From: Candidatus Omnitrophota bacterium | GTDB lineage: Bacteria > Omnitrophota > Gorgyraeia > Duberdicusellales > 4484-171 | NCBI GenBank assembly: GCA_037146775.1 | Contig: JBAWWL010000005.1 | Span: forward strand, 33,848-97,847 | DNA: 64,000 nt | Direction of reading: 5' to 3' | Notes under the pieces: generated by a model | Database searches by the model: none | What the model was told of the DNA's origin: nothing | What the model saw: only the letters and a program-made list of their open reading frames with translations | Program-made: the position numbers and the translations under genes | Shown here: positions 1 to 64,000 of the stretch, in pieces | Position numbering within the stretch: the stretch's first letter is position 1 | Layout: each line of letters starts with the position of its first letter

Positions 1-2
1 AC

Positions 3-299
3 GTGGTATCAACGGGAAAAAATAACTCTACACCGGTGGGTGTTTTTAAAATTATCAATAAAGAAATCAACCCTACCTGGTTTAAGACCGGTGCGGTTAT
101 CCCCTCCGGTAGTCCAGAGAATATTCTAGGTACGAGGTGGATGGGTATCGAGAAGAAAGGATACGGCATACACGGTACTACGGAACCAGAACAACTGGGT
201 AAACAGGTTACCCTCGGCTGCGTGCGCATGAAAAATGAAGAAGTTGAAGAGTTGTACGATATCGTTCCCACGGGAACGGAAGTTACAATTATTGATTAA
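3..299 (+). CDS. L,D-transpeptidase catalytic domain protein, C-terminal fragment (5' end outside window)
   Basis: 98-aa ORF open at the window edge. YkuD-type catalytic signature HGT...LGCVRM (His/Cys). Confidence 0.6.
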   Translation: MVSTGKNNSTPVGVFKIINKEINPTWFKTGAVIPSGSPENILGTRWMGIEKKGYGIHGTTEPEQLGKQVTLGCVRMKNEEVEELYDIVPTGTEVTIID

Positions 300-372
300 A
301 TAATAACGATTCCGGTGATTAGGAGAATGATTCCAGAGATTTCAAAAATCACTGTAATCAACTTAAAAAAAT

Positions 373-1323
373 ATGGAAAGCTGGGATTTCGAAAAACCGG
401 TTATTGAAATAGAAAAAAAGATCGGAGAGCTTAAAAAGTTTTCCGAAGAGAAAGACGTTGATTTGTCTTCGGAGATCAACAGTTTGGAGAAGAAACTAAA
501 AACACTTAAGAAAGGAATTTATTCTAATTTAGTTCCCTGGCAGAAAATTCAAATTGCCCGCCATCCTCACCGGCCAGCCACTCGTGATTATATCGATGCC
601 ATTATGAAAGATTTCGTCCTTTTGCACGGCGACCGTCTCTTTGGTGACGACAAGGCCATTATTTCAGGATTCGCCACATTAGACACTCAGAAAGTAGCGG
701 TCATCGGTCATCAAAAAGGCAGAGACACAAAAGAAAATATTGCCCGCAACTTCGGCTGCGCGAATCCCGAAGGTTATCGTAAAGCGATACGTATTATGCG
801 TTTGGCGGAACGTTTCGCCATGCCTGTTATTTGTTTCGTGGATACACCGGGCGCTTATCCCGGTATCGGCGCAGAAGAGCGGGGCCAGGCTTTAGCTATC
901 GCGGAAAATATCCGGGACATGTTTTATATAAAAACGCCTATCATAGTAGTGGTGATTGGGGAAGGCGGCAGCGGTGGAGCGCTGGGTATCGGCGTAGGAG
1001 ACAGGGTGATACTTATGGAGTACTCATACTATTCTGTCATTTCTCCCGAGGGCTGCGCCGCTATTCTTTGGAAAAATTCCGAACAAAAAAAAGAAGCCGC
1101 CAAAGTGTTAAAATTAACCGCTCCGGATTTATTAGCCTTGGGCGCGATTGATGAGATTATCCCCGAGCCGGAAGGCGGCGCTCATCGTAACCCTGCGGAA
1201 GCGGCAAAAAATTTAAAAGAAACTCTGCTTAGGAACTTGAATATATTAACCGGCATTAACCTTGATAAGCTTCTTGAACTGCGTTATATGAAGTTTAGGA
1301 AGATGGGGGTTTTTAAGGAGTGA
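373..1323 (+). CDS. accA: acetyl-CoA carboxylase carboxyltransferase alpha subunit
   Basis: 316 aa. AccA-like N-terminus (LDFEKPI.ELE.KI..L). Conserved carboxyltransferase core (FVDTPGAYPG, GEGGSGGAL). Confidence 0.85.
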   Translation: MESWDFEKPVIEIEKKIGELKKFSEEKDVDLSSEINSLEKKLKTLKKGIYSNLVPWQKIQIARHPHRPATRDYIDAIMKDFVLLHGDRLFGDDKAIISGFATLDTQKVAVIGHQKGRDTKENIARNFGCANPEGYRKAIRIMRLAERFAMPVICFVDTPGAYPGIGAEERGQALAIAENIRDMFYIKTPIIVVVIGEGGSGGALGIGVGDRVILMEYSYYSVISPEGCAAILWKNSEQKKEAAKVLKLTAPDLLALGAIDEIIPEPEGGAHRNPAEAAKNLKETLLRNLNILTGINLDKLLELRYMKFRKMGVFKE

Positions 1324-1838
1324 TAATTCAGAAACTTATCATTCTGGGGATTTTAAAAAAAGGGCCAAAACACGGATATCAGATAAAGAAAATTATTCAA
1401 AACGAATTAGGCCTTTTTTCCGAGCCGGAAACTCAATCTATTTATTATCCCCTCAAGCAGATGGAAAAGGGTGGCCTGATCAAAAAAGAAGTGGTTAAGG
1501 CCAAAGGCCGCCTGCCGCATTATACCTACACGATTACTCCCCACGGAAGTAAAGAGTTTACCAGACTGGCAATGCAAGCTTTACTTTCTCGCAAGCGCCC
1601 TTTTATTGATATCGACATCCCGTTATATTTTTTACCCTATCTGGACAAGAAGGAAGTTGTCGCCCGTCTGCGGCTGCGTAAACGTTTCCTGGAAAAAGTA
1701 AAAGAGTGGCTCGAGGCAAAGCTATGTACCCGCAAGGAATTTTCTTTTCAGCAACTGTTGTTGTTAAAGCACAATCTTAATCTGCTTACCGCCGAAGAAA
1801 AATTCTTGGAGGAAATGACCCAAGCTATACGGACATAG
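1320..1838 (+). CDS. PadR-family transcriptional regulator
   Basis: Winged-helix PadR signature (ILGIL..GPKHGYQI...YYPLKQMEKGGLI). GTG start overlaps the accA stop and the SD, so the start is uncertain. Confidence 0.55.
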   Translation: MIIQKLIILGILKKGPKHGYQIKKIIQNELGLFSEPETQSIYYPLKQMEKGGLIKKEVVKAKGRLPHYTYTITPHGSKEFTRLAMQALLSRKRPFIDIDIPLYFLPYLDKKEVVARLRLRKRFLEKVKEWLEAKLCTRKEFSFQQLLLLKHNLNLLTAEEKFLEEMTQAIRT

Positions 1839-1861
1839 GACAAAAAAGAGGTGATGCGCCA

Positions 1862-2242
1862 ATGGCAAAAAAAATTTTAATCGTCGAGGATGAACAAGAA
1901 ACATCAGCATTTCTGAAAAATAAGTTGAACCAACTTAACTTTCATACTGAAACTTCCGGAGATGGCGGTGACGCTATAAACAAGATGAAAACATTTATGC
2001 CGGATCTGGTTCTTTTGGATATTATGCTTCCCGTTATTGACGGTATAGAGGTCTTAAAATGGATAAAGACAAACCAGCCTCAGGTCCTGGTGATTATGAC
2101 TACCGCGAAAAAAGAGGTCTCGGACCTTAAAACAGGCTATTCTTTGGAAGCTGATTATTATATTACCAAGCCTTATACTTTTGAGGAAATTATAAAGGGT
2201 ATTAACGTCTTGATGTCGCTTAAGGGCGATGAAGTCAATTGA
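1862..2242 (+). CDS. stand-alone response-regulator receiver (CheY-like) domain protein
   Basis: 126 aa. ILIVEDE...DLVLLDIMLP..DG...ITKP receiver motifs with the phospho-acceptor Asp context. No output domain. Confidence 0.7.
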   Translation: MAKKILIVEDEQETSAFLKNKLNQLNFHTETSGDGGDAINKMKTFMPDLVLLDIMLPVIDGIEVLKWIKTNQPQVLVIMTTAKKEVSDLKTGYSLEADYYITKPYTFEEIIKGINVLMSLKGDEVN

Positions 2243-2323
2243 TTCCTTCGATTATATTTAGAGCTAGCCTCAAGCGTAGTCGAAGAGTTGACACCCCGTA
2301 TAAAAAGTGTTAATCTGTAATAA

Positions 2324-3664
2324 ATGAAGACAGAATTTTCTATTCATAGCCTTAGCGTAAAGAGAAAAATCTGGATTGCTATTTCGCTTGTTACCTGCAT
2401 CCCTTTCATTCTTCTGTTCCAGTATCTTAGCGGTTACCATATTTCTTTTTGGGCCGGCATGGCAGCGCTCGTGCTTGTTCTGTTAGGCTGGTGGATTGTT
2501 TTTGAGGTTTTTTCTTCAATCGCCAAACTCTATTCGCAATCAAGGAAGACGCTTGAAAAAATAGGCGAATACCCCCCGCTGATAACCAACGAAGTGGAAA
2601 GCCTTGATTCGGTCATTAATATTCTTTCTTCAAAAGTAAAAAGCAGCTTCGAGCAGCTCAAGGAATTTAGCCAGAAAACAGACGAGCTTAGCAAAGAAGT
2701 ATCGAAGAAAGTTTTTGTGTTATCAACCATACTGCAGGCAAACGATTTATTTTCCAAAGAAGTGCCTTGCGAGGAAATACTGCAATTTTTCATCCAGCGT
2801 TTATCCGAAACCTTGCGCATGAAAGTGGCCTTTTTCGCCTGCCGCAGCAATGAGGCAGGGAAATTGGTGGTGGTTACGTATATGGGAGTGGATGTTTCCA
2901 AAGTTGAGAATATTTTTGAAAAAGATCAAGCCCAGCTATCTAAAATAAAAAGGCCGGTAGTAGTTGATGCCAAAAACAAGTCCGGCGCCTATGCGGTGTT
3001 ACCCAAAGAATTGGGGACAGAAAATATTGTTCTTAACCCGGTAATATCAAAGGGTCAAATCATCGGCCTGTTGTGTGTCGGCAACAATGACGATAGTTTT
3101 GTGTTCAACGATGACGATCTGAACACCTTAAATCTTTTCTCGCAGAATGTTTCCCTTATCTGGGAACACGAGAAGCTCTCTGTCAAGGTAGATGAGCTTG
3201 AGGTGTTTGATTACTTGACCGGTTTGTATAACGAAAAGTTTTTAATAAAACGTCTGGATGAAGAGATCGGTAGGGCTTTAATTTATCAGCGGCCGTGCGG
3301 TTTCTTGTTGCTGGAAATATCGAATTACGATGATTACCAGAAAAACGTGGGGCTTTTGGAGGCCGAGAAGCTGGTTAAAAAAGCGGGAAAAATTTTTAGA
3401 GAAACTCTGCGGCCTATCGATATTCCCGCTAGGCTTGGGCCGAATCGCCTCGGCGCAATACTGATCGAAAAAAATAAACGGCAATCACAAACGGTTGCGC
3501 AGAGCGTCAAAGAAAGATTGATCTACGTGTTTAAAGAGCAAATCGACCTGACTTTTTCGGTGGCTGAGAACCCCATAGACGGCACTACCGCCCAAGAACT
3601 CATACAGTTCGCCCAAACTCACATTAGCCCGTCAGGAGCCAATGAACTCCCCCAAAAGGATTGA
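2324..3664 (+). CDS. membrane protein with a degenerate GGDEF domain (intact I-site RxxD, active site GGEEF replaced by GPNRL)
   Basis: N-terminal TM helices. GGDEF-fold start DYLTGLYNEKFL. RPID-IPAR-LGPNRL aligns to PleD RAID-LPCR-YGGEEF. Confidence 0.6.
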   Translation: MKTEFSIHSLSVKRKIWIAISLVTCIPFILLFQYLSGYHISFWAGMAALVLVLLGWWIVFEVFSSIAKLYSQSRKTLEKIGEYPPLITNEVESLDSVINILSSKVKSSFEQLKEFSQKTDELSKEVSKKVFVLSTILQANDLFSKEVPCEEILQFFIQRLSETLRMKVAFFACRSNEAGKLVVVTYMGVDVSKVENIFEKDQAQLSKIKRPVVVDAKNKSGAYAVLPKELGTENIVLNPVISKGQIIGLLCVGNNDDSFVFNDDDLNTLNLFSQNVSLIWEHEKLSVKVDELEVFDYLTGLYNEKFLIKRLDEEIGRALIYQRPCGFLLLEISNYDDYQKNVGLLEAEKLVKKAGKIFRETLRPIDIPARLGPNRLGAILIEKNKRQSQTVAQSVKERLIYVFKEQIDLTFSVAENPIDGTTAQELIQFAQTHISPSGANELPQKD

Positions 3665-4082
3665 GAAGCCTCTTGGCCAGATCTTGGTAGAAAGAGGTGT
3701 GATTAACCCCACACAACTCGAAAGGGCTCTTGATCTTCAGAAGAAAGAAGGCGGCCTTATCGGCGAGGTAATCGTAAAACTTGGTTTTGCTAAAGAGGAA
3801 GATATTGCCCATTGCCTTTCATTGCAATTCGGCTTTCCATACCTGCCCCTTGAAAACTACGAGGTATCCAGAGAGGTGGTTAGCCTTATCCCGAAAGGCG
3901 TCGCCAGCCACTACTGTTTGATTTCCCTCGATAAGATAGGCAATACCGTTACTATCGCTATGGCTAATCCGTTAAATCTTCAGGCAATAGAAGATTTGGA
4001 AGATTTAACCAAGAGTGATATTCAGGTATTTGTGAGCACGCCGACGGACATACGCAAATGTATAGAAAAATTCTATACCTAA
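3642..4082 (+). CDS. stand-alone T2SSE_N / MshEN-type domain protein (putative c-di-GMP receptor)
   Basis: 146 aa. Two 24-aa motifs PLGQILVERGVINPTQLERALDLQ and LIGEVIVKLGFAKEEDIAHCLSLQ separated by a 5-aa spacer (KKEGG). Both fit RLGxxLLxxGLLxxxxLxxxLxxQ. Confidence 0.65.
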   Translation: MNSPKRIEKPLGQILVERGVINPTQLERALDLQKKEGGLIGEVIVKLGFAKEEDIAHCLSLQFGFPYLPLENYEVSREVVSLIPKGVASHYCLISLDKIGNTVTIAMANPLNLQAIEDLEDLTKSDIQVFVSTPTDIRKCIEKFYT

Positions 4083-4120
4083 AAGTTTCAGTTTTGTGCC
4101 GTTCCCGCCGCTAGGATATT

Positions 4121-5851
4121 ATGCTGAAAGAAAAATTTACCGATTATTTGCTTGAGAAAAAATTAATTTCCAAAGAAGACCTGGAAAAGGTCCTTACTCT
4201 TCAGAAAGAGAAGGGCGGTTCCCTGGTCGAACTTTTCATAAAGCTTGGGTGCATGCAAGAGGCTCAACTTCTTAATATTCTTTCCGGCTACCTCTCTATT
4301 CCGCCGATGCGGGTGATCAATCTGGCTATCGCCCAGGAGACTATCAGCTTAATTTCCGAACGTTTTGCCCGCAGTTTCCACGTTATCCCCATCGGTAAAA
4401 TCGGTAACAGCATTACTCTGGCTATGGCAGACCCCCTGAATGTGGTGGTTATCGACGACTTAAAGAAAATTACCGGTTGTGAGATTAACCCGGTGATTGC
4501 GCCTTTGTCGGAAATAAAAGAAGCCATTATTGCCCATTACACCCGGCCGCCCACAGACTCTATCGAAGAGATCATCAAGGGCCAAAAAGCGGAAGCAATC
4601 GAAATTATTAAGCAGGAAAAAGTATTGCAGAACCAAACCCTGGAAACCATTGACGAGGCGCCGGTAATGAAATTTACCAACTCGCTGCTTAAACGGGCTG
4701 TGTCTGACCGGGCATCGGACATCCTGTTAGAGCCTTTAGAGAAATCAAGCAGGGTAAGATTCCGTATCGACGGGCTTCTGCGGGAGGTAGAGACATTTTC
4801 CAAAAAAATCCACCCTTTTGTGATATCGCGCATCAAGGTTATGTGTAATCTTAATATCGCGGAGCACCGCTTGCCTCAAGAAGGAAGGTTCCGTAGCTCA
4901 ATTTTAGAGCGTAGCGTAGACTTCCGAGTTTCGATTGTGCCTTCCAGCTTAGGGGAGAAAGTTGCTATGCGTATTTTAGATAAAAATACCGCGCTTTTGG
5001 ATTTGGAGCTGTTGGGCTTTGAGGCTGACGTGCTCAAACAGATGAGAGCAGACAGTAAAAGGCCTCACGGTTTAATGTTGGTGTGCGGCCCGACCGGCTC
5101 AGGTAAAACCACCAGCCTTTACTCGGTTATTTCCTATATTTATAGTCCGGAGCGTAACATTATCACTGTAGAAGACCCTATAGAGTATCAGTTAAAAGGT
5201 ATTAACCAGGTAAGCATTAATCCCGCCATCAACCTGACTTTTGCTTCGTGCTTGCGCTCAATCTTGCGCCAGGATCCGGATATTATCATGGTGGGTGAAA
5301 TCAGGGATTTTGAAACCGCAGATATTACCATCAAGGCGGCTCTCACCGGCCATTTGGTTTTTTCAACCCTGCATACCACAACCAGCGCCGGCTCTGTTAC
5401 CCGTCTTATCAATATGGGCATTGAACCATTCCTGCTTTCTTCTACTTTAATAAGCGTTCTCTCTCAGCGTTTAGTGAGAAAGCTATGCCCCAAATGCAAA
5501 GAAGAGGCAGTGATCCTTGAAAGTATCCGGGAAAAATATGGTATCGATAAAAAAACGAAACTATACAAGGCAGTAGGCTGTAACTCCTGCCAGCAGACAG
5601 GATATAGAGGCCGTATTGCTTTAAGCGAGTATTTACCGATTTCGCCAAAGATACGGTTTTTAGTGAATGCGGCCACTTCGGAGCACGTGATAAAAAAAGA
5701 AGCCCGTATGTTGGGTATGCGTACGCTGCGTGAAGACGGCATCCTGAAGCTCAACACCGGCCTCACTACTTTAGAGGAAGTGCTTAAGGTAACGGGGGCG
5801 GACGAACCATTGGGGTCAGAAGTCAGAGGTCAGAAGACAGAAGACAGATGA
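4121..5851 (+). CDS. pilB: type IV pilus assembly ATPase PilB/GspE family (paralog 1)
   Basis: 576 aa. N-terminal T2SSE_N domain. Walker A GPTGSGKTT, Asp box, His box. C-terminal tetracysteine (CPKC...CNSC). C-terminal tail GSEVRGQKTEDR is encoded by the heptamer-repeat array. Confidence 0.85.
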   Translation: MLKEKFTDYLLEKKLISKEDLEKVLTLQKEKGGSLVELFIKLGCMQEAQLLNILSGYLSIPPMRVINLAIAQETISLISERFARSFHVIPIGKIGNSITLAMADPLNVVVIDDLKKITGCEINPVIAPLSEIKEAIIAHYTRPPTDSIEEIIKGQKAEAIEIIKQEKVLQNQTLETIDEAPVMKFTNSLLKRAVSDRASDILLEPLEKSSRVRFRIDGLLREVETFSKKIHPFVISRIKVMCNLNIAEHRLPQEGRFRSSILERSVDFRVSIVPSSLGEKVAMRILDKNTALLDLELLGFEADVLKQMRADSKRPHGLMLVCGPTGSGKTTSLYSVISYIYSPERNIITVEDPIEYQLKGINQVSINPAINLTFASCLRSILRQDPDIIMVGEIRDFETADITIKAALTGHLVFSTLHTTTSAGSVTRLINMGIEPFLLSSTLISVLSQRLVRKLCPKCKEEAVILESIREKYGIDKKTKLYKAVGCNSCQQTGYRGRIALSEYLPISPKIRFLVNAATSEHVIKKEARMLGMRTLREDGILKLNTGLTTLEEVLKVTGADEPLGSEVRGQKTEDR

Positions 5852-5890
5852 CAGAGGACAGAGGACGGAAAGCAGAAGACAGGGGACAGG
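5814..5890. repeat. tandem heptanucleotide repeat array (GWCAGAR, about 11 units), locus A
   Basis: gtcagaa gtcagag gtcagaa gacagaa gacagat gacagag ... read directly from the sequence. Overlaps the pilB1 3' end. Confidence 0.8.
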
Positions 5891-6256
5891 GTGAAAATTA
5901 AAAGTGTAAAAGATTTGAAAGTATATAATATTGCTTACAGTTTAGCAATGGAAATATTTACAACAACAAAGAGTTTTCCCAAAGAAGAAATTTATTCATT
6001 AACAGACCAGATTAGGCGTTCTTCCCGTTCGGTGGCGATTAACATAAGGGAGGGTTTTGCAAAACGAAGATACGAGCAAGTATTTACACGTCATTTAAAT
6101 GATGCTTTTGGTTCTAGTGAAGAAACGAGAGGTTGGCTGAATTTTGCTAAAGATTGTCAATATATATCGCAGAAAATATACGAAAAATTAGATAAGCAAT
6201 ACGATGAGTTAAACGCAATGATATACGTTCTTATGAATAGTTGGCACGCTTTCTAG
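5891..6256 (+). CDS. four-helix-bundle protein (23S rRNA intervening-sequence protein family, PF05635-like)
   Basis: 121 aa. Family-typical N-terminus (IKSVKDLKVYNIAYSLAMEIF) and SSRSVAINIREG motif. GTG start. Confidence 0.6.
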   Translation: MKIKSVKDLKVYNIAYSLAMEIFTTTKSFPKEEIYSLTDQIRRSSRSVAINIREGFAKRRYEQVFTRHLNDAFGSSEETRGWLNFAKDCQYISQKIYEKLDKQYDELNAMIYVLMNSWHAF

Positions 6257-6284
6257 GTAAGAGCGATCAGGGGGGCAGATAATA

Positions 6285-6330
6285 TCTGACTTCCGACTTC
6301 TGACCTCTGTCTTCTGATCTCTGTTTTCTG
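6285..6330. repeat. tandem heptanucleotide repeat array, locus B (inverted orientation relative to locus A)
   Basis: tctgact tccgact tctgacc tctgtct tctgatc tctgttt is the reverse complement of GWCAGAR units. Confidence 0.8.
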
Positions 6331-6339
6331 GAGGAAAAC

Positions 6340-8019
6340 GTGAATGTAAAAGAGAAAATTTTAGACTACATCAAAACAACCAAGCCGATAGAGAAGGGGC
6401 TTTTGAAAAACATTGAAGGCACGGCAGATTATACTCATTTTAAACACATGCTTATTGAACACAATTTAATCAGCGAGGAGGAGTTGCTTCTTGTATTTTC
6501 CAAAGAATTCAAAATGCCTTTTTTAGACTTAAAAAAATACCGCATACCGCACAAAAGCAAAGATTTGATTCCCCGGGAAACCGCTTTTAAATACCGGGTT
6601 TTCCCTTTGTGTAAAATCGGCACTGTCCTGACTATCGCTACTTCTAATCCCCTGGATATTATTGCTTATGACGATATAAAAATAATTACCGGCGTTGAAA
6701 AGGTGGATTTGGTTCTTTGCCGCGAGGAAGATATTTTGAAAGCGCTCGATAACCTATACAAAATGGATGATATCAGCAAATTAGTAGATGAAGATTCTTC
6801 TATCGAGGTCGGTGAAGCTTTCGAAGCGAAAGAATCTTTAGAAACTTTAATCGAAGAAAGCAGCCGCCCGCCGATCGTGCGAGCGGTTGATTTGTTTATT
6901 TATAATGCGCTCAAAAAACGGGCGTCGGATATTCATATTGAACCGTATCAGGACAGGCTGCTGGTAAAATACAGGGTGGACGGAGTATTGTGCGAAGAGT
7001 TTAATTTTCCCAAAAAGAACCAGCAAGCTGTTTTAGCGCGCTTAAAAATAATTTCTTCACTGGATATTACCGAATCGCGCCTTCCCCAGGACGGCAGGTT
7101 CAAAGTTAAGTTTGAGGATCGGGAGATTGATTTTAGGGTATCCAGCCTGCCTACGAATTTCGGGGAAAAATTCGTATTGCGGGCGTTGGATAAAGAAAAC
7201 CTTTCTATTGGTTTAAGAAAATTAGGTTTTTCCGAAGAGCCGCTTAGACTCTTTGAGGGTGCGATTAAGGCGCCATTCGGCATTATTATAGTTACCGGTC
7301 CCACGGGGAGCGGGAAATCTACAACCCTGTATTCCATTGTCAGCCAAATAAATACGCCCGAGAAAAATATTGTCACTATCGAAGACCCCATAGAGTACCA
7401 ACTTGAAGGCATTACTCAATTGAGCGTGAGTACGGACATAGGGCTTACTTTTGCCGCCGGCTTGCGTTCAGTGTTACGCCAGTCACCGGATATTATCATG
7501 GTGGGGGAAATCAGAGATTCGGAAACCGCGGACATTGCTATTAAAGCCGCACTTACCGGAGAGATCATACTTTCTACTTTACATACGAATACGGCGGTAG
7601 GCGCGCTTACCCGGCTCATTGATATGGGTATAGAGCCGTTTTTACTTGCTTCCTCTCTGGTTGCTACCACGGCCCAACGTTTAATACGCAAGCTATGCCA
7701 GAAATGCCGGGAAAAATATCAGATAGAAGAAGAGGTCTTGAAAAAATTAAATGTCAACACTAAAACGAACGAATTTTACCGGCCTAAAGGCTGTCATTAT
7801 TGTAATGATACCGGTTATCATGGACGCATTGCGATCTTGGAAGTTTTGCTTTTAGATGATAGAATGAAAGAAATGATTGTTGAGCGCCGTTCAGAAGATG
7901 AGATTACCCAGTATGCCATCAAAGAGCGCGGATACAGGCCTTTGCGTGAAGATGGTATTTTGCGCTGCGTGGAGGGTGTTACTTCGCTTGAAGAAGTGTT
8001 GAGGGCGACGACGGAGTAG
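6340..8019 (+). CDS. pilB: type IV pilus assembly ATPase PilB/GspE family (paralog 2)
   Basis: 559 aa. GTG start with GGAGG SD. N-terminal T2SSE_N-like domain. Walker A GPTGSGKST. Tetracysteine CQKC...CHYC. Confidence 0.85.
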   Translation: MNVKEKILDYIKTTKPIEKGLLKNIEGTADYTHFKHMLIEHNLISEEELLLVFSKEFKMPFLDLKKYRIPHKSKDLIPRETAFKYRVFPLCKIGTVLTIATSNPLDIIAYDDIKIITGVEKVDLVLCREEDILKALDNLYKMDDISKLVDEDSSIEVGEAFEAKESLETLIEESSRPPIVRAVDLFIYNALKKRASDIHIEPYQDRLLVKYRVDGVLCEEFNFPKKNQQAVLARLKIISSLDITESRLPQDGRFKVKFEDREIDFRVSSLPTNFGEKFVLRALDKENLSIGLRKLGFSEEPLRLFEGAIKAPFGIIIVTGPTGSGKSTTLYSIVSQINTPEKNIVTIEDPIEYQLEGITQLSVSTDIGLTFAAGLRSVLRQSPDIIMVGEIRDSETADIAIKAALTGEIILSTLHTNTAVGALTRLIDMGIEPFLLASSLVATTAQRLIRKLCQKCREKYQIEEEVLKKLNVNTKTNEFYRPKGCHYCNDTGYHGRIAILEVLLLDDRMKEMIVERRSEDEITQYAIKERGYRPLREDGILRCVEGVTSLEEVLRATTE

Positions 8020-8065
8020 AACAGATGACAGACGTCAGAAGACAGAAGGCAGAGGGCAGAAGGTT
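8019..8065. repeat. tandem heptanucleotide repeat array, locus C
   Basis: aacagat gacagac gtcagaa gacagaa ggcagag ggcagaa, immediately after the pilB2 stop. Confidence 0.75.
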
Positions 8066-8083
8066 GGGGGATTAACGCGTTGC

Positions 8084-8131
8084 ACGATTAACGAATTGAG
8101 GTATTAAACAATTTTTTAATTCGTTAATTCT
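8084..8131. promoter_or_regulatory. inverted repeat (ttaacgaatt ... aattcgttaa) in a TTAAT-rich intergenic region upstream of pilC
   Basis: 10-bp arms separated by about 20 nt. Function not established. Confidence 0.3.
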
Positions 8132-8167
8132 TTAATCATTTAATGCATTAATTATTTAATAAAAACT

Positions 8168-9370
8168 ATGGCGAGTTTTTCTTATCATATCAAAAACAGG
8201 GAAGGCAAGGATGTCAAGGGTATTGCCGAAGCCGAGTCAAAAGAAAAACTAATAGAGTATTTTCAGAAGGAAGGTTTTGTCATTTTCGATATTTTCGAAA
8301 CCAAGCGGAAAACAAAAGTTTCCCGCTACGGAAAAATTTCCAGCGAAGACTTAGTGATTTTTTCCCGCCAACTTACCACCTTGATTGAAAGTAACATTTC
8401 CATCGTCGAAGCTTTAGAGATTCTTAAGTCCCAGGTGGAGAAGCCGTTTTTTAGAGAAGTATTAGGCATGGTGTTGAAAGATGTACGCGAAGGCTCTTCG
8501 CTTTCCAGCGCTTTTGCCAAGCACGCGCGGGTATTTCCGGAAATCTATATCAGCATGGTTGAAGCAGGTGAGGCCAGCGGAAATTTAGCATCCATTTTAG
8601 AGCGCGTGTCAGGGTATCTTGAGAAAAGCAGCGCTCTACGCAAAAAAGTAATTTCATCTTTATATTACCCCGTGATTATCGTTCTGATGGCAACTGCGAT
8701 TACCGGCTTCCTGCTTTTGAAGGTCATCCCGACTTTTAAGAGTGTTTTTGATTCGTTGGGAGGAAAGCTTCCTCTACCTACACAAATTTTAATATTAGTC
8801 TCCAACTTTTTACAGGCATATTTCGTTTATCTTGTTATCGGATTTGTTGCGGCTATTATTTTATTTTTGCGTTATATCAACACCAACAGAGGAAAACGGC
8901 AATACCACAAGTTACTTATCCGGCTGCCGATCGTAGGTGATTTAGTTAAAAAAATTGCCATTGCCCGTTTTTCCCGCACTTTTGCCACCTTAATCAAAAG
9001 CGGCGTATCGATTATCAAATGTTTGGACATTGTAGCTAATACTTCCGGCAACAAAATTATCGAGGACGCGGTGAAAAAATCAAAAAAACTTATCCAGGAA
9101 GGCCAAACCATTTCTACTCCCCTGGAAGAAAGTGGTATTTTTCCCCCTATGGTAGTTAAGATGGTGGCCATAGGCGAAAAAAGCGGTAAATTGGAGGAGA
9201 TGCTTTCCAAGATAGCGCAATTCTACGAAGAACAGACTGATGCCATGGTAGCCGGACTTTCCAGCCTGATTGAGCCGGTTATTATCGCCTTTTTAGGTGT
9301 GATTGTGGGTGGTATAGTTGTTTCTTTATTCCTACCGATTTTCCAGATTACTCAATATCTGAATAAATAA
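8168..9370 (+). CDS. pilC: type IV pilus inner-membrane platform protein PilC/GspF family
   Basis: 400 aa. Duplicated GspF domain. Three TM segments. Typical PilC N-terminal cytoplasmic domain. Confidence 0.85.
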   Translation: MASFSYHIKNREGKDVKGIAEAESKEKLIEYFQKEGFVIFDIFETKRKTKVSRYGKISSEDLVIFSRQLTTLIESNISIVEALEILKSQVEKPFFREVLGMVLKDVREGSSLSSAFAKHARVFPEIYISMVEAGEASGNLASILERVSGYLEKSSALRKKVISSLYYPVIIVLMATAITGFLLLKVIPTFKSVFDSLGGKLPLPTQILILVSNFLQAYFVYLVIGFVAAIILFLRYINTNRGKRQYHKLLIRLPIVGDLVKKIAIARFSRTFATLIKSGVSIIKCLDIVANTSGNKIIEDAVKKSKKLIQEGQTISTPLEESGIFPPMVVKMVAIGEKSGKLEEMLSKIAQFYEEQTDAMVAGLSSLIEPVIIAFLGVIVGGIVVSLFLPIFQITQYLNK

Positions 9371-9551
9371 CAATTTCAAGCTTAAATTTACTGCTTCCCA
9401 GCCCAGTTTGTCTATACTTCCTCTCTCTATCCCCCCACTCAATACTCACTACTATATACTCACGACTATGTTCGAGAACGCAATTTAGCTTCTTGAGCGC
9501 CAAAAGTTATAACTATTCAATGTTTATAAGGCTTTCTGGCTCCTGTCTAAA

Positions 9552-9580
9552 TTGACAAGTGAGGGGGGATGTGGTATATT
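9552..9580 (+). promoter_or_regulatory. sigma70-type promoter (TTGACA, 17-nt spacer, TATATT) about 300 nt upstream of pilA1
   Basis: Exact -35 hexamer. 4/6 -10 match (TATATT vs TATAAT). 17-nt spacing. Confidence 0.45.
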
Positions 9581-9887
9581 CAAATTGAGCCATAATGTTC
9601 TTTGAAAACAAAGAGATTCTTAAGATTAAGCGATTTTATTTAGTATAGGTAGAGGAAATAGTAATAAATTACTTGTGTTTATATATAATTCGTATTTAAA
9701 TACTGTTATATTCTATCCCGCTATTTCTATCATCTATATCTACTTTTAATCTTAAGAAATTATTACGAAATAAGCACAATTTATCTTTTTCTTCATACAT
9801 ATATTTTATATTGAGCAAAGCTCTGATGGAAGGAGGTGGATAAAGGGCAAAAGGGCTTTGAGTGATTAACCAAAAAAGGAGGATACA

Positions 9888-10310
9888 ATGAAAAAAGGTT
9901 TTACTCTTGTAGAAATTATGATCGTAGTCGCAATCATTGCCTTATTGGCGGCCTTAGCCATACCTAACCTGTTAAGGTCAAGATTAAATGCTTCGGAAGG
10001 GTATGCTCAAGCAACCTTAAGAGCTATTTCGACGGCTGCTGAAAGTTATGCTGCTGCCCATGAGGGGAAATATCCAGCGGTCAGTCTCACTGCAGATTTA
10101 TTTGGCGCTGACCCAAAATATATCAACAAAGATTACGTAGCGGATTGTACTGCTGGAAGTCCTTGTCAGGGGTATAGTTTTGCTTATACCGCTGCTGTTA
10201 CGGGTTACACTTCAACCGCCACACCGCAAGGAGCCCTTGTTGCTAAGGCAAAATCATACAGTATTACTACTGGTGGTGTTTTGACCGGCGCAGTTGCTGC
10301 GGCAGAATAG
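9888..10310 (+). CDS. pilA: type IVa major pilin (prepilin, N-methylation site G|FTLVE)
   Basis: MKKG|FTLVEIMIVVAIIALLAALAIPN class-III signal peptide. C-terminal Cys pair (DCTAGSPCQGY). AAGGAGG SD. Confidence 0.85.
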   Translation: MKKGFTLVEIMIVVAIIALLAALAIPNLLRSRLNASEGYAQATLRAISTAAESYAAAHEGKYPAVSLTADLFGADPKYINKDYVADCTAGSPCQGYSFAYTAAVTGYTSTATPQGALVAKAKSYSITTGGVLTGAVAAAE

Positions 10311-10330
10311 GACTTAGTTGTTTCGATTAT

Positions 10331-10366
10331 AACCGCCTCTTTAAAAAAGAGGCGGTTTCTTATTTT
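10331..10366 (+). terminator. rho-independent terminator after pilA1
   Basis: aaccgcctcttt-aaaa-aaagaggcggtt stem-loop followed by tcttatttt. Confidence 0.8.
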
Positions 10367-10478
10367 CTGGCAGATATTTTATGTAAATATCTGCTTTACG
10401 TTGATGCTCCATACGTATATAATAAAATATAATCTTCCTTGCATCGAATAGCAGGATTTTCCAAGGTTACGGTGAAGA

Positions 10479-10922
10479 ATGATGAAAAAATATAGCAAGA
10501 ACCATTCGATATTTAAGACATTTACTCTGGTGGAAATAATGATTGTGGTGGCCATCATAACAGTATTGGCGACATTACTCAGTCTTAACCTTTTAAGGGC
10601 AAAATTACACAGCGCTGAAGCCAATGCTCAAGCGACGTTACGGGCTATCTCTACTGCCTTAGAGTCCTATGCGAGCGCGAAAGCAGGGGCTTTCCCTGTG
10701 GGTAACAATCTTAGCCTGTTATATAACGAAGACCCAAAATATATCAACAAAGATTATGTAACTGACTGCACTGTTGGAAGCCCTTGCCAGGGATATGCTT
10801 ATAGCTGCAACTTGAGCTTAGCAGGTTATACCTGCAGCGCAACTCCTCAGGGTAACTATCATAACGCCAAAACATTTACCGTTGAAACCGGCGGCGTTTT
10901 GAAGGAATTTGCTAACCAATAG
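10479..10922 (+). CDS. pilin paralog with atypical leader (Thr instead of Gly at -1)
   Basis: MMKKYSKNHSIFKT|FTLVEIMIVVAII. C-terminal block DPKYINKDYVTDCTVGSPCQGY is nearly identical to pilA1. Confidence 0.7.
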   Translation: MMKKYSKNHSIFKTFTLVEIMIVVAIITVLATLLSLNLLRAKLHSAEANAQATLRAISTALESYASAKAGAFPVGNNLSLLYNEDPKYINKDYVTDCTVGSPCQGYAYSCNLSLAGYTCSATPQGNYHNAKTFTVETGGVLKEFANQ

Positions 10923-11093
10923 CCTTATTTCCCGCCAAACGTCATCATGTTTTTACCACTTTGGTAAAATATTCTAGCTTGCAGGCCAGGGACGGACAAC
11001 GCGATTGTCTCTTTTTATAAACCTTGAAAATAAAGCCTTTTTCACAAGAGATACGTTGACAATGCAATACCTGAGTAATAGAATAATACCAAA

Positions 11094-12089
11094 ATGCAAT
11101 TTCCATACACCAAATTTCTAAATTTTGGCGAGTTTTTCAATAAAAAGAACGAAGATTTTGTCGCTATTAATGTAGGCAATTATCACGTCAAGGGGTTGAT
11201 AGTAAAATCAGGCAAACCAACCGACTATTTTTTGAAAGAAAGAAAAGACATATCAACAACCCTCAAAGAAATCTGGCAAGAAAAAAAGATTACTACCGAT
11301 AACGTAGCAATTTCCGTTAAAGACCCCACCACATTGACCAGATATTTTCCTTTTCCGAAAATCGATAAGAAAAAACTGCGCCAGAGCCTGTTTTACGAAC
11401 TCAATAAACACATTCCTTTTTCTCCGGAAGAGGTATATTTTGATTTTGCTCTTTTAGGAGACGCAAGTCCAACGCAATCATGGTTATTGCTCGCCGTAGC
11501 TAAAAAAGAATTTATCAATAACATACTGGATATCTTCACTCGCGAAAAACTAAACGTCACGTATATCAGTTTAGACAGTATTTGCCTGGTGAATTTTTTT
11601 CTTCATTACTACGATCAGCACAAAAAAACAAATACTTGTCTTTTAGATGTCGGAAGCAGCTTTTCGACGCTGACGATATTGCGTTCTGGCGTACCGTTTT
11701 TAACCAGGGATATAAGCTTTAGCGCTAAGGATGTTTTTGGGGTTATTTCTCATATCAAAAATATTCCGTTACCTGAAATAGAAAAGCAGCTACTTTTGCC
11801 TAACAACCAGGAGCTGCTTGAGCTCGCGCAGGATAGCCTGACAAATTTGTGCAAAGAGGTGAAAAACTCCTTTGATTATTTTGAAGTGAACAAAGGCGAG
11901 CATATAGAACAAATGTATCTTTCCGGTGGCTTAACCTATCTGGCGGGTGTCGAAGCTATTTTTAAGGACTATTTAGGCATTGAGACCGCGTTATTGAGTA
12001 ATACGCAAGCCGCGGCAGCGGGATTTTCTGACGAGGCCTTTCAAAAGCTAAAGAGAAGTTTTACGGTTGCTTTCGGCCTTTTGGTATAA
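11094..12089 (+). CDS. pilM: type IV pilus assembly protein PilM (actin-like ATPase fold)
   Basis: 331 aa. Position upstream of pilNOPQ. Acetate/sugar-kinase-like fold motifs. Confidence 0.75.
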   Translation: MQFPYTKFLNFGEFFNKKNEDFVAINVGNYHVKGLIVKSGKPTDYFLKERKDISTTLKEIWQEKKITTDNVAISVKDPTTLTRYFPFPKIDKKKLRQSLFYELNKHIPFSPEEVYFDFALLGDASPTQSWLLLAVAKKEFINNILDIFTREKLNVTYISLDSICLVNFFLHYYDQHKKTNTCLLDVGSSFSTLTILRSGVPFLTRDISFSAKDVFGVISHIKNIPLPEIEKQLLLPNNQELLELAQDSLTNLCKEVKNSFDYFEVNKGEHIEQMYLSGGLTYLAGVEAIFKDYLGIETALLSNTQAAAAGFSDEAFQKLKRSFTVAFGLLV

Positions 12090-12094
12090 TAGCC

Positions 12095-12649
12095 ATGGAA
12101 AAAATAAGTATTAACTTAAATCCGCAAAAGCAACAACCCGTAAGCTCTTTCTTGGGGCAGGGCCTGCGCTATGCTTTACTTGCGGCGTTAGGTTTAGGCA
12201 TAGTGGTAATTATTGGTGGTATTTTTTTAATTATCCAAGCGGGCATACTTGGGTATTATGAAGGAAAATGGAAACAATGGGCAGATAAGTTTCAAACCAT
12301 TGATGTCATCAAGAAAGAAGTAGCCAACTTAGAAAGTGAGCGTAACGAATTCCAGAAAATAATCACTCCGCAAATCCAGATAGCAGTAATTTTTCAGGAC
12401 ATTTTTGTGTCTCTGCCCAAAAATACCTGGCTTGAACAGCTTAGTTTTAAGAAAGATTCGGTTAGCCTTCGGGGGTACGTGATTAAGATAGGAGAAGATT
12501 ACCTGGCAACATTAGATACGTTTGTCGACGCTCTTAAGGAAAAAAAATATTTTTCTTCAAAATTTAGCAAAATAACCATAAAAAGTTCGCAGACAAAAAA
12601 TTATAATGGAATGGAGGCAATGGAGTTTGTTATAGAATGCGTAAACTAA
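12095..12649 (+). CDS. pilN: PilN-like bitopic membrane protein
   Basis: 184 aa. Single N-terminal TM helix. Synteny between pilM and pilO. Confidence 0.6.
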   Translation: MEKISINLNPQKQQPVSSFLGQGLRYALLAALGLGIVVIIGGIFLIIQAGILGYYEGKWKQWADKFQTIDVIKKEVANLESERNEFQKIITPQIQIAVIFQDIFVSLPKNTWLEQLSFKKDSVSLRGYVIKIGEDYLATLDTFVDALKEKKYFSSKFSKITIKSSQTKNYNGMEAMEFVIECVN

Positions 12650-13182
12650 AAATCGAAAGAAACGTTATAATCTTTACCGCAATTATTGCAATCGCTGTCT
12701 TAGAGCTTTTGGTGTTATTGCCCCTGGAGGTGTCTCGAATTGTTGCTGTGCAGAAGAAGATTTCTGGCATAAAACGTAATCTTGTTACTATCGAAACAGA
12801 CTGGCCCAATAAAGATACCTATATCCGCAACCAAGAGGCAATTAGAGAGGCAATTGTGGGTACGCATGGAAAATTTGTCAGCCCACAAGAGGCATCCAAC
12901 CTGTTTTCTTTTATTTCTTCGGGAGGAAAAAAATTTAACGTAGAAATAAAAGTACTTAACCCTGCTGATTTGCAGGAATACGCTTCTACCAAGGCCGGAA
13001 AAATAAAATATTTGCCTATTACTATTTCTTTGCAAAGTTCGTTTCACAATCTTGCTCGCTTTTTGGAATATCTGCAGACCAGTCAATATTTCTTTGAGGT
13101 CAAGGAACTTAAAATTGGTTCTGGTTTTCCCACAAATGCGGTAGAAATGGTGTTATGTGGTTTAGTAAAAACAAAAGAATAG
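12637..13182 (+). CDS. pilO: PilO-like bitopic membrane protein
   Basis: 181 aa. Single TM helix. Synteny. Confidence 0.55.
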   Translation: MRKLKIERNVIIFTAIIAIAVLELLVLLPLEVSRIVAVQKKISGIKRNLVTIETDWPNKDTYIRNQEAIREAIVGTHGKFVSPQEASNLFSFISSGGKKFNVEIKVLNPADLQEYASTKAGKIKYLPITISLQSSFHNLARFLEYLQTSQYFFEVKELKIGSGFPTNAVEMVLCGLVKTKE

Positions 13183-13508
13183 TTATCGTGGCCGGCTTGG
13201 CGTTGCTGTGTGCCTGTACTCTTTTTGCCAAAGAAGAGAAATACCCTTTTGACCAGAATACTCGCGATCCTTTTTTACCTTTGGTCAGCAAGACAGGCCA
13301 ACTGCTTATACAAAAAGAAGCGACGCAGGGCGGTATGGTGCTTAAAGGTATCATCTATTCGTCTCGAGGGAGCTTAGCAATTATAAGTAATGAAGTATTT
13401 AAAAAAGATGATAAAATAAATGATTATAGTATAATGAAAATAGGCCGAAAGAAAGTTATTTTAAAAAAAGGTAAAGAAATACTTGTTTTAAAGTTGGAGG
13501 GAAAATGA
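13155..13508 (+). CDS. pilP: PilP-like lipoprotein
   Basis: 117 aa. Signal peptide with Cys. Conserved RDPF motif. Position immediately before the secretin. Confidence 0.5.
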   Translation: MWFSKNKRIVIVAGLALLCACTLFAKEEKYPFDQNTRDPFLPLVSKTGQLLIQKEATQGGMVLKGIIYSSRGSLAIISNEVFKKDDKINDYSIMKIGRKKVILKKGKEILVLKLEGK

Positions 13509-15133
13509 TCAAATATCGAATGTCTGATAATATGGGTCAGAAGTCAGAGGTCAGAAGTCAGAGGTCAGAAGTCAGAGGACAGATGTCAGAGGACAGACGA
13601 CAGAGGTCGGATGTCAGATTTTTCTGTTTTCTTCTTTGTGCCTTCTGTTTTCTGACAACAGCCTTCTACCCTCTGTTTTCTTTTGCCCAGGAGGAGATTA
13701 TTCCGGTTATTAAATTTAAAGACGCGGATATCAAGGTGGTGCTGCAATCTATAGCCCAGAAGGCTGTTAAGGACGGGCGGAAGGTAAATATTGTTATCAG
13801 CCCAAAGGTGGAGGGCTTGGTGACAGTTGATTTGGAAAGTGTTAACTGGCAGACTGCGCTCAAGGGTGTGCTCAATGCCTACGGTTATAGTTATCGTTGG
13901 GCAGGGGAGAACATTATTTTGGTAGCGACAATTGATGAAATTAAAGAGCGCGAGGTGCAAGATAAAGAAAGACAGGAAATCGAAGTTCCCAAGATCAAGA
14001 TTTTTAAATTAAAATATATTGATGCAAATGATGCGAAAAAAACTATTACTCCTTTGCTTTCTCCGGTTGGTAAAGTGTCTGTTTTGGAGGCTACTGGCCA
14101 AGCAGGATGGGAGTTTGGAGACGATTTTGCTAAGCGTAAGAGGGCAGAGCAGGGACAAATTTCCCGCACTAAATCATTAATAGTTTCCGATGTTTCAAAA
14201 AGCCTGGAAGAGATAGAGAAATTGCTGGTTGAGGTAGACATTATGCCCAAACAGGTGTTGATAAAAGTCAAGATTATGGAAGTTGACAAGGATGTGCTAG
14301 ATGACATTGGTTTTGAATGGGGAACAGGAAAAGGTGGAGCCGGAGGAGTGTCGTTTGATCAGTTAGACGTTAATGGTAAAAATACAAAAAATTTAGGTGG
14401 TCGCATGTGGACTGGAGTGGATCCTTCTGTTTTGACAGATGGTGGTTTAAATACGGCCAAAGAAGGATTGAAGATCGATTTTAAGAGTATTACCGGCTCA
14501 CAGTTTGAAGTGATTATGCATGCCTTGGAAAAAGACAAACGAGCAATCACCCTTTCCGCACCTTCTATTTTAACTCTGAACAATCAAGAGGCTTCGATAT
14601 TGGTGGGTTCGAAATTTCCCATAGTCAAAACCCAGGTAAGCGAACAAAGCAACCAGATTATTGGTGGTTCCTTAGAAAAATATCAGGATATCGGTATACA
14701 GTTAAATGTAGTACCGCAAATATGCGGCGAAGAGGAAAATTATGTAAATATGATTCTACACCCGGTAGTTTCAACCAAGACCGGGACTGTGGATATTAAA
14801 ACTACTGCTGACCCGCCGACAATACTTGCGCAATATCCGATGCTTGAGGTCAGAGAGGCGCAAACGCAGGCAGTCGTCAAGGATGGCGAAACCATTGTTT
14901 TAGGTGGTTTATTGAAAGACGCCAAATCAAAAGAATATAGAGGTATCCCGGTTTTAGATAAGCTTCCTTTTTTCGGTTCTCTTTTTAGGCGCGAGGGTGA
15001 TAATAGATCAAAAATAGATTTATTGATCTTTATCACCGCGCACGTGATACGGCAAGGAGAAGTTCTGCCGCAGGAAGCAATAAACATAACTCCGGTTACT
15101 TCCAAGTTCAAAAGAAAACAAAATGTATACTGA
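13505..15133 (+). CDS. pilQ: type IV pilus secretin PilQ
   Basis: C-terminal secretin signature (VLGGLL...RGIPVLDKLPFFGSLFR). The N-terminus is interrupted by heptamer repeats, so the true start may be the ATG at 13583. Confidence 0.85.
   Translation: MIKYRMSDNMGQKSEVRSQRSEVRGQMSEDRRQRSDVRFFCFLLCAFCFLTTAFYPLFSFAQEEIIPVIKFKDADIKVVLQSIAQKAVKDGRKVNIVISPKVEGLVTVDLESVNWQTALKGVLNAYGYSYRWAGENIILVATIDEIKEREVQDKERQEIEVPKIKIFKLKYIDANDAKKTITPLLSPVGKVSVLEATGQAGWEFGDDFAKRKRAEQGQISRTKSLIVSDVSKSLEEIEKLLVEVDIMPKQVLIKVKIMEVDKDVLDDIGFEWGTGKGGAGGVSFDQLDVNGKNTKNLGGRMWTGVDPSVLTDGGLNTAKEGLKIDFKSITGSQFEVIMHALEKDKRAITLSAPSILTLNNQEASILVGSKFPIVKTQVSEQSNQIIGGSLEKYQDIGIQLNVVPQICGEEENYVNMILHPVVSTKTGTVDIKTTADPPTILAQYPMLEVREAQTQAVVKDGETIVLGGLLKDAKSKEYRGIPVLDKLPFFGSLFRREGDNRSKIDLLIFITAHVIRQGEVLPQEAINITPVTSKFKRKQNVY
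13536..13618. repeat. tandem heptanucleotide repeat array, locus D (about 12 units) inside the annotated 5' end of pilQ
   Basis: gtcagaa gtcagag x3 then gacagat gtcagag gacagac ... Translates to SEVRSQRSEVRGQMSEDRRQRSDVR. Confidence 0.8.
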
Positions 15134-15920
15134 TTATTACGGCCTAAAAACTTCACCTTTTGATATTACCAGTAATCCGCACATTTTTTTCGAGAGCGGC
15201 TCGCACAAGGAAGCGCTTGCATGTCTTGTGTACGGTATCAGCGAGAAAAAAGGTATTATACTGATCACCGGCGAAGTGGGAACCGGTAAAACCACTCTTT
15301 GTAAAGCGCTGCTGACTAAATTGCCGCCGCAGGTCAAAACGTCGCTGACGCTCAACCCTTATTTTAGCGAGGTCCAGTTGTTACAGGCAATTGTTGAGGA
15401 TTTCGGTCTGACTCTGAAGAAGAAAAGCCGTTTAGATATTATAAAAACACTGAATGCTTTTTTGGTTGATATCAGCGCACAAGGTGGTAACGCAGTGGTG
15501 ATTATTGACGAGGCGCAGAATTTAACCAGCAGGCAGCTTGAACAGATTCGCCTACTGTCTAACCTGGAAACCTCAAATGAAAAGTTATTGCAGATAGTGC
15601 TTTCCGGCCAGCCGGAACTGCAAGAAAAACTTAATCAATTCAACTTGCGCCAGATCCGCCAGCGCATCTGCATTAAATATAATATTGCACCTTTGGGAGA
15701 AGAAGAAGTGAAAGACTATGTGCAGTTTCGGCTTAAACTTGCCGGACAAAATGATATTAGTATTGTACCGGAAAGTTTCAAGGTTATTTATGAATTTTCC
15801 CGAGGCGTTCCCCGCTTAATTAACGTGCTGTGCGACAGGGCCCTATTGTGCGGCTTTGTGAAGGAGCGCAAAGTTTTTGACGAAGAAATTTTCCGTACCT
15901 GCATCGAAGAATTAAAATAA
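15123..15920 (+). CDS. ExeA/GspA/MshM-like AAA+ ATPase
   Basis: 265 aa. Walker A GEVGTGKTT. ExeA-family N-terminus (YGL...PF). Lacks a long periplasmic C-terminal extension. Confidence 0.7.
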   Translation: MYTDYYGLKTSPFDITSNPHIFFESGSHKEALACLVYGISEKKGIILITGEVGTGKTTLCKALLTKLPPQVKTSLTLNPYFSEVQLLQAIVEDFGLTLKKKSRLDIIKTLNAFLVDISAQGGNAVVIIDEAQNLTSRQLEQIRLLSNLETSNEKLLQIVLSGQPELQEKLNQFNLRQIRQRICIKYNIAPLGEEEVKDYVQFRLKLAGQNDISIVPESFKVIYEFSRGVPRLINVLCDRALLCGFVKERKVFDEEIFRTCIEELK

Positions 15921-16004
15921 CTACGGTTTATATAGCGATAATATATAAAAAATTATTTCCCACCATTTTGACATTTGAGATTTGATTTTTGAATTTTACA
16001 ATAT

Positions 16005-16490
16005 ATGAGTATAATTTACGAAGCGCTACAGAAAGTTGAAAAGAAATCCGAGCTCGCGAGTATGCCTGTTATGCCGGAAAAAGAAATATTTTCTTCCCGG
16101 CCAAACACTTTTAACCTGCCGCTGGCGCTGCTTGCTTTGGTTGTCCTTCTTTCTTTGGGTTCAACCGGAGCGAAATTGATGACTGCAAAATCAGCTCGTA
16201 CCAGTAAAGTGGCTGTTATGCGCCCTCAGCCTCACAAACAAGTTGTAACGCCTTCGACTGATGTTTCTGTCGCACCCCAGGCTGATTTTGCTTCTGATAC
16301 TGTCGTTACGAATGTACCCTATAGCTTGCAAGGCATTATTTACGATAGCCAGCATCCTTTGGCGATTATCAACGGAAAACAGTTGGGCATAGGCCAAAGC
16401 ATTGAAGATGCTACGGTTATAGATATAACCCAAAAGGGAGTAGAACTGGCGGTGAAAGGAAATAAGATTTATATTTCTCTCGAAGAATAA
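16005..16490 (+). CDS. GspB/ExeB-like protein (partner of the ExeA-like ATPase)
   Basis: N-terminus MSIIYEALQKVEK resembles GspB MS.ILDALKK.E. One TM helix. C-terminal beta-rich domain. Confidence 0.45.
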   Translation: MSIIYEALQKVEKKSELASMPVMPEKEIFSSRPNTFNLPLALLALVVLLSLGSTGAKLMTAKSARTSKVAVMRPQPHKQVVTPSTDVSVAPQADFASDTVVTNVPYSLQGIIYDSQHPLAIINGKQLGIGQSIEDATVIDITQKGVELAVKGNKIYISLEE

Positions 16491-16496
16491 GAAAAC

Positions 16497-16694
16497 ATGA
16501 ACCAAGAATATAAAAGCTTTTTAATGGCCCTGGGAGCATTGCTGGCCACAGCCGTAATAACAATGAATCTGTTCTCCGCATCGCTTGATACGGGGCTTAT
16601 GTCTATGAGTTCCAACTATCTCTTTTCCGTAGGTAACGGACTTTTACTGATTAATATTGTTTTAATTCGCATTGCCTTAAAGGCTGAAAAGTAG
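16497..16694 (+). CDS. small hydrophobic hypothetical protein
   Basis: 65-aa ORF with two predicted TM segments. No recognisable motif. Confidence 0.15.
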   Translation: MNQEYKSFLMALGALLATAVITMNLFSASLDTGLMSMSSNYLFSVGNGLLLINIVLIRIALKAEK

Positions 16695-16764
16695 TTTTAC
16701 CCGTAAAACCCTTCCGCAACTATTTGGGTGTATAGCCTGCCATAGTACATACTTAAAAATACTT

Positions 16765-17820
16765 ATGGTAACTCCGGTAACCAGTAAACAAGACATAAAA
16801 TCTTTTCTGTTGGAAGAACTCGTAACGTATTTTGAGCAAAACGGCCTCGCGCGCTACATTGCCGGGCAGGTATTTAACTGGATATACGACAAGCGTTGCG
16901 AGGAGATTGAGGCAATGAGTAATCTTTCTAAAAGTACGCGGCAATTCTTGAAACATAATTTCTATTTCTCTACGCTTAAACTCATTGCCCGGCAGTCTTC
17001 TTGTGACGGCAGCGAGAAGCTTCTTTTTGGGCTCCCAGACAACTCGAGGATCGAAGCTGTTTTAATTCCTGAAAGAAACCGTTATACGCTTTGTGTTTCC
17101 AGCCAGGTAGGCTGCAAATATAATTGTACGTTTTGTCTAAGCGGCGCAAGCGGTTTTCGCCGTAACTTGAGCGTATCGGAAATAGTGAATCAGTATTTAG
17201 TAAGCGCAGCTATTGTTAAACCACAGGCCATCACTAATATTGTTTTTATGGGTATCGGTGAGCCGCTGGATAATTTTACCAATCTTGTCTCAGCCATAAA
17301 AATACTCATGTCTCCTGAAGGCTTGGGCTTGGGGAAAAGAAGAATTTGCGTTTCTACCTGCGGGCTCGTCCCGCAGATAAAAAAGCTGGCAGCGCTAAAG
17401 CTGGGCATAAAACTTTCTATATCGCTACATGCCCCTAGCGATGGCCTGCGCGATAAGATCATGCCGGTAAACAAGAAATACCCTCTAACCGAGCTTATAC
17501 AGGCAGTTAAAGAGTATAGCCGGATTGAGCAATACCCGGTTACTTTCGAATACGCTTTGCTTAGCCGAGTTAATACTTCCGGGGCCTGTGCGCTTGCTTT
17601 AGCGGCGCTTTTGCGAGGCCTGCGGTGTAAACTTAATCTTATTCCCTACAATAAGTCTTCTTTGGAATTTCATGCGCCAGATGCCCAGGAAATCGCCGAT
17701 TTTACGGCCACGTTAAAGAAAAAAGATATATTCTTTACTTTGCGAAAACCTCGGGGTACGGACATCAATGCCGCCTGCGGACAATTGCGCGCGATTTTTC
17801 CGGCCGAAAAGGAAGGCTAA
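16765..17820 (+). CDS. rlmN: 23S rRNA (adenine2503-C2)/tRNA methyltransferase RlmN (radical SAM)
   Basis: 351 aa. CKYNCTFC (CxxxCxxC). RlmN/Cfr conserved blocks GIGEPL and C-terminal Cys. Confidence 0.85.
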   Translation: MVTPVTSKQDIKSFLLEELVTYFEQNGLARYIAGQVFNWIYDKRCEEIEAMSNLSKSTRQFLKHNFYFSTLKLIARQSSCDGSEKLLFGLPDNSRIEAVLIPERNRYTLCVSSQVGCKYNCTFCLSGASGFRRNLSVSEIVNQYLVSAAIVKPQAITNIVFMGIGEPLDNFTNLVSAIKILMSPEGLGLGKRRICVSTCGLVPQIKKLAALKLGIKLSISLHAPSDGLRDKIMPVNKKYPLTELIQAVKEYSRIEQYPVTFEYALLSRVNTSGACALALAALLRGLRCKLNLIPYNKSSLEFHAPDAQEIADFTATLKKKDIFFTLRKPRGTDINAACGQLRAIFPAEKEG

Positions 17821-17821
17821 C

Positions 17822-18499
17822 ATGAAAAAATTTTTCTCTAAAGCATCAGTACGTTTTATTTTACTGCTGGCCATGGCCGGAATTTTTATCGCCTTGGGAA
17901 ATTATTTTTCTTTCGACCAGGCGAAGATTGATAAGTTTTTCAACAAAATTCCCCGGGTGTACTGGTCTGTCATCTTTATCGCGCTGTATGTTGTCTCGAA
18001 CTTCTTCATCTTTTGGGATATCAAAGATATCCTCAAGCTCATCGCTGCGATTCTGTTTGGAGCCTACACCAGCACGTTCCTTATTTATATTGCCGAGATC
18101 ATTAACGCCTATTTATTTTTCAATATCAGCAATATTCTGGGAAAAGAATTCGTAGAGAAATCATTGTCCGGAAAATTTAAGAATCTTTACGAGAAATTAG
18201 GGCATTTGCGGTTTAGCTGGGTGGTTTTATTACGGCTTATTCCGCTTATTCCGTACCGAGTGTTGGACATCAGTTTCGGCTTAAGCAAGATACCTTTTCG
18301 CACTTATCTTCTGGCGGTCATTCTGGCCTCGCTGCCGCGCATTTTTTTAATTCAATTTCCGCTCGCTGCCATCAAAGACTTTTCAAGCCAGAAAATGATG
18401 GTTTATTTTCAAAGCCACCCGTTCATTCTTTGGGCCTATTTCGCCTACTTTAGCATTTCCATAGTTATTGCCGTCAAAGCAAAAAAGAAACTCCAGTGA
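17822..18499 (+). CDS. DedA/TVP38/TMEM64-family membrane protein
   Basis: Multi-TM protein. DedA signature LRLIPLIPYRVLDISFGLSK. Start moved to the ATG at 17822, which has an AAGGAAGG SD. Confidence 0.7.
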   Translation: MKKFFSKASVRFILLLAMAGIFIALGNYFSFDQAKIDKFFNKIPRVYWSVIFIALYVVSNFFIFWDIKDILKLIAAILFGAYTSTFLIYIAEIINAYLFFNISNILGKEFVEKSLSGKFKNLYEKLGHLRFSWVVLLRLIPLIPYRVLDISFGLSKIPFRTYLLAVILASLPRIFLIQFPLAAIKDFSSQKMMVYFQSHPFILWAYFAYFSISIVIAVKAKKKLQ

Positions 18500-19395
18500 C
18501 AAGCTATCTTATCTGTCACCAGCAAGGAAAATTAGATACGATAAAACAGCGTTTATTAAACCGCTTGTCAAGCTGCACGCTTTGCCCCAGAGTTTGCCGG
18601 GTAGACAGGTCACAGCAGCCCATGGGATTTTGCCGTACCGGCCGCCACGCAAGAGTAAATAGTTTTTTTTCGCATTTTGAAGAAGAACCGGAATTGGTAG
18701 GCCCTGGCGGTTCCGGGACTATATTTTTTTCTTACTGTAATCTGGGCTGCCTCTATTGCCAAAATTATACGCTTTCCCATCAAGGAGAGGGAACGGAGGT
18801 GGATGCGGATAAGCTTGCGCAGATGATGTTGCGCCTACAGGAAGATGGAGCGGAGAATATCAATTTTGTAACGCCTACGCATGTTATCGCTCAAATCATC
18901 GAAGCATTACCGCTGGCCATCGAGAAAGGCTTGCATATACCTCTGGTGTATAACTGCGCAGGCTATGAAAGCGTGGAAGTAATCAAAGAGCTTGCCGGAA
19001 TATTTGACCTTTACATGCCGGATATAAAATATTGCGATGATACCTTGGCTGTACGGTATTCTCAAGCGCCGGATTACTGGAGTACGGTGCGGGCGGCAGT
19101 ATGCGAAATGCACCGGCAAGTGGGCGACTTAGTCATAGAAAACGGTATCGCAAAGGCTGGGCTTTTAATCAGGCATCTGGTATTACCCAATGGTTTAGCC
19201 GGTTCGTTCGCCGTGCTTGATTTTATCAGAGAGCTTTCCCCGCAAAGCTATGTTAATATCATGGACCAGTATCGTCCCCATTATCGGGCACACGAGTTCC
19301 CAGAGCTGTCGCGTCCCGCAAGCCGCGACGAATACGCGCGCGTTGTTGAGTACGCGAAAAAAATAGGATTGCACCGCGGTTTTTTAACTGTTTAA
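18496..19395 (+). CDS. radical SAM protein, PflX/pyruvate-formate-lyase-activase-like family
   Basis: CTLCPRVCRV N-terminal Cys motif plus CNLGCLYC (CxxxCxxC). 299 aa. GTG start. Confidence 0.65.
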   Translation: MTSYLICHQQGKLDTIKQRLLNRLSSCTLCPRVCRVDRSQQPMGFCRTGRHARVNSFFSHFEEEPELVGPGGSGTIFFSYCNLGCLYCQNYTLSHQGEGTEVDADKLAQMMLRLQEDGAENINFVTPTHVIAQIIEALPLAIEKGLHIPLVYNCAGYESVEVIKELAGIFDLYMPDIKYCDDTLAVRYSQAPDYWSTVRAAVCEMHRQVGDLVIENGIAKAGLLIRHLVLPNGLAGSFAVLDFIRELSPQSYVNIMDQYRPHYRAHEFPELSRPASRDEYARVVEYAKKIGLHRGFLTV

Positions 19396-19428
19396 AAATA
19401 ATATTTTTAGCTTATAATAGTTATTGTC

Positions 19429-19980
19429 ATGAAAGTAGAGATAGGGAAAGAGAAGGCCAGCCGGCTGATTAATTGCGGCCAGGTTATTTTGGTTACCAGC
19501 GCTTATCAGGATAAAAGAACTATCACTCCTTGCGCCTGGCATATGCCCATCTCTAAAGACCCGGCCCTGGTAGCGGTGGCTTTGGCCAAGAAACATTTTT
19601 CTTCGCAGCTGATTCAACAGAGTAAAGAATTTGTTATCAATATTCCTTCCTGGCAGATTCTGGATAAAGTGATGCTTTGCGGCTCAATGTCCGGCCGTAC
19701 CTGTGATAAATTCTCCCACGCCGGTCTTACTGCCGAAAAGCCACACAAGTTGGCCGTAGCTGTCCCGATTGCCGAATCTCTCGGCACACTTGAGTGTGGT
19801 TTACGCGAAAGCAAAGACGCGGGTGATCATTATATGTTTATTGGAGAAGTGCAATACGCCCAAGCCGACGACCGCTTTTTTATAAATGACATATGGGATA
19901 CCGAAACCGCCCAACTTATCTTTCATGTAGGCGGAAAATATTTCTTTCCATCTCAAAAAACCAGCGAGTTTAAAAAATGA
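19429..19980 (+). CDS. flavin reductase-like (FMN-binding split-barrel) domain protein
   Basis: 183 aa. Pattern typical of the flavin reductase-like domain (VILVTS...TITPCAWHMPIS). Confidence 0.55.
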   Translation: MKVEIGKEKASRLINCGQVILVTSAYQDKRTITPCAWHMPISKDPALVAVALAKKHFSSQLIQQSKEFVINIPSWQILDKVMLCGSMSGRTCDKFSHAGLTAEKPHKLAVAVPIAESLGTLECGLRESKDAGDHYMFIGEVQYAQADDRFFINDIWDTETAQLIFHVGGKYFFPSQKTSEFKK

Positions 19981-20927
19981 TAGAAGCAATTTATCGTTTA
20001 CCTCACGCTTTTTTACAGAAATTAGAGAAACTGTACCCGTCATATCACCAGCAGATTCTTAATACTTTTTTGACCAAAAAAGAAACAACGTTTCGCATCA
20101 ATTTTCTTAAAATAAACCTGGTAAGCTTGCGCAAGCGGCTGCTTGAGGAGCGAATCTATTTTCAGGAACTTTCGTTTCCTCCGGGAGCATTCATTTCCAG
20201 AAGCAGCTTAAAAGACCTGCAAGGTACCCGGCTTTATCAGGAAGGTTGTATCTATGTGCAGAATGTATCCAGTATGCTTCCGGTGTGCGTGCTTGGGCCA
20301 GAAAAAGGGGATAAAATCCTTGATTTATGCGCTGCTCCCGGCGCAAAGACAACTCAGATTGTATCGCTTGCTCCCGAGTCCGAGGTGGTAGCTTTCGAAA
20401 AGGATCACATCCGGCACTGCAAGCTGGTTTCCAATTTGAAAATACAAGGCGTTGACGCAAAAGTAAAAACATTCCAGCTGGACGGTTTCTGGGCGCGTAA
20501 AAAGTTCCCCGAATACTTCGATAAGGTTTTGGTCGATGTACCCTGTTCGGCCGAGGGGCTTTTCGATTTGCATAATCCGCGCAGTTACAAATATTGGAAC
20601 GAGCGAAAAGTAAGAGAAGTGAAACATAAACAACGATTTTTGCTGCAATCCGCGTTTTTCACGTTAAAAGAGCAGGGTACGCTGGTTTATTCAACCTGCA
20701 CTTTTTCTCCGGAGGAAAACGAAGAGGTGATTGACTGGTTTATCAATAAATTTAAAGACAAAGTCGAGGTTGTCCCCGTAGAAATTCCTTTAAAGGGCGT
20801 ATTTCAGGGGTTGACCCAGTGGCAAGGCCGGCCATTTTCTCCGTCGTGTAAATTAACCCGGCGCGTTATTCCCAATGAATTCATGGAAGCATTTTTTGTA
20901 GCGAAGCTACGAAAAATATCCGCATGA
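19977..20927 (+). CDS. RsmB/NOP2/Sun-family RNA (m5C) methyltransferase
   Basis: LDLCAAPGAKT SAM motif. DVPCSAEG and TCTFSPEENE catalytic Cys motifs. Confidence 0.7.
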   Translation: MIEAIYRLPHAFLQKLEKLYPSYHQQILNTFLTKKETTFRINFLKINLVSLRKRLLEERIYFQELSFPPGAFISRSSLKDLQGTRLYQEGCIYVQNVSSMLPVCVLGPEKGDKILDLCAAPGAKTTQIVSLAPESEVVAFEKDHIRHCKLVSNLKIQGVDAKVKTFQLDGFWARKKFPEYFDKVLVDVPCSAEGLFDLHNPRSYKYWNERKVREVKHKQRFLLQSAFFTLKEQGTLVYSTCTFSPEENEEVIDWFINKFKDKVEVVPVEIPLKGVFQGLTQWQGRPFSPSCKLTRRVIPNEFMEAFFVAKLRKISA

Positions 20928-22597
20928 GAATCCTGCTCATCGCCCCTCCTATCGAGGATTTTTACTTCACGCCTCAACGAGCATATCCGCTGGGAATATT
21001 ATATTTGGCCTCATCGTTAGCCGTCCGCGGGTTTACCGTTAAAGTTCTTAATGCTTTAGAAACTAACAAAAAAATAACGCTAAAAATACCCGATGATTTT
21101 ACCTATCTTAAGCGGTATTACCAGCCAAACAGGTCTCCTTTTTGTCTTTTTTCGAATTATTATCATTTTGGTTTGACCTATCCGGAAATCGAGGCGGTCG
21201 TCAGGCAGTTTCGGCCCGCTCTCGTGGGTATTTCTTCCAATTTCTCGCCTTATTTCGACACCAGCCGTCAAGTTGCCCGGATAGTAAAATATGTCGACGC
21301 CCGGATCCCGGTAGTGATGGGCGGAAGATTTCCCACCTCAAACCCCGAGCTTGTCTTGGGGGAAAAAAGTGTTGATTTTGTGATACGGGGGGAGGGAGAA
21401 GAAGCTTTTTGTGCACTCTGTTCGGCTGTTGCCGAAGGAAGAAGGATTTCTCGTATCAAAGGTTTATGCTATAAAGTAAACCAACGCCTCCACATCGCAT
21501 CCGCTCCCGTGTTGATTAAAAAACTTGATGCTTTACCGTTTCCTGATCGCCGTCTGATCGATTATCAGCGCTATGTTTTCGGCGGCACGGTCATGACTTC
21601 GCTTATTTCTTCCAGAGGTTGTGTGCTTGGTTGTAAGTTTTGTGCGATACAAGAGAAATTTCGTAGCCGCAGCGCGGACAATGTTTTTAAGGAGATAGTA
21701 TATTGTTATAGCTTAGGTATACGGCATTTTAATTTCGAGGATGACAATATCAACATTAACCCTCATTTTGGCAAGGTTTTAGACCACCTCATTGATAACT
21801 TTGCGGGGAAAATAACAGTGTCGTTTATGAACGGTTTATTGGCTCAAGGGCTGCACGCTGGCTTACGGAAGAAATTGCTTGCAGCCGGCCTTACCCATAT
21901 TGATTTGTCGCTGGTTACCAGCAACAGGAAAGTCCGGCTAAAAACCGAAAGGCCGTCCTGGCAGAAAAGCATTTTTGATCTTTCTAGTTTTATGGCCCGG
22001 CGCGGCATTGCGCCAACAGTTCATTTCATTATTGCTTTGCCTGGCCAGAGGTTTATCCAGGCACTGGCAGACGTGAAGTTGCTGGCAAAAAAAACAGTTA
22101 AGCTTGGCCCAAGCATATTTTATCCGGTTATCGAGAGCGGTTTTTTCCAAGAGCTAAAGGAAAGATTTGGTTTTAGCGCGCAGGGCTATAGGCTTTTTCG
22201 TTCTAGTTGCGCTTGTTTTGACCGGTACATGTCTCGCGATGAAATATTTACCATTTTCTATCTTTCCCGTGTGGTGAATTTTGTCAAAGATTTGATCGAT
22301 AACGGTGTTATTCAAGAAGACACCCTGTCTTCATTTTTGCTTACAGTCCCAGAAAAAACCAATAGTACCAATGACAATCTTGTTACTGTGCAAAGAATCG
22401 AGAGAGAGCGTTTGGGTGTAATTCTTTTAAAAAAGCTGATTGAAGAAAAGAGTGTTTATCGGGTAGAAGAAAAACAAAAAAACGGGCAATTTTATTACGC
22501 TTTTTTCCGGGATGATTTTATTTCCGCCCACCATATCCGGTTGGCGCTTGAAGGCCTTTCTGTACGGGGTTTATCCGGCAGGGCTATAAAAATATAA
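20924..22597 (+). CDS. B12-binding-domain radical SAM protein of unknown function
   Basis: 557 aa. N-terminal Rossmann-like B12-binding region (MRILLIAPP). SSRGCVLGCKFC CxxxCxxC. Confidence 0.7.
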   Translation: MRILLIAPPIEDFYFTPQRAYPLGILYLASSLAVRGFTVKVLNALETNKKITLKIPDDFTYLKRYYQPNRSPFCLFSNYYHFGLTYPEIEAVVRQFRPALVGISSNFSPYFDTSRQVARIVKYVDARIPVVMGGRFPTSNPELVLGEKSVDFVIRGEGEEAFCALCSAVAEGRRISRIKGLCYKVNQRLHIASAPVLIKKLDALPFPDRRLIDYQRYVFGGTVMTSLISSRGCVLGCKFCAIQEKFRSRSADNVFKEIVYCYSLGIRHFNFEDDNININPHFGKVLDHLIDNFAGKITVSFMNGLLAQGLHAGLRKKLLAAGLTHIDLSLVTSNRKVRLKTERPSWQKSIFDLSSFMARRGIAPTVHFIIALPGQRFIQALADVKLLAKKTVKLGPSIFYPVIESGFFQELKERFGFSAQGYRLFRSSCACFDRYMSRDEIFTIFYLSRVVNFVKDLIDNGVIQEDTLSSFLLTVPEKTNSTNDNLVTVQRIERERLGVILLKKLIEEKSVYRVEEKQKNGQFYYAFFRDDFISAHHIRLALEGLSVRGLSGRAIKI

Positions 22598-22628
22598 AAG
22601 GGGCATAGTATATATGCCCCTTTTATAT
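22596..22628. terminator. bidirectional rho-independent terminator between convergent genes
   Basis: aaaa-ggggcata-gta-tatgcccc-tttt: perfect 8-bp stem flanked by A-run and T-run. Confidence 0.8.
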
Positions 22629-22643
22629 TTGTTTTCAATTCAA

Positions 22644-22910
22644 TTATAGAATTGACTTAAGTTCTTTGGAAGCCTTGAAAGCGACTTTCTTTTTTGCCGG
22701 GATCTGAATCGCTTCGCCGGTTTTCGGGTTTCTTCCCATTCTGGCCTTGGTTTCTTTTACCTTGAAGGTTCCGAATCCGGAAATGGCGACTGGGTCTTTT
22801 TTCTTCAATGAACCCTTGATGGCATCAAAAACTGATTCCACTGCTGTCTGCGCTTCTTTCTTTGTGCATGTGCTCTTTGCGACTGTTTCGACCAACTCTG
22901 CCTTATTCAT
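22644..22910 (-). CDS. hup: HU-family DNA-binding protein
   Basis: 88 aa. MNKAELVE...GFGTF...R.GRNP.TGE..I signature. Confidence 0.85.
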   Translation of the reverse strand: MNKAELVETVAKSTCTKKEAQTAVESVFDAIKGSLKKKDPVAISGFGTFKVKETKARMGRNPKTGEAIQIPAKKKVAFKASKELKSIL

Positions 22911-23017
22911 CTAACACACCTCCTTTTACTAAAAACGTTAATATTCTCAACCACTTTCACTATTTTATAATCGAAGAAGGTATTGTCAAGAGATTTTGCA
23001 AGCTTTATAATGGCTGT

Positions 23018-23827
23018 ATGATTCTTACCCGTAAGGAGCTTGATTATATCATCTCGCACAAAAAAGAGCATGTATGTAATATTAAAGTCGATTTTGGCCT
23101 CGATCAAGCGTGCGTGAAGATCGAGGAGGATAAAGTTTTTTTTGAAAACGGCTGTGTGCTTGATTTGAACGAAGAAATAAAAGAAAATTTCTGTTACGAT
23201 TTAGATAAGCAGGGTTTGCATAAGGTTGCTTTCTTCGCCGAAGACACCAATAGATTCTATAAACTTACTCCTACTGCGGACTGGCCAACTTTTTCCGTAG
23301 GCTCGGTGCCGATGCATAAACTGCGTTCTCCCCGGCTGGATACGCAGCAAAAGATAGATTTTTTAAGGCCTTACGGCCTGGTACTTGATACCTGTACAGG
23401 TTTAGGATACACCGCTATAGCTTCTGCAAGCCGCGCCGAAAAGGTAATTACTTTTGAGAGAGATGAAAATGTGATTACTCTGGCAGGAGTAAATCCTTGT
23501 TCGCGGCAATTGTTTCTTCTAAGCAATATCGAGCGCAAAATACAGGATGTCACAGAAGGTATCAAAACCTTTCCCGATGAATACTTTAATTGTATTATTC
23601 ACGATCCACCTACTTTTAAGCTTTCTCCCGAGCTTTATTCTCCCGCTTTTTATGCCCAGTTGCTAAGGGTTTTAAAGCGGGCAGGTAAGCTTTTTCACTA
23701 TACTCCTTTATATAAGATCAGGCAGGGGGTTGATTTTCCTTTGAGAATAAAGCAGAAACTTATCAAAACAGGTTTTAAAGCGTTGGAATACTCTTTGGAA
23801 AAAGGAGGAATCCTGTGTCGAAAGTAG
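23018..23827 (+). CDS. putative SAM-dependent methyltransferase with DPPF motif (RNA m2G/N6-type)
   Basis: Motif I LDTCTGLG. Motif IV IIHDPPTF. Start set to the internal ATG at 23018 because the upstream ORF extension overlaps hup antisense. Confidence 0.5.
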   Translation: MILTRKELDYIISHKKEHVCNIKVDFGLDQACVKIEEDKVFFENGCVLDLNEEIKENFCYDLDKQGLHKVAFFAEDTNRFYKLTPTADWPTFSVGSVPMHKLRSPRLDTQQKIDFLRPYGLVLDTCTGLGYTAIASASRAEKVITFERDENVITLAGVNPCSRQLFLLSNIERKIQDVTEGIKTFPDEYFNCIIHDPPTFKLSPELYSPAFYAQLLRVLKRAGKLFHYTPLYKIRQGVDFPLRIKQKLIKTGFKALEYSLEKGGILCRK

Positions 23828-24408
23828 ATTTGGAGAGAGAGCGTAAGATATTAGACCGGGAGATAACCCTTTTCCATTTTAAAAAAGCTAAAAAAAGAAT
23901 CAACCGCTGCCTTGGCTTTGCCAACCAACAGCATGACCGGTTCTTTTTCTTCTATTTCTTGAGCCAGCACTTTATCTTGCGGGAAGATTCTCGTATGGCT
24001 CTGCGTTATCTAAACTCCTGTCTGAAGCTCAAGCCTTACGACGGCTGCAGCTATAATGATAAAGCGCTTTGTTTCGCCCAGCTCGGTAAACACAAGGAAG
24101 CCATGTGTTGTTTTGATGAGGGGATACGGGCTGAGAGGGATTGCGTTTCGCTCTATCACAACAAAGGCTGGCTGCTGCATTTGTTAGGCCGGTATCGGGA
24201 AGCAATACTCTATTTTAGAAAAGCCTTAGAATTAGAGGAGAACAGGGCCGAATCTCTGTATAGTTTAGCTGACGCTTATGAAAAATTAAATCAGCTCAAA
24301 GAAGCAAAACGCTATTTTCAGAAAGCTCTTGGACAGCTTAAAGGAAAAAGCTCTATTTTATATAAAGAAGCAACGCAGCGCTTACGTGCATTAGCAAAGA
24401 ATCAATAA
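23815..24408 (+). CDS. tetratricopeptide-repeat protein
   Basis: Several 34-aa TPR-like repeats (YNDKALCFAQLGKHKEA, LYHNKGWLLHLLGRYREA, LYSLADAYEKLNQLKEA). GTG start with AAAGGAGG SD. Confidence 0.6.
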   Translation: MSKVDLERERKILDREITLFHFKKAKKRINRCLGFANQQHDRFFFFYFLSQHFILREDSRMALRYLNSCLKLKPYDGCSYNDKALCFAQLGKHKEAMCCFDEGIRAERDCVSLYHNKGWLLHLLGRYREAILYFRKALELEENRAESLYSLADAYEKLNQLKEAKRYFQKALGQLKGKSSILYKEATQRLRALAKNQ

Positions 24409-24465
24409 TCGTATTTTCTATCAAGTTTTGCTGCGGTTACGGTGGTGGTTGATACGCGGGGGTGA

Positions 24466-26937
24466 TTATCGCAGTATTTTCTCGAGTATATTTTTGATTC
24501 CCTCGACGTTAGAGAGGAATACCGGCTTTACTTTGTAGGTTGGTTTTTGTACTGTACCGCCCAATTCGATAGCCAAACTACCCTGGCCTAATATGCCGCT
24601 AATGACTTTTTGAAGGCCGCTGGAAGCGGCAATTAAATTCTGGTTGAATTCCGTGATAAGAATAAAATTCAAGTCGCCCTTTAAGGAAATTCTTCCCGTT
24701 CCCTTCAGGATCATCTGGTATGATGTCAACTCAAGATTCTCAAAAACAACGTCCTGGCCTTTAAAGAATAGGTCGCTATAGCCATTCTCAAATTTAATTT
24801 CTCCAAACTCCGGGATAAAAATAAATTCTCCCAAACCTTTCAAAAAGTCTATTTCCCAGATATTGCCTTCTTTTATCGAAACCTTCCCCTGGCCCTGGAG
24901 TTTGTCCCACTGGGTCAGGCTTTCGTTTTGTACATCAGCCTCGAGCGACAAAATGCCCGATAAGTTTTTTTGTTTCAAATTAAGTTGCGCCCTTAGATAC
25001 CCCAGGTTAATGTCATTTATCAAGAGGTTCGTGGTTAGCCTGTTTTTTAGAGCATCGGCTCTGAAACGCCACTGGATTTTTCCTTGGGCGACGGTGGCGG
25101 TCAGCGGGCTGATAACCAGCTCATTTTTGTCGCGATAAAGCTCAATAGTAGCCTGCAGGGCCTCGACGCCATAGACTTTTATTTTATCGCTTGCTCCGGC
25201 AAGCTTTATTTCCCACTCGTTTATTTTATTACCGCCGGTTACGATAAATTTCACCTTGGCCGTTCCTTCGGGTTGAGCTTTTTTTAAAGCGGGAACTGGT
25301 ATGCTAAAAGCGTCAGCCAAAGCAATCATATCTTTCCCTTCAAGAGAGCCCGCGCCCTGTATCGTGGCTTGCACGTTGGGTGTGAGGCTAATGTTTCCTT
25401 GGGAGGTTATCTGCGAGTTCGCGCTTTTTAAGCTTAAGCTTTGAATGTCGATATTCTGGTGCGCGTATTCTGCCTGGACATCGGCCTTCAGTAAGTTGCT
25501 GGTAAGGTTTAGAGTTATGGTAGGAGAAGAGAAATGCTTTAGTTGCGCCTTGAGTTGAAAAGGGATCGCCTTATAACGGAAGCTGCTATCTTCTACGATG
25601 AGCAGGTCATTCTTTACAAAGCCTTTAGCTTCAATGTCTTTTACTTCTTTTAGCTGTGCGCCTTTTATTCCGTATTCTACATAATAATCCAGCGTTTTTT
25701 GTGTAAGGTTGCCTTTGCATATGGCTTTGAGTGCGATGTTCCCTCCCTCGCCATAGGCAAAACTAAACGGGACTGTTTTTTTGGCGGCGGCTATCGCATC
25801 CATAAGGGAAGAAGATGTTTCTGCTTCAAGATAAAATTCAGACGTCTCTAGATTCATCTCTCCTTTTCCTTTTAGGTGTAAAGTTTTTTTGGTTTTTTCT
25901 TGAGCGGACTCTTTTGAGAAAGGAAACAATGCTTTTACGGACGATAATTCGAGCTTTTTATTATCAAGGATGAATTGGCTCTGCATATCGGTGAGTGAAC
26001 CGACTGAAGGAAGATTATTAATGCCGCCCTTGGTAATGGTACCTGCGAGCCGATAGGAAAACCGTTCTTTAGAGAAGCCAGCCTGGCCGGTTATATTCAG
26101 GCCACCCTTAAATTCTATGTTGTTTTTTACGACAGTAAGATCAGCCAATGTCGTTGTTCCTTTGAGGACGTAAGTATCTTTTCCTTCGAATCTTAATCGT
26201 GCTTCTACAAGGGAACCACTCCGTGCGACGCAGCCTTTATAATAAGGATTAAAGTCGCTTACGTTGATGTCTTTAAGTGAGATATCGGCGTGTATACCGT
26301 TTTTTGGGTCATACGTGCCTTCCGCAGCCAACTTATTTTCCCAGTTGAGCGTGAAATTGACCACTGAAAGAGGGGCCCAGGAGGCCTTGAGGTCAACGTT
26401 AGAAAACTCTTTTTTGAAATGGAAAACTTTATCTTCGAAGTCAACTCGTAATCCTTTTATTTCTATATCTTTGACCAGGAAAAAAGGTTCTTTCTTTGTG
26501 GCTGTTTTTACTTTTTGAGAGGAGGGAGATGCCGGGAGTGGTTGATTTTGTTTTTGAGTAAAAGCTTCAACTATTTCGGAAAGATTAAGTTTTCCGTCTT
26601 CTTCTCTTTGTATGGGGATGCTTATGTTATATACCTTTACCGAGAGAATTAGTTTTTTTTGGAAAAGCAGCGAGGGATAAAATGGTATCACCTGGAGTTG
26701 TTTTATTGCCAAGATAGGGTGTGTTTTGTCGTTTTCATATATGGCTACATCATCAAGGGCGATGCCATTGATGATGCTGACGCGCACTCTGGAGATATCT
26801 GTATTTTTATCGGTAGTTTCTTTGATGAATTGCTGTGTCTGGGTGCGTATTTTTTCAGGCAAGAAAATATTAAGGCCGTAAGTTATAACAGCGTAGAGCC
26901 CGACGATAAATATTGCGAGAATTAAAAATTTTTTCAT
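24466..26937 (-). CDS. AsmA-family outer-membrane-biogenesis protein
   Basis: 823 aa. N-terminal TM/signal anchor. Long beta-rich repetitive body typical of the AsmA/TamB-like family. Confidence 0.55.
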   Translation of the reverse strand: MKKFLILAIFIVGLYAVITYGLNIFLPEKIRTQTQQFIKETTDKNTDISRVRVSIINGIALDDVAIYENDKTHPILAIKQLQVIPFYPSLLFQKKLILSVKVYNISIPIQREEDGKLNLSEIVEAFTQKQNQPLPASPSSQKVKTATKKEPFFLVKDIEIKGLRVDFEDKVFHFKKEFSNVDLKASWAPLSVVNFTLNWENKLAAEGTYDPKNGIHADISLKDINVSDFNPYYKGCVARSGSLVEARLRFEGKDTYVLKGTTTLADLTVVKNNIEFKGGLNITGQAGFSKERFSYRLAGTITKGGINNLPSVGSLTDMQSQFILDNKKLELSSVKALFPFSKESAQEKTKKTLHLKGKGEMNLETSEFYLEAETSSSLMDAIAAAKKTVPFSFAYGEGGNIALKAICKGNLTQKTLDYYVEYGIKGAQLKEVKDIEAKGFVKNDLLIVEDSSFRYKAIPFQLKAQLKHFSSPTITLNLTSNLLKADVQAEYAHQNIDIQSLSLKSANSQITSQGNISLTPNVQATIQGAGSLEGKDMIALADAFSIPVPALKKAQPEGTAKVKFIVTGGNKINEWEIKLAGASDKIKVYGVEALQATIELYRDKNELVISPLTATVAQGKIQWRFRADALKNRLTTNLLINDINLGYLRAQLNLKQKNLSGILSLEADVQNESLTQWDKLQGQGKVSIKEGNIWEIDFLKGLGEFIFIPEFGEIKFENGYSDLFFKGQDVVFENLELTSYQMILKGTGRISLKGDLNFILITEFNQNLIAASSGLQKVISGILGQGSLAIELGGTVQKPTYKVKPVFLSNVEGIKNILEKILR

Positions 26938-26966
26938 GGCCGCAAGGTTAAGAATGGGAAATGGTA

Positions 26967-29588
26967 TTAGTCCAAATATACGTGGACGAGGATCTCTTCA
27001 TTCGTGATACGTTCCAGCACTTCTTTACGTATGAGGCAGCGGTTAGTCCCCGTAGTAACGCTCTGGTCGTTGAGGCGCACATTTTTGATGAGATAAACGC
27101 CGGATTTTTTCTTGCCGCCTTCAAATATCACAGTGATAGCTTTGTTCTTGAGCCGGCAGCGCACCTCAATGGCGCGGCCGGAAAAGTTAGCGGCAATGAG
27201 TTTTGGCTCAATAACCAGGTCTCCGAAAACAAACTTGATGCCGACAATCTCCTCAAACAGCGTGTACATATACCAGCTGGCCGAACCGGTAAGATAACTA
27301 TAAAGCCCCCTCCCTTCGGTATTAAAGTATTCCGGAATACCCGGGTAAAGGCAGGCTTTCGGCGCTCGAGCCATGCGGTAGATAGAATTAATTACCTCAA
27401 AACCTTCTTTGATAAAGCCTCTTTTATAAAGCGCATATGCAAGCATCACCACCATGTGATTAAAACAGGCGCCGTTTTCCTTGTCGCCATAGGAAAAACC
27501 GAAAGCCCTGCCGAAATCCATATACGTTGATTTGATGTCGGTGTTAAGCCGGAATCCGCCTGTGCGAGTATCATAAAGATAGCGCTTTATCGCTCGCCAT
27601 ATCTGGCGGATATGTTCGTTTCCCGCGACACCGCTCATAATAGCAAATACCTGTGAAGGCAGGAGCATGGTTACTGTGCCGCGAGCCCGTCCCTCCACGC
27701 GGTTACCTTTATTGTCGTAGTAGCCGTTAAAGAACCCTTCGGCGAGCCACTCCTTTTCCTGCAGCCACTGGTTGAGATGGTTGGATTTCTCCCGTAGGTC
27801 ATGAATGAGTGCCTCGAGAGTTATTTCAATTTTTTCTCCGGAGATAATTTTTGTTTTTTCGAAATAACGTTCAAGCCGCGCCTGCTTTTCTTCGTAACGG
27901 CTATAATGTATTGGTTCGTTTGAGCAGTCCAGAAGAATTGCCAGTTCTTTTAAAAGAAAAACGCTTTTTGTTTCTTGTTTTAATTTTTCTAAAAGCAAAC
28001 ACAAGTCAGCCAAATTATGGGCATACATAAAGCTAAAGGCTACGCTTTCTCCCTTTTGGGCTGCCATATCCAGGCCGTCGTTCCAGTCAGCGTTTTCCAA
28101 CCGGATAATATTATGCTCGCCCACGTTAAAAAATTGCACCAGATTCTGGATAAGGACGTGTTCCAGTATACTGCCTGTATAGGTTCGGTTATCTTGTGTG
28201 CGCAGAAGAAAATCTTTTTGGGAAAAGCCCGTATCAATTTCCTTGGCTCGTTTTAACTGGTGGTCTCTAAAATATGTGGTCTCTTCAAGCAGCAAGTTTA
28301 TGTCCGCGTTTCGATGTATGTAAGAACATAGTGTGAGGTATGGCCATACGCCATGGTCCATCCAGACCCGGCTGATTTTATTTCTATCCGCGATAAAACC
28401 GCCTTCTTTGGTGATAATGGTAGCGTTTGAGCCGTCAAGCCGCACTCCCCGGAAGTTGCTGACGATTAGGTCTTTTGCTTTTTCCGGTTCGGTAAACGAT
28501 AGAGCCAGCGCGTCCTGCCAAAGGTCTCGCCAGCCTCTCCCACCCTTTCCGTAATCAAAATGGGGCAGGAAGGAACACCCGAAGAGCTTACGCAAGGTCG
28601 GCTGAAGTTTTACCCAGCGCAGCCAGTTTGTGAAGTTTTTATCTTTGAAGTCAAAATCAACCGCCGCTAAGCTTGTGTGCCAGTATTGTGTGGTTTCGGT
28701 AAGGCATTTTTCGATTTTCTCCGGAGTGTTCAACTGTTGAAAAATAGTTTCTATATTTTTTCGCTGTTCCTCAATGCCCATGATAAGGCAATAGGTTGCG
28801 GTAGAGTGAGGCGGCAGCGTCCTGTCTCTGAAACGAAATGCCGCGCACGCTTCTTTGCCGTCAAAACAAGGGAGTTTCTTGCGCGCACAAGAGATATTTT
28901 TAACCACTGCATCGGGCGAAAGGATATCACCTTCGCCGTAAAAATATTCTAAGGTTGGAAATTGCCCCTTAGGCGCGATCGTTTTGTCTTCGTAACCGAG
29001 TACAAAATAGAAAGAAGTATTTTCTTTGTGGCCTTGTTCATCGAAAATCATAGTGGGTTTAAGCACTATTCCATATTTTTCCAGCTCGACGCGGTTAAGC
29101 AGCGAGCTGACATGCCGGTGGTCTCTGAGGTTTTTCTCGGCTCTGCCATAAAGGGGAATAAATGAGGTTGGTCTGATCAGCATTGGTTTTTTACTTGTGT
29201 TGGTAACTTTCAGCTGCATTACCTCGCAGGGTATATCATGGGGAATAAAATTAGTAATTTCGATAACCAGGCCGGCGGCCTTTTTGGTGATGGTATGATA
29301 GAGGAGGCCGGCTGTTATGGTATCTTCGGCCGGCTCGGAAAGCCGCAATAATTTCTTATTAGTTTTAATAAAAAACTCTCTGCGACAGAGAAGATTGCTG
29401 CGGATATCTTCGATGCTTGCCGGGGGAGTGAGAAAATGTTCATTATCTTTTTTAATATCTCCGGCTAAATCAGGGCTGATTGAGCTCAATAGCTTTCCAT
29501 TTCTATCGGTAAGCGGGAAATAGAGGTTGTATGGTTGAGGGTGCTGTACCGTAAAAGTGCCTTTCTGGTCTATAAAACTATATTTCAT
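26967..29588 (-). CDS. GH94-like (alpha/alpha)6-barrel glycoside phosphorylase/hydrolase family protein
   Basis: 873 aa. ADWNDGLD motif resembles the GH94 catalytic-acid block (GDWNDG). The assignment is tentative. Confidence 0.45.
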   Translation of the reverse strand: MKYSFIDQKGTFTVQHPQPYNLYFPLTDRNGKLLSSISPDLAGDIKKDNEHFLTPPASIEDIRSNLLCRREFFIKTNKKLLRLSEPAEDTITAGLLYHTITKKAAGLVIEITNFIPHDIPCEVMQLKVTNTSKKPMLIRPTSFIPLYGRAEKNLRDHRHVSSLLNRVELEKYGIVLKPTMIFDEQGHKENTSFYFVLGYEDKTIAPKGQFPTLEYFYGEGDILSPDAVVKNISCARKKLPCFDGKEACAAFRFRDRTLPPHSTATYCLIMGIEEQRKNIETIFQQLNTPEKIEKCLTETTQYWHTSLAAVDFDFKDKNFTNWLRWVKLQPTLRKLFGCSFLPHFDYGKGGRGWRDLWQDALALSFTEPEKAKDLIVSNFRGVRLDGSNATIITKEGGFIADRNKISRVWMDHGVWPYLTLCSYIHRNADINLLLEETTYFRDHQLKRAKEIDTGFSQKDFLLRTQDNRTYTGSILEHVLIQNLVQFFNVGEHNIIRLENADWNDGLDMAAQKGESVAFSFMYAHNLADLCLLLEKLKQETKSVFLLKELAILLDCSNEPIHYSRYEEKQARLERYFEKTKIISGEKIEITLEALIHDLREKSNHLNQWLQEKEWLAEGFFNGYYDNKGNRVEGRARGTVTMLLPSQVFAIMSGVAGNEHIRQIWRAIKRYLYDTRTGGFRLNTDIKSTYMDFGRAFGFSYGDKENGACFNHMVVMLAYALYKRGFIKEGFEVINSIYRMARAPKACLYPGIPEYFNTEGRGLYSYLTGSASWYMYTLFEEIVGIKFVFGDLVIEPKLIAANFSGRAIEVRCRLKNKAITVIFEGGKKKSGVYLIKNVRLNDQSVTTGTNRCLIRKEVLERITNEEILVHVYLD

Positions 29589-30412
29589 GAGAGTTTTTCC
29601 TCGATAGATTTCAATGTGTCTTGAGGCGTAGAGGCGCCGCCGATAATCGCTATTGTTTTAAACCCGCGAAATTTCTCCTTTTTAATATTGTCCGCGACTA
29701 CCCAGAACGCGTTGTGATTGATTTTTTTGGCAACCTGATACAATCGTTTAGTGTTCGCGCTTTGTTTTGAGCCGACAACAATAACCGCCGCGCAAGTCTT
29801 CGCCAGCTTTTCTATCTCTTCCTGGCGCAGCCTTGTGGGGTGGCATATCGTATTAAGAAAACAGAGCTCTTCGGTATGCCTGGTTAAGCCGCCCACTATC
29901 TCAGAAACATTTTCTATATTCTGGGTAGATTGGCATACGACACAGACTTTTTTTTCTATAGCGCTTTTTAGCCCTTTTAAATGGTCTTTACTTTCTATCA
30001 CGAGCCCATTCTTTACATTGCCTAGTATCCCCCTGGTTTCTTCATGATTTTTATCGCCAACGATAATGACTTGATACCCCTTGGTTTCCATCTCTTTTGC
30101 TTTTTTATGTATATCTTTTACCATGGGGCAGGTAGCGTCGACAATGGTTATGTGTTTTTCTTCGGCTTCGCAGTACGTTTCGAAAGGCTCGCCGTGCGCT
30201 TTAATAATAAGCGTCGCACCGGAGGGAATGGCTTTAAGCGAATCAATTTTCTTTATACCTTTTTTTTCTACGGCTTCACAGACCAGCTCATTATGTACGA
30301 GCCCGCCTTTTATGTAGACATTAGTATAGTTTGCGGCAGTTTCGTGAGCAATTTTAATTGCCCGTTGTACACCGAAACAGAAACCACCGTGCTTGGCTAA
30401 ACATATTTTCAT
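29585..30412 (-). CDS. ispH: 4-hydroxy-3-methylbut-2-enyl diphosphate reductase
   Basis: GFCFGVQRAI, HNE, CPMV and IVGDKNHE motifs. Start taken at MKICLAKHGG. Confidence 0.85.
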   Translation of the reverse strand: MKICLAKHGGFCFGVQRAIKIAHETAANYTNVYIKGGLVHNELVCEAVEKKGIKKIDSLKAIPSGATLIIKAHGEPFETYCEAEEKHITIVDATCPMVKDIHKKAKEMETKGYQVIIVGDKNHEETRGILGNVKNGLVIESKDHLKGLKSAIEKKVCVVCQSTQNIENVSEIVGGLTRHTEELCFLNTICHPTRLRQEEIEKLAKTCAAVIVVGSKQSANTKRLYQVAKKINHNAFWVVADNIKKEKFRGFKTIAIIGGASTPQDTLKSIEEKLS

Positions 30413-30656
30413 AGGAGTATATTCTACAATAAAATCCTTATTTTTCATCATTTTTTTTGATTAACGGGTTATGTCGGATGAATAGAATAAAACTGCAATT
30501 TTGGACGTGTCTCTTTTTTATCCCTACCCCGTTCCAGCAACCTCGTTTTAATGTGGGAAGAACTCGAGTTGGAGGGGGGGAGACGGTATTTCTTACTGGC
30601 GTGTGATTTAAAACCGCTTGCGAAGGTTATAATTTTATGGATTTTTGACACCAACT

Positions 30657-30665
30657 TGGTATAAT
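30657..30665 (+). promoter_or_regulatory. extended -10 promoter element (TGgTATAAT) just upstream of the thioredoxin-CcdA gene
   Basis: TGGTATAAT at 30657-30665. Start codon at 30675, suggesting a near-leaderless transcript. Confidence 0.4.
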
Positions 30666-30674
30666 CTAACCATA

Positions 30675-31802
30675 ATGAAAAAATTAATCTTGTCTCTGGC
30701 GCTTCTTTTTTTGTCTTTTTCTGCTCTTGCGGCCGAAAAGCCGACAGTCACCTTCTTTTATTCCCCACAGTGTAAAAAATGTATGGACTTAAAGCAGGAA
30801 TTTTTACCTTCCTTAAAAGAAAAATACAAAGATAAGGTGGTTTGGAAAGATCTGAATACTCAGGAAAAGAATAATATCATTTTTTTAATGGCGGTTACGA
30901 CGCGTCTGAAGAAAACAGGTTCGTATGTTCCGTCTGTTTTAGTGGGGGATATATTCTTAATCGGGAAGAATGAAATCAAAGATAAACTGGAAAAAACTAT
31001 TTCTACAGTCCTCAATAAAAAAACCACTCCGCTCGATTTTTTAAAGGTAGACGTACTGCAAATATTCAATAAGCTTTCAGTTTTTACTATCATAACCAGC
31101 GGCCTCATCGACGGTATAAACCCCTGTGCTTTTGCCGTGATTGTATTTTTCGTTTCGTTCTTGGCGGTGTACGGATATCGTAAGCGCTCAATTTTGTACG
31201 TAGGCATATTTTATTGCCTTGCCGTATTTACCGCTTATTTACTTATCGGCCTGGGCGTGTTCAAGTTTCTTTATGCCATGAGTGGTTTTTATCGAGTGAT
31301 AAAGTATTTCTATTACTTCGTAGCTGGTTTTTGTTTTATTTTGGCCGCTTTCGCACTCTACGATTATTTCCGGTATAAAAGAACCAAGGAAACAGACGGT
31401 TTAGTGTTGCAGCTGCCTTCTTTTTTAAAAAAGCATATTACTGCGGTGATAGGCTCTCAGCTAAGAGAGAAGAAAGATGAGGGGGTGGCCAGTTTGGCTA
31501 TCAGTGCTTTTGTGGTGGGTTTTCTTGTTTCTTTGCTCGAAGCAGCCTGCACAGGCCAAATATATTTGCCCACTATTATATTTATTTTACGCAACACTTC
31601 TCTGCAGGCAAAAGCATTCGCTTACCTTGTTCTTTATAATCTTATGTTCGTGGCGCCTCTGATAGTGGTATTTGTGCTGTCACTTCTCGGTTTTAGTTCG
31701 CGGCGGTTTGATACATTCTTAAAAGAAAATATGGCGGGTATAAAATTTTTAATGTTTTTGCTTTTTATGTTATTAGGAGTGGTGATACTATGCGTAAGTT
31801 AA
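30675..31802 (+). CDS. thioredoxin-like domain fused to a CcdA/DsbD-type transmembrane thiol-disulfide transporter
   Basis: Signal peptide. FFYSPQCKKC thioredoxin-like CxxC. DGINPCAF CcdA motif. Second Cys in LLEAACTGQ. Confidence 0.65.
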   Translation: MKKLILSLALLFLSFSALAAEKPTVTFFYSPQCKKCMDLKQEFLPSLKEKYKDKVVWKDLNTQEKNNIIFLMAVTTRLKKTGSYVPSVLVGDIFLIGKNEIKDKLEKTISTVLNKKTTPLDFLKVDVLQIFNKLSVFTIITSGLIDGINPCAFAVIVFFVSFLAVYGYRKRSILYVGIFYCLAVFTAYLLIGLGVFKFLYAMSGFYRVIKYFYYFVAGFCFILAAFALYDYFRYKRTKETDGLVLQLPSFLKKHITAVIGSQLREKKDEGVASLAISAFVVGFLVSLLEAACTGQIYLPTIIFILRNTSLQAKAFAYLVLYNLMFVAPLIVVFVLSLLGFSSRRFDTFLKENMAGIKFLMFLLFMLLGVVILCVS

Positions 31803-32131
31803 TATTATTGATATTGTTAGTTTGCTCATCTTCTCTTGTCTACGCCAAAGGCATGGACCGGCTCATGGAATTTGATCTGGGAAAAATTCCTCCCCACAAA
31901 ACCGCCTCCTATCGTCACGAATTTCACGAGGAAATAGTAAATGTTACCAGTCTGTGCGAATGCATCAAGGCGCACGTATACAAAAAGTACGATCATAGCA
32001 CCGAACCCATCTATGTGGTTAGTATAGAGTTTGAGCCCAGCGGCTACAATGGAGAAGTAAGCCAGGACGTTCTGCTTTTAGACAGTAAAGGTAATCTGAT
32101 CACGTTACGGCTGAAAATGTTTGTCGAATAA
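31790..32131 (+). CDS. secreted DUF1573-domain protein
   Basis: Signal peptide MRKLILLILLVCSSSLVYA. FDLGKI and SLCECI match the DUF1573 FDFG / SCGCT motifs. Confidence 0.5.
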   Translation: MRKLILLILLVCSSSLVYAKGMDRLMEFDLGKIPPHKTASYRHEFHEEIVNVTSLCECIKAHVYKKYDHSTEPIYVVSIEFEPSGYNGEVSQDVLLLDSKGNLITLRLKMFVE

Positions 32132-32214
32132 ACCGGCTCCGTCACTATCGCCGCTCATCTCACGCATAAAGCCGCTTTTACTGCCAACGTTTGCTAAAAC
32201 TTTCTTGGTAAATC

Positions 32215-33504
32215 ATGATATCGACCTTGCCGTATCTTGCGTTCGCCGACAAAAAAGGAACTGTCTATAGCCATCCTTTTTTACGTATGGCTGTCTCTGA
32301 CTTAAGCCAATTTAAATTACCTACGCAGGAAGAATTGATCCGGTTGCCTAAGGGGAGCGCTATTTTTTATCTTCCCGGACGCACGCCAATCGGTTTTAAC
32401 CCTAATACCGGGAATTTCGAAGCGTTAACTACCTTTGAGGGTAAAGAAGTTTGCGCCGTCGCGGCATCGCTTATTCCCGCGTATGTGCGCTTATATCATC
32501 CTGCCGCAATATTAAAACAGCATTACCAGCTGCCGTTATGGGCATACACCGCGGCTGGATGTTGTGGGAAAAATGTTTATGTGACGAGCCGGCGTATTGA
32601 CATAAGAACCAGGCACAATCCTCATTTTTACGATACTCACGTTATAAGAGAAAAAATAAATATTTTAATCAAGCGTTATCCTCAAAATCGGCTGATCAAA
32701 CATTTTGCCTATTGCGCTCTTAATTATAATTGTCTTACGGCCAGACATCTTTTTTTAGCCAGGGGCGAAGCACCGGTCGTTGCTTCGCGTCATTGCAATG
32801 CGTCTTGCCTGGGTTGCCTTTCGCGCCGAGGGTCTGATTGTCTTTCCTCACACGCGCGAATAAATTTTATTCCCAACGAAAATGAAATTATCGAGGTAAT
32901 GAAACACCATTTACGCCTCGCAGCAGAACCTATTATTAGTTTTGGCCAGGGTTGCGAGGGTGAGCCGCTTTTAGAGGCGGAACGGATAGCTTCGGCAATA
33001 AAAAAAGTGCGCGAGCAAACCGCTCGGGGAACCATTAATATGAATACCAACGCCAGTTTACCGAAAAAAATAGAACTTCTTTGCCGTGCCGGTATAGATT
33101 CGTTTCGGGTGAGCTTAAACAGCCCGCGCCAGCATTTTTACCAGCTTTATTTTAGGCCCCGAAGATACTCTTTTAAGGATGTACTTTCTTCTATCGCGAT
33201 AGCGAAAAAATACCGCAAGTTTGTTTCGGTTAACTTGTTTGTTTTTCCGGGATTCTCCGACACCGCCGAGGAAATTAAAGCTTTGAAACTTTTTATAAAA
33301 AATACCGGCATCGACATGATCCAATGGCGCAATCTTAATATTGACCCCGCGTATTATGCGCAAAAGCTTTTTCCTCATTCTTCAAAGCCTCTGGGTGTGT
33401 CCCAGCTTTTAAAGACCATCACCGATACATTTCCGTATCTTAAGATGGGCTATTTCAATCTGCCAAAGGAACAGTTTGCAAGTTTTAGAAACGTGATAAA
33501 ATAA
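32215..33504 (+). CDS. radical SAM protein of unknown function with about 180-aa N-terminal domain
   Basis: HCNASCLGC (CxxxCxxC). GQGCEGEPLL SAM-binding glycine motif. Confidence 0.6.
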   Translation: MISTLPYLAFADKKGTVYSHPFLRMAVSDLSQFKLPTQEELIRLPKGSAIFYLPGRTPIGFNPNTGNFEALTTFEGKEVCAVAASLIPAYVRLYHPAAILKQHYQLPLWAYTAAGCCGKNVYVTSRRIDIRTRHNPHFYDTHVIREKINILIKRYPQNRLIKHFAYCALNYNCLTARHLFLARGEAPVVASRHCNASCLGCLSRRGSDCLSSHARINFIPNENEIIEVMKHHLRLAAEPIISFGQGCEGEPLLEAERIASAIKKVREQTARGTINMNTNASLPKKIELLCRAGIDSFRVSLNSPRQHFYQLYFRPRRYSFKDVLSSIAIAKKYRKFVSVNLFVFPGFSDTAEEIKALKLFIKNTGIDMIQWRNLNIDPAYYAQKLFPHSSKPLGVSQLLKTITDTFPYLKMGYFNLPKEQFASFRNVIK

Positions 33505-33522
33505 TTAAAAAGGAGGGTTATT

Positions 33523-33744
33523 ATGGCGACAAAAACTGTAGAACTAAATATGCCGGGAGATTTGAAAAAGGATCCTTTTTTCTACAATATTATTAAAAAC
33601 TTCGATGTCGTTCCCCGCATACTGGAGGCATCATTTTCTACCGAGATGGGCTGGGCAATCGTTGAATTCGAAGGAAAAGAAAAAGAATTAAACAGGCTTT
33701 TTACTTTTCTCAAAGAAAAAGGCGTAGAGCTAAACTTTCTATAA
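33523..33744 (+). CDS. small ferredoxin-fold (NIL/ACT-like) protein
   Basis: 73 aa. Good AGGAGGG SD. Beta-alpha-beta pattern. Adjacent to the radical SAM gene. Confidence 0.3.
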   Translation: MATKTVELNMPGDLKKDPFFYNIIKNFDVVPRILEASFSTEMGWAIVEFEGKEKELNRLFTFLKEKGVELNFL

Positions 33745-34001
33745 TAAACAATTATTTTTGACACCGTTTTTCATTTTTTCTGGCAGCCTCGTAAAATCAA
33801 TCATAATCCGAAGTCTCGCTGTGATGGTCGGATGAACAAAATCACTGCAAACTAAAAGACATCAAATTTATTAATAATTTTTCCATTAGCTAGTAAACCA
33901 CCGCGGTAAAGCACAGAACTGCGCTAAAATTTCTGTTAACTAACAACTAACAGACATACTATCGTCAAGGTAAATAATGTAATTATTGACGTAGAGTAAT
34001 T

Positions 34002-35117
34002 ATGAAAAAAAATATAATTATATTAATTTTCACGATACTTTTTGTAAGTTATTTTCATGTCGATATATTCTGTGCCGATGTGGGGAATAAAACTATATCC
34101 CATCCGGCGCGTTATTGGCAAAAAATAAACAATAAAATTGTCCAATGTCTTTTATGCCCGCGTAAATGTATCCTTGATGTGGGCCAGCGCGGAGTATGTA
34201 CTGTACGGATCAACCAAGATGGGCAACTGTATTCTCTCGGCTATGGCAATCCTGTTGCCATGCATATCGATCCCATAGAAAAAAAACCTTTTTTCCATGT
34301 ATTACCCGGTGAAACCGCATTTTCTATCGCTGTAGCCGGCTGTAATATGCGTTGTCTGTTTTGCCAAAACTGGCAGATATCACAATCTCGGCCCGATGAA
34401 GTAGATCATTATAATATGTCGCCGGAAAACATTGTTAATGAAGCCTCAAAGAATAGCTGTCCGTTTATTGTGTATACGTATACCGAGCCCACTGTATTTT
34501 ATGAGTATATGCTGGATATTTCAAAATCAGCTAAAAAAGTAGGTTTGAAAAATGGTATGCATACCTGTGGCTATATCAATCCCGAGCCGCTCAAAGAATT
34601 ATTGAAATATATGGATGCAATTAATGTGGATATAAAAAGTTTTAATACCGAATTTTACCGTAAAATGGGGATGATGGCCCAGTTACAGCCGGTTCTAGAC
34701 ACGATAAAGACTATCAAGCAAGAGGGCGTGTGGCTTGAATTAACCAATCTCATCATTCCCAATGAAAATGATAGCCAGGTCGAAATTGAAAAGATGTGTG
34801 TCTGGATTAAGGAAAATTTAGGCGACGAAGTGCCCGTACATTTTAGCCGCTTTGTACCGCAATTTCGGCTGCAGAATTTGCCGTCCACGCCAATCAGTAA
34901 ATTAGAAGAAGCAAGCAGGATAGCCAAAAGTGTAGGCTTGAAATATGTGTATATAGGTAATGTTCCCGGCCACCCCCAGGAAGACACCTATTGCCCTAAT
35001 TGTAAAAAACTATTGATAGATAGAATTGGCTATGAAATTCTCGAAAATCACGTCAAAGAAGGAAAATGTAAATTCTGCGGTTATAAGATTGCTGGCATAT
35101 GGCGTGATGCAAAATAA
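34002..35117 (+). CDS. AmmeMemoRadiSam-system-type radical SAM enzyme (orphan: no AMMECR1/Memo genes adjacent)
   Basis: CLLCPRKCIL...GVC...GCNMRCLFCQNWQISQS. Family-specific QNW after CxxxCxxC. DPIEKKPFFH block. Confidence 0.8.
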   Translation: MKKNIIILIFTILFVSYFHVDIFCADVGNKTISHPARYWQKINNKIVQCLLCPRKCILDVGQRGVCTVRINQDGQLYSLGYGNPVAMHIDPIEKKPFFHVLPGETAFSIAVAGCNMRCLFCQNWQISQSRPDEVDHYNMSPENIVNEASKNSCPFIVYTYTEPTVFYEYMLDISKSAKKVGLKNGMHTCGYINPEPLKELLKYMDAINVDIKSFNTEFYRKMGMMAQLQPVLDTIKTIKQEGVWLELTNLIIPNENDSQVEIEKMCVWIKENLGDEVPVHFSRFVPQFRLQNLPSTPISKLEEASRIAKSVGLKYVYIGNVPGHPQEDTYCPNCKKLLIDRIGYEILENHVKEGKCKFCGYKIAGIWRDAK

Positions 35118-35120
35118 TAG

Positions 35121-35792
35121 ATGCAAAACAGCTTTATTACCACCCTACAACTTTTTTTTATCGGCTTTAGTTTCGGTATTACCGGCCCATGTATTTTTAG
35201 CTGCACCCCGATTATCATAACCTATCTTTGCGCTACAAAAAAAGAACGGTTTTCTGCTTTTGTGGATATTTTTATTTTTTTGGCCGGCAGATTCCTAGCA
35301 TATTTAGTTTTGGGTTTTTTAACCGGCCTGGGGCTGGGTTTATTAAAGCAGTTCATTGATTCAGGGCTTACTCAATTTTTGCGTTTTGCCGGTGGGATTA
35401 TTACCGTGCTTATGGGATTGGCTATTTTATTTTTTAAAGAACGGAATAACTTTTGGTGTAAACTTATACAGGCAAAAGCTACCGGGCTTGGCAGTTTATG
35501 TATGTTGGGTTTTATTGTAGGCATAAGCCCATGCGTACCGCTGGTGACGCTTTTAACTGAGGTAGCTTTGATGTCAAAAAACATCTATGACAGTGTATGG
35601 TATACTTTTTCTTTTGCGTGCGGAATATTTCTTTCAACCTTTGTAGTATTAGCAAGCTTAGGGGGGATATGCACGTGGGTTCCTAAAAAAATCATAAAAT
35701 CAAAAATAAGCGAAATTATTTTTAAAATAATTTGTTCAATTCTGCTTATTATTCTTGGTATGGATATTGTGATGAAAAATCTTCCTCAGTAA
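35121..35792 (+). CDS. DsbD_2/CcdA-like membrane protein with two conserved PC motifs
   Basis: 6 TM segments. GPCIFSC and SPCVPL motifs. Confidence 0.4.
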   Translation: MQNSFITTLQLFFIGFSFGITGPCIFSCTPIIITYLCATKKERFSAFVDIFIFLAGRFLAYLVLGFLTGLGLGLLKQFIDSGLTQFLRFAGGIITVLMGLAILFFKERNNFWCKLIQAKATGLGSLCMLGFIVGISPCVPLVTLLTEVALMSKNIYDSVWYTFSFACGIFLSTFVVLASLGGICTWVPKKIIKSKISEIIFKIICSILLIILGMDIVMKNLPQ

Positions 35793-35793
35793 C

Positions 35794-38085
35794 ATGAAAA
35801 AAATAACATCATTTTCTTTTTTCCTTATAGGTTTTACTGCTATGAGCGCGCAAATCATCTTTGCGCGGGAACTATTGATTACCTTTTACGGTAACGAATT
35901 GTCTCTCGGCTTAATTTTATCATGTTGGCTCTTTTTTACGGCCACAGGCAGTATTGTTTTAGGTTTCTTCAGCGGCAGGATTAAAAACAAGTTGAATTTC
36001 TTTGCCTCTTGCCAGATTGTTGTTGGTATTTTTCTTGTTTCCATTCCTTTAGAAATTCGTGCGATCAAAAGTATCTTTCAGGTAGCTACCGGTGAAGTTA
36101 TGCCTTTAGGGATTATTTCTGTATCCAGCATTATTGTTACTGCACCATTCTGTGCATTGCTTGGTTTCATGTTTGCGCTCGCCTGCCGCATCAATGAGCG
36201 TAAGCCAACCTTAGAGGCTGTCGTAATTAACAGTGTGTATGTATTAGAAACGACAGGCGCAATATTCGGTGGCATAATTGCCAGCGTCATATTGATAAAT
36301 TTCTTAAATACCTTCTACGCCGTTAGTGTGCTGGCTTTAGTAAATTTTTTTGCCGCGCTGTTGTTGATATATTTTTCTCAAGAGAGATATATTAAGAAGT
36401 TTTTGACTACTTTAGTTTTATTATTAATAGTAGTTTTCGTTTCGGCTTATTTTTTAAAAGGCTGGACCAAGATTGATAACTACTCGCAGAGATTACAATG
36501 GAGGGGTTTTCATATCATTGCTTCAGAAAATTCTATTTACGGAAACATTACTTTAGCCAGCAAAAATGAAGAGATCAGCTTTTTTAATAATGGGCTATTG
36601 CTTTATACTATTCCCGATACGCAAACAGCCGAAGAGGCCGTACACTTTGCTTTACTCCAGCATAAGAACCCTAAAGATATACTTTTGGTCGGCGCGGGCA
36701 TAGCCGGATTAACCCAAGAAATTTTAAAATATCCTTCGACAAAGATAGACTACATAGAGCTTGACCCTTTGATCATTAAAATGGCCGACACATATGTCTT
36801 GAGAGAAACACAAATATATCGCGATAATGCAAGATTAACAATAAAGAATATCGATGGCAGGTTGTTTGTTAAAAGTAGTCAGAAAAAATACGACTGCATC
36901 ATTATACATTTAGGCGACCCTTTACTGGCACAACTAAATAGATATTATACTTTTGAATTCTTTAAGGAAGTAAAAAACATTTTGAAAAAAGACGGAGTTT
37001 TTTCTTTTACTGTCAGTTCTTCGGAAAATTATATCAATGCCGACCTAAAAAAAGTTTTGCAATCGTTTTATATAACGCTACAAAAAGTTTTTCCTGACGT
37101 AAAAGTCATACCCGGCGATACTGCTTGTTTTTTGGCTTCAACCAGCAAGAATGCGCTTACGTATGATTACGATATTCTCACTAAAAGGGCACATCAAAGA
37201 ATGGTCGATCTAAAATATATACGTGAATACTATCTTGCCTCAAAAATGTCCGCCCAAAGAGTGCATTATTTTGAAACAATACTCTCGAAAAAAAATCAAG
37301 CAGCGATTAATTATGACTTTTACCCGACAAGCTATTTTTATGAAACGATTTTTCATTTAAGCCTTTTTAGGGATTCACAATTTGCCAAGATACTTAGGTC
37401 CACAACTGCTGATAAGATTTGGGTTATTTTTAATATTCTTGTCGTCGCCATTTTAATTTGGTTTATTTCATTCAAAAATAAAGCAAACTACTCACACATC
37501 TTTATATTCGCAATAGGAGTGACTGGTTTCGGTCAGATGGCATTTCAGATGCTCATTTTACTCTCATTTCAGATAATATACGGCTACATGTTTTATAAAC
37601 TAGGGTTTATTTTAACTTCTTTTATGCTCGGGCTGGCATTAGGAGCATTATGGATCAATACGCATGCTTCCAAGCTAAAAAAAACAGTTAACAGCTTTCT
37701 TTATGCTCAATTAGCACTTACTGCGTATTCGGTTGTTTTACCCCTATTTTTTTGGTGGCAGAAAAGTCAGACAATTGATATGATGTATAAATTAGGAGCA
37801 GGAGTATTTTTCCCTTTATTATCCGGGATAGGCGGTTTTATCGGTGGTTGGCAATTTTCTTTGGCAAATATAATATGTCTAAAACATTATCGCAAACCTG
37901 CTATAATAGGGAACTTTATCTATGCCGCAGATTTATTCGGCGCATGTTTAGGAGCATTTTTAGTGAGTACTTTTCTTATCCCAGTTATCGGCATACCTAA
38001 TAGCTGTGCGATGCTGACAATGATAAATCTGATAGTGTGCGGCCTGCTTTTGGCCTCGGCTAAATCTAATAATATTGGCAATTAA
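35794..38085 (+). CDS. polytopic membrane protein fused to a spermidine-synthase-like (aminopropyltransferase-fold) domain
   Basis: 763 aa. About 8 N-terminal TM helices. Central LLVGAGIAGLTQEI...DYIELDP...IIIHLGDP Rossmann-type SpeE-like block. More TM helices C-terminally. Confidence 0.6.
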   Translation: MKKITSFSFFLIGFTAMSAQIIFARELLITFYGNELSLGLILSCWLFFTATGSIVLGFFSGRIKNKLNFFASCQIVVGIFLVSIPLEIRAIKSIFQVATGEVMPLGIISVSSIIVTAPFCALLGFMFALACRINERKPTLEAVVINSVYVLETTGAIFGGIIASVILINFLNTFYAVSVLALVNFFAALLLIYFSQERYIKKFLTTLVLLLIVVFVSAYFLKGWTKIDNYSQRLQWRGFHIIASENSIYGNITLASKNEEISFFNNGLLLYTIPDTQTAEEAVHFALLQHKNPKDILLVGAGIAGLTQEILKYPSTKIDYIELDPLIIKMADTYVLRETQIYRDNARLTIKNIDGRLFVKSSQKKYDCIIIHLGDPLLAQLNRYYTFEFFKEVKNILKKDGVFSFTVSSSENYINADLKKVLQSFYITLQKVFPDVKVIPGDTACFLASTSKNALTYDYDILTKRAHQRMVDLKYIREYYLASKMSAQRVHYFETILSKKNQAAINYDFYPTSYFYETIFHLSLFRDSQFAKILRSTTADKIWVIFNILVVAILIWFISFKNKANYSHIFIFAIGVTGFGQMAFQMLILLSFQIIYGYMFYKLGFILTSFMLGLALGALWINTHASKLKKTVNSFLYAQLALTAYSVVLPLFFWWQKSQTIDMMYKLGAGVFFPLLSGIGGFIGGWQFSLANIICLKHYRKPAIIGNFIYAADLFGACLGAFLVSTFLIPVIGIPNSCAMLTMINLIVCGLLLASAKSNNIGN

Positions 38086-38105
38086 TAAATTTGAGGAGGG
38101 AGTCT

Positions 38106-38267
38106 ATGTTCGATCTTAGTAAACTAGGCGATATGGCTAAAATTGCCCAGGAAGCAAAGCAAATTCAGGAAAAACAGGAACGTTTTCAGAAAGAGCAGAT
38201 TGACCTGCTGAAAAAAATATCCCAGCAGTTAGAGGAGCTAATACGGCTGGCAAAGGAAACGAAATAA
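38106..38267 (+). CDS. unannotated 53-aa coiled-coil protein (YbaB-N-terminus-like)
   Basis: Not in the ORF track (below 60 aa). GGAGGGAG SD 5 nt upstream. MFDLSKLGDMAKIAQEAKQIQEKQ resembles the YbaB/EbfC N-terminus. Confidence 0.35.
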   Translation: MFDLSKLGDMAKIAQEAKQIQEKQERFQKEQIDLLKKISQQLEELIRLAKETK

Positions 38268-38320
38268 TCTAAGCTATTGCGGTCATTTTCCTTCCGTTAT
38301 TATTCTTAACCTATATAAAG

Positions 38321-39331
38321 ATGAAAGCGTTAGCATTATTTTCCGGCGGATTGGACAGCACTCTCGCCGTAAAAGTAATTTTAAACCAAGGGGTGGAGGT
38401 GATCGCCTTACATTTTTTAACGCCCCTTTCCTGTACAGACGCAGTCCATCAAGAAGCTCTCAGGAAAAAAGTTCAGGAACAATTAGAGGTCGAGCTTAAA
38501 ATAATTAAACTTGCCGATGATTATCTGGAAATCCTCAAACATCCCGTGTTTGGTTACGGCAGAAATCTAAATCCCTGCATAGACTGTAAAATTTTAATGC
38601 TCAAACACGCAAAAGCGTTGTTGTCTGAAACAGGCGCTTCTTTTGTTGTTACCGGAGAAGTGCTTGGCCAGCGGCCAAAATCTCAACATAAAGATGCTCT
38701 TGGCTCGATAGAAAAGTGCTCGGGGCTGGAAGGGCTTCTGCTCAGGCCTTTGTCGGCAAAACTTCTGCCTCTTACTGTTGTGGAGGAGAAAGGTTGGATA
38801 AAAAGAGAGGATCTTTATGGTTTTCAAGGACGCAACCGTACCCCCCAGATTAACTTAGCGAAGCAGTTGGGGATTCAAGATTATGCTCAGCCGGCGGGAG
38901 GGTGTCTTTTGACCAACCCTTCATTTTGTCCCCGGGTAAAAGACTTTCTGGAAAAAGACGGAATAGATTTACATAGCTTGGAGCTCTTGAAATGGGGTAA
39001 GCATTTTCGTATAACTCCAACTTTTAAACTGGTGGTGGGCAGGGATGAAGCAGAGAACAAGCTGCTTATGGAACACATACAGAAAGGCGATATCATTTTT
39101 GAGCCGCAAGAATTACCCGGCCCCACCGCTATCGGCAGGGGAATCATCAACGACGAGATAAAAACTCTATGTAGCTGTATTGTCGCGCGTCACACTGTTT
39201 CCGATGGCCGGCAGGTAAAGATAACAATTACGGCGGATGATGGTGTGCGGCAGGTTGTCTTGGCGTCGGGCATTGACGAGATAAGACTAAAAGAGTTACT
39301 CATACAGCAAGAAGGGTATAATAGCCGATGA
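38321..39331 (+). CDS. PP-loop ATPase of the MnmA/ThiI-like tRNA sulfurtransferase superfamily
   Basis: LFSGGLDS PP-loop. NPCIDCKILMLK aligns to MnmA NPDILCNKEIKF (catalytic Cys). GGCLLTN second Cys block. Confidence 0.5.
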   Translation: MKALALFSGGLDSTLAVKVILNQGVEVIALHFLTPLSCTDAVHQEALRKKVQEQLEVELKIIKLADDYLEILKHPVFGYGRNLNPCIDCKILMLKHAKALLSETGASFVVTGEVLGQRPKSQHKDALGSIEKCSGLEGLLLRPLSAKLLPLTVVEEKGWIKREDLYGFQGRNRTPQINLAKQLGIQDYAQPAGGCLLTNPSFCPRVKDFLEKDGIDLHSLELLKWGKHFRITPTFKLVVGRDEAENKLLMEHIQKGDIIFEPQELPGPTAIGRGIINDEIKTLCSCIVARHTVSDGRQVKITITADDGVRQVVLASGIDEIRLKELLIQQEGYNSR

Positions 39332-41061
39332 AATTATTCTTTTTTGTAGTCTTCTTGCTTTTCCCGCTGCTCTGTGTGGCGCAAAGTATAACCTTAGAAC
39401 CAATTACTATAACCACGCAAAATTACGAAGATTCCACGCAAAGCGTAGATGAATTTTCACTTCCGGACATAGAAAACCTTCCCGCATCGTCACCGGAAGA
39501 GCTTCTGGATTATTCTTCCGATGTTAACTTAATAAAACGTGCGCCTTTTGGGCTACAACAGGATGTTTCGATTCGCGGTTCTATCTTTGAGGATGCTTCC
39601 GTGAGCTTGGCCGGCGTTAAGATCAATGATCCGCAGACCGGACATTTTAGCTTAGAAATACCTTTAACCAGCGCGGACTTGAATAAGGTGGCGATCTATA
39701 AGAATTCACAAAAGATAGAATTCACGCCTAAAAAACCAACAGATAAAGGTTTTCTTCTTAAAACTTCTTTTGGCCAGCACGCGCTTTGGGAGAATCTCGC
39801 CTCTGTAAATTTTCCTCTGGCAGGGACAAAAAACAGATTGTCCATAGAACATAAGGTTGCCAAGGGCGGCCGCCGTGACACCGACTTTGATATATATAAT
39901 TTTTCCTATCATTCTTTTTGGCAAGGAGAAGGAAGTGACGCGGAGTTTTTGTTTGGTTTAACCAAAAAGGATTTTGGCGCGGACAGTTTTTATTCTTCGA
40001 GTTTCACTCAAGAAGAGGAACATACCAACCAGAGGTTTTTATTGGCGCGCTTAGGGATAGAGGCAAATTCTTTTAAGCTCAATAACACGGTATATTGGCG
40101 CAGGCACCGCGATAAATTTATTTTAAACCGCGCCAACCCTTCTTTCTATACCAATTTTCACACTACTAACGTATATGGTTTAAAGCAGGAATTTAATTTT
40201 TATAATGATTTATTCGCCGCCTTGAATGTAGAGCAGGAAAAAATAGACAGCACTAATTTGAGCAAACATTATCGCCTGCGAAAGGGCTTAGGTTTGGGTT
40301 TAAAGGACAAACAGTTTGGTAAGTTCCTGCTGGGATTTTCCGGCGGCACCGATTATTACGATAAATGGCGTTACTTAGAGAACGCGCATCTGGGATTAGG
40401 ATATTTACTTAAAGATGAGCTAAAGTTACGTTTTTCTTTTGACCGTATCTGGCGCGTGCCGTCTTTTACGGAATTGTATTATTCTGATCCGGCAAATATA
40501 GGCAATGCCAATCTGGGTGTGCAAAAATCAAACAATTTTGAGGCTGGTTTTGACTATGCGCCTTTTGACTTTTTAAGTACCGCTTACGGATTTTTTTTTC
40601 GAGACCAATCCCACACTATCGATTGGGTAAAGAATAATTCCGCCGATGCCTGGCAGGCGCAGAATGTAGGCAATGTCGGCGCATATGGTTTTGACTTTAG
40701 CTCAAAAGTTAAATTTAAAAATCTTGTTTTAGAGGACGTCTCTTTTAATTATACCTATCTCAATCTCAATAAGAGCAGTCCATATAGTTATTCCAAATAT
40801 GTTTTTGATTATGATAAGCATAAGGTAGTTACCAACCTCGGTTTTAATTACAAAGGGGTCAAAGCCAACGTAATCAGCAATTTTTCAAAACCGGTAGACA
40901 GGGAAAAATACGTTACCTTTGATTTAAGGATAGAAAAACAAATCCGCAACCTTACCCTTGCCTTAGAAGGCACTAATATTTTTAACGCAAATTACGAAGA
41001 AATGAAAGATATTGACGCTACCGGCAGATGGTATAAGCTAAGTTTAGCCTACGCTTTCTAA
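39328..41061 (+). CDS. TonB-dependent-receptor-like outer-membrane beta-barrel protein
   Basis: Signal peptide. Plug-like N-terminal region (IRGS...AGVKINDPQTGH). Alternating beta pattern. C-terminal LSLAYAF with terminal Phe. Confidence 0.6.
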   Translation: MKLFFFVVFLLFPLLCVAQSITLEPITITTQNYEDSTQSVDEFSLPDIENLPASSPEELLDYSSDVNLIKRAPFGLQQDVSIRGSIFEDASVSLAGVKINDPQTGHFSLEIPLTSADLNKVAIYKNSQKIEFTPKKPTDKGFLLKTSFGQHALWENLASVNFPLAGTKNRLSIEHKVAKGGRRDTDFDIYNFSYHSFWQGEGSDAEFLFGLTKKDFGADSFYSSSFTQEEEHTNQRFLLARLGIEANSFKLNNTVYWRRHRDKFILNRANPSFYTNFHTTNVYGLKQEFNFYNDLFAALNVEQEKIDSTNLSKHYRLRKGLGLGLKDKQFGKFLLGFSGGTDYYDKWRYLENAHLGLGYLLKDELKLRFSFDRIWRVPSFTELYYSDPANIGNANLGVQKSNNFEAGFDYAPFDFLSTAYGFFFRDQSHTIDWVKNNSADAWQAQNVGNVGAYGFDFSSKVKFKNLVLEDVSFNYTYLNLNKSSPYSYSKYVFDYDKHKVVTNLGFNYKGVKANVISNFSKPVDREKYVTFDLRIEKQIRNLTLALEGTNIFNANYEEMKDIDATGRWYKLSLAYAF

Positions 41062-41085
41062 CAAAAATTACAAAGGTTTATTGCT

Positions 41086-41607
41086 TTGAGTGATATTGTA
41101 TATTCACAGATTCCTACCGACAACTTTTCTACCGTTAAACTGCCCGATGATTTTTATTTTTGGCTGTGGCGTCCGGCGCTTCTTAAAATAATCCCGCCAG
41201 GATTAAGTTCTAGAAGAATACTCCATTGGTTATGCCATTGGCTACATTTATTTTATAATAAAGATTATGCGGTGTTATATATCGTAAAAAATAATAAAAT
41301 TTTACATCGCTCATGCATAATTCCTTCTTCGATACGCTGCCTGTTTATGGATAAAAAAGACATTTGTGTTTCTATGGTCTGGACAGATCCGAAATACCGC
41401 CGGCAGGGTTTAGCAACATCAGCATTAAGGCAGGTAATGTTTTTGATGAAAAAGCCGGGAAGAGTGTTTTGGTACATTACTCAAGACAGTAACCATGCTT
41501 CTAGTTGGGCCTGCCTAAAAGCTGGATTTAAGCCTGTAGGCAAAGCAAAACGGGTGCGCATTAAGGGTTATTTCTTTGAGCAGTTAACCTTAGAGATATT
41601 TAAGTAA
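41086..41607 (+). CDS. GNAT-family N-acetyltransferase
   Basis: Motif A RRQGLATSAL. No in-frame ATG in the first 88 codons, so TTG start assumed. Confidence 0.45.
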   Translation: MSDIVYSQIPTDNFSTVKLPDDFYFWLWRPALLKIIPPGLSSRRILHWLCHWLHLFYNKDYAVLYIVKNNKILHRSCIIPSSIRCLFMDKKDICVSMVWTDPKYRRQGLATSALRQVMFLMKKPGRVFWYITQDSNHASSWACLKAGFKPVGKAKRVRIKGYFFEQLTLEIFK

Positions 41608-41639
41608 TATGCAGCTTACTTAAGGAATGTAATATTAAT

Positions 41640-41930
41640 TTGATTTATGCATTCACGGCGCTTCCCGATGATGTCGGGATTTCGCTTATTAGCGTATTAA
41701 GGTGCTCAAAAAACCGTGGTATTCACCCCGAGAAATTCCAAAGGAATTTCCGGGACTAAAGTCCTCGTAATCCTTCGGATTGCAGAGGGTACCGCGTGCG
41801 TCTGCCGGCAAGGCAGGGATTATGTGATGCGCCGTTCAGTATTAGCCCAGCAGGCGCCCGTAGGGCAGCCTGCTGGGTAGCCATACTGAAACCTTGGGCT
41901 TTCGCCCGAGGAGCTATGGAAGGCTTCATT
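41640..41930 (+). ncRNA. candidate structured non-coding RNA of unknown class
   Basis: GC-elevated, ORF-poor segment. At least 7 local hairpins, several capped by UUCG/GNRA-type loops. Confidence 0.3.
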
Positions 41931-42107
41931 TACCACTATTTTATAACAACTACAGATATTTTTAGTTTTTATACCGGTATTATCCATGCTCCCTACGTTT
42001 TTATTTTTTCATTGACATCTTTGGCTTAAGGTATACAATATTCCAATTTTTTCATTACACCGCGAAAAGTCTTGTTGTAGAGATTTTTTCATATATACCG
42101 TAATAAA

Positions 42108-43949
42108 ATGTTAAATTTATTCAATATCAGTATATCTTTTTTGCATGACCCACTTTCCTTATTTTTCGTATTTACTATCCTGCTCATCTCTCTGCCTTCG
42201 GTAATTTATTCCCTTGGGTATCTCAAGGGTGAATACTCTTTGAAGAAAAGGTTCTACGGCTTGACGCTTTTTACCATTTTTGTCATTTCGATGTGTTTAG
42301 TGGTAACCGTAGATAACGCGCTTATGTTCCTTATTTGCTGGGAGCTGATGTCGTTGGTTTCTTATTTCCTGGTTATCTTCGACCATGAGAACGAAAAATC
42401 TATACGTGCCGGAACGATTTATGTGGTGATGATGCATATCGGAACCGCCTTTATTGCCGCCGCTTTCCTTATTATGTATAAACATGCCGGCTCTTTTGAT
42501 TTCGCGGCCCTTAAGGCGGCTTGTCAAAGTATGCCTATTGCTACCAAAAACTTACTTTTTGTATTTTTCCTTCTTGGTTTCGGCACTAAAGCCGGGATTG
42601 TGCCTTTGCATATATGGCTTCCTTTGGCACATCCTCAGGCACCCAGTCATATTTCAAGTCTGATGTCGGGAGTGATGATTAAAACCGCTATTTACGGAAT
42701 AATCAGGTTTATTATTTTTGTTCTCGGGGTTAGCTCTTTGTGGTGGGGGAATTTAGTTTTAATCCTGGCCGCGTTTTCCTGCCTTATCGGAGTTATCTAC
42801 GCGCTGATGGAGCACGACATAAAAAAGCTTCTGGCTTATCATAGCGTAGAAAATATCGGAATAATTCTTTTAGGCGTGGGCGCTTGTATGGTATTTTTAC
42901 AATGCAATCTGCCCTATATGGCGGTGTTTTCTCTGGCCGCCGGCTTGTATCATTTGATTAATCACGCTATCTTTAAGAGCCTTCTGTTTCTCTGTGCAGG
43001 AAGCGTATATAAAGTAACCGGAACGCGTGACATGGAAAAGCTCGGAGGCCTCATTAAAAAAATGCCTTGGACTGCCGCCGCCTTTCTTATGGGAGCAATG
43101 GCAATCTCGGCATTACCTCCTCTAAACGGTTTTGTGAGCGAGTGGTTGATCCTGCAGACGTTTTTTTTAGGTATGTTAAAGGTCTCGGGCGGCCTTAAAG
43201 TCTTTTTCGCACTTTGTGCTGCCGCTTTAGCTTTGACCGGAGGCCTGGCGGCTGCCTGCTTCGTAAAAGCTTTCGGTATTACTTTCCTGGCGATGCCAAG
43301 AAGCAGTAAAGCGAAAGAGGCGAAAGAGGTGGTTTTTTCCATGAAGGCGGGTATGGTTTTTTTAAGCGCACTGACGCTTATTTTTGGCCTAGCTGCAGGG
43401 GTAATATTCAAGGTATTGGCGGCAATCGCTCAGAGTATAGTAGCTGCGGACGCTCCTGCGATGAATTTTAGTTTGAACAATTTTACGCTCGCAACCGTCT
43501 CGGACAACCCAACCTATCTTTCTCCTCTGGCGGTTGCTTTGGTGCTTGTCGCGGTGATGGCGGTAACGGCAATTCTGGTTTTTGTAGTGGCAGGCAAGGC
43601 GAGAGTGAAGAAATACGGCACCTGGGATTGCGGGTATTATAAGTTGACCGGCCGCAATGAATATACCTCAACGGCATTTTCCAAGCCTTTCAGGATAGCG
43701 TTTAGTTTCTTTCTGCGGCCTTACAGAAAAACAGAAAAAATTAGAGAATCTTTTTACCACGTCAAAGCTTTCAAGTACGAAACATTTACTACGCCGGTTT
43801 TTAAAAAGTATATATACGCGCCGATTTTGGCTATCACGTTCGGTTCAGCCCGCCTTATGCGCCGGATTCAGCCCGGAAGCATACACTTATATATTGCGTA
43901 TATTTTTGTAACCATAGTCACTTTAATTATTTTTATGAAGATATTTTAA
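42108..43949 (+). CDS. NuoL/HyfB/MnhA-like antiporter-type membrane subunit of an Ehr-type complex
   Basis: 613 aa. About 16 TM helices. PF00361 proton-pumping-subunit pattern (WLPLAHPQAPSHISSLM). Confidence 0.8.
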   Translation: MLNLFNISISFLHDPLSLFFVFTILLISLPSVIYSLGYLKGEYSLKKRFYGLTLFTIFVISMCLVVTVDNALMFLICWELMSLVSYFLVIFDHENEKSIRAGTIYVVMMHIGTAFIAAAFLIMYKHAGSFDFAALKAACQSMPIATKNLLFVFFLLGFGTKAGIVPLHIWLPLAHPQAPSHISSLMSGVMIKTAIYGIIRFIIFVLGVSSLWWGNLVLILAAFSCLIGVIYALMEHDIKKLLAYHSVENIGIILLGVGACMVFLQCNLPYMAVFSLAAGLYHLINHAIFKSLLFLCAGSVYKVTGTRDMEKLGGLIKKMPWTAAAFLMGAMAISALPPLNGFVSEWLILQTFFLGMLKVSGGLKVFFALCAAALALTGGLAAACFVKAFGITFLAMPRSSKAKEAKEVVFSMKAGMVFLSALTLIFGLAAGVIFKVLAAIAQSIVAADAPAMNFSLNNFTLATVSDNPTYLSPLAVALVLVAVMAVTAILVFVVAGKARVKKYGTWDCGYYKLTGRNEYTSTAFSKPFRIAFSFFLRPYRKTEKIRESFYHVKAFKYETFTTPVFKKYIYAPILAITFGSARLMRRIQPGSIHLYIAYIFVTIVTLIIFMKIF

Positions 43950-44017
43950 AAAAGGTAGTTTATTCAAAAAAACGCAAAAACAGTTTCTTTAAAAACAGAT
44001 TGTTAACCATATAACAC

Positions 44018-44935
44018 ATGAGAACAGTATTTAGTATTTTGCAAATCATTATGTTGATAGTCATTGCTCCTTTGGTGAGCGGATTGATTACTAAGATAAA
44101 GAACAATGTGCGTCTGCGCCGCGGGCAAAGTGTATTCCAACCCTACTATAATTTAGCTAAGTTATTTTCTAAAGAAGAGGTGATCTCCGAGCATACTTCT
44201 TGGATATTCAGCGTTACGCCTTACGTGGTGTTTGCTTCGACGGTTACCGCTTTATTCTTGGTGCCGACATTTATAGCGAAGAATCCGCAGGGGTGTATGG
44301 GTGATTTATTTTTATTAGTATTTATTTTATCTTTGGGCCGCTTTTTTCTGGCTTTGGCCGGCTTAGACAGCGGAAGCGCTTTTGGCGGTATGGGTTCTTC
44401 TCGAGAAATGTTTATTTCAAGCTTTGCCGAGCCGGCGGCTATATTGGTATTTTTTGCGGTTTCTTTAAGTGCGGGCAGCACAAATTTAGGTGCGGTAACC
44501 ACAGGTGGATTCAGGCTTTCTTGGTTGGTCGCGGCGGTTTCTCTTTTGCTGGTAGTTTTGGCGGAGACCTCGCGTATACCGGTGGACAATCAGGAAACGC
44601 ACTTAGAACTTACCATGGTCCACGAGGCGATGATTTTAGAATATTCCGGCCGTTCGCTCGCTTTAATCGAGCTTGCGTCTTACGTGAAACAAATTGTCTT
44701 TTTTTCTCTGCTTGGCGCGATTGTCTGGCCTTGTATGGCGGCCGCTTCGGCAGGTTATGCAGAAATCATCGCGGCGCTGGCCGCTTACCTTTTAAAGATA
44801 GCTGGCCTTGTGCTGGTAGTGGCGTTAGTCGAGGTGTCATTGGCGAAGATGCGGCTGTTTAGGGTAGTTGATTTTCTCTATTTCTCTTTTGTTATCGCAT
44901 TGGTAGCCGTAATCGCGGCGGTATTTGGAGTATAA
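44018..44935 (+). CDS. NuoH/HycD-like membrane subunit
   Basis: 305 aa. NuoH-family N-terminus (QPYYNLAKLFSKE) and SSREM motif. Confidence 0.75.
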   Translation: MRTVFSILQIIMLIVIAPLVSGLITKIKNNVRLRRGQSVFQPYYNLAKLFSKEEVISEHTSWIFSVTPYVVFASTVTALFLVPTFIAKNPQGCMGDLFLLVFILSLGRFFLALAGLDSGSAFGGMGSSREMFISSFAEPAAILVFFAVSLSAGSTNLGAVTTGGFRLSWLVAAVSLLLVVLAETSRIPVDNQETHLELTMVHEAMILEYSGRSLALIELASYVKQIVFFSLLGAIVWPCMAAASAGYAEIIAALAAYLLKIAGLVLVVALVEVSLAKMRLFRVVDFLYFSFVIALVAVIAAVFGV

Positions 44936-45575
44936 CATGCATACATATATTTTTCTTTTAGGGATATTGGTGATGACTTATTTTATGATGATGGTAAAGC
45001 GGTTGCCGGCTCTCATCAACGGTTTTCGCTGGCAGTCGTTATTTTTATTTTTGTTAACCCTTTTGCTGGCCAAGAGAGAAGCCGATGGTGCTCTTTATGT
45101 TGTCGCGGGCTTAATTTTTCTTCTAAAGGTTGTGTTGGTCCCGTATTTTTTGTTGCGTATCGTAAAGAGGATAAAAGTAAACGAGAATCTCGGCTTTTTT
45201 ATGAACCCGCAGCTTTCGCTTTTAAGTGGTTTGCTTTTGACATATCTTTCTTATTTGTTTACGTTCAAGGTGATGCTCCTGGCTGATAGGATGCAGAGCG
45301 TTTCTTTTGCGCTTTCTCTGTGCGTGACTTTGATGGGCCTTTTTATAATGATTTTCCGGATGAAGGCGGTAGTACAGATTGTAGGGCTTTTGGTGATGGA
45401 GAACGGCTTATTTCTTACCGCAGTGACTATGTGCGGCGGCATGCCTTTTATTGTTGAACTTTCTACTTTTTTAGATATCTTTATCAGCGTTATCATTTTA
45501 GGAGTTTTTGTTTACCGGATAAATACTCTCTTTACGCACATTGATGTGAATAAACTGGATAGTTTGAGGGGATAA
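44925..45575 (+). CDS. HyfE-like small membrane subunit
   Basis: 216 aa with 6-7 TM helices. Same length class as E. coli HyfE. Operon position. Confidence 0.5.
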   Translation: MEYNMHTYIFLLGILVMTYFMMMVKRLPALINGFRWQSLFLFLLTLLLAKREADGALYVVAGLIFLLKVVLVPYFLLRIVKRIKVNENLGFFMNPQLSLLSGLLLTYLSYLFTFKVMLLADRMQSVSFALSLCVTLMGLFIMIFRMKAVVQIVGLLVMENGLFLTAVTMCGGMPFIVELSTFLDIFISVIILGVFVYRINTLFTHIDVNKLDSLRG

Positions 45576-45607
45576 GTAAATTATGGGCTGTATACGTTCG
45601 AGGTAAG

Positions 45608-47059
45608 ATGCACATATTTTGTATTTTTGCTATTCCTTTGTTGATGATGCTGGGGGCGCTAGGGATTAATAACATTCGTGTCTTGGGGCGCCTAAACGCT
45701 TTTGGCTATGCGGTGATATTGGGATACGCTGCCTTTCTGGCATATACCCTCAAGCAGCCGTTAGTGCTCTTTAATTTTTTCTATATAGACGCTTTAAGCG
45801 CTTTTTTTCTCTTTGTCATAGCTTTGGTTACTTCCGCTGCGGCACTTTTTTCCATAGAGTATATTGCCAAAGATCTTGCCGCGGGCGCTTTTTCGCAAAA
45901 AAAAGCCAAAGGGTACTACCTGCTTTTTAATTTGTTTTCTCTTTCCATGTTTTTTGTACCGGTAGTAAATAACCTGGGAATGGTATGGGTCGGTATCGAG
46001 CTCACTACGCTTGCCTCGGCGTTCTTGGTCGGTTTTTACAATAATAAAGCATCGCTTGAGGCGGCATGGAAATACATTATTATCTGTTCCGTGGGAATAA
46101 TTTTTGCTTTGTTTGGAACGATCATTTTTTATTATACCGCTTCACATCACGCCGGTATCAATAGTCTTAATTGGACCGACATGGCCGCCGGAGCCAAGAA
46201 TTTAAACGCCAACATAGTAAAAATCGCCTTTTTGTTCATTCTGGTGGGTTATGGCACCAAGGCCGGCCTCGCACCCATGCATACCTGGCTTCCCGACGCT
46301 CACAGCCAGGCGATTTCTCCGGTAAGCGCGATGCTTTCCGGCGTGCTATTAAAAACCGCTCTTTACGCGATCTTACGTTTTAATGTGATTACCAATATTT
46401 GTGTTGGCAGCCAATATACCTCAAGGCTTTTTATTTTGTTTGGGCTTATTTCTTTGGGGGTAGCCTGCCTTTTCCTTTTAGTGCAAAAACACATAAAAAG
46501 ATTTTTTGCCTACAGCAGCATCGAACACGTAGGAATAATCAGCGTGGGTTTCGGTATAGGAGGAAGTTTAGGGTTTTATGCCGCATTGTTGCATATTTTT
46601 AACCATGCGGTGACCAAGTCGTTGTTGTTTTTTGCCGCGGCAGATGTGGTAAAAAAATATAAAAAAGATAATATGCATATTATCAAAGGCGTCGTAAATG
46701 CCTTACCGTTTACCGGAATAATGCTTGTCTTGGGCATGTTTGCCATAGCGGGTATGCCCCCGTTTTCCATATTTTTTAGCGAGCTTTTGATATTGATTGC
46801 AGGGTTTTCAAAGGGCGCATACGCGGTTTCAAGCCTGCTTTTACTGTTTATAGTAGTTATTTTCGGCGCGATAATCTTTCATTTGAGCCAGATACTTTTC
46901 GGAAAAAAGCCGCAGGATATGCCGGTAGGTAGAGAAGCGGCCAGCAGCAAGCTCGCTTTTATTATTTTAATGATCTGTATGTGTGTGGTAGGTTTTAGGG
47001 TGCCGGCATTTTTACACAGCTTAATTTCACTAGCTGCAGCAGTATTAATGAAGGTATAG
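45608..47059 (+). CDS. NuoM/NuoN/HyfF-like antiporter-type membrane subunit
   Basis: 483 aa. PF00361 signature (WLPDAHSQAISPVSAMLSG). Confidence 0.8.
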   Translation: MHIFCIFAIPLLMMLGALGINNIRVLGRLNAFGYAVILGYAAFLAYTLKQPLVLFNFFYIDALSAFFLFVIALVTSAAALFSIEYIAKDLAAGAFSQKKAKGYYLLFNLFSLSMFFVPVVNNLGMVWVGIELTTLASAFLVGFYNNKASLEAAWKYIIICSVGIIFALFGTIIFYYTASHHAGINSLNWTDMAAGAKNLNANIVKIAFLFILVGYGTKAGLAPMHTWLPDAHSQAISPVSAMLSGVLLKTALYAILRFNVITNICVGSQYTSRLFILFGLISLGVACLFLLVQKHIKRFFAYSSIEHVGIISVGFGIGGSLGFYAALLHIFNHAVTKSLLFFAAADVVKKYKKDNMHIIKGVVNALPFTGIMLVLGMFAIAGMPPFSIFFSELLILIAGFSKGAYAVSSLLLLFIVVIFGAIIFHLSQILFGKKPQDMPVGREAASSKLAFIILMICMCVVGFRVPAFLHSLISLAAAVLMKV

Positions 47060-47060
47060 T

Positions 47061-48644
47061 ATGGTTTACCAAGATTTATTAAAAGGCATAGGGGAAATTT
47101 GCGGGATACAGCTGCTGGACGTTAGTGAGCGTTACCATGACGAAGTATACGTAAGCGTTCAGAAAGAAGATTTTAAAAAAGCCTGTATAGCGCTGCATAA
47201 ATACCTGCGTTCTCCGGTCATGACGCAGTTTGCCTTAGACAACCGCCAGGAACAGAAAGTTTTTGTTCTGTATTGCGGTTTTATGAGTATAAGATACAAA
47301 AAATGGGTTTTTGTGGTTACTGAAATTCCGGCTGATACCGCGCAATTCGATTCTCTGTCTAAAGAACTCTATTCAGCTACTTTGTTTGAGCGCGAAATTA
47401 AAGAAATGTTTGGCATAGAGCCATGTAACAGTCCCGATACGCGCAGCTTGCGGTTGCATGACGAAGTCTGGCCGAGAGGCCAGTACCCTTTAAGAAAAGA
47501 TTTTAAGACAGGTTTGTCCCAAGCTAATTTATTGGGAGAATATGCTTTTGCTAAAGTTGAGGGTGAGGGCATTTTTGAGGTTCCGGTCGGCCCGGTCCAT
47601 GCGGGTATTATCGCGCCCGGGCATTTTCGTTTTAGCTCGGCAGGCGAGCCGATTATCAATTTGGAAATCAGGCTCGGTTTTACGCATAGAGGAGTAGAAA
47701 AACTTTTTGAAGGTAAAAATATTTTCGAAGCAATAAAGCTTTCGGAGTGTGTCGCGGGCGACGCCGCCTTCGGCCACAGTTGGTCATTTTGCCAGGCAAT
47801 TGAAAAAAACTGCGGCGTAACTGTGCCGAAAAATTCTTCGGCTGCCCGGGCAATCCTTTTAGAGCTGGAGCGGATGTATAATCACGTAAACGATATAGGC
47901 GGTATCGCCATTGATGTGGGGTTTAGTTTTCCTGCGGCTTACGCTTCTTTAATGAAAGAAACGATATTACAATTAAACGAGAAAATTACCGGCAGCCGCT
48001 ACCTAAAAGGAGCGAACACGATAGGCGGAGTAAACTTTGATTTAAACGAAGAAAAGAAAAGACTCATTAAAAGCTCTTTAGGTGCCTTTGCGAAAGATTT
48101 CGAAGAGCTTAAAAACATATTGTTTTCCAGTGTTTCTTTTATGGACAGGGTAGATGGCACCGGTATATTGAGGAAAAAAACCGCAGAGGATTTTGGCGTG
48201 GTAGGCCTTTGTGCCAGAGCCTCCGGGATAGCCGCGGATTTGAGAAAAGATTTTACCGGCATATATGATAAAGTTAAGTTTCATTCAGAGAAACAGGAAA
48301 CAGGGGATGTTTTGGCCAGACTGAATCTGCGGATTCTTGAATGCGAAGAATCTATGCGTTTAATAGAACAATTTTTGCGTATCGTAGGTGGGTCAGAGAA
48401 TAAAATCTTAATCAGGCCGCAACCCAAGGCAGGTTTTGCTTTGGGGTACATAGAAAGCTGGCGCGGCCCGGTGCTCTATTGGGTTAAGATCGATGCTCAA
48501 GGTTTTATTGAACGCTGTAAGATTGTCGACCCTTCATTTCATAACTGGCCGGCTCTTGCGTACGCGGTGTTAGGTAATATTATTCCCGATTTTCCTTTGT
48601 GTAACAAGAGTTTCGATCTGTCATATGCGGGTAACGACCTATAG
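47061..48644 (+). CDS. fused NuoC-NuoD-like / group-4 hydrogenase large-subunit-like protein lacking all four NiFe-ligating cysteines
   Basis: N-terminal 30-kDa-subunit-like domain. GPVHAGIIAPGHFRF block. L1 position reads SECVAGDAAFGH instead of ERxCGxCxxxH. C-terminus SFDLSYAGNDL instead of DPCxxCxxR. Confidence 0.75.
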   Translation: MVYQDLLKGIGEICGIQLLDVSERYHDEVYVSVQKEDFKKACIALHKYLRSPVMTQFALDNRQEQKVFVLYCGFMSIRYKKWVFVVTEIPADTAQFDSLSKELYSATLFEREIKEMFGIEPCNSPDTRSLRLHDEVWPRGQYPLRKDFKTGLSQANLLGEYAFAKVEGEGIFEVPVGPVHAGIIAPGHFRFSSAGEPIINLEIRLGFTHRGVEKLFEGKNIFEAIKLSECVAGDAAFGHSWSFCQAIEKNCGVTVPKNSSAARAILLELERMYNHVNDIGGIAIDVGFSFPAAYASLMKETILQLNEKITGSRYLKGANTIGGVNFDLNEEKKRLIKSSLGAFAKDFEELKNILFSSVSFMDRVDGTGILRKKTAEDFGVVGLCARASGIAADLRKDFTGIYDKVKFHSEKQETGDVLARLNLRILECEESMRLIEQFLRIVGGSENKILIRPQPKAGFALGYIESWRGPVLYWVKIDAQGFIERCKIVDPSFHNWPALAYAVLGNIIPDFPLCNKSFDLSYAGNDL

Positions 48645-48650
48645 AGAAAC

Positions 48651-48724
48651 GATTACACAGATTTTTAGGAATGATTACACAGATTGAGAAATCAGTGTAA
48701 TCTGCATTTAATCGGTGTAATCTT
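48651..48724. promoter_or_regulatory. array of four GATTACAC boxes (two direct, two inverted; 20-22 nt phasing) between the large- and small-subunit genes
   Basis: gattacacagatt at 48651 and 48673. cagtgtaatctg at 48693. cggtgtaatctt at 48713. Confidence 0.55.
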
Positions 48725-48735
48725 ATTTAAAAAAT

Positions 48736-49272
48736 ATGATTCAGATACTTAAAAACAGATTGATAAAAGGCATCGTATCGCAGCCGGTTGAGCTAAAATC
48801 TTTAGTCAAAGATAATCTTGCTGCCGTGGAGCTTGAATCTGTTGGTTCGGAGCTGCAAAAATTAATACGCAAAAAATTCGGCAGGTCTTTACATATCAGG
48901 GAAGTAGACACCGGTTCCTGCGGCGCCTGCGATTCGGAAATAATTTCTACTACTAATCCCCTGTATGATGTGCAGCGTTTCGGTGTCAATTTTGTCGCTT
49001 CGCCCCGTCATGCTGACGCGCTTATGGTTACCGGGCCGGTATCAAAAAATATGCTTGGCGCTTTAAAAAAAACCTATGGGGCTATGCCGGAGCCAAAGTT
49101 TGTAATTACTGTCGGAGATTGCGCTCTTGCCGGAGGGGTATTTAAAGATTCTTATTATACCGCCGGCGGCGTTAATGCGATTCTCCCGGTTGCTCTGCAT
49201 ATTCCGGGTTGTCCGCCAAAACCATTGGAAATAATCACTTCACTGCTTACATTTCTTTCCTGTTGTAAATAA
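48736..49272 (+). CDS. NuoB/HycG-like small subunit with intact [4Fe-4S] ligands
   Basis: GSCGACDSE, GDCALAGG and HIPGCPP motifs. Confidence 0.8.
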   Translation: MIQILKNRLIKGIVSQPVELKSLVKDNLAAVELESVGSELQKLIRKKFGRSLHIREVDTGSCGACDSEIISTTNPLYDVQRFGVNFVASPRHADALMVTGPVSKNMLGALKKTYGAMPEPKFVITVGDCALAGGVFKDSYYTAGGVNAILPVALHIPGCPPKPLEIITSLLTFLSCCK

Positions 49273-49324
49273 CAGCCTTGTGACTTGCTTATTTTTCTAC
49301 TGATGATATATTGGCGCTACGTAT

Positions 49325-50494
49325 ATGAAAAAACAACATATCCATCAATCTGAGCAAAAAAATAATAAGTTTCCTTTTAACGCAATCAAAATCGCTATGT
49401 TCTATGCTATTGTTTTTGTTCTTTTGGCCATTACGGTGTACCTGGCCTGGGTTAACCACAGTAATTTCGAAGATGCCATGATAACTCAGGCGCATAATCA
49501 ACTTTTCCTTATTGCTAAATCGCAGGCGCAGAGCATTGAAGAACATATGGGTGATATTTATGAAGAGTTATCAATAACATCGCAGCAGCCGGCAGTTCAC
49601 GATTTTCTTAAGCAAAAAACACAACGATCTTCCACGGCAGCCCGAGAGAGCTTATTAAGTGCTGCATATAAAGATATACAAAAATTAACCGACTCACTAT
49701 GTTTACTAAACGCAGAAGGAATTGTAGTAGACGCTATGCCGGTTGGTATTATTTCCGTCGGCGATGACTTATCTTCGTTGGCTGAGATAAAAAGTATTAC
49801 CATGCAGCCGCAGGCTGTTTTCAGCAATGTATTTAAGCTTACAAACGGAAAATTGGCAATTGCTTATACGTATCCCGTTATTGATCAAGGCCGGTTCATA
49901 GGCTCGCTCAGAACAGTTATTGTATTAGAGAGGATCCAGCGTCTGGTAGATCATATTAACCGGATCGGAAAAATAAAAGCCTTGGTTGTCGGTTCCGGCC
50001 AGACGCTTATTGTCTATCCTGACTCGCAGTATGTAGGAAAGAATTTTACTTCTGTAATAAAGGAAAGAGCCTTCCGTTCCGGTAGTTTTGATCCGGCTAT
50101 GCTTGCAGAAAAGATGAGCAAGGGCGAAGAAGGGAAGGGGGTTGTGTATTGTTTCTTCGATCAAGTTGCACATATTGAAAAAAACTTGATTGCGTTTATT
50201 CCTATCCATCTTGGCAAAGAGGTATGGTCGATAGCGGCCTTTATGCCATATCAGGAAATCGCCGGCCCCATTCATCGAAACGTGCTCGATAATATTCTTT
50301 TTGTCGGACTTATCTTGCTTATTTTTGTGATAGTCGGTACGGTGATATATATCATGCAGCAAAAAAAAGTAAAGCTCGAAGTCGAAACTCTGGCGCTCAA
50401 TATCATTAATCGCCAGTTACATTCGGATATTAGCGAGCGTAAACGCATAGAAGAAGAGTTCTATAAATCCTTCGGTCGGAAGCCGCGAAAATGA
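49325..50494 (+). CDS. membrane sensor-domain protein (dCache-like periplasmic domain, second TM helix, no output domain)
   Basis: TM1 residues about 25-43. About 260-aa extracytoplasmic domain. TM2 (ILFVGLILLIFVIVGTVIYIM). Ends after a short coiled coil. Confidence 0.5.
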   Translation: MKKQHIHQSEQKNNKFPFNAIKIAMFYAIVFVLLAITVYLAWVNHSNFEDAMITQAHNQLFLIAKSQAQSIEEHMGDIYEELSITSQQPAVHDFLKQKTQRSSTAARESLLSAAYKDIQKLTDSLCLLNAEGIVVDAMPVGIISVGDDLSSLAEIKSITMQPQAVFSNVFKLTNGKLAIAYTYPVIDQGRFIGSLRTVIVLERIQRLVDHINRIGKIKALVVGSGQTLIVYPDSQYVGKNFTSVIKERAFRSGSFDPAMLAEKMSKGEEGKGVVYCFFDQVAHIEKNLIAFIPIHLGKEVWSIAAFMPYQEIAGPIHRNVLDNILFVGLILLIFVIVGTVIYIMQQKKVKLEVETLALNIINRQLHSDISERKRIEEEFYKSFGRKPRK

Positions 50495-50543
50495 TTACGA
50501 TGACATCTTTTTTGTCATAGCCAAAAAACTTTAATTTTTTTTC

Positions 50544-50571
50544 TTGACAAATGATACTAATATGGTATCAT
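50544..50571 (+). promoter_or_regulatory. sigma70-type promoter (TTGACA-16-TATCAT) with embedded palindrome GATACtaatatgGTATC
   Basis: Exact -35. 5/6 -10. Palindrome 50553-50569 within the spacer. Confidence 0.45.
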
Positions 50572-50593
50572 TATAGTGAAAAGGAGGTGTGCC

Positions 50594-50677
50594 ATGAGGA
50601 TAACTATAAGGTATATGTTGCGTCCGGTAGCTCACTGTAAAGAAGGTTGTAGTACGTTGTCCCGGGCAAGACGTTAA
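50594..50677 (+). CDS. 27-aa upstream ORF (possible leader peptide) MRITIRYMLRPVAHCKEGCSTLSRARR
   Basis: AAGGAGG SD 6 nt upstream. Lies between the promoter and the rrf2 gene. Confidence 0.2.
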   Translation: MRITIRYMLRPVAHCKEGCSTLSRARR

Positions 50678-50730
50678 ACTGCCCACCCGTCTTAAAATAT
50701 TGCGATACTATAAAAACAGAAAAGGAAACA

Positions 50731-51129
50731 ATGAAACTAATTACTCGTAACACCGACTATGCTCTGAGATCTATATGTTTTATCGCCCGGCACGAAGAAA
50801 GAACGATTTCGGTTTCGGAATTGGTAAAAGAATTAAAAATACCCCGATCATTCTTAAGAAAGATTCTGCAGATATTGACCAAAAAAGAAATTCTTAAATC
50901 GGCGAGAGGTTTGGGGGGGGGATTTTTGTTGGCTGTACCAACACGCAAGATTCTACTGACAGATTTGATTAAAATATTTCAAGGCCAGTTGAATCTAAAC
51001 GAATGTTTTTTTAAAAAAATGCCATGCCCGAATATGGAAAAATGTATTTTAAGGAAAAAAATAAGTAAAATCGAGCGATATGTATTACGTGAATTGAAAA
51101 CTATTACCATAGCTTCTTTATTGGGATAA
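50731..51129 (+). CDS. Rrf2-family transcriptional regulator with three-Cys Fe-S ligation motif
   Basis: N-terminal wHTH (TDYALRSICFIA). C(103)-x5-C-x5-C pattern (NECFFKKMPCPNMEKC) like IscR/NsrR. Confidence 0.8.
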   Translation: MKLITRNTDYALRSICFIARHEERTISVSELVKELKIPRSFLRKILQILTKKEILKSARGLGGGFLLAVPTRKILLTDLIKIFQGQLNLNECFFKKMPCPNMEKCILRKKISKIERYVLRELKTITIASLLG

Positions 51130-51132
51130 AAC

Positions 51133-51951
51133 ATGGCAAAAAGAAAAATTATTAAAATTGATGAAAAAAAATGTAATGGCTGCGGCCTGTGTATACCGAA
51201 TTGTCCGGAAGGTGCTATCCAGGTTATCAATAATAAAGCGCGTTTAATCAGTGATATATGCTGCGATGGTTTAGGCGCCTGCATCGGTTACTGTCCGCTT
51301 GGTGCAATTACTATTGAAGAAAGAGAAGCCAAAGCTTACGATGAATGGCAGGTAATGGAACAAATGATAAAACAGGGAGAAGAGGTAATAAAAGCGCATC
51401 TCAAACATCTTAAAGAGCACAATCAGGAGAGTTACTTACAGCAAGCCTTAAATTTTTTAAAAGAAAAGAATATAACCGTGTCTATAGATGATAAAAACGA
51501 CAATAAAGCTTGTGCTTGTTCCGGAAGCCAAAGTAGAGATTTGAGTAAGCGGACAGCTTCGTTTTCCGGCACGGTTACTACAGGTTCACAATTAAGGCAA
51601 TGGCCTATTCAACTACATTTGATCAATCCGGCCGCGCATTATTTTAAAAATGCAGACTTACTTATTGCGGCAGATTGTACGCCGTTTACTTTTTCTAACT
51701 TCCATGAACGTTTTTTGAAAGGAAAGATACTTCTTATTTGTTGCCCGAAACTGGATCAAACAAAAGAGTTGTACATAGAAAAATTGACTCAGCTATTCAG
51801 AGATAACGCAATAAAATCAATAACTGTTGTGCACATGGAAGTTCCCTGTTGTTTTGGCTTGGTGAATATAGTTCAAGAGGCGGTGAATCAATCTCAAGAA
51901 AACATGCTTATTAAAGAATACAATATTTCTATCGGTGGAGAAATATTATGA
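51133..51951 (+). CDS. 2x[4Fe-4S] ferredoxin-domain protein with Cys-rich C-terminal domain
   Basis: CNGCGLCIPNCP and CCDGLGACIGYCP cluster motifs. C-terminal CC pairs (ICCPK, VPCCFG). Confidence 0.65.
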   Translation: MAKRKIIKIDEKKCNGCGLCIPNCPEGAIQVINNKARLISDICCDGLGACIGYCPLGAITIEEREAKAYDEWQVMEQMIKQGEEVIKAHLKHLKEHNQESYLQQALNFLKEKNITVSIDDKNDNKACACSGSQSRDLSKRTASFSGTVTTGSQLRQWPIQLHLINPAAHYFKNADLLIAADCTPFTFSNFHERFLKGKILLICCPKLDQTKELYIEKLTQLFRDNAIKSITVVHMEVPCCFGLVNIVQEAVNQSQENMLIKEYNISIGGEIL

Positions 51952-52132
51952 AAATATTTAAGGGGAGATTTTGAAAAATTATTTGATGTGTGGGGTTGCA
52001 AGGTTTATCTCGATGTATCTGAATACTCGGAAAATCTCTCCGATATTTTCCGAGAATACATCGAGATCAATTCAACTAAGTGTTTTTTAGGCAAGGCGCC
52101 GAAAAAACACAAGTTTCATTGAGGAGGTTGTT

Positions 52133-53800
52133 ATGGCAATGTTTTGTCGGCAATGTGAGCAGACTGCCCGGGGAACGGGTTGTAATGTGAAAGGTGTTTG
52201 CGGAAAAAACGAAGATGTAGCCAAACTGCAGGATGTACTTGTGCACAGCCTGAAAGCCATTGCCATATATGGCAATTTAGCGCGCCAGCTGGGAGTAAAA
52301 GACAGGACAGTAGATCATTTTATGATGCAAGGGCTGTTTACTACCGTAACCAATGTGAATTTTTCTCTTCAACGTATTGCCGAGATGATTTATAAATCTC
52401 AAGAAATAAAACAAAAGATAAAAAAGCTGTTTTTGGAAGAACACAAAAAGAAAAACAATAACAATTTTACAGAAACTTTGCCGGATCTAATAAGCTGGGA
52501 GCCGGCAAGTTTCTTGGACGGCCTGCTGCTTCAGGCTCAGCGGGTAGGAATTTCGTCTGGTGAAATAAGCGATGATCTGCGCAGCCTTCAGGAAATGCTC
52601 CTTTACGGGTTAAAGGGAATGGCTGCTTATGCGGATCACGCCTTTATATTAGGTAAAGAAAGTGAAGAAGTAAATGCATTCTTTTTCAAGGCTTTAGCTG
52701 CCCTCAGTAATAATCGGCTCGTCGCTGGAGACTACCTGGCATTATTAATGGAGTGCGGCACGGTAAATTTGAAATGTATGGAAATGCTCGATCAGGCACA
52801 TAATGAACATTTTGGAGCTCCTGTGCCGACTCAGGTTACATTAGGAGTAAGAAAGGGGCCCGCGATTATTGTTTCCGGGCATGATTTGTATGATTTAGAA
52901 CAACTTCTTGAGCAAACAAAGGATAAGGGAATTAATATATATACGCACGGAGAAATGCTTGCCGCTCACGGTTATCCCGGATTGAAAAAATATAAACATT
53001 TAGCCGGACATTTTGGTACTGCCTGGCAAAATCAGCAGAAAGAATTTGATAATATCGCGGCGGTAATATTGATGACAACCAATTGTATTCAGGAGCCGAA
53101 AGTATCCTACAAAGACAGGATATTTACCACTGGCTTAGTTGCCTGGCCGGATGTTATGCATATTGAAGAAAAAGCAGGGAATAAAGATTTCAGCCCGCTT
53201 ATTGTAAAAGCAACACAGCTTGGCGGTTTTATAAATGATTCAATAGAAAAAGAAATTACCGTAGGATTTGGGCATCATGCTGTCTTGGCCGCCGCTGATA
53301 AAATTATTAGCGCAGTCAATGCCGGCCAGATTAAACATTTTTTCTTAATCGGCGGTTGCGACGGCGCAAAGCCTGGAAGGAACTATTACACCGATTTTGC
53401 GCAAAAAGTTCCCAAGGATTGCATGATCCTGACCCTTGCGTGCGGAAAATTTCGTTTTAACCGGCTCGATTTTGGTACAATCGGAGTGTTTCCGAGGTTA
53501 TTGGATTGCGGTCAATGCAACGACGCATATTCTGCGATAAAAATAGCCGTGGCTTTAGCTAATGCATTCAAGTGCAGCGTTAATGAATTACCCCTTTCGC
53601 TAATTCTTTCCTGGTATGAACAAAAAGCAGTGGTTATATTGCTTACTCTATTATCCCTGGGTATAAAAAATATCCGTCTCGGTCCAAGCTTGCCGGCATT
53701 CGTTTCGGCTGGTATACTAAAAATACTGGTAGAACAGTTTGATATAAAACCAATTACTACCGCCGACAACGATCTCAAGGAGATATTGAAAGCGGTATGA
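52133..53800 (+). CDS. hcp: hybrid-cluster protein (hydroxylamine reductase)
   Basis: N-terminal MFCRQCEQT...GCNVKGVCGK Cys motif. 555 aa. Conserved Hcp blocks throughout. Confidence 0.9.
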   Translation: MAMFCRQCEQTARGTGCNVKGVCGKNEDVAKLQDVLVHSLKAIAIYGNLARQLGVKDRTVDHFMMQGLFTTVTNVNFSLQRIAEMIYKSQEIKQKIKKLFLEEHKKKNNNNFTETLPDLISWEPASFLDGLLLQAQRVGISSGEISDDLRSLQEMLLYGLKGMAAYADHAFILGKESEEVNAFFFKALAALSNNRLVAGDYLALLMECGTVNLKCMEMLDQAHNEHFGAPVPTQVTLGVRKGPAIIVSGHDLYDLEQLLEQTKDKGINIYTHGEMLAAHGYPGLKKYKHLAGHFGTAWQNQQKEFDNIAAVILMTTNCIQEPKVSYKDRIFTTGLVAWPDVMHIEEKAGNKDFSPLIVKATQLGGFINDSIEKEITVGFGHHAVLAAADKIISAVNAGQIKHFFLIGGCDGAKPGRNYYTDFAQKVPKDCMILTLACGKFRFNRLDFGTIGVFPRLLDCGQCNDAYSAIKIAVALANAFKCSVNELPLSLILSWYEQKAVVILLTLLSLGIKNIRLGPSLPAFVSAGILKILVEQFDIKPITTADNDLKEILKAV

Positions 53801-53840
53801 TGGTTGGAGGATCGTCACTATTATCTGAAGGAGGTATGCT

Positions 53841-54152
53841 ATGATGATGCCAATGGCAAAATTGCATGGTTTCGCTATGTTTGTTCCGGCTACTCTCTTG
53901 TTGACCGTGAGTTTTTTTGTGCTCGTACAGCTTCGTAAAATCGAAGAGCAAGGGCTAAAATTTTTTGGACATGCGGTCGTTGTACTCCTGTGGCTAAGCG
54001 CGGCGCTCATCTTTTCTACGGGCATGTATAATACATCGAAATGTTGTTCTATGATGTCCGAACGTCAGGGGATGATGGGGCACTCAATGAAATCTATGGG
54101 TAAATGTATGGACAAGACAGGAATGCCGGCAGAAATGAAAGTGCAACAATAA
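53841..54152 (+). CDS. small membrane protein with Met/His/Cys-rich C-terminal tail
   Basis: Two TM helices. Tail KCCSMMSERQGMMGHSMKSMGKCMDKTGMP. GAAGGAGG SD. Confidence 0.4.
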   Translation: MMMPMAKLHGFAMFVPATLLLTVSFFVLVQLRKIEEQGLKFFGHAVVVLLWLSAALIFSTGMYNTSKCCSMMSERQGMMGHSMKSMGKCMDKTGMPAEMKVQQ

Positions 54153-54285
54153 TGTTGTACTGCATGCGCATTTTTGAGAAGATTAACGGGAATAAGAAAA
54201 CCGGGACGACAGTGTTGACGAGTAATGCATGATAACCAATATTTGTTGTGGTTAAGAGATAAAAAACAGAAGCATAGGAGGGATT

Positions 54286-54864
54286 ATGGCTAAGGTACTT
54301 AAGGGCACCAAAACAGAGGCAAATTTGCTGAAGGCGTTCGCAGGGGAGTCTCAAGCGCGTAATAGATATACTTACTTTGCTTCCGCCGCTAAAAAAGAAG
54401 GCTATGAACAGATAGCCAATATTTTTCTTGAGACGGCCGAGAACGAAAAAGAACATGCCAAGGTATTTTTTAAACATCTCGAAGGCGGAGAGCTTGAGAT
54501 TACCGCGCGCTATCCGGCCGGAATTATCAAAGATACCAAATCCAATCTTCAAGAAGCCGCCAACGGAGAGAACGCGGAATGGACAGTTATTTATTCTGAC
54601 TTTGCCCAAGTAGCCAAGAAGGAAGGTTTTCCTGATGTGGTGCGTTCGTTTGAACAGATTGCTAAGGTAGAAAAATTTCATGAGTCACGCTATCGCAAGC
54701 TTATAAGCAACCTTACTGAAAAGGAAGTTTTTAAGAAAAAGCAGTCAGTTAAGTGGCACTGTATAAATTGCGGGTATGTTTTTGAAGGTACCGAAGCGCC
54801 AAAAGAATGTCCTGCGTGTAAGCATCCACAGGCATACTATGAAGTATTGGCGGAAAATTTCTAG
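54286..54864 (+). CDS. rbr: rubrerythrin
   Basis: Ferritin-like diiron domain (E..H repeats). C-terminal rubredoxin-like CINC...CPAC. Confidence 0.9.
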   Translation: MAKVLKGTKTEANLLKAFAGESQARNRYTYFASAAKKEGYEQIANIFLETAENEKEHAKVFFKHLEGGELEITARYPAGIIKDTKSNLQEAANGENAEWTVIYSDFAQVAKKEGFPDVVRSFEQIAKVEKFHESRYRKLISNLTEKEVFKKKQSVKWHCINCGYVFEGTEAPKECPACKHPQAYYEVLAENF

Positions 54865-54869
54865 AGCGT

Positions 54870-55295
54870 ATGAGTGCTGTTTCCGGTCAATCCGATAAAC
54901 AAAAATCGCTTTCTGCAAAGATGGCCCGCCTGGGTATACGGGAAGAAGATATTGTAGAAAAATTTGTCAACTCGTCTGGCCCGGGCGGACAGCATGTTAA
55001 TAAAACCGCCTCCTGTGTATACTTAAAACACATTCCTACAGATGTTGAGGTGAAATGCCAAACCCAGCGTTCCCAGGCCTTGAATCGTTTCTTGGCAAGG
55101 TCGCTTTTAGCGCAAAAAATCGAGCGAAAGGCGTTCTTGGCATTGGCAGGTAAACGCCAGCAGATCGAAAAAATCAAGCGGCAAAATCGCAGACGGTCTT
55201 TACGCGCTAAACGTAAGATTGCTCAAGAAAAACATGAGCGTTCCGAGAAGAAAGGTTTACGCCGCAAAATCCGCGACGTAAGTGCTCTGGAATAG
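54870..55295 (+). CDS. arfB: alternative ribosome-rescue factor ArfB (peptidyl-tRNA hydrolase, GGQ motif)
   Basis: SSGPGGQHVNKTAS. Basic C-terminal tail. Alternative start possible at 54921. Confidence 0.75.
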   Translation: MSAVSGQSDKQKSLSAKMARLGIREEDIVEKFVNSSGPGGQHVNKTASCVYLKHIPTDVEVKCQTQRSQALNRFLARSLLAQKIERKAFLALAGKRQQIEKIKRQNRRRSLRAKRKIAQEKHERSEKKGLRRKIRDVSALE

Positions 55296-55404
55296 AAATA
55301 AGGAAAAGATAGGCCAGGCAAGCATTTTTGTATCCTTGTAAAAGCAGCGCAAATATGTTATATACAAGGTGTAAAGTGTAAAAGTGACAATTTGGTATTT
55401 ACCC

Positions 55405-55490
55405 AGTGAAAAGGCAAACCAAGAGTAATCTTGGGACGCAAAGCTAAAGGTCCCGCGAGTAGCGGGAAGCCTGGCTGCCAAAGGGGAGGA
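55405..55490 (+). promoter_or_regulatory. c-di-GMP-I (GEMM) riboswitch aptamer
   Basis: GGCAAACC + 12-nt GNRA hairpin (aagaGUAAucuu) + GGGACGCAAAGC in the same order and spacing as the Vc2 aptamer. Followed by a P2-like hairpin cccgc-gagua-gcggg. Confidence 0.75.
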
Positions 55491-55491
55491 A

Positions 55492-55520
55492 AAACCTTGA
55501 GTCCGCCTCAAGGTTTTTTT
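55492..55520 (+). terminator. intrinsic terminator (riboswitch expression platform)
   Basis: aaccttgag-tccgc-ctcaaggtt followed by T7. Confidence 0.8.
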
Positions 55521-55530
55521 ATGTATAGAC

Positions 55531-55560
55531 AACCCTAAGCTTTGCTTAGGGTTTTTTTTT
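55531..55560 (+). terminator. second intrinsic terminator in tandem
   Basis: ccctaagc-tttg-gcttaggg followed by T9. Confidence 0.8.
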
Positions 55561-55587
55561 GACTATAACCCGTGGAGGGAGGCGACC

Positions 55588-55857
55588 ATGTATAGAGGTA
55601 ATGATATTCCTAGTAGATTGAGGCATCGCGTGATTACCATGCTAAACCGTGAAGAGCTGGATTTCTTGGATAAGTTGGGCAAAGACGCGCTTTTTACTAC
55701 CGGGCACAAGCTTTCTTACAATGAGATCTTAGTCGGCCTGGTTGAATTTGTCAAAGAAATCGGCCTTTCCGGAGAACGCATTGATTCGTACAATGCGCTT
55801 AAAGCAAGGATAGTTCAGCGGGTGCGCACTGTTGCGGGGAAAAACGAACATGAATAG
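55588..55857 (+). CDS. small protein with ribbon-helix-helix-like N-terminal pattern
   Basis: 89 aa. GGAGGGAGG SD. HRVITMLNREELDFLDKLGKD fits the beta-strand/helix-A pattern of CopG/RHH proteins (inference). Confidence 0.35.
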   Translation: MYRGNDIPSRLRHRVITMLNREELDFLDKLGKDALFTTGHKLSYNEILVGLVEFVKEIGLSGERIDSYNALKARIVQRVRTVAGKNEHE

Positions 55858-55894
55858 TATTGTGATATTGAATATGAACAAGAGGAGGTGCCCC

Positions 55895-56371
55895 ATGAAA
55901 AGGACAATCGTTTTCATCGCGTTAGAGCTTGTTTTGTTGTTGGTGGCAGTCAGTCTTTATGCGCAGGCTCCCGGTAAGGTCGATCCGCTTTTGTCGACGA
56001 TGCCCTCGCGAGAAGCGGGCGTGCAGCAGCCATCGATACGGATTGATGAGGAGAATATGAAGTTGATTAACAAAAATACCACTGCGTATACAGAGCCAGC
56101 AAATAAAATGGGCACCGGCATAGTCAATGTAGCTACCGGCTGGGCGGACGTGCCTAAGAAAATTTCCGACAGGTCTGCAGAACAAAATCCTTTGGCCGGG
56201 CTCACAATTGGTTTCGGAGAAGGAGTCGTAACCGGAGTGGCGCGTACTACTGCGGGCGCGCTTGACGTGGCTATGTTTAGTATACCCCCGTATGATGCGC
56301 CATTAATGGAGAGCGAATATAAAGTTAGCAATCCCAACGAGGGATTTAAGATAGATCTTTTAAGTTGGTAA
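55895..56371 (+). CDS. secreted hypothetical protein
   Basis: GAGGAGG SD. Signal peptide MKRTIVFIALELVLLLVAVSLYAQA. Gly/Thr-rich mature region. Confidence 0.4.
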   Translation: MKRTIVFIALELVLLLVAVSLYAQAPGKVDPLLSTMPSREAGVQQPSIRIDEENMKLINKNTTAYTEPANKMGTGIVNVATGWADVPKKISDRSAEQNPLAGLTIGFGEGVVTGVARTTAGALDVAMFSIPPYDAPLMESEYKVSNPNEGFKIDLLSW

Positions 56372-56380
56372 AGATATGAA

Positions 56381-56412
56381 TGGGGCTGTGATGCGACAGC
56401 CCCATTTTCTTT
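56381..56412 (+). terminator. rho-independent terminator
   Basis: tggggctgt-gatgcg-acagcccca followed by ttttctttg. Confidence 0.75.
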
Positions 56413-56500
56413 GCCATTTCCTAGCTTCCATTCCCAGTCCACTGTTTCTTATTATTTCCCTACACCTTTCCCCGGTGATATAATACTGTCATAATAAATT

Positions 56501-56896
56501 ATGGATATTGCTGTTAAAGTACAGGCTGCGGCGGAAGATAAATTTACCATTGAGTGTTCTTCCGGAGCGAAATTGCGTGTGGACAAAAGCAAAGAGGGTT
56601 CTATCCCCGAAGGCCCCAATCCGTTAGAGCTATTTCTTTCTTCTCTGGCTGCCTGTGTAGGCGTGTACGCGAAAAGATACCTAACCACGCACGCTATTTC
56701 CTTTAACGAATTAACGATTAACGCGCATGCATTGTTTTCTCAAGATTCTCCCAATCGTTTAGTGAACATACAGGTGCGCGTGCATACCGACGCTAAGCTT
56801 GACGATAAAAAAGAAGTATTCCTGCGCTTCATTCGGGGCTGTCCCGTCCACAACACAGTGATTCATACCAAAGAAGTCGACATAAATATAGCCTAA
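56501..56896 (+). CDS. OsmC/Ohr-family peroxiredoxin-like protein
   Basis: GPNPLELFLSSLAACVG and GCPVHNT motifs (two conserved Cys). Confidence 0.8.
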   Translation: MDIAVKVQAAAEDKFTIECSSGAKLRVDKSKEGSIPEGPNPLELFLSSLAACVGVYAKRYLTTHAISFNELTINAHALFSQDSPNRLVNIQVRVHTDAKLDDKKEVFLRFIRGCPVHNTVIHTKEVDINIA

Positions 56897-56912
56897 GGGC
56901 AAAGAAATTGTT

Positions 56913-58070
56913 ATGGCAGTTGACCCAATTTGTCACATGACGGTAGACGAGCACGCCGCGATAAAGGCCGTTAAGGACCAGAAAGAGTATTATTTTTGTA
57001 GCACTCATTGCCGCGACACTTTTATTAAAGAACAGCATAGTAGCCCCACAGGTTGCTGTAATAAGCAAACGTCATTTTTTAAAAATAAACTGTTTCTCGT
57101 ATCGAGCATCTCAATACTTCTCGTAGCTGCTTCTTATTTTTTTGTTGCTCTTTCGGCCTTTCGTGTCATTTTTCTGACCTATCTTAAAAGCATCTGGTGG
57201 GCGGTGCTGGCGGGATTTATTTTAGGCGGTATCATTGATTACTATGTGCCGCAGGAATATATTGTAAAAGTTCTTGCTCAAAGAAAACCACGCAGTATTG
57301 TTAATGCAGTGCTTCTGGGTTTCTTGATGAGTGCCTGTAGCCACGGTATCTTAGCTTTATCCATACAATTACATAAAAAAGGCGCATCAAATCCGGCAGT
57401 GGTAAGTTTTTTACTGGCTAGTCCTTGGGCAAATCTTACCATCACCATACTTTTGGTAAGTTTGTTTGGCATAAAGGGGTTGTTAATTATTGCCGCGACG
57501 CTTGTGGTGGCGATTAACACCGGTTTTATATTTTTATTTTTAGAAAAAGCCGGCCTTATCGAGCGGAACAAAAACACCATTGAAGTAGCCGAACATTTTT
57601 CTATTACCCGCGACATAAAAATACGCGCCAAGAATTATTCTTTTAGCAGGAAAACTCTTTTTTTCGATATACAAGGAATCTTGAGGGGCTCACGAGCTCT
57701 TTCTGATATGGTGCTGTGGTGGCTTCTCATCGGCATGTTGATTGCGAGTTTCGCCGGAGCGTATATACCCTCTCACGTCTTTCATCGGTTTATGGGGCCT
57801 ACGTTTTTAGGGCTTTTGGTTACTTTAGCTTTGGCTACCGTCATTGAGGTTTGTTCGGAAGGCTCTTCGCCGCTTGCCTTTGAAATTTATCGCAACACCG
57901 GCGCCCTGGGAAACAGTTTTGTTTTTCTTATGGCCGGGGTTGCCACTGATTATACCGAAATCGGGCTTCTGTGGACGAACGTAGGCAGGCGTACCGCGCT
58001 TTGGCTCCCGGTTGTTACTGTCCCGCAAATTATTGTTTTGGGCTATATATTCAATTTATTTATGAAATGA
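56913..58070 (+). CDS. YHS/TRASH metal-binding domain fused to a DUF318/ArsP-like permease
   Basis: DPICHMTVDE (YHS CHM motif). 8 TM helices. Cys motifs SACSHG and EVCSEGSSP. Confidence 0.55.
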   Translation: MAVDPICHMTVDEHAAIKAVKDQKEYYFCSTHCRDTFIKEQHSSPTGCCNKQTSFFKNKLFLVSSISILLVAASYFFVALSAFRVIFLTYLKSIWWAVLAGFILGGIIDYYVPQEYIVKVLAQRKPRSIVNAVLLGFLMSACSHGILALSIQLHKKGASNPAVVSFLLASPWANLTITILLVSLFGIKGLLIIAATLVVAINTGFIFLFLEKAGLIERNKNTIEVAEHFSITRDIKIRAKNYSFSRKTLFFDIQGILRGSRALSDMVLWWLLIGMLIASFAGAYIPSHVFHRFMGPTFLGLLVTLALATVIEVCSEGSSPLAFEIYRNTGALGNSFVFLMAGVATDYTEIGLLWTNVGRRTALWLPVVTVPQIIVLGYIFNLFMK

Positions 58071-58111
58071 ACCTCTCACAATATATTGCAAAATCGCTGT
58101 TAATTGTTTCA

Positions 58112-58140
58112 TTGACAAGGGTATAGAGACATGCTATACA
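58112..58140 (+). promoter_or_regulatory. sigma70-type promoter (TTGACA-17-TATACA) with embedded palindrome GTATAGagacatgcTATAC upstream of nifU
   Basis: Exact -35. 5/6 -10. 6-bp inverted arms inside the spacer. Confidence 0.4.
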
Positions 58141-58164
58141 CTTATAGAAAAGGTGGTGTAAACA

Positions 58165-59022
58165 ATGTGGGATTATTCAGAAAAGGTCAAAGAACTGTTC
58201 AAAAACCCGCGTAATGTAGGAGAAATTGAAAATCCTGAGGCAGTGGGTGAAGTGGGCAGTATTATCTGCGGAGATGCCCTTAAATTAACCCTGCGTGTCG
58301 ATAAAAAGACCGATACTATAAGCGATGCTAAATTTAAGACTTTTGGCTGCGCGAGCGCTATTGCTTCTTCGTCGGCACTTACTGAAATGATTAAGGGTAT
58401 GACTATCGAGCAGGCGGCGAAAATTACTAACCAGGATATTGCCCAATATTTGGGGGGGTTACCCGAAGAAAAAATGCATTGTTCGGTTATGGGTATGGAG
58501 GCGTTAGAGGTGGCTATTGCGAACTACCGCGGCCGAGCCATAAAGAAAGAAATGGTAGGCGAAGAAAAAATTATCTGTAAATGTTTCAGCGTAACCGATA
58601 AAAAAATAGTTAGGGCGATAAAAGAAAATAATTTACGAAGCGTCGAAGAAGTTACTAACTATACCAAGGCCGGAGGCGGGTGCGGTAAGTGTAAGCCGGA
58701 GATTGAAAAACTGCTCAAAGAATTCTGGGAGAAAGAGTCTACCAAACCGGTACCTAAAAAAATAGTTCAGAAACAAACCCTTACTAATTTGCAGAAGATT
58801 TCTCTCATTCAGGAAACTATAGAAAGAGAAATTCGTCCCAGTCTTAAAGCCGACGGTGGAGATATAGAGCTGGTGGATATAGACCACAATAAAGTATATG
58901 TAAGATTTTTGGGTACCTGCCTGGGTTGCCCGGCAACAGGAATTACTCTTAAAGCTTTAGTAGAATCAAAGCTGAAAGAATTCGTGAACGATAGTATTAT
59001 AGTAGAGGAGATGAAAAATTGA
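58165..59022 (+). CDS. nifU: NifU-type Fe-S cluster scaffold (IscU-like + BFD-like [2Fe-2S] + Nfu C-terminal domains)
   Basis: GDALKL...GCASAIASS...HCSVMG scaffold Cys. Central CKC...CGKC. C-terminal CLGCP. Confidence 0.85.
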   Translation: MWDYSEKVKELFKNPRNVGEIENPEAVGEVGSIICGDALKLTLRVDKKTDTISDAKFKTFGCASAIASSSALTEMIKGMTIEQAAKITNQDIAQYLGGLPEEKMHCSVMGMEALEVAIANYRGRAIKKEMVGEEKIICKCFSVTDKKIVRAIKENNLRSVEEVTNYTKAGGGCGKCKPEIEKLLKEFWEKESTKPVPKKIVQKQTLTNLQKISLIQETIEREIRPSLKADGGDIELVDIDHNKVYVRFLGTCLGCPATGITLKALVESKLKEFVNDSIIVEEMKN

Positions 59023-60176
59023 GGGTTACTTACGTAGACAATAACGCGACCACCGCGGTAGCGCCGGAAGTTTTTGAAGCGATGAAGCCATTCCTTACCA
59101 CACGTTATGGCAACCCCTCGAGTATGCATGCTTTCGGCGGAGAAGTGCATCATGATATCGAAGAAGCAAGGCAAAATATAGCTAATTTATTGGGAGTGTC
59201 CGACCTTTCGGAAATAATTTTCACAAGTTGCGGTACCGAAAGCGATAACACCGCTATCATGAGCACTTTAAGGTCCAACCCGGATAAGCGGCATATTATA
59301 ACCACCAAGGTGGAGCATCCGGCGATTTTAAGTTTATGCAGATATTTAGAAACTGCAGGATACCGCGTGACTTATCTAAACGTTGACGGTGAAGGGCTGA
59401 TAGATATAAATGAACTAAGATCAGCCATAGACCATGATACCGCGCTCGTTTCTGTTATGTATGCCAACAACGAAACCGGGGTAATTTTTCCCATCGAAGA
59501 GATTGCGGAAATCGCCAGAGTGCACAACGTAGTTTTTCATACCGATGCGGTACAGGCAGTAGGAAAAATTCCTTTTAAGTTAACCGAAATACCTGTAGAT
59601 TTGCTTTCTTTATCCGGCCACAAACTGCATGCGCCAAAAGGCGTGGGAGCTTTATATGTCCGGCGTGGGACAAAATTCAGCCCCTTCTTAATCGGCGGCC
59701 ATCAAGAAGGCGGCCGTAGGGGCGGAACAGAGAATGTTGCTTCAGTCGTAGGTTTAGGAAAAGCTTGCGCGTTGGCTCAGGCTCATATAATAGAAGAAAA
59801 TTCCCGGGTAAAAATTTTACGCGACAAACTGGAAAAAGAAATCTTACAAAAAATACCACATACGCGCGTAAACGGAAATAGAGAAAAAAGGCTTCCCAAT
59901 ACCACCAACATAAGCTTTGAGTTTATTGAGGGAGAGGCGATTCTGCTTATGCTTGATGAAAAGGGTATAGCCGCGTCCAGCGGTTCCGCTTGTACTTCCG
60001 GCTCGCTTACTCCTTCCCATGTGCTAAGGGGTATGGGGGTTCCCTTTACTTACCTGCAAGGGTCTATCCGTTTTAGTTTAAGCCGCTACAATACAGAAGA
60101 GGATATCGGGTATATTATGGAACATCTACCCCCAGTTATTAAGCGCTTAAGAGAAATCTCTCCTTACGGGAAATAA
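59019..60176 (+). CDS. nifS: cysteine desulfurase (class I, NifS/IscS-type)
   Basis: YVDNNATT N-terminus. SGHKLHAPKG PLP-Lys motif. SSGSACTS active-site Cys. TTG start overlapping the nifU stop. Confidence 0.85.
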   Translation: MRVTYVDNNATTAVAPEVFEAMKPFLTTRYGNPSSMHAFGGEVHHDIEEARQNIANLLGVSDLSEIIFTSCGTESDNTAIMSTLRSNPDKRHIITTKVEHPAILSLCRYLETAGYRVTYLNVDGEGLIDINELRSAIDHDTALVSVMYANNETGVIFPIEEIAEIARVHNVVFHTDAVQAVGKIPFKLTEIPVDLLSLSGHKLHAPKGVGALYVRRGTKFSPFLIGGHQEGGRRGGTENVASVVGLGKACALAQAHIIEENSRVKILRDKLEKEILQKIPHTRVNGNREKRLPNTTNISFEFIEGEAILLMLDEKGIAASSGSACTSGSLTPSHVLRGMGVPFTYLQGSIRFSLSRYNTEEDIGYIMEHLPPVIKRLREISPYGK

Positions 60177-60248
60177 ATATTCTTCCATCCTTGTTGTCTT
60201 GTCCCAGATAGTTTATTACACTAAAAAATTATTTCAAAAAAATTATAC

Positions 60249-60277
60249 TTGACAAAAAGCTTTTTAAATGTTATATC
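60249..60277 (+). promoter_or_regulatory. candidate sigma70 promoter (TTGACA-17-TATATC) upstream of second rrf2 gene
   Basis: Exact -35. Weak -10. Confidence 0.3.
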
Positions 60278-60325
60278 CTACTAAAACAATAGAAATAGTA
60301 GAGATTAAATATATGAGGAAATACA

Positions 60326-60763
60326 ATGAAATTATCCACTAAGGGTCGTTACGGAGTACGCTTGATGGCAGACTTGGCTCTTCATTTTGGTCAAAAACCG
60401 GTCTTACTAAAAGATATTGCCCAGCGGCAGGATATTTCGGAAAAATACCTTTGGCAGTTAATCCCACCGCTTAAAGTCGCTGGGCTTGTAAGCTCGACAC
60501 GTGGGGTGCATGGCGGATACAAACTTGCCAAATCCCCAGCCCAGATAACCCTGAAAGACATTGTGCTCGTATTGGAAAAGCCGATATGTTTTGCTGAATG
60601 TGTAAACGCCCCATCCCTCTGTAATCGTGCAAGTAACTGTACTTTTAGGGAGATATGGGAAGAAATAACACAAAGCACGCTTTCAATCTTGGAGTCATTT
60701 ACTTTGGAAAAAATAATCGATAAGCACCAGCGAAAAACTAAGGTTGCCACGTACCATATTTAA
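60326..60763 (+). CDS. Rrf2-family transcriptional regulator (CymR/IscR-like) with Cys cluster
   Basis: wHTH N-terminus (GRYGVRLMADLAL). PICFAECVNAPSLCNRASNC Cys motif. Confidence 0.75.
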   Translation: MKLSTKGRYGVRLMADLALHFGQKPVLLKDIAQRQDISEKYLWQLIPPLKVAGLVSSTRGVHGGYKLAKSPAQITLKDIVLVLEKPICFAECVNAPSLCNRASNCTFREIWEEITQSTLSILESFTLEKIIDKHQRKTKVATYHI

Positions 60764-60768
60764 GAACA

Positions 60769-60972
60769 ATGGAGAATAAAATGGCTTACCAAAAAGATAA
60801 AAAGAATATTGTAAACGATGCTATTGTCAAAGATATTAGCGATGCGATACATAATTTAAAATATGGAACAGTGACTATAATGGTACATAATTCGAGAATA
60901 GTCCAGGCTGAGGTTACGGAAAAAAAACGTTTTGACGATATTTGGTTGGTAGAGGGAGGGGGTGGTATATAG
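60769..60972 (+). CDS. DUF2292/YezD-family small protein
   Basis: LKYGTVTIMVHNSRIVQAEVTEKKRF matches the YezD core (GSV.I..HD.RVVQIE..EK.R). Confidence 0.5.
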   Translation: MENKMAYQKDKKNIVNDAIVKDISDAIHNLKYGTVTIMVHNSRIVQAEVTEKKRFDDIWLVEGGGGI

Positions 60973-61099
60973 CACTAAAGAAAGTCGAAAATGTTTCAAC
61001 CGGACCGACCGGACAGTTTTTATTATTAAAATATTAATAGCAAGTATTACCGGTTAACTGGATAGCCTTGCTCATGTGTTTGATCTAGGAGGCTATCCA

Positions 61100-61945
61100 A
61101 TGAAAAAAATTTTACTGACACTTTTAATTTCCGGTTATCTGATAAATAACCCAGCTCTTTCTTATGCAGGTGTACCTTTGAATAATCTTGAGGGCGTGGG
61201 AGGGATAGCTTTTAATCCTCTGGCGTATACTGCAGGAACTGATTTTGACACAGACCCCGCAGCCCAAGAGCAGAAGTTTTCACCCAAAAGCTTGATCAAA
61301 AAACCACAGTTTGGTGCTTGGTATGTTAATCTGGATAAGGTTGATGTTGACTGGACAAGCTTTGGTTTTGCCGACACTTTTTTCAAACGTTTAGAGCTTT
61401 CGTATGGTTACGAAACCATTGCGCCTAACGGCAAGAATATTCATAAAAACAATCTTGGTGCCAAACTATTGTTAATTAAAGAAAATTATCAAGATTTGAA
61501 GTTTATCCCGGCTCTTTCTGTTGGTGCTGTTTGGAAGAACGCCTCGAATGTGGCAGTTGGTATCCATGATTCCGGATCAGATTTCTATCTGGTTACGACG
61601 AAGTTAATAAACGAACTTCCCAAACCAGTACTGTTATCTGCCGGAATAATTTCTACCAAAGGCCGTGTAACAGGGGTGTATGGGTTTGACAAAGACAGGA
61701 ATGAAACATTCTTTGGTAACATCGATATATTACCACTTAAAAACGTTGCAGTTGGTTTTGAATATAAACAAGGAGCCCGCTTTAAAGATTTTAAGAATGA
61801 CAATTACTGGGATGCTCATGTTGCCTGGTTTGTTAATAAGAATATTTCTTTGGTGGCAGCTTATGTTGATGCCGGAAATCATAAATCTGTTAGCAAAACA
61901 GGCCTGGGCAACGGTTTTACCGTAAGTGCCCAGTATGCTTTTTGA
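61100..61945 (+). CDS. outer-membrane beta-barrel (porin-like) protein
   Basis: GGAGG SD + ATG at 61100. Signal peptide MKKILLTLLISGYLINNPALSYA. Alternating amphipathic strands. C-terminal AQYAF. Confidence 0.45.
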   Translation: MKKILLTLLISGYLINNPALSYAGVPLNNLEGVGGIAFNPLAYTAGTDFDTDPAAQEQKFSPKSLIKKPQFGAWYVNLDKVDVDWTSFGFADTFFKRLELSYGYETIAPNGKNIHKNNLGAKLLLIKENYQDLKFIPALSVGAVWKNASNVAVGIHDSGSDFYLVTTKLINELPKPVLLSAGIISTKGRVTGVYGFDKDRNETFFGNIDILPLKNVAVGFEYKQGARFKDFKNDNYWDAHVAWFVNKNISLVAAYVDAGNHKSVSKTGLGNGFTVSAQYAF

Positions 61946-61954
61946 TAACAATAT

Positions 61955-61990
61955 GGCTGGGCAATAAAATTATTGCCCAGCCCCGTCTTT
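61955..61990 (+). terminator. hairpin (possible weak terminator) after porin gene
   Basis: ggctgggcaata-aaat-tattgcccagcc followed by ccgtcttt (interrupted T-run). Confidence 0.35.
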
Positions 61991-61992
61991 AA

Positions 61993-63303
<1,311 letters not shown>

Positions 63304-63360
63304 GTCAGAAGACAGACGTCAGAAAACAGAAGTCAGATGACAGAAGTCAGACGTCAGAAA
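63304..63360. repeat. tandem heptanucleotide repeat array, locus E
   Basis: gtcagaa gacagac gtcagaa aacagaa gtcagat gacagaa gtcagac gtcagaa, between metY and cysK. Confidence 0.8.
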
Positions 63361-63410
63361 AATCTGATTTCTAATTCATAAGATTAGTATAATAAGAAGG
63401 AGAGGAATTT

Positions 63411-64000
63411 ATGAGTAGAATATTCAGCGATATTACAAAAACTATAGGGAATACTCCGTTAGTAAGATTGAATCGTATTGCACAAGGGTTAGAGGCAATA
63501 ATACTTGTGAAGTTAGAGTCTTTCAACCCCTTATCAAGCGTAAAAGATCGCATCGGCGTTGCTATGATTGAGGATGCCCAAAAGAAAGGAGTTCTAAAAA
63601 AGGATTCAGTGATCATTGAGCCAACTAGTGGCAATACCGGTATCGCCTTAGCATTTGTAGCAGCTTCCAGGGGGTATCGATTAATTTTGACCATGCCGGA
63701 AACCATGAGCATTGAAAGAAGGCAGCTACTTTCTATTTTTGGAGCGGAATTAGTTTTGACTCCTGGTACTGAGGGTATGCGAGGGGCAGTAGCGAAAGCC
63801 GAGGAGTTGGCTAAAACCATTCCCAATGCGGTTATCTTGCAACAGTTTGCCAATCCGGCGAATCCGGAAATCCATCGTAAAACTACCGCCGAAGAAATTT
63901 GGCGGGACACTGACGGTAAGCTCGACTTTTTTGTTGCCGGCATAGGTACCGGAGGCACTATCACTGGCGTAGCCGAAGTGCTCAAGAAAAAGAAAAAAGA
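63411..64000 (+). CDS. cysK: cysteine synthase A (O-acetylserine sulfhydrylase), 3' end outside window
   Basis: Not in the ORF track (no stop in window). SVKDRIG (PLP-Lys), [10 protein letters not shown] and [10 protein letters not shown] motifs. AAGGAGAGG SD. Confidence 0.85.

Follow-up and report, generated by a model that had tools for sequence, protein, structure and literature searches.

An AmmeMemoRadiSam-family radical SAM enzyme in a conserved three-gene module of Candidatus Omnitrophota, a possible extracytoplasmic variant of the AmmeMemoRadiSam system

The AmmeMemoRadiSam system is defined bioinformatically by an AMMECR1-like A protein (TIGR04335), a Memo-like B protein (TIGR04336) and a radical SAM enzyme (rSAM; TIGR04337). 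Burroughs and colleagues reportedly tied it in 2019, tentatively, to nucleotide-base or isoprenoid modification. Elsewhere among radical SAM enzymes, those of the anaerobic sulfatase-maturating (anSME) type mature proteins that are exported afterwards. The CcdA/DsbD membrane proteins (PF02683, PF13386) have periplasmic thioredoxin-like proteins or apocytochromes as clients. A modular extracytosolic electron transfer has also been described, built from ApbE-flavinylated, extracytosolic FMN_bind domains and NapH-like (PF12801) or DsbD membrane proteins; its partners are reductases, oxidases and iron uptake, and radical SAM, Memo and AMMECR1 go unmentioned (Meheust et al., 2021, eLife; PMC8238504).

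We analyzed a window of 64 kb from a Candidatus Omnitrophota genome, in which all open reading frames of the initial annotation were confirmed with their coordinates and strand (Table 1). In NCBI the 34002-35117 product is already listed as 'AmmeMemoRadiSam system radical SAM enzyme' and the 35794-38085 product as 'fused MFS/spermidine synthase'. The genes had been described as a co-directional, tightly spaced string. They do lie on the same strand, but the spacing is uneven: 18 bp separate the 429-aa rSAM gene from the NIL gene, 257 bp separate the latter from the AmmeMemoRadiSam rSAM gene, and the two junctions that follow measure 3 bp and 1 bp. This "five-gene cluster" is in fact two modules that occur together only in close relatives. 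One comprises the Trx/CcdA-like protein, the DUF1573-like protein and the 429-aa rSAM; the other is a conserved three-gene module (34002-38085) of the AmmeMemoRadiSam rSAM, a DsbD_2 protein and a 763-aa membrane protein, hereafter the trio.

Table 1. Features of the locus, with coordinates in the window.
Feature	Coordinates	Strand	Basis or remark
385-aa membrane protein, N-terminal CxxC thioredoxin-like segment	30645-31802	+	matches under cut-off
DUF1573-like protein	31790-32131	+	match under cut-off
429-aa radical SAM protein, conserved Omnitrophota family, not in trio	32215..33504	+	homologs 55-64% identity
73-aa NIL-domain protein	33523..33744	+	PF09383, 41.7 bits vs cutoff 24
AmmeMemoRadiSam-family radical SAM enzyme, 371 aa	34002..35117	+	TIGR04337
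Predicted Sec-type signal peptide or signal anchor of the rSAM, MKKNIIILIFTILFVSYFHVDIFCA	34002..34076	+	homolog comparison
DsbD_2/CcdA-like six-TM protein	35121..35792	+	PF13386, 57.4 bits
MFS transporter with inserted spermidine-synthase-like domain, 763 aa	35794..38085	+	NCBI version 747 aa
N-terminal membrane part: MFS N-half (TM1-6) and extra TM7	35794..36453	+	helices, K/R alternation, motif
SpeE-fold Rossmann domain, aa 240-536, predicted periplasmic	36511..37401	+	phmmer, Foldseek
C-terminal membrane part: extra TM8 and MFS C-half	37408..38079	+	helices, topology, motif conservation
53-aa ORF	38106..38267	+	directly 3' of membrane protein; module membership uncertain

The first protein of the trio is, as initially annotated, a bona fide member of TIGR04337 (390.8 bits against a cutoff of 220, match at aa 36-369), its family core preceded by a 35-aa N-terminal extension. 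The closest characterized sequence relatives are activases of glycyl-radical enzymes, which give the next-best NCBIfam matches (NrdG, 69.7 bits; PflA, 65.2 bits), both far below their cut-offs. Unlike PflA, NrdG and anSME, which are cytoplasmic, this enzyme carries a predicted export signal and, besides the CX3CX2C motif (Cys114/118/121), additional N-terminal CxxCxxxC...C (Cys49/52/56/66) and C-terminal CxxC...CxxC (Cys331/334/356/359) motifs.

Simple rules and an AlphaFold model served to assess signals and membrane topology. A signal-like N-terminus, with a K/R n-region and an h-region, is present in 112 of 118 close rSAM homologs, and a small-x-small site lies behind the h-region in 107 of these 112; the c-region of the window's enzyme, IFCA, is an atypical cleavage region that departs further from the consensus than that of most homologs. 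Nearly every co-directional rSAM has a Sec-like or Tat signal (42 of the 43 with a readable N-terminus; 15 of these 42 match the canonical Tat pattern [ST]R[RK]xF), and TatA and TatC were found in an Omnitrophota genome. Domain fusions of the family share modules with the extracytosolic electron transfer described above. In those that pass TIGR04337 (363-416 bits), the rSAM may be attached to the predicted periplasmic C-terminus of DsbD_2, follow a TM anchor and FMN_bind with no TM helix in between, or be joined to FMN_bind and a NapH-like Fer4_5 domain or to a signal peptide with a propeller or CBM-like domain. A further combination joins it to DsbD_2 with FMN_bind and Fer4_5. One homolog of the 763-aa protein is likewise fused to a NapH-like Fer4_5. 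Unlike this wider range, the window holds the DsbD_2 version only.

The DsbD_2 assignment of the second protein stands. As in the CcdA/DsbD family, it has six TM helices, conserved cysteines within Pro-Cys motifs of TM1 and TM4, and an N-terminus and C-terminus that are both predicted to lie outside (topology from 27 homologs); Cys24, Cys28 and Cys138 are kept in 27/27 homologs. It differs from that family in its neighboring or fused client, which is a radical SAM enzyme, and the trio itself contains no gene for a thioredoxin-like partner.

The third protein passes NF037959, 'fused MFS/spermidine synthase' (71 bits against a cutoff of 40), a family for which we found no functional study in the literature, and matches Spermine_synth (PF01564) at aa 280-437 with 91.9 bits. 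Its N-terminal helices span residues 2-31, 35-62, 66-94, 105-136, 141-170, 173-194 and 201-220. Two invariant motifs, FYGNE in outer loop 1 of the N-terminal part and FQxxYGYxFYKxG in the C-terminal part, are predicted on the outer face; the K/R-rich loops alternate, and the SpeE-fold domain lies on the side opposite to them. Unlike in SpeE, this domain sits between MFS halves via two extra helices, which together with the MFS fold would force the insert to the non-cytoplasmic side. It resembles SpeE of T. maritima (1INL/1JQ3) and T. thermophilus (1UIR) in fold (phmmer 6.5e-18 to 1inl, Foldseek 4e-12 to 1uir, TM-score 0.72-0.77 to solved enzymes), in its Gly-rich loop and in its acidic ribose-binding residues; SAM-binding residues are retained, and E322, D324, D354 and R356 are invariant among 75 homologs. 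However, two aspartates are missing, the one that selects dcSAM and the equivalent of the catalytic Asp170: the Asp of GGGDGG occurs in 0/75 homologs, and the Tm-D170 equivalent is N/H/S in 64/75 and Asp in only 5/75. These aspartates define aminopropyltransferases, and the earlier description as aminopropyltransferase-like holds for the fold alone.

In many genomes the rSAM adjoins this particular MFS/SpeE-fold fusion, often with a DsbD_2 gene between them. Among 80 loci found with the membrane protein, 59 have an adjoining TIGR04337-type rSAM, with DsbD_2 as well in about 25 of them; the full trio is seen in L001, L003/4 and L005/6, and the pairing of rSAM and membrane protein still holds in L092 and L094, where rSAM identity is down to 44-54%. 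No rSAM lies within reach in the other 21 loci, some of them on short contigs and roughly a dozen not. The small ORF behind the trio gave no match in a family search, and a homolog with 55-63% identity follows the membrane protein directly in L031, L032, L034, L040 and L047 (tblastn).

The enzyme had been called an orphan, which is correct for the 64-kb window, where tblastn with a Memo-AMMECR1 fusion gave nothing better than E = 2, and most trio loci likewise have no Memo/AMMECR1 within 10 kb. It is not a rule of the subfamily. As in the AmmeMemoRadiSam system, related loci have TIGR04335 and TIGR04336 proteins, fused together and directly adjacent to the trio or pair (L005/L006, L060, L066, L070 and L094); in eight other loci the fusion is in convergent orientation. 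These fusions carry Sec, lipoprotein or RR-type signals; Memo and AMMECR1 appear to be optional neighbors, themselves exported when present. The locus departs from the known system in its export signals, on the rSAM and on A/B proteins where present, and in its constant partners, DsbD_2 and the MFS/SpeE-fold fusion. The rSAM lacks a signal in seven convergent loci, where its Memo-AMMECR1 partner is lipoprotein-like, which suggests that the components need not share a compartment.

Upstream, the NIL assignment of the 73-aa protein was upheld. The labels 'thioredoxin-CcdA' and 'DUF1573' hold at the motif level only, because the matches stay under the curated cut-offs (Thioredoxin_2, 18.2 against 27; DUF1573, 19.6 against 26.1) and the putative CcdA likeness of the 385-aa protein gives an hhalign probability of 1.2% against DsbD_2. 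The 429-aa protein (model pLDDT 89.2) has only a generic Radical_SAM domain (aa 190-353), and its structure matches are limited to the generic rSAM fold; its N-terminal part (about 130 aa) is an all-beta domain for which no structural match was found.

Our best reading of the trio is an extracytoplasmic rSAM system that brings a reductant conduit, and possibly a SAM supply, of its own, and we consider the chances evenly balanced that the module is such a variant of the AmmeMemoRadiSam system. The rSAM would leave the cytoplasm or be anchored on the outside of the inner membrane, in this genome via its Sec-type signal. DsbD_2 would pass cytoplasmic reducing equivalents outward via Cys24/28 and Cys138, keeping the 11 or more ligand cysteines of the rSAM reduced or feeding it electrons, a role that FMN_bind/NapH-like modules may take in other family members. 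The 763-aa protein may be a DHA1-like MFS exporter whose periplasmic SpeE-fold domain binds SAM or a close analogue; a cosubstrate would therefore be supplied or presented, or a substrate co-modified, where the rSAM works. The target would be an envelope-located molecule. Together, the export signal, the thiol conduit and the transporter with an outward SAM-binding domain point to rSAM chemistry outside the cytoplasm. The initial proposal of an envelope-associated pathway pointed in the right direction and can be sharpened, but the five genes find no support as a single conserved unit. Several difficulties weigh on this reading. We know of no mechanism for assembling an Fe-S cluster on a Sec-exported protein, as the window's rSAM is predicted to be, of no SAM in the periplasm and of no SAM-exporting MFS transporter; moreover, the thiol/disulfide potential of DsbD-type proteins is too high for direct reduction of a radical-SAM [4Fe-4S] cluster. 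The signal-less rSAMs of the seven convergent loci, the loci with no rSAM within reach and the atypical IFCA region of the window's enzyme also speak against it.

Could the five to seven co-directional genes, from the Trx/CcdA-like to the membrane SpeE-like protein, instead be one operon for a single envelope-modification pathway? Their common strand, their identical order in L087 and L090, and the fact that each half pairs a CcdA-like membrane protein with a radical SAM enzyme would fit. Yet the 257-bp gap separates the halves, and in the 80 related loci a search around the membrane protein met none of the 429-aa rSAM, NIL, Trx/CcdA-like and DUF1573 genes; the genes 5' of the trio differ among L001, L003 and L005. 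The upstream pair is kept in L087-L090, but in L088 and L089, two complete Omnitrophota genomes, the 429-aa rSAM has only these partners (DUF1573 and a membrane protein of 376-401 aa), and the genes downstream of it are unrelated; NIL stands behind it only in the close relatives L087 and L090. We therefore regard these genes as a separate, merely adjacent module and a single operon as very unlikely. Another idea is that the 763-aa protein works in the membrane as a true polyamine aminopropyltransferase, coupled to the export of polyamines, with the rSAM in polyamine- or methylthioadenosine-related metabolism. This agrees with the Spermine_synth match, partial PRK03612 and PRK00811 matches, SpeE structural neighbors and closest MFS folds that are amine antiporters (VMAT2, VAChT); it is highly improbable given the missing aspartates, equivalog scores far under cut-off (132 against 472, 103 against 260, 78 against 250) and a SpeE-fold domain predicted outside, away from dcSAM.

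An all-cytoplasmic arrangement, in which a hydrophobic segment tethers the rSAM to the inner membrane face beside DsbD_2 and the MFS protein, the SpeE-like domain also points into the cytoplasm and the pathway is an ordinary membrane-associated one, would remove the need for Fe-S assembly and a SAM supply outside the cytoplasm. The triple fusion P0377, with KK after its N-terminal helix, would favor a cytoplasmic catalytic part, and class C rSAMs lack any signal. We find it quite unlikely, as the canonical Tat motifs and small-x-small sites, FMN_bind joined to rSAMs without an intervening helix, the rSAM at the C-terminus of an N-out/C-out DsbD_2, and the MFS topology with its K/R pattern all argue for the outside. 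The rSAM may otherwise be a protein maturase modifying an exported partner, either Memo-AMMECR1, in loci that have it, or the MFS fusion in its periplasmic domain, with DsbD_2 keeping cysteines of the target or the enzyme in reduced form while the MFS part moves an unrelated small molecule. The relationship to NrdG and PflA, the conserved LRGCIG motif of AMMECR1 and the common rSAM-AMMECR1-Memo triple fusions are consistent with this, as is the class C pairing with lipoprotein-type Memo-AMMECR1, which would fit modification before export and resembles anSME maturation. It is nevertheless unlikely, since Memo/AMMECR1 is missing near most trios, the window's included, and any rSAM that is exported would still depend on SAM beyond the cytoplasm.

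We found no description of radical-SAM chemistry outside the cytoplasm in the literature. If the extracytoplasmic reading of the trio is true, such chemistry would be carried out there by an enzyme of the AmmeMemoRadiSam family.

All open reading frames listed in the initial annotation are present in the window on the + strand, and the assignment of one of them to the AmmeMemoRadiSam family of radical SAM enzymes stands. This protein passes TIGR04337 with 390.8 bits (cutoff 220) over model positions 1-335 of 349, and its next-best matches, the NrdG and PflA activases, both fall far under their own cut-offs. It carries the CX3CX2C motif at C114/C118/C121 and the N-terminal family motif at C49/C52/C56/C66, both of which are kept in the 12 homologs displayed. 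The window belongs to a Candidatus Omnitrophota genome, and an NCBI MAG protein is 100% identical to the enzyme. The proteins fall into families already named, and NCBI annotates them accordingly; we found no biochemical characterisation of this enzyme family in the literature searched. The preceding 20 kb hold three further radical SAM genes (16765-22597), which are listed with the other features of the window in the table.

Features of the window, with their positions and strand
Feature	Position	Strand	Remarks
Type IV pilus / type II secretion-like cluster	2324-15920	+	Two T2SSE ATPases, T2SSF platform protein, two prepilin-like genes, secretin
RlmN-like radical SAM	16765-17820	+	
PflX-like enzyme	18496-19395	+	299 aa; N-terminal CxxCPxxC, similar to the motif in the AmmeMemoRadiSam enzyme
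B12-binding radical SAM	20924-22597	+	
Upstream module	30645-33744		Trx/CcdA-like, DUF1573-like, 429-aa radical SAM and NIL genes
429-aa radical SAM	32215-33504	+	Upstream module
NIL domain protein	33523-33744	+	Upstream module
AmmeMemoRadiSam enzyme	34002-35117	+	Trio
DsbD_2 protein	35121-35792	+	Trio
MFS/SpeE-fold membrane protein	35794-38085	+	Trio
53-aa open reading frame	38106-38267	+	Coiled-coil-like
Hydrogenase-like module	42108-50494	+	Membrane-bound, complex-I-related; Proton_antipo_M subunits; fused 30-kDa/49-kDa NiFe-type large subunit
Hybrid-cluster (Prismane) protein	52133-53800	+	
c-di-GMP-I riboswitch	55403-55482	+	RF01051, 63.7 bits (gathering score 35)
Small open reading frame	55588-55857		No family match; downstream of the riboswitch
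Small open reading frame	55832-56371		No family match; downstream of the riboswitch

From the 429-aa radical SAM gene onwards, the genes of the string are separated by 18 bp, 257 bp, 3 bp and 1 bp. The idea that these five genes form one conserved unit was not borne out, as the full order recurs only in two close relatives (L087 and L090). A scan with a membrane-protein alignment, in which each species was represented by a single genome, gave 572 relatives, from which the best 80 loci were kept and searched by tblastn with every protein of the window. Approximately 25-30 of these 80 loci encode the AmmeMemoRadiSam enzyme, DsbD_2 and the membrane protein (hereafter the trio), with a fused Memo-AMMECR1 gene directly upstream in three of them; about 25 have the enzyme and the membrane protein with DsbD_2 absent; in eight, an operon of the enzyme and Memo-AMMECR1 converges on the membrane protein gene; and 21, several of which are short contigs, have no such enzyme within reach. 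Neither the 429-aa radical SAM, NIL, Trx/CcdA-like and DUF1573 genes nor the ThiI-like, TonB-receptor and GNAT genes were found by tblastn near the membrane protein in any of the 80 loci. Likewise, neighbourhoods of the enzyme's homologs on long contigs share just the three trio genes, and what lies upstream varies (ACT/AHAS small subunit, DUF169, fused Memo-AMMECR1).

We treat the genes upstream of the trio as a separate module. The 429-aa radical SAM is a conserved Omnitrophota family (55-64% identity) with just a generic Radical_SAM domain, and in two complete genomes it retains a 376-401-aa membrane protein and DUF1573 upstream and nothing else. Its model is confident (pLDDT 89.2) but matches only generic radical SAM cores, its N-terminal beta domain has no structural match, and no function could be derived from the fold. 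The 385-aa protein of this module has CKKC and NPC motifs and resembles CcdA at the motif level only: Thioredoxin_2 scores 18.2 bits, under the cutoff of 27, PDB thioredoxins are matched at E-values of 0.02-1, and hhalign gives a probability of 1.2% for its alignment with DsbD_2. The DUF1573 match is also under its curated cut-off. Within the 257-bp gap, an Rfam scan at the gathering threshold detected neither a riboswitch (a SAM riboswitch, for example) nor any other RNA; its sole match in the window was the c-di-GMP-I riboswitch. Promoter-like sites numbered 37 against 23 expected, none of them outstanding, and terminator-like sites 7 against 7.8, so that neither scan was informative.

Directly after the membrane protein gene lies the 53-aa open reading frame, which has a strong GAGGAGGG ribosome-binding site, no family match, and homologs at the same position in five other loci (L031, L032, L034, L040, L047); in L087, two small genes follow the membrane protein. 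Apart from the window, a NIL-domain gene was seen close to a trio in L003 alone, where HcyBio (COG1900-type) and NIL-ferredoxin genes (15136-16799 of that locus) are found 3-4 kb downstream; this NIL-ferredoxin is probably unrelated to the 73-aa NIL protein of the window.

The enzyme had been described as a local orphan, and tblastn with a fused Memo-AMMECR1 query indeed found neither partner in the 64-kb window. Concealment by wrong gene calls was rejected, since the six-frame search over the window was empty. Nearby TIGR04335 and TIGR04336 matches, missing from the window and from most trio loci, were detected in L005/6, L060, L066, L070, L094 and the eight convergent loci. The Memo-AMMECR1 fusions adjacent to a trio have Sec-type signals.

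Of particular interest is the N-terminus of the AmmeMemoRadiSam enzyme. The TIGR04337 match begins at residue 36, and the first 25 residues consist of MKK and a hydrophobic stretch, with a 14-residue h-region followed by a weak c-region. Under our rules, which ask for a K/R n-region, an h-region and a small-x-small site (Sec) or for S/T-R-R-x-F-L-K (Tat), the protein of the window is called as carrying a Sec/Tat export signal. Similar N-termini with A-x-A-like sites were seen in all 12 homologs inspected, and among 118 close homologs 112 have the K/R n-region and h-region, 107 of these 112 with a small-x-small site. In the 80 loci, the best of the 572 relatives, where calls were checked by eye, a signal is present on 42 of the 43 co-directional enzymes with a readable N-terminus. 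Its type follows gene content across L008-L086: Sec-like signals are found in 19 of the 22 enzymes from loci containing DsbD_2, and a canonical twin-arginine motif (n=15; for example TRRDFLKK, SRREFLKV, SRRQFLKRG and TRRKFLKG) dominates among loci without it. This partition suggests that DsbD_2 offsets export in the unfolded state, and that it is needed chiefly to hold the cysteines of the unfolded, Sec-exported enzyme reduced. In L089 (7361-8278), from the complete Omnitrophota genome CP070797, tatA and tatC directly follow the 429-aa radical SAM gene.

The DsbD_2 protein passes PF13386 (57.4 bits, cutoff 24.9). In an alignment of 27 sequences it has six hydrophobic segments corresponding to six TM helices, and the Pro-Cys motifs GPC24xxxC28 (TM1) and PC138xP (TM4) are invariant in all 27. 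Loops 1-2, 3-4 and 5-6 are rich in K/R, so both termini are predicted to lie outside, and a radical SAM domain fused to the C-terminus would be outside as well. From its family we infer that DsbD_2 would accept electrons from thioredoxin in the cytoplasm and pass them to a client in the periplasm; adjacency and the fusions described below lead us to propose the AmmeMemoRadiSam enzyme as that client.

When 1.84 billion representatives were searched exhaustively, 8465 relatives of the enzyme were found, and the best 150 were inspected. These include enzymes fused at the N-terminus to DsbD_2 (P0367, P0372), to DsbD_2, FMN_bind and Fer4_5 (P0381), and to FMN_bind and Fer4_5 (P0365, P0366), as assigned with Pfam, as well as to one TM helix and FMN_bind with no further TM helix (P0378, P0380). 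Others have a signal peptide followed by Memo and AMMECR1 (P0388) or, by Pfam, by a beta-propeller (Reg_prop/PorZ-like) or weak CBM_11-like domain (P0362, P0363), the latter hinting that exported members act on a glycan or surface polymer. Every fusion tested passes TIGR04337 (363-416 bits). FMN_bind domains are ApbE-flavinylated outside the cytosol, and both NapH-like and DsbD proteins serve as modular conduits for electrons across the membrane (PMC8238504); radical SAM, Memo and AMMECR1 are absent from that study. Signal-less triple fusions of the enzyme with AMMECR1 and Memo also occur among the best 150, and candidates of 1000-1150 aa for a "Rosetta stone" fusion to the membrane protein proved to be such triple fusions. 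We predicted that distant exported enzymes would also be paired with the membrane protein, and count this as borne out in the three of three cases tried. In L092 a DsbD_2 fusion gene overlaps a 753-aa Spermine_synth membrane gene; in L093 a DsbD_2 and Fer4_5 protein adjoins an FMN_bind fusion at the point where the contig ends; and in L094/L095 a Memo::AMMECR1 gene with an RR-type signal is followed by a Tat-type enzyme and a convergent 788-aa Spermine_synth membrane gene.

The third member of the trio, with a Spermine_synth domain at aa 280-437, scores above the cutoff of NF037959, "fused MFS/spermidine synthase"; we found nothing relevant in the functional literature on such fusions. Its 763 aa, from the longest open reading frame, compare with 747 aa in the NCBI version (P0121), and the longer N-terminus is backed by the homolog alignment, in which the initial MKK is aligned. 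The membrane part has the 12-TM fold of the MFS in two six-helix halves, and the inserted part (aa 240-536) has the fold, Gly-rich loop, beta-2-end acid and post-beta-4 Asp of a class I SAM-binding, SpeE-like Rossmann domain. As the termini and central loop of MFS proteins are cytoplasmic, the inserted domain would lie on the opposite side. The charge distribution in 75 aligned sequences independently agrees with this predicted location: the N-terminus, loops 2, 4, 6, 8, 10 and 12 and the C-terminus carry 1.4-3.8 K+R each, and the remaining loops 0-1.0. The invariant membrane-part motifs FYGNE and FQxxYGYxFYKxG fall in predicted outer loops, as would fit a periplasmic face that holds an active site or a docking site. 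In one protein (P0238, L091) a NapH-like Fer4_5 module is added at the C-terminus, the trio being otherwise identical.

In SpeE, the Asp of GGGDGG selects dcSAM and the catalytic Asp lies in the D-S-T-D-P motif (D170 in T. maritima). The inserted domain differs from these aminopropyltransferases at both sites. The GGGDGG Asp is found in none of the 75 sequences, all of which have V/I/A instead, and the D170 equivalent is N (34), H (22) or S (8) in 64 of 75 and D in just 5; the D173 equivalent is D in 57 and E in 9. E322, D324, D354 and R356 are invariant and the Gly-rich loop is kept. The polyamine aminopropyltransferase equivalogs were all failed: TIGR00417 (77.9 against 249.6), PRK00811 (103.2 against 260) and PRK03612 (132.4 against 472).

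Taking family memberships, adjacency, signals, fusions, folds and kept or missing residues as established, we propose that the AmmeMemoRadiSam enzyme may be active outside the cytoplasm on an envelope component, that it would draw reducing equivalents from DsbD_2, and that the MFS protein may export and present SAM or a related cation, or co-modify the substrate. To our knowledge all characterised radical SAM enzymes are cytoplasmic, and the searchable literature agrees; the cytoplasm is the site of SAM, low-potential reductants and Fe-S assembly. We raise as a tentative possibility, held with less than even confidence, that these genes represent the first recognisable extracytoplasmic radical-SAM machinery, in which a Tat/Sec-exported [4Fe-4S]/SAM enzyme would work in the periplasm with dedicated supply lines. 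SAM or a SAM-like cation would be delivered by the MFS exporter and held on its outward SpeE-fold domain, and reductant would arrive through a transmembrane conduit, DsbD_2 here and FMN_bind/NapH-like modules elsewhere.

The main surviving rival is a maturase, in which the radical SAM enzyme would modify a partner protein. The convergent loci are fully accounted for by none of the proposed models. Seven of their enzymes lack a signal and have in-frame stops just upstream; in L061, L065, L068, L076, L082 and L083 the signal-less enzyme is accompanied by a lipoprotein-type Memo-AMMECR1 (LFSC, LMSC, LCSC), so the enzyme and its partners would occupy different compartments. Elsewhere in the window, the hydrogenase-like module and the Prismane protein are compatible with an anaerobic lifestyle.

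In the literature searched, we found no description of a link between TIGR04337, the MFS/SpeE-fold protein and DsbD_2, of export signals on TIGR04337 enzymes, or of their fusions to extracytosolic electron-transfer modules; part of this may be contained in Burroughs et al. 2019, reportedly the only detailed comparison of Memo-AMMECR1 systems. We know of no established function for the AmmeMemoRadiSam system or for its Memo and AMMECR1 relatives; in eukaryotes, the relatives Memo1 and AMMECR1 are linked to disease. The system gains two new partners that can be tested, together with a proposed cellular location, and the uncharacterised "fused MFS/spermidine synthase" family, with at least 572 species-level occurrences, gains a context. 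If the proposed reading of this large, conserved set of signal-bearing family members is true, radical-SAM chemistry would have been relocated beyond the cell membrane, complete with dedicated supply lines, and the AmmeMemoRadiSam system would act on a cell-envelope substrate.

Follow-up and report, generated by a model that had tools for sequence, protein, structure and literature searches.

Searches of AT-rich genomes based on spacer G+C content and length have yielded large orphan RNAs such as raiA, ROOL, GOLLD, OLE and HEARO. We describe here a segment of about 270 nt, located between two genes of an uncultured Omnitrophota bacterium and predicted to form an unusually stable multi-hairpin RNA, that recalls these classes in several respects: it lies in a long spacer, coincides with a G+C peak (0.65 against 0.42), contains no ORF and forms many stable helices with an extreme z-score. 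However, raiA, ROOL, GOLLD, OLE and HEARO each rest on many covarying homologues whereas the present element has none, and none of the Rfam models of these classes matches it. A second parallel can be drawn with the REP/BIME, BOX, ERIC and MITE-type repeats, which are likewise hairpin-dense, GC-elevated, ORF-free, located between co-directional genes and sporadic among relatives. Unlike these repeats, the element is found in a single copy in 64 kb, its hairpins are dissimilar, its G-U pairing is strand-specific, and it displays neither inverted termini nor a target duplication.

The window, i.e. the whole 64-kb stretch of DNA that was analysed and to which all positions refer, carries on its + strand a ThiI-like gene, a TonB-dependent receptor gene, an ORF encoding a GNAT acetyltransferase and an Ehr/Mrp-like operon (Table 1). 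The element lies in the spacer between the last two and is co-directional with both of them. The genes located up to 20 kb on either side are all housekeeping, and no reverse transcriptase, nuclease, transposase or Ro-type partner is found among them. Reverse transcriptases, nucleases and transposases are typical partners of RNA-guided or RNA-containing systems. Ehr subunit 1 is 100% identical to a protein of a Candidatus Omnitrophota MAG, and its sequence is also present on a Logan contig from run SRR12676968.

Table 1. Genes, signals and predicted RNA features around the structured element (positions in the window; the last column also gives the counterparts proposed in an RNase P-like reading).
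Feature	Position	Strand	Remarks
ThiI-like gene	38321-39331	+	
TonB-dependent receptor gene	39328-41061	+	
GNAT acetyltransferase ORF	41086-41607	+	173 aa, TTG start; directly upstream of the structured element
Promoter-like site	41232-41259		possible start for a GNAT transcript extending into the element
Spacer	41608-42107		500 nt, holds the structured element
Partial copy of the Ehr -10 and initial transcribed region	41619-41660	+	CTTAAGGAATGTAATATT..AATTT..CATTCACGGCG, aligned with 42025-42064
5' domain	41655-41835	+	H2 to H6 in a multi-loop
Helix ACGGCGC/GCGCCGU	41655-61 / 41829-35		7 bp; provisional closure of the 5' domain
H2	41663-41679	+	
H2 with U-rich tail UCCCGAUGAUGUCGGGA UUUCGCUUAU	41663-41689	+	only intrinsic-terminator-like site in the spacer
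Hairpin CCCGA-UGAUG-UCGGG	41664-41678	+	within H2
H3	41683-41694	+	
A-rich junction UAUUAAGGUGCUCAAAAAACCGUGGUAUUCAC	41695-41726	+	32 nt; mostly unpaired in the MFE fold, two marginal 3-bp helices
Helix GUGGUA/UACCAC	41716-21 / 41931-36		alternative closing helix; terminal helix (RNase P-like reading)
H4	41727-41754	+	P3-like hairpin (RNase P-like reading)
Hairpin GAAAUUCC-AAA-GGAAUUUC	41732-41750	+	lengthened by CCCG/CGGG
Hairpin GGAC-UAAA-GUCC	41753-41764	+	competes with adjacent helices; not in the MFE fold
Junction ACUAAAGUCCUCG	41755-41767	+	CR-I-like stretch (RNase P-like reading)
Helix AAG(U)CCU/AGGCUU	41759-65 / 41921-26		possible pairing, U41762 bulged; P4-like, enclosing four hairpins (RNase P-like reading)
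H5	41762-41789	+	
Hairpin AAUCC-UUCG-GGAUU	41769-41782	+	
H6	41793-41826	+	
Hairpin CUGCC-GGCAA-GGCAG	41802-41816	+	
3' domain	41836-41925	+	H7, H8, then a weak 4-bp hairpin (41912-41925)
H7	41836-41889	+	7 bp, internal loop, 11 bp, 4 bp with a GUA loop
Hairpin CCCAGCAGG...CCUGCUGGG	41846-41854 / 41869-41877	+	
H8 CCUUGGGC-UUUC-GCCCGAGG	41892-41911	+	
Hairpin GGGC-UUUC-GCCC	41896-41907	+	
Ehr promoter TTGACA-16-TACAAT	42012-42039	+	sigma-70, 11/12 consensus; downstream of the element
Ehr promoter and short 5'UTR	42012-42107	+	up to the ATG at 42108; outside the element, sets its downstream boundary
Ehr/Mrp-like operon	from 42108	+	
Ehr subunit 1	42108-43949	+	

The raised G+C content, already pointed out in an earlier note on this DNA, reaches 0.555 in 41700-41899, compared with 0.42 over the window as a whole. 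The best 100 nt of the spacer reach 0.65 and rank first among all 26 intergenic regions; the second rank, with 0.56, is that of a c-di-GMP-I riboswitch. A G+C peak in an AT-rich spacer is a classic signature in RNA discovery. It argues for a reading that we hold to be on the unlikely side, namely that the segment is a stand-alone gene encoding a large structured non-coding RNA of a new class, which would act in trans or as a catalyst. The body of this RNA, about 235 nt, would be closed by a terminal 5'/3' helix, and the RNA would be restricted to a poorly sampled Omnitrophota lineage. The fold statistics, as extreme as those of known large non-coding RNAs, point in the same direction. Indeed, the + strand of 41630-41940 folds to -134.3 kcal/mol with a z-score of -7.66, a value equalled by none of 100 shuffles, and the - strand to -120.3 kcal/mol (z -5.94). 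Both halves are significant when taken separately, with z -5.3 for 41655-41835 and z -8.2 for 41836-41925; the latter folds to -55.3 kcal/mol, its MFE structure accounting for 45% of the ensemble. The remaining spacer (41930-42107, 178 nt) is unstructured (z +0.15). When MFE was regressed on G+C over 300-nt windows, no other segment of the 64 kb deviated as strongly as the element on either strand (residual z -5.2 and -4.0). It is also more extreme than all of the approximately 2,600 windows from 26 related Omnitrophota loci, among which the best value is -4.87.

Compared with the - strand, the + strand is more stable by 14-16 kcal/mol, has a better z-score and a much better-defined ensemble. 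It displays 10 G-U pairs against seven, together with a cUUCGg loop. The earlier note had seen several UUCG- or GNRA-type loops on the + strand; the cUUCGg loop stands as a single case, and the UUUC loop reads as GNRA (GAAA) on the - strand only. On the basis of this modelled asymmetry, we consider that the element is probably an RNA on the + strand. We also agree that the segment contains no credible ORF: the three + frames have stops or give low-complexity peptides rich in Ala, Arg and Gly. Two ORFs of 55 and 57 aa are called by gene callers on the - strand, and searches of 5.8 and 1.8 billion proteins returned nothing but these ORFs themselves.

All seven stem-loops recognised in the earlier note were found again at the same positions. 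The local hairpins H2 to H8 are the robust features of the fold, with pairing probabilities above 0.95 for most of them; in the 5' domain, helix probabilities range from 0.81 to 1.0, two short 3-bp helices excepted. The way in which the structure is closed is less firm. In the MFE fold of the 5' domain, closure is ensured by the 7-bp helix ACGGCGC/GCGCCGU, an assignment that we regard as provisional. Alternatively, GUGGUA is able to pair with UACCAC and would then close a body of about 235 nt (41704-41945). Forcing this helix costs 0.4 kcal/mol (-133.9 against -134.3 kcal/mol for the MFE), and the MFE fold of 41704-41945 taken by itself closes with it (z -7.3). In a sequence of 300 nt, chance alone should produce perfect long-range helices of 6-7 bp, so that both closing helices are tentative. 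For the stand-alone gene, the multi-helix junction, the 32-nt A-rich junction and the possible terminal stem GUGGUA/UACCAC are typical of stable RNAs and speak in its favour, and the chance expectation for such helices counts against it. The earlier suggestion of a small RNA is, judged on the predicted fold, a possible reading.

The earlier note had also proposed that the segment could be a cis-regulatory leader of the Ehr operon. This proposal is contradicted by the location of the Ehr promoter (42012-42039), downstream of the element, and by the comparison with related loci. The promoter lies 69 nt upstream of the ATG, which leaves a 5'UTR of about 70 nt. Orthologous loci were collected through Ehr subunit 1, by exact-protein look-ups and one genome scan, giving 93 loci by synteny. 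The element is found in none of the 93, and it is absent from 15 out of 15 loci of the window's own clade (L002-L008, L038 and L095-L099; 72-81% protein identity in Ehr subunit 1) as well as from 60 bacterial sources, in both cases according to nhmmer and to two covariance models. In the spacer of related Ehr loci, conservation is restricted to the promoter and the 5'UTR of about 70 nt. Indeed, nhmmer within the window's clade aligns just positions ~42000-42094, i.e. the promoter and a short 5'UTR with a small hairpin, and at least 18 loci of Omnitrophota and allied MAGs carry a perfect TTGACA-N15-18-TAHAAT ahead of Ehr gene 1. In this clade, a conserved promoter followed by a short leader drives the Ehr operon. 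In addition, no expression platform is found, as neither a terminator nor a structure sequestering the start site or RBS links the element to the operon. Since the element is located upstream of a conserved promoter, is absent from relatives and is devoid of an expression platform, the leader reading fails. The present practical value of our analysis is mostly corrective.

One could still imagine a distal, second Ehr leader, in which transcription initiated ahead of the element would continue across the AT-rich spacer into Ehr, under the control of the structure. No terminator-like site is found after the element before the Ehr genes, so that such read-through is possible, and the element is closely preceded by a partial copy of the Ehr -10 region. 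Moreover, long Ehr leaders are found downstream of promoters in other Omnitrophota clades, and in one of them a helix pairs with the start codon region. These uncharacterised leaders (L015, L016, L020, L033 and L067) are, like the element, structured on the coding strand and located upstream of the same operon. However, the element is upstream of the promoter and not between promoter and start codon, and no similarity in sequence or model to any of the five was found. The distal leader also has to be reconciled with a strong conserved promoter between the element and the Ehr genes, with about 180 nt of unstructured AT-rich sequence ahead of the start codon, with the lack of the element in every relative and with the missing expression platform: in contrast to riboswitch and attenuator leaders, the element has no terminator and no helix sequestering the start codon. 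It would be a lineage-specific oddity ahead of a conserved strong promoter, and we consider it very unlikely.

The region that extends from the TonB-receptor gene to the Ehr promoter is a slot whose content varies among relatives. In two loci of the clade (L006 and L007) the slot is empty, the promoter directly following the TonB-receptor gene in a spacer of 217 nt. In two others (L002 and L038), it is occupied by an HTH-cupin gene together with a small, unrelated element of two hairpins, and in the window by the GNAT gene and the structured element. The structured segment is lineage-specific cargo in a variable slot. The GNAT ORF itself is recognised by Pfam Acetyltransf_1 at 9e-7, and ncbifam, PADLOC and PHROGs define it just as a generic acetyltransferase. 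Gene callers retain its C-terminal 77 aa only (41374-41607), the exact 77-aa product is found on this contig alone, and a search of 5.8 billion proteins returned no homologue of the ORF. Lacking homologues and with only 77 aa called, it may be a decaying fragment; the entire insert of about 950 nt, GNAT ORF and element together, could then be junk.

Expression signals belonging to the element were looked for in the same region. No sigma-70-like promoter with at least 9/12 matches is present between the GNAT stop and the element. The -10-like copy at 41619-41660 aligns with the Ehr promoter region at a score of 26, which is reached by 1 of 1000 shuffles and by 3 of 1471 natural segments of the window, and no matching -35 accompanies it. 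It could represent a weak promoter or a -10 element for the structured segment, which we take as a hint only. As for termination, H2 followed by its U-rich tail is a possible terminator of the GNAT gene, judging from its sequence; one terminator-like site in the spacer, against 1.5 expected, is not significant alone. No U tract follows any of the hairpins H4 to H8, and H2 is the only one that resembles, weakly, an intrinsic terminator. Elsewhere in the genome, terminators are single long hairpins of 10-18 bp flanked by A- and T-rich runs, and the element is therefore not simply a terminator.

We tentatively propose that the element is a lineage-specific, autonomously folding RNA of the + strand, which would provide the GNAT transcript with a stable 3' structure and insulate the Ehr promoter. 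The element, of about 235-270 nt, would have arrived or arisen together with the orphan GNAT gene in the variable slot, and would be transcribed as a 3' extension of the GNAT transcript. Transcription could start at the promoter-like site within the GNAT ORF, result from upstream read-through, or begin at the weak -10-like copy at 41630. Co-transcriptional folding would then produce six or seven very stable local hairpins arranged in a multi-helix junction, and the resulting compact structure, resistant to nucleases, would remain as a 3'UTR or as a 3'-derived stable RNA. It could thereby buffer the strong Ehr promoter against upstream transcription and decay, with no ligand sensing on behalf of the Ehr genes. 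The observations are the exceptional, strand-biased predicted fold, its location ahead of the conserved promoter, its absence from relatives and the lack of a match to any known family; its transcription, its 5' and 3' ends and its role in stability or insulation are inferred. Several points weigh against this proposal. Termination at H2 and its U-rich tail could keep most of the element out of the GNAT transcript. Stabilisation and insulation are generic roles, for which the sequence offers no specific support. With 270 nt and seven hairpins, the element far exceeds what such a role needs, the ordinary genes of the window using single-hairpin terminators. Finally, if GNAT is a decaying fragment, the insert of about 950 nt may be junk.

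This last point leads to another view of the same insert, in which the element would be a non-functional relic of foreign or mobile DNA, such as the structured end of a decayed mobile element or a genome-specific palindromic repeat unit, that came with the GNAT fragment and whose hairpins would reflect this origin and not a role in the present host. The slot indeed behaves as a hot spot whose cargo changes from one relative to the next, and the GNAT ORF is without homologues and only partly called. Supporting this idea, sporadic GC-rich hairpin insertions occur at various intergenic sites in other Omnitrophota. Hairpin-rich, GC-elevated insertions are observed in the 5'UTR at L003 and L098/L099, which have ends in common, and at L006 and L096. 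A hairpin-rich insertion is also located between Ehr genes 2 and 3 at L013; it recurs in inverted orientation at a distance of 6 kb (89% identity over 85 nt), and this two-copy insertion indicates that repeat families of such appearance exist in the phylum. On the other hand, no second copy of the element is found in the window or in any of the collected loci. It has no terminal inverted repeats and no target-site duplication, the only repeats detected being short and at chance level. Its hairpins are mutually dissimilar, which excludes a REP-type palindromic cluster, and the strong + strand bias brought by the G-U pairs is unexpected for palindromes acting at the DNA level. The stems are also nearly free of mismatches, which argues against a long neutral decay. 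We thus judge a relic unlikely. The element shows no homology to the small element of the L002/L038 spacer, to the L013 repeat or to the other 5'UTR insertions. Inspection by eye suggested a likeness of 20 nt to the L013 core, for which nhmmer gave no support at E<=100.

We then come to the search for relatives and known families. At gathering thresholds, Rfam 15 matched in the whole window only the c-di-GMP-I riboswitch, at 55403-55482, and left the element unmatched. At E<=10, with 651 and 251 nt submitted, the only matches were to snoRNA and miRNA families and scored 12-18 bits, as expected by chance. This cmscan check, which the earlier note had asked for, upholds its statement that the segment matched none of the known RNA families considered by eye, and the lack of a match in Rfam 15 is also what a new class of stand-alone RNA would give. 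ARAGORN found no tRNA or tmRNA in the 64 kb. Resemblances to SRP, 6S, K-turn and C/D-box RNAs were at the level of words only and were rejected on the Rfam result. The integron attC site was considered for the stem/spacer/stem/bulge shape of H7, in which no GTTRRRY/RYYYAAC cores could be seen by eye.

Searches at the nucleotide level gave nothing related either. A blastn search against phages and plasmids returned nothing beyond one chance match of 48 nt in a phage polymerase gene. Covariance models, each built from one sequence (41727-41826 or 41836-41925) and searched against 612 kb of related DNA, matched only themselves, the best foreign matches having E values of 0.064 and 1.6. An exact 19-mer of the element is absent from JGI metagenomes. 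Of three 17-18-mers searched in viral contigs, two had no match and the third had five, in three unrelated contexts, as expected by chance. The spurious ORFs of the element, used as proxies in protein databases, returned self-matches only. A pattern scan with the frame-0 translation on viral, genome and metagenome contigs gave no confirmed match among the matches listed (at least 598-600 raw), and these negatives carry little weight. In the literature, we found no paper associating Omnitrophica with RNase P, nor Omnitrophota with structured RNA. Since none of these searches found anything related, the element is a structured orphan specific to its lineage. The anomaly in structure is genuine and striking, and we present the element as an orphan candidate.

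The same results bear on the stand-alone gene, which has no homologue in any collection searched, is missing from the syntenic site of the closest relatives and shows no recognisable promoter or terminator of its own. In its strongest form, the element would be the first member of a new class of large non-coding RNA, possibly catalytic, built on an RNase P-like core made of a helix, a hairpin, a junction and a helix, and belonging to a sparsely sampled Omnitrophota lineage with no relatives in the collections that can be scanned. We consider this form quite improbable.

The RNase P parallel deserves to be considered for itself, as the element could be taken for a drastically reduced RNase P-like RNA. 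Like the core of the catalytic domain of bacterial RNase P RNA (P1-P4), it presents a terminal helix, a hairpin, an A-rich junction with AAAGUCC, and a long-range helix with a bulged U, and it is about as long as the smallest known RNase P RNAs. The order of these elements and the bulged-U helix, AAG(U)CCU/AGGCUU, agree by eye with what we take to be the core consensus of RNase P. The duplex has an energy of -5.9 kcal/mol, and its 3' context, AUGGAAGGCUUCA, resembles ACAGAA..GGCUUA. It is also true that strongly reduced RNase P RNAs escape covariance models; the type T RNA of Pyrobaculum is such a reduced RNase P RNA, missed by these models. However, unlike bacterial RNase P RNA, the element is matched by no covariance model, and its other conserved regions are unrecognisable: in searches of 251 to 651 nt at E<=10, no Rfam RNase P model appeared even at the level of about 12-18 bits, and inspection by eye disclosed no convincing CR-II to CR-IV, junction J5/15, GGU of loop L15 or equivalent of CR-V. 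The P4-like pairing would have to compete with the very stable H5, and a 7-mer with a 6-bp complement is within chance, given the many patterns inspected. Furthermore, the element is not conserved in relatives, even close ones, which is not what would be expected from an essential RNA. We therefore find an RNase P-like RNA extremely improbable.

Should the element prove functional as an RNA, it would add a large, uncharacterised structured RNA to a candidate phylum in which non-coding RNAs have hardly been explored. Such a result would also indicate that scans combining G+C content and fold energy can pick such RNAs from single MAGs. Within the same phylum, the Ehr leaders and the repeated structured element of other Omnitrophota are better targets for a covariation analysis, since homologues of them exist.

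In this genome, an ordinary terminator is one perfect hairpin of 10-18 bp that has A- and T-rich runs on either side and directly follows a stop codon. Against this baseline, the segment at about 41640-41930 stands out as a multi-hairpin element. No tRNA or tmRNA gene was found by ARAGORN across positions 1-64000, and a c-di-GMP-I riboswitch is the sole Rfam match within the 64-kb window. Two strong hairpins lie 3' of this riboswitch and an ORF (55832-56371) lies downstream, for which no Pfam match was obtained.

Directly upstream of the multi-hairpin element lies the GNAT acetyltransferase ORF (41086-41607), for which a search of 5.8 billion proteins detected no homologue. The gene call on it covers the C-terminal 77 aa only, and its long version contains a promoter-like site, ATGCCA-16-TATAAT (41232-41259). 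This gene may be in decay or evolving very fast.

The Ehr promoter and a short 5'UTR are kept throughout the window's clade (L002-L008, L038 and L095-L099, loci fetched through Ehr subunit 1), with the sequence CCTTGACAT..AAGGTATACAATATTyCAATTTTTTCATTGGACCGCAAAAAGCC and a small hairpin. Several of these relatives carry GC-rich, lineage-specific hairpin insertions within this 5'UTR. Those of L003 (2863-2935) and L098/L099 have their ends in common (ATCCGCCTTCGC...GCTTCGGCGGA), that of L006 (2869-2985) contains repeated CCACGG/CCGTGG hairpins, and another is found in L096 (about 575-660). The window's two closest relatives, L002 (about 2135-2200) and L038 (about 5780-5840), have a small conserved element of two hairpins on the upstream side of the Ehr promoter; it displays one compensatory change (GAATTAGC-GCAA-GCTAATTC versus GATTAAC-GCAA-GTTAATC) and is unrelated to the window's element.

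Positions of features in the window and in related loci (L handles, numbered within each locus)
Feature	Locus	Position	Strand	Remark
Ordinary terminators	window	22590-22630		18-bp palindrome
	window	10331-10357; 56379-56406; 61955-61982
c-di-GMP-I riboswitch	window	55403-55482	+	RF01051, 63.7 bits, E 4e-10
Two strong hairpins	window	55490-55518; 55531-55553
Ehr promoter/5'UTR	window	42012-42107
	L002	2256-2352
	L003	2822-3000
	L004	2298-2393
	L006	2799-3000
	L038	5903-6000
	L095-L099
Conserved Ehr leader, other clade	L015	605-735
	L016	5871-6005
	L020	5856-5990
	L033	5912-6005
Structured element, two copies	L013	8860-9139	+
	L013	2650-2385	-

A second Omnitrophota clade (L015, L016, L020 and L033) possesses a conserved Ehr leader of its own, GGCGTAGCTAAGATAGAGAGAC ... 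GCCCTCCTATCCCGTAGCAAAACC, without any match in Rfam. Its UAUCCCG pairs with AUGGGAUA, within which the start codon lies, and this pairing is supported by one compensatory change from C-G to A-U. This leader looks like a candidate translational riboswitch or attenuator for the Ehr operon. In another locus, L067, 535 nt extend from a consensus promoter to the start of the Ehr-subunit match (5466-6001). Besides several hairpins, this stretch holds a clean intrinsic terminator (AGCCTTTTGG...GCTAAAAGGCTTTTTTATTTT, about 5648-5720), and thus suggests an Ehr leader of the attenuator type in this lineage.

Finally, L013 contains two copies of a structured element that has no match in Rfam. The copies have in common a core of about 95 nt with about 89% identity (GGTTCACCGCCTyCCT..TATATCAAGGAAGCGkGATCCCGCCGAGTGAArCGCAGGCGGGAArTTCGrCTACCGCCTC) and a 3' motif, CGGCGAAGyCTCATTA, variable hairpins being inserted between the two. 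One copy is located between Ehr genes 2 and 3 and the other ahead of a gene on the - strand. No other folding outlier among the relatives was as strong as this element.

Follow-up and report, generated by a model that had tools for sequence, protein, structure and literature searches.

The analyzed window, a 64-kb stretch of a Candidatus Omnitrophota genome, carries six intact, codirectional open reading frames (ORFs) on the plus strand at positions 42108 to 49272, with intergenic gaps of -11 to 91 nt (Table 1). The ORFs were found again exactly where a first-pass annotation had placed a group 4 hydrogenase-like operon, and Pfam and NCBIfam assignments upheld the NuoL-, NuoH-, HyfE-, NuoM/N-, fused NuoC-NuoD-, and NuoB-like subunits that it had listed. 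Its comparison to the gene order of energy-converting hydrogenases can be refined to that of hydrogenase 4 (hyf B-C-E-F-G-I), that is, hyf minus hyfA, hyfD, and hyfH. The likely promoter is the top sigma-70-like match within 41000-51200, and the block TTGACAT...AAGGTATACAATATTyCAATTTTTT is kept 5' of the orthologous operon at locus L086, the EhrL of which is only 65% identical. No hyp, NuoEFG, formate dehydrogenase, or NuoI-type genes were detected among the ORFs of the window, where the sole ORF with a CxxCxxCxxxC motif (51133-51951) has a single such motif and lies within an Rrf2-Hcp-rubrerythrin cluster. In five further Omnitrophota-clade genomes, as in the window, the operon is not flanked by a NuoI-type gene; the flanking regions are different except for partial synteny common with L086. 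The absence of a NuoI/HycF gene and of an NADH or formate dehydrogenase module, as initially described, thus holds for the locus but is not peculiar to it, being the commonest state in the family.

Table 1. Features of the ehr locus, in window coordinates
Feature	Position	Strand	Basis
Likely operon promoter, TTGACA-16-TACAAT	42012..42039	+	sigma-70-like, 11/12 positions
ehrA, HyfB/HycC/NuoL-like antiporter-like subunit, 613 aa	42108..43949	+	Proton_antipo_M, HyfB
ehrB, HycD/HyfC/NuoH-like subunit, 305 aa	44018..44935	+	Pfam NADHdh, 125 bits
ehrC, HyfE-like membrane subunit	44925..45575	+	NCBIfam NF008556 HyfE
ehrD, HyfF/NuoN-like antiporter-like subunit, 483 aa	45608..47059	+	HyfF, Proton_antipo_M
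ehrL, fused NuoC-NuoD/HycE-like large subunit, 527 aa	47061..48644	+	Complex1_30kDa + Complex1_49kDa
EhrL, NuoC-like part	47151..47510		
EhrL, NuoD/HycE-like part	47577..48641		
EhrL, N-terminal NiFe motif remnant SECVAGDAAFGHS	47742..47780	+	aligned to HycE, MbhL
EhrL terminus, C-terminal NiFe motif remnant NKSFDLSYAGNDL	48603..48641	+	aligned to HycE DPCYSCT
ehrS, HycG/MbhJ/NuoB-like small subunit, 178 aa	48736..49272	+	Pfam Oxidored_q6
EhrS, putative HycF/NuoI-like vestige, ~15-residue N-terminal stub MIQILKNRLIKGIVS	48736..48780	+	HMM
EhrS [4Fe-4S] ligands C62, C65	48919..48921, 48928..48930	+	aligned to MbhJ, HycG ligands
EhrS [4Fe-4S] ligands C129, C159	49120..49122, 49210..49212	+	aligned to MbhJ, HycG ligands
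Cache-domain membrane protein	49325..50494	+	Pfam dCache_1, HK-GC-Chemotax_sensor

EhrA scored 649 bits against NCBIfam HyfB, 193 bits against Pfam Proton_antipo_M, and 266 bits against HycC (7z0s_C). Relative to HyfB, it is missing about 65 N-terminal residues, with the profile alignment beginning at position 71; its homologues are 610 to 613 aa long, and therefore ehrA is not truncated. EhrB is closer to HycD (7z0s_D, 129 bits) than to complex I ND1 (34 bits), and EhrD matched NCBIfam HyfF with 474 bits and Pfam Proton_antipo_M with 174 bits. EhrC, which starts either at a TTG (216 aa) or at the ATG at 44973 (200 aa), matched HyfE with an E value of 1.8e-23 and 83.5 bits, under the cutoff of 136, and had no match in Pfam or among solved structures; the gene occupies the same position in nearly all family loci. 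Alignment across the family showed that E79, K161, E248, K290, and E345 of EhrA are invariant in 67 to 70 of 70 loci, E183, D190, E197, E203, and E208 of EhrB in 72 to 73 of 73, and E131, K218, and K337 of EhrD over 80 loci, with position 392 of EhrD being Glu in 69 and Lys in 11. The TM5 Glu, TM7 Lys, TM12 Glu/Lys pattern is conserved in the antiporter-like subunits. Judged by these alignments, the charged residues of EhrA, EhrB, and EhrD are intact and, except for EhrD position 392, invariant family-wide.

An Omnitrophota MAG protein in NCBI, annotated as "NADH-quinone oxidoreductase subunit C," has the same sequence as EhrL (100% identity). When compared with solved structures by phmmer, EhrL scored 220 bits against HycE (7z0s_E), 140 against MbhL, 134 against Nqo4, and 91 against MbsL. 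SECVAGDAAFGHS aligned opposite RVCGICGFAHS of HycE, placing A232 and A235 at the positions of Cys1 and Cys2, and NKSFDLSYAGNDL aligned opposite DPCYSCT, placing S521 and G524 at those of Cys3 and Cys4. All four NiFe cysteines are therefore gone, as had been claimed. The end of EhrL coincides with the end of mature HycE, without the C-terminal peptide for HycI cleavage. Among 120 close homologues (58 to 76% identity), position 232 is Ser, Ala, or Thr (Cys in 8) and position 235 is Ser, Ala, or Thr; E229 is invariant, as are N515, K516, S517, F518, Y522, D526, and L527, while G233 and S521 are found in 119 and D234 and G524 in 118. The cysteines have thus been replaced rather than shifted, the replacements being fixed in these homologues and in the approximately 120 Cys-less members, with the common signature xSGDx...NKSFxLSYxGxDL, of a family set comprising the best 150 representatives at 50% clustering. 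The recurrence of the same substitutions, together with the strong conservation of the replacement residues in more than 120 homologues, indicates that this is not decay. In a rough neighbor-joining tree, EhrL fell in the Cys-less clade, next to, and not within, a 19-member four-Cys clade. The complex is predicted to be unable to bind a NiFe cofactor and is nearly certain not to be a hydrogenase.

EhrS aligned to MbhJ (125 bits) and HycG (120 bits) with the cluster cysteines matched. The four [4Fe-4S] ligands noted in the first-pass annotation are all retained; across 121 Omnitrophota-clade sequences, C62, C65, and C159 never vary, and C129 is found in at least 90%. This single cluster is the sole redox center predicted for the complex. 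The NuoI-like subunit, initially described as missing, has no separate gene, but a vestige of it appears to persist inside the NuoB-like gene. An HMM built from short-form EhrS N termini and run against 13,526 ORFs matched the N termini of free-standing HycF-like ORFs at loci L008 (E = 3.3e-6), L073 (6e-4), and L014 (9e-3), and those of HycF-HycG fusions. The alignment of the L008 ORF to HycF of E. coli starts at residue 1 (E = 1.6e-26), and EhrS is without the stub in loci having a separate HycF gene. An HMM built from true HycF N termini alone matched 80 of 120 Omnitrophota EhrS proteins, most of them at residue 1 (lowest E, 9e-5); the EhrS of the window was not matched by it. These data suggest that MIQILKNRLIKGIVS is a HycF/NuoI remnant in which the N-terminal helix of HycF persists, with support at the level of the clade and not from the window sequence alone.

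The locus almost certainly encodes an Ehr (energy-converting-hydrogenase-related) complex, a complex-I-like membrane complex of six subunits that derives from a Hyf/group 4f-type [NiFe] hydrogenase. Because this family is already known, the window complex is a real system but not a new kind. The family was named in 2005, the name (Ech/energy-converting-hydrogenase-related) having been given by Coppi to Geobacter sulfurreducens GSU0739-0745, and was surveyed by Marreiros et al. (2013). As in Ehr, a group 4-like large subunit lacking the two CxxC motifs is encoded together with a NuoB-like small subunit and with NuoL-, NuoH-, HyfE-like, and second antiporter-like subunits, to which the literature assigns no function. 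The Geobacter subunits (NuoL-like EhrA, HyfE-like EhrC, EhrL, and EhrS) were matched by description only. Their list fits, and the retrieved family spans Nitrospira, ammonia-oxidizing archaea, CPR (loci L043, L051, L057, and L072), Elusimicrobia, and Desulfotomaculum, in all of which the literature applies the name; the original grouping as Ehr is thereby supported. Of 85 loci, 70 have the gene order ABCDLS or SABCDL and come from more than 15 phyla of bacteria and archaea; contig ends interrupt the other 15 loci. The same order was seen in Nitrospira, Thaumarchaeota, CPR, and Desulfotomaculum. The family set also takes in true four-Cys, group 4f-like relatives with the C terminus NKSFELCYxCxDR. 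Group 4f-type hydrogenases and the four-Cys "Ehr" of Desulfotomaculum ruminis (Desru_3260-3265) share the six-gene order, 35 to 42% identity in the large subunit, and the C-terminal frame NKSF(E/N)L-Y---D without a C-terminal extension. However, they retain ERxCGxC and LCYxC, absent from the window EhrL, and mostly possess a HycF-like domain, fused to or adjoining the small subunit, that carries one or two clusters; the window has no such domain. The Omnitrophota clade is a derived Ehr branch, in which the β1-β2-loop Glu (position 185), Glu in 137 of 150 representatives, is Gly, Ala, or Pro and Arg230 is usually Cys. We found no paper describing such a complex in Omnitrophota, and the Ehr literature that we reached consisted of proteomics and hypotheses only, consistent with its description as biochemically uncharacterized.

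What is new here is that the HycF/NuoI-like subunit appears not to have been simply lost but to have been reduced through graded states: free-standing, fused to the small subunit with two clusters, so fused with exactly one cluster, and the ~15-residue N-terminal stub seen in the window. A complete two-cluster HycF-like domain occurs in 11 Cys-less loci (7 fused and 4 separate), and 17 others retain the ligands of exactly one cluster (motif 1 Cys4 plus motif 2 Cys1-3). Among four-Cys members, L076 has a fused form with a single HycF-type cluster, and the rest have a fused or free-standing HycF-like domain with 6 to 8 of 8 cysteines. The retained ligand sets are complete, and therefore the wire shortens by whole clusters and not by random loss of cysteines. 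The proximal-cluster cysteines of EhrS are retained in 67 of 79 sequences and lost in 11 to 12, from Methanosarcina, CPR, Endomicrobiales, Bdellovibrionales, and Thermoleophilia. The gene set of these cluster-less loci is nevertheless complete and their EhrL pocket signature is kept, so the central function shared by the family can operate without a known redox cofactor.

The best solved match was E. coli Hyc (PDB 7Z0S), through HycC, HycD, HycE, and HycG at the scores given above, and HycE shares the NuoC-NuoD fusion. In contrast to Hyc and Hyf, the window complex is without NiFe cysteines, the HycF body, HycB, FdhF, HyfA, and HyfD. The MBS/Mbx (PDB 6U8Y) and MBH (6CFW) complexes of Pyrococcus furiosus are likewise hydrogenase-derived, complex-I-like ion pumps; MBS is distant (MbsL, 91 bits; MbsJ, 65 bits), and, unlike Ehr, both have a complete Mrp module and a NuoI-like subunit with two clusters. 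According to what Yu et al. reportedly described in 2020, MBS is a precedent in which NiFe chemistry was lost and the proximal-cluster region reduces sulfane sulfur. Complex I (Nuo/Nqo) and Mrp have homologous NuoB-, C-, D-, H-, and L/M/N-type modules, but Ehr is without the NADH module, clusters N6a and N6b, and quinone ligands of the former and MrpB, C, E, F, and G of the latter.

We consider it most likely, with moderate confidence, that Ehr is an ion-translocating module in which a single cluster trades electrons directly with a soluble carrier. This confidence is a compromise over the layers of the reading, namely, identity, nonhydrogenase character, ion translocation, and single-cluster coupling; that the complex translocates ions is probable, while coupling via the single EhrS cluster is put forward tentatively. 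With the HycF core gone, the EhrS cluster would be exposed and could give electrons to, or take them from, a soluble low-potential carrier, for instance ferredoxin, with no intermediary. In the remodeled, metal-free EhrL pocket (E229, S/A232, G233, D234, S521, and Y522), shifts in protonation coupled to redox state might arise and be relayed via the EhrB acidic loop to the two antiporter-like subunits, EhrA and EhrD, in the manner of FHL, MBH, and complex I, with H+ or Na+ being translocated. NuoI-free exchange is made plausible by the single HycF-type cluster of the four-Cys member L076 and by the retention of such clusters as complete sets in Cys-less loci; against single-cluster coupling, this retention could reflect folding stability instead of electron transfer. 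The cluster-less EhrS loci, the lack of a recurrent partner gene among the neighbors, and the Gly, Ala, or Pro that the Omnitrophota clade has in place of the β1-β2-loop Glu also weigh against the proposed mechanism. In agreement with the first-pass annotation, the sequence points to no electron acceptor (or donor, should the complex run in reverse): genes for either are absent in cis, and an acceptor site is not recognizable, the Nqo4 quinone ligands Tyr87 and His38 being missing (opposite EhrL G233 and I184) and EhrB being HycD-like rather than NuoH-like.

The main rival, which we regard as doubtful, is a redox-independent, Mrp-type cation/proton antiporter with EhrL/EhrS as a structural or gating cap and the [4Fe-4S] cluster retained for folding only or as a redox sensor. 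The cluster-less EhrS loci with full architecture and EhrL pocket motifs, the presence of the family in CPR bacteria, the progressive loss of the HycF-like wire, the lack of a donor or acceptor gene in cis, and the charged residues of the membrane arm, which vary least of all features, speak for it. However, the Omnitrophota clade has invariant or nearly invariant cluster ligands, which most loci family-wide also keep, the two-cluster and one-cluster Cys-less loci are hard to explain without electron flow, and no homologues of the five Mrp subunits named above were found with Pfam and NCBIfam. Moreover, no precedent is known for a NuoB/D/H arm functioning without redox chemistry. We think it unlikely that Ehr serves as a universal adaptor, with an electron-input enzyme from elsewhere in the genome docking on EhrS at the former HycF site. 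Such a role would fit descent from formate hydrogenlyase-type enzymes, the formate dehydrogenase-Ehr supercomplex with NuoE/F-like subunits proposed for Margulisbacteria and Saganbacteria (PMC6349859), and the higher abundance of Geobacter Ehr subunits on formate (PMC7894505). Against it, no formate dehydrogenase, NuoE/F, or other redox gene for input is present in the window, none adjoins the module in six Omnitrophota-clade loci, and neighbor clustering of 83 loci did not bring out a partner gene that recurs, apart from an ArsR-type regulator at 10 loci. In addition, the HycF body and C terminus, on which the FdhF/HycB interface of FHL depends (PMC9474812), are deleted in the window.

The NCBI names "NADH-quinone oxidoreductase subunit C/B," the Pfam complex I domains, and the scoring of complex I in Omnitrophota through PF00346 by Seymour et al. 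(PMC10066038) would suggest a true complex I of the respiratory chain or an NDH-1-type enzyme that passes electrons from NADH or ferredoxin to quinone. This is very improbable, since NuoEFG, a two-cluster NuoI, canonical NuoA/NuoJ/NuoK, and both quinone ligands are absent and Hyc/Hyf/Mbh scores lie far above those of Nuo (for HyfB versus NuoL, 649 and 177 bits; for HycD versus ND1, as above). Least probable of all, and scarcely credible, is that the complex is still a [NiFe] hydrogenase with shifted or alternative ligands, or else a decaying pseudo-operon. A faint PF00374 match (24 bits), the JGI name "Ni,Fe-hydrogenase III large subunit," and a Cys at EhrL position 230 in 97 of the 120 homologues favor a hydrogenase, but this Cys stands alone near the site, the C-terminal pair is Ser and Gly almost throughout, and the window has no hyp genes. 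Decay is countered by the six intact ORFs and by family-wide motif conservation, which points to purifying selection.

Downstream, the Cache-domain gene begins 52 nt past ehrS. It is missing at the equivalent position in loci L002, L004, L005, and L086 and is outside the conserved ehr module. No terminator-like site was found between the two genes, and the next strong promoter-like site 3' of ehrS is at 50544-50571; the Cache-domain gene is possibly cotranscribed with the ehr operon.

The products of the six ehr genes were assigned by Pfam and NCBIfam, in order, to a HyfB/NuoL-like antiporter-like subunit (EhrA), a NuoH-family subunit (EhrB), a HyfE-like protein scoring under the family cut-off (EhrC), a HyfF/NuoN-like antiporter-like subunit (EhrD), a single protein combining the 30-kDa (NuoC; PF00329) and 49-kDa (NuoD; PF00346) domains (EhrL), and a NuoB-family protein (EhrS). 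The operon order is that of hyf minus hyfA, hyfD and hyfH, in agreement with the first-pass annotation, which had recognized the gene set and order of an energy-converting hydrogenase. Comparison with solved structures showed that the large subunit is a homologue of its counterparts in group 4 [NiFe] hydrogenases and of NuoD (HycE, E=5.7e-64; MbhL, 1e-39; Nqo4, 5e-38). For four of the subunits the best solved-structure match was E. coli formate hydrogenlyase (FHL; HycC, 266 bits; HycD, 129; HycE, 220; HycG, 120), with Pyrococcus MBH second and complex I far behind; the HyfE-like subunit had no match in the same structures.

Features of the window, and two leaders from related loci, with their positions
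Feature	Positions	Strand	Remarks
Type IV pilus cluster	3642-15133	+	
First PilB-like ATPase	4121-5851		
'23S rRNA intervening sequence protein' gene	5891-6256		between both PilB-like ATPases
Second PilB-like ATPase	6340-8019		followed by PilC, pilin, PilM, PilN and secretin
Multi-hairpin element	41655-41915	+	~260 nt, GC rich, GNRA- and UUCG-type loops; between GNAT gene and ehr promoter
ORF ahead of ehrA	41796-42029		in frame
Promoter-like site	42012-42039		TTGACA-16-TACAAT
ehr operon, six ORFs	42108-49272	+	intergenic gaps -11 to 91 nt
N-terminal stub of EhrS	48736-48780		
Cache-domain gene	49325-50494	+	membrane protein, dCache/sensor domain, no recognizable output domain; starts 52 nt past ehrS
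Rrf2-Hcp-rubrerythrin cluster	50731-55295	+	Rrf2 regulator, Fe-S protein, hybrid cluster protein, rubrerythrin, RF-1-domain (ArfB-like) protein
Fe-S protein of that cluster	51133-51951		one Fer4 motif plus AF_0155 domain
c-di-GMP-I riboswitch RF01051	55403-55482	+	Rfam, 63.7 bits, E=3.9e-10; upstream of the two small ORFs
Small ORF	55588-55857		no Pfam family
Small ORF	55832-56371		no Pfam family
OsmC	56501-56896		
NifU-NifS	58165-60763	+	Fe-S cluster assembly; then a second Rrf2-family (IscR-like) regulator
Leader of related locus L004	5055-5137		positions in L004
Leader of related locus L005	4575-4660		positions in L005

The promoter-like site is the top one in the region, and its sequence block is also found upstream of the orthologous operon in L086, the closest relative with long flanks, in which EhrL identity is only 65%. 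The in-frame ORF ahead of ehrA, and a HyfB profile that starts at position 71, raised the possibility that EhrA is truncated or split. This was rejected, since homologues are 610 to 613 amino acids long and a conserved promoter lies between that ORF and ehrA. No terminator-like site was found between the last ehr gene and the Cache-domain gene, which may be co-transcribed with ehr and is not conserved at that position in relatives.

Alignment with HycE placed A232 and A235 of EhrL opposite the first cysteine pair of the NiFe site (RVCGICGFAHS in HycE vs ECVAGDAAFGHS), and S521 and G524 opposite the second (DPCYSCT vs DLSYAGN), with the end of EhrL at the position of the mature HycE C terminus. 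Both CxxC NiFe-binding motifs are absent from EhrL, and likewise from 120 homologues, so the proposed loss of all four NiFe cysteines held in the alignment. Tyr87 and His38 of T. thermophilus Nqo4, the quinone ligands of complex I, align to G233 and I184. With the NiFe cysteines replaced and the quinone ligands absent, the EhrL site is like that of neither hydrogenase nor complex I. EhrS has kept the four proximal [4Fe-4S] ligands that the annotation had ascribed to it (C62, C65, C129 and C159), in the hydrogenase-style arrangement CxxC...C...CPP. No ORF for a two-cluster HycF/EchF/NuoI ferredoxin-like subunit was found within or beside the operon, where only an N-terminal stub is present, and NuoEFG and formate dehydrogenase genes were not found among the ORFs of the 64-kb window; the annotation had likewise described an operon devoid of NuoI and of NADH-dehydrogenase and formate-dehydrogenase modules. 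The sole ferredoxin-motif ORF of the window was considered as a NuoI-like gene and rejected because it has one motif, belongs to the Rrf2-Hcp-rubrerythrin cluster and is missing from the matching Rrf2-Hcp cluster of L086.

A Candidatus Omnitrophota MAG encodes the window large subunit in 100% identical form, and the next-best 119 matches, at 58 to 76% identity, are nearly all from Omnitrophota. Across 120 homologues, the residues at positions 232 and 235 are S, A or T, except for a C at position 232 in 8 of them; S occupies position 521 in 119 and G occupies position 524 in 118. E229, N515, K516, S517, F518, Y522, D526 and L527 are invariant. All of the 121 small subunits compared have C62, C65 and C159, and nearly all have C129. 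The six-gene set is common to six genomes of the Omnitrophota clade, and the flanks are otherwise dissimilar except in L086, which shares with the window a ThiI-like gene upstream and rubrerythrin-Rrf2-Hcp downstream. The Omnitrophota form of Ehr, to which the window complex belongs, is a derived branch of the family, in which E185 has been changed to G, A or P and R230, in most cases, to C.

The wider family was surveyed by an exhaustive search of 1.84 billion representatives, which returned 908 proteins at E<=1e-30; the best 150 of the 908 were analyzed. About 120 of these 150 are Cys-less, with the signature xSGDx...NKSFxLSYxGxDL, whereas 21 have all four cysteines (ERxCGxC...NKSFELCYxCxDR, with no C-terminal extension) and two others have three. 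The first-pass annotation had named clustering inside the NiFe hydrogenases as a point that would count against its reading. In a neighbor-joining tree of 136 representatives, a rough distance method run without the HydDB reference set, EhrL grouped with the other Cys-less sequences, and the sister of their clade consists of 19 four-Cys members of the group 4f-like kind. A scan that took one genome from each species gave 80 loci from many phyla, including the bacterial Nitrospirota, Acidobacteriota, Verrucomicrobiota, Rokubacteria, Chloroflexota, Firmicutes and CPR phyla and the archaeal Thaumarchaeota, Methanosarcinales and Methanomassiliicoccales. The gene order was A-B-C-D-L-S in 51 loci and S-A-B-C-D-L in 19 (70/85 in total), and the other 15 were interrupted by contig ends. 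Two Nitrospirota loci (L024 and L082) carry tandem Ehr modules on one contig, ABCDLS and then ABCDL, and locus L014 has a second, partial Ehr set in a different order.

The taxa of the retrieved loci coincide with those in which the literature uses the name Ehr, namely, Nitrospira (PMC10284858), ammonia-oxidising archaea (PMC10432482), CPR (PMC7304191) and Elusimicrobia (bioRxiv 765248); a six-gene four-Cys Ehr cluster has been described in Desulfotomaculum ruminis (PMC3569383). The Geobacter Ehr subunits (NuoL-like EhrA, HyfE-like EhrC, EhrL and EhrS; PMC7894505) agree with the window operon, a likeness by published description and not by sequence, and no Geobacter locus was returned by the one-genome-per-species scan. 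The placement in the Cys-less clade, the shared gene order, and the agreement of taxa and subunit list with the literature identify the locus as a member of the already known Ehr family, as had been proposed, and its own novelty is modest. The earlier finding is real and was correctly interpreted. We found no description of Ehr in Omnitrophota in the literature searched; one survey scored 'complex I' there by PF00346 (PMC10066038), a scoring that the window EhrL would satisfy.

Over 70 to 80 loci there is no variation in the charged residues of the membrane arm, specifically E79, K161, E248, K290 and E345 of EhrA; E183, D190, E197, E203 and E208 of EhrB; and E131, K218, K337 and E392 of EhrD, save that E392 is K in 11. 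Clustering of 2,204 flanking ORFs from 83 loci yielded no conserved partner gene, and only an ArsR-type regulator (10 loci) and generic families recur. The gene for this ArsR/SmtB-family HTH regulator, the one neighbor that recurs across phyla, immediately precedes the Ehr module and is read in the same direction, for example in L026, L032, L049, L050, L053, L055, L081 and L085.

The fate of HycF/NuoI was read from the N termini of the small subunits and from their alignment to a free-standing HycF-like ORF, and four states were distinguished. In five loci a separate HycF-like gene lies between the L and S genes; the HycF-like ORF of locus L008 aligns with E. coli HycF from the first residue on (E=1.6e-26). 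An eight-Cys, two-cluster HycF-like domain is fused to the N terminus of the small subunit in seven Cys-less loci and in four loci of the four-Cys type. In a further 17 Cys-less loci and one four-Cys locus the fused domain has lost the first three cysteines of motif 1 and the last cysteine of motif 2. The four that are kept would, by ferredoxin topology, be all the ligands that one cluster needs; given the ligands of Nqo9, this is presumably the cluster adjacent to the proximal one. Finally, about 41 short forms, including that of the window, have only a peptide of about 15 to 20 residues, of the type MFRILKKSLKTGVVT, before the HycG-like domain.

When trained on nothing but the short-form peptides, an HMM found, among 13,526 ORFs, the N termini of free-standing HycF-like proteins (E=3.3e-6, 6e-4 and 9e-3) and those of HycF-small subunit fusions, and the peptide is absent from small subunits of loci with a separate HycF gene. 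The extreme N terminus of HycF has been described as a short amphipathic helix lying on the membrane surface, a feature of all solved superfamily members (PMC9474812). These observations suggest that nothing but the stub survives of HycF. With an HMM of genuine HycF N termini, 80 of the 120 small subunits from Omnitrophota gave matches, almost all of them placed at residue 1 to 4 (best E=9e-5), and the window's own EhrS gave none. A 21-position stub profile did not retrieve HycF from the PDB, the hydrophobic moment of the stub was unremarkable, and an AlphaFold2 monomer gave a pLDDT of ~50 for EhrS residues 1 to 30 and no support for the stub. The HycF origin of the stub therefore rests on clade-level and family-level evidence.

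The proximal cluster itself has been lost from part of the family, with 11 or 12 of 79 small subunits having D, T, N, E or G in place of its cysteines. These came from Methanosarcina, three CPR lineages, Endomicrobiales, Bdellovibrionales, Thermoleophilia and one four-Cys Chloroflexota locus; with the exception of the last, their EhrL partners keep SGD and NKSxxLSYxGxDL. Such modules, found at loci L074, L077 and L083 (Methanosarcina), L043, L057 and L072 (CPR), and L041, L061, L062 and L022, are complex-I-like assemblies without a recognizable redox cofactor. The graded wire-loss series and the HycF stub are what is new here.

The window complex has no NiFe site, one predicted cluster, an intact ion-translocation apparatus and no partner gene in cis, and it probably translocates H+ or Na+. 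We tentatively favor coupling of translocation to electron exchange at the single EhrS cluster, while giving it somewhat less than an even chance. This reading is favored by the invariance of the cluster in the Omnitrophota clade and by the four-Cys locus L076, which keeps one HycF-type cluster, implying that the hydrogenase there can run on a shortened wire. Moreover, the Cys-less relatives with complete one- or two-cluster HycF domains suggest that electrons still reach the Cys-less pocket. With the HycF core deleted, the EhrS cluster would be open to soluble carriers, ferredoxin for example. The main rival, which we judge less probable, is a redox-independent, Mrp-like antiporter in which the cluster is structural or sensory; the cofactor-free lineages, the occurrence in CPR bacteria and the progressive wire loss all speak for it. 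In the window, two antiporter-like subunits are present, and the Mrp small-subunit families MrpB, C, E, F and G were not detected. A trans-encoded electron donor such as formate dehydrogenase has been proposed (PMC6349859) and is possible; however, it gains no support from the window, and the HycF surface used by FdhF and HycB in FHL is missing here.

The remaining alternatives are each very unlikely. A working hydrogenase would have to form without the NiFe cysteines, and no hyp maturation genes were found among the ORFs of the window. Against a true complex I, the NuoEFG NADH-oxidising module, a two-cluster NuoI and the Tyr87/His38 quinone ligands are all lacking in the window. As for a pseudo-operon, the ehr locus appears to be the result of neither chance nor decay.

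A broader reading joins the stepwise dismantling of the wire (3 -> 2 -> 1 -> 0 clusters) to a one-cluster grade operating on an undescribed bioenergetic principle, and we consider this combination rather doubtful. The distal end of the wire would go first, and the ion arm and the remodelled metal-free pocket would stay under strong selection. The complex could then be a single-cluster pump fed electrons straight from ferredoxin or, alternatively, a complex-I-like ion mover without a redox reaction, in which the former active-site pocket would act as a gate.

Ehr stands between group 4 hydrogenases and complex I and occurs in very many phyla. Its carriers include nitrifiers, Acidobacteria, methanogens and CPR bacteria, to which the present analysis adds most of the Omnitrophota relatives sampled. 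Public records name its genes as subunits of NADH-quinone oxidoreductase or hydrogenase-3. Given such labels, and scoring of 'complex I' by PF00346 only (PMC10066038), respiratory or H2 metabolism may be over-called in genomes of this kind. The graded states, from free HycF through the fused two-cluster and one-cluster forms and the stub to no cluster, provide natural controls for the electron requirement, and the surviving stub points to an interface that is indispensable across the whole superfamily. Together, the series and the stub make Ehr function more testable.

An Rfam search upstream of ehr for a riboswitch or leader that might reveal a ligand returned nothing. The multi-hairpin element has a minimum free energy of -134 kcal/mol (+ strand, z=-7.0; - strand, z=-6.0). 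It matched nothing in Rfam, is not repeated in the window or in any of 88 related loci, and yielded no homologue in two metagenome scans, bar one chance match. Its position ahead of the promoter and its absence from other loci led to its rejection as an ehr leader; it is a candidate structured RNA of no known family, or an inserted element. Loci L004 and L005 carry a leader of ~80 nt directly upstream of ehrA (ACGAGCAyAGGCyTAACCGCGTTTTCAAA...TTGAAArCGTGTCCTTCTTACCCGTTAAAAA) that is about 88% identical between them, with EhrL only 73% identical. This leader has no Rfam match, is absent from the window and may be a cis-regulatory RNA or an ehr operator of that sub-clade.

The region downstream of ehr is rich in Fe-S and oxidative-stress genes, counting OsmC and NifU-NifS. 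In L086, rubrerythrin-Rrf2-Hcp-RF-1 likewise lies just downstream of ehr, which suggests that the adjacency of ehr to the Rrf2-Hcp-rubrerythrin cluster is inherited in the lineage.
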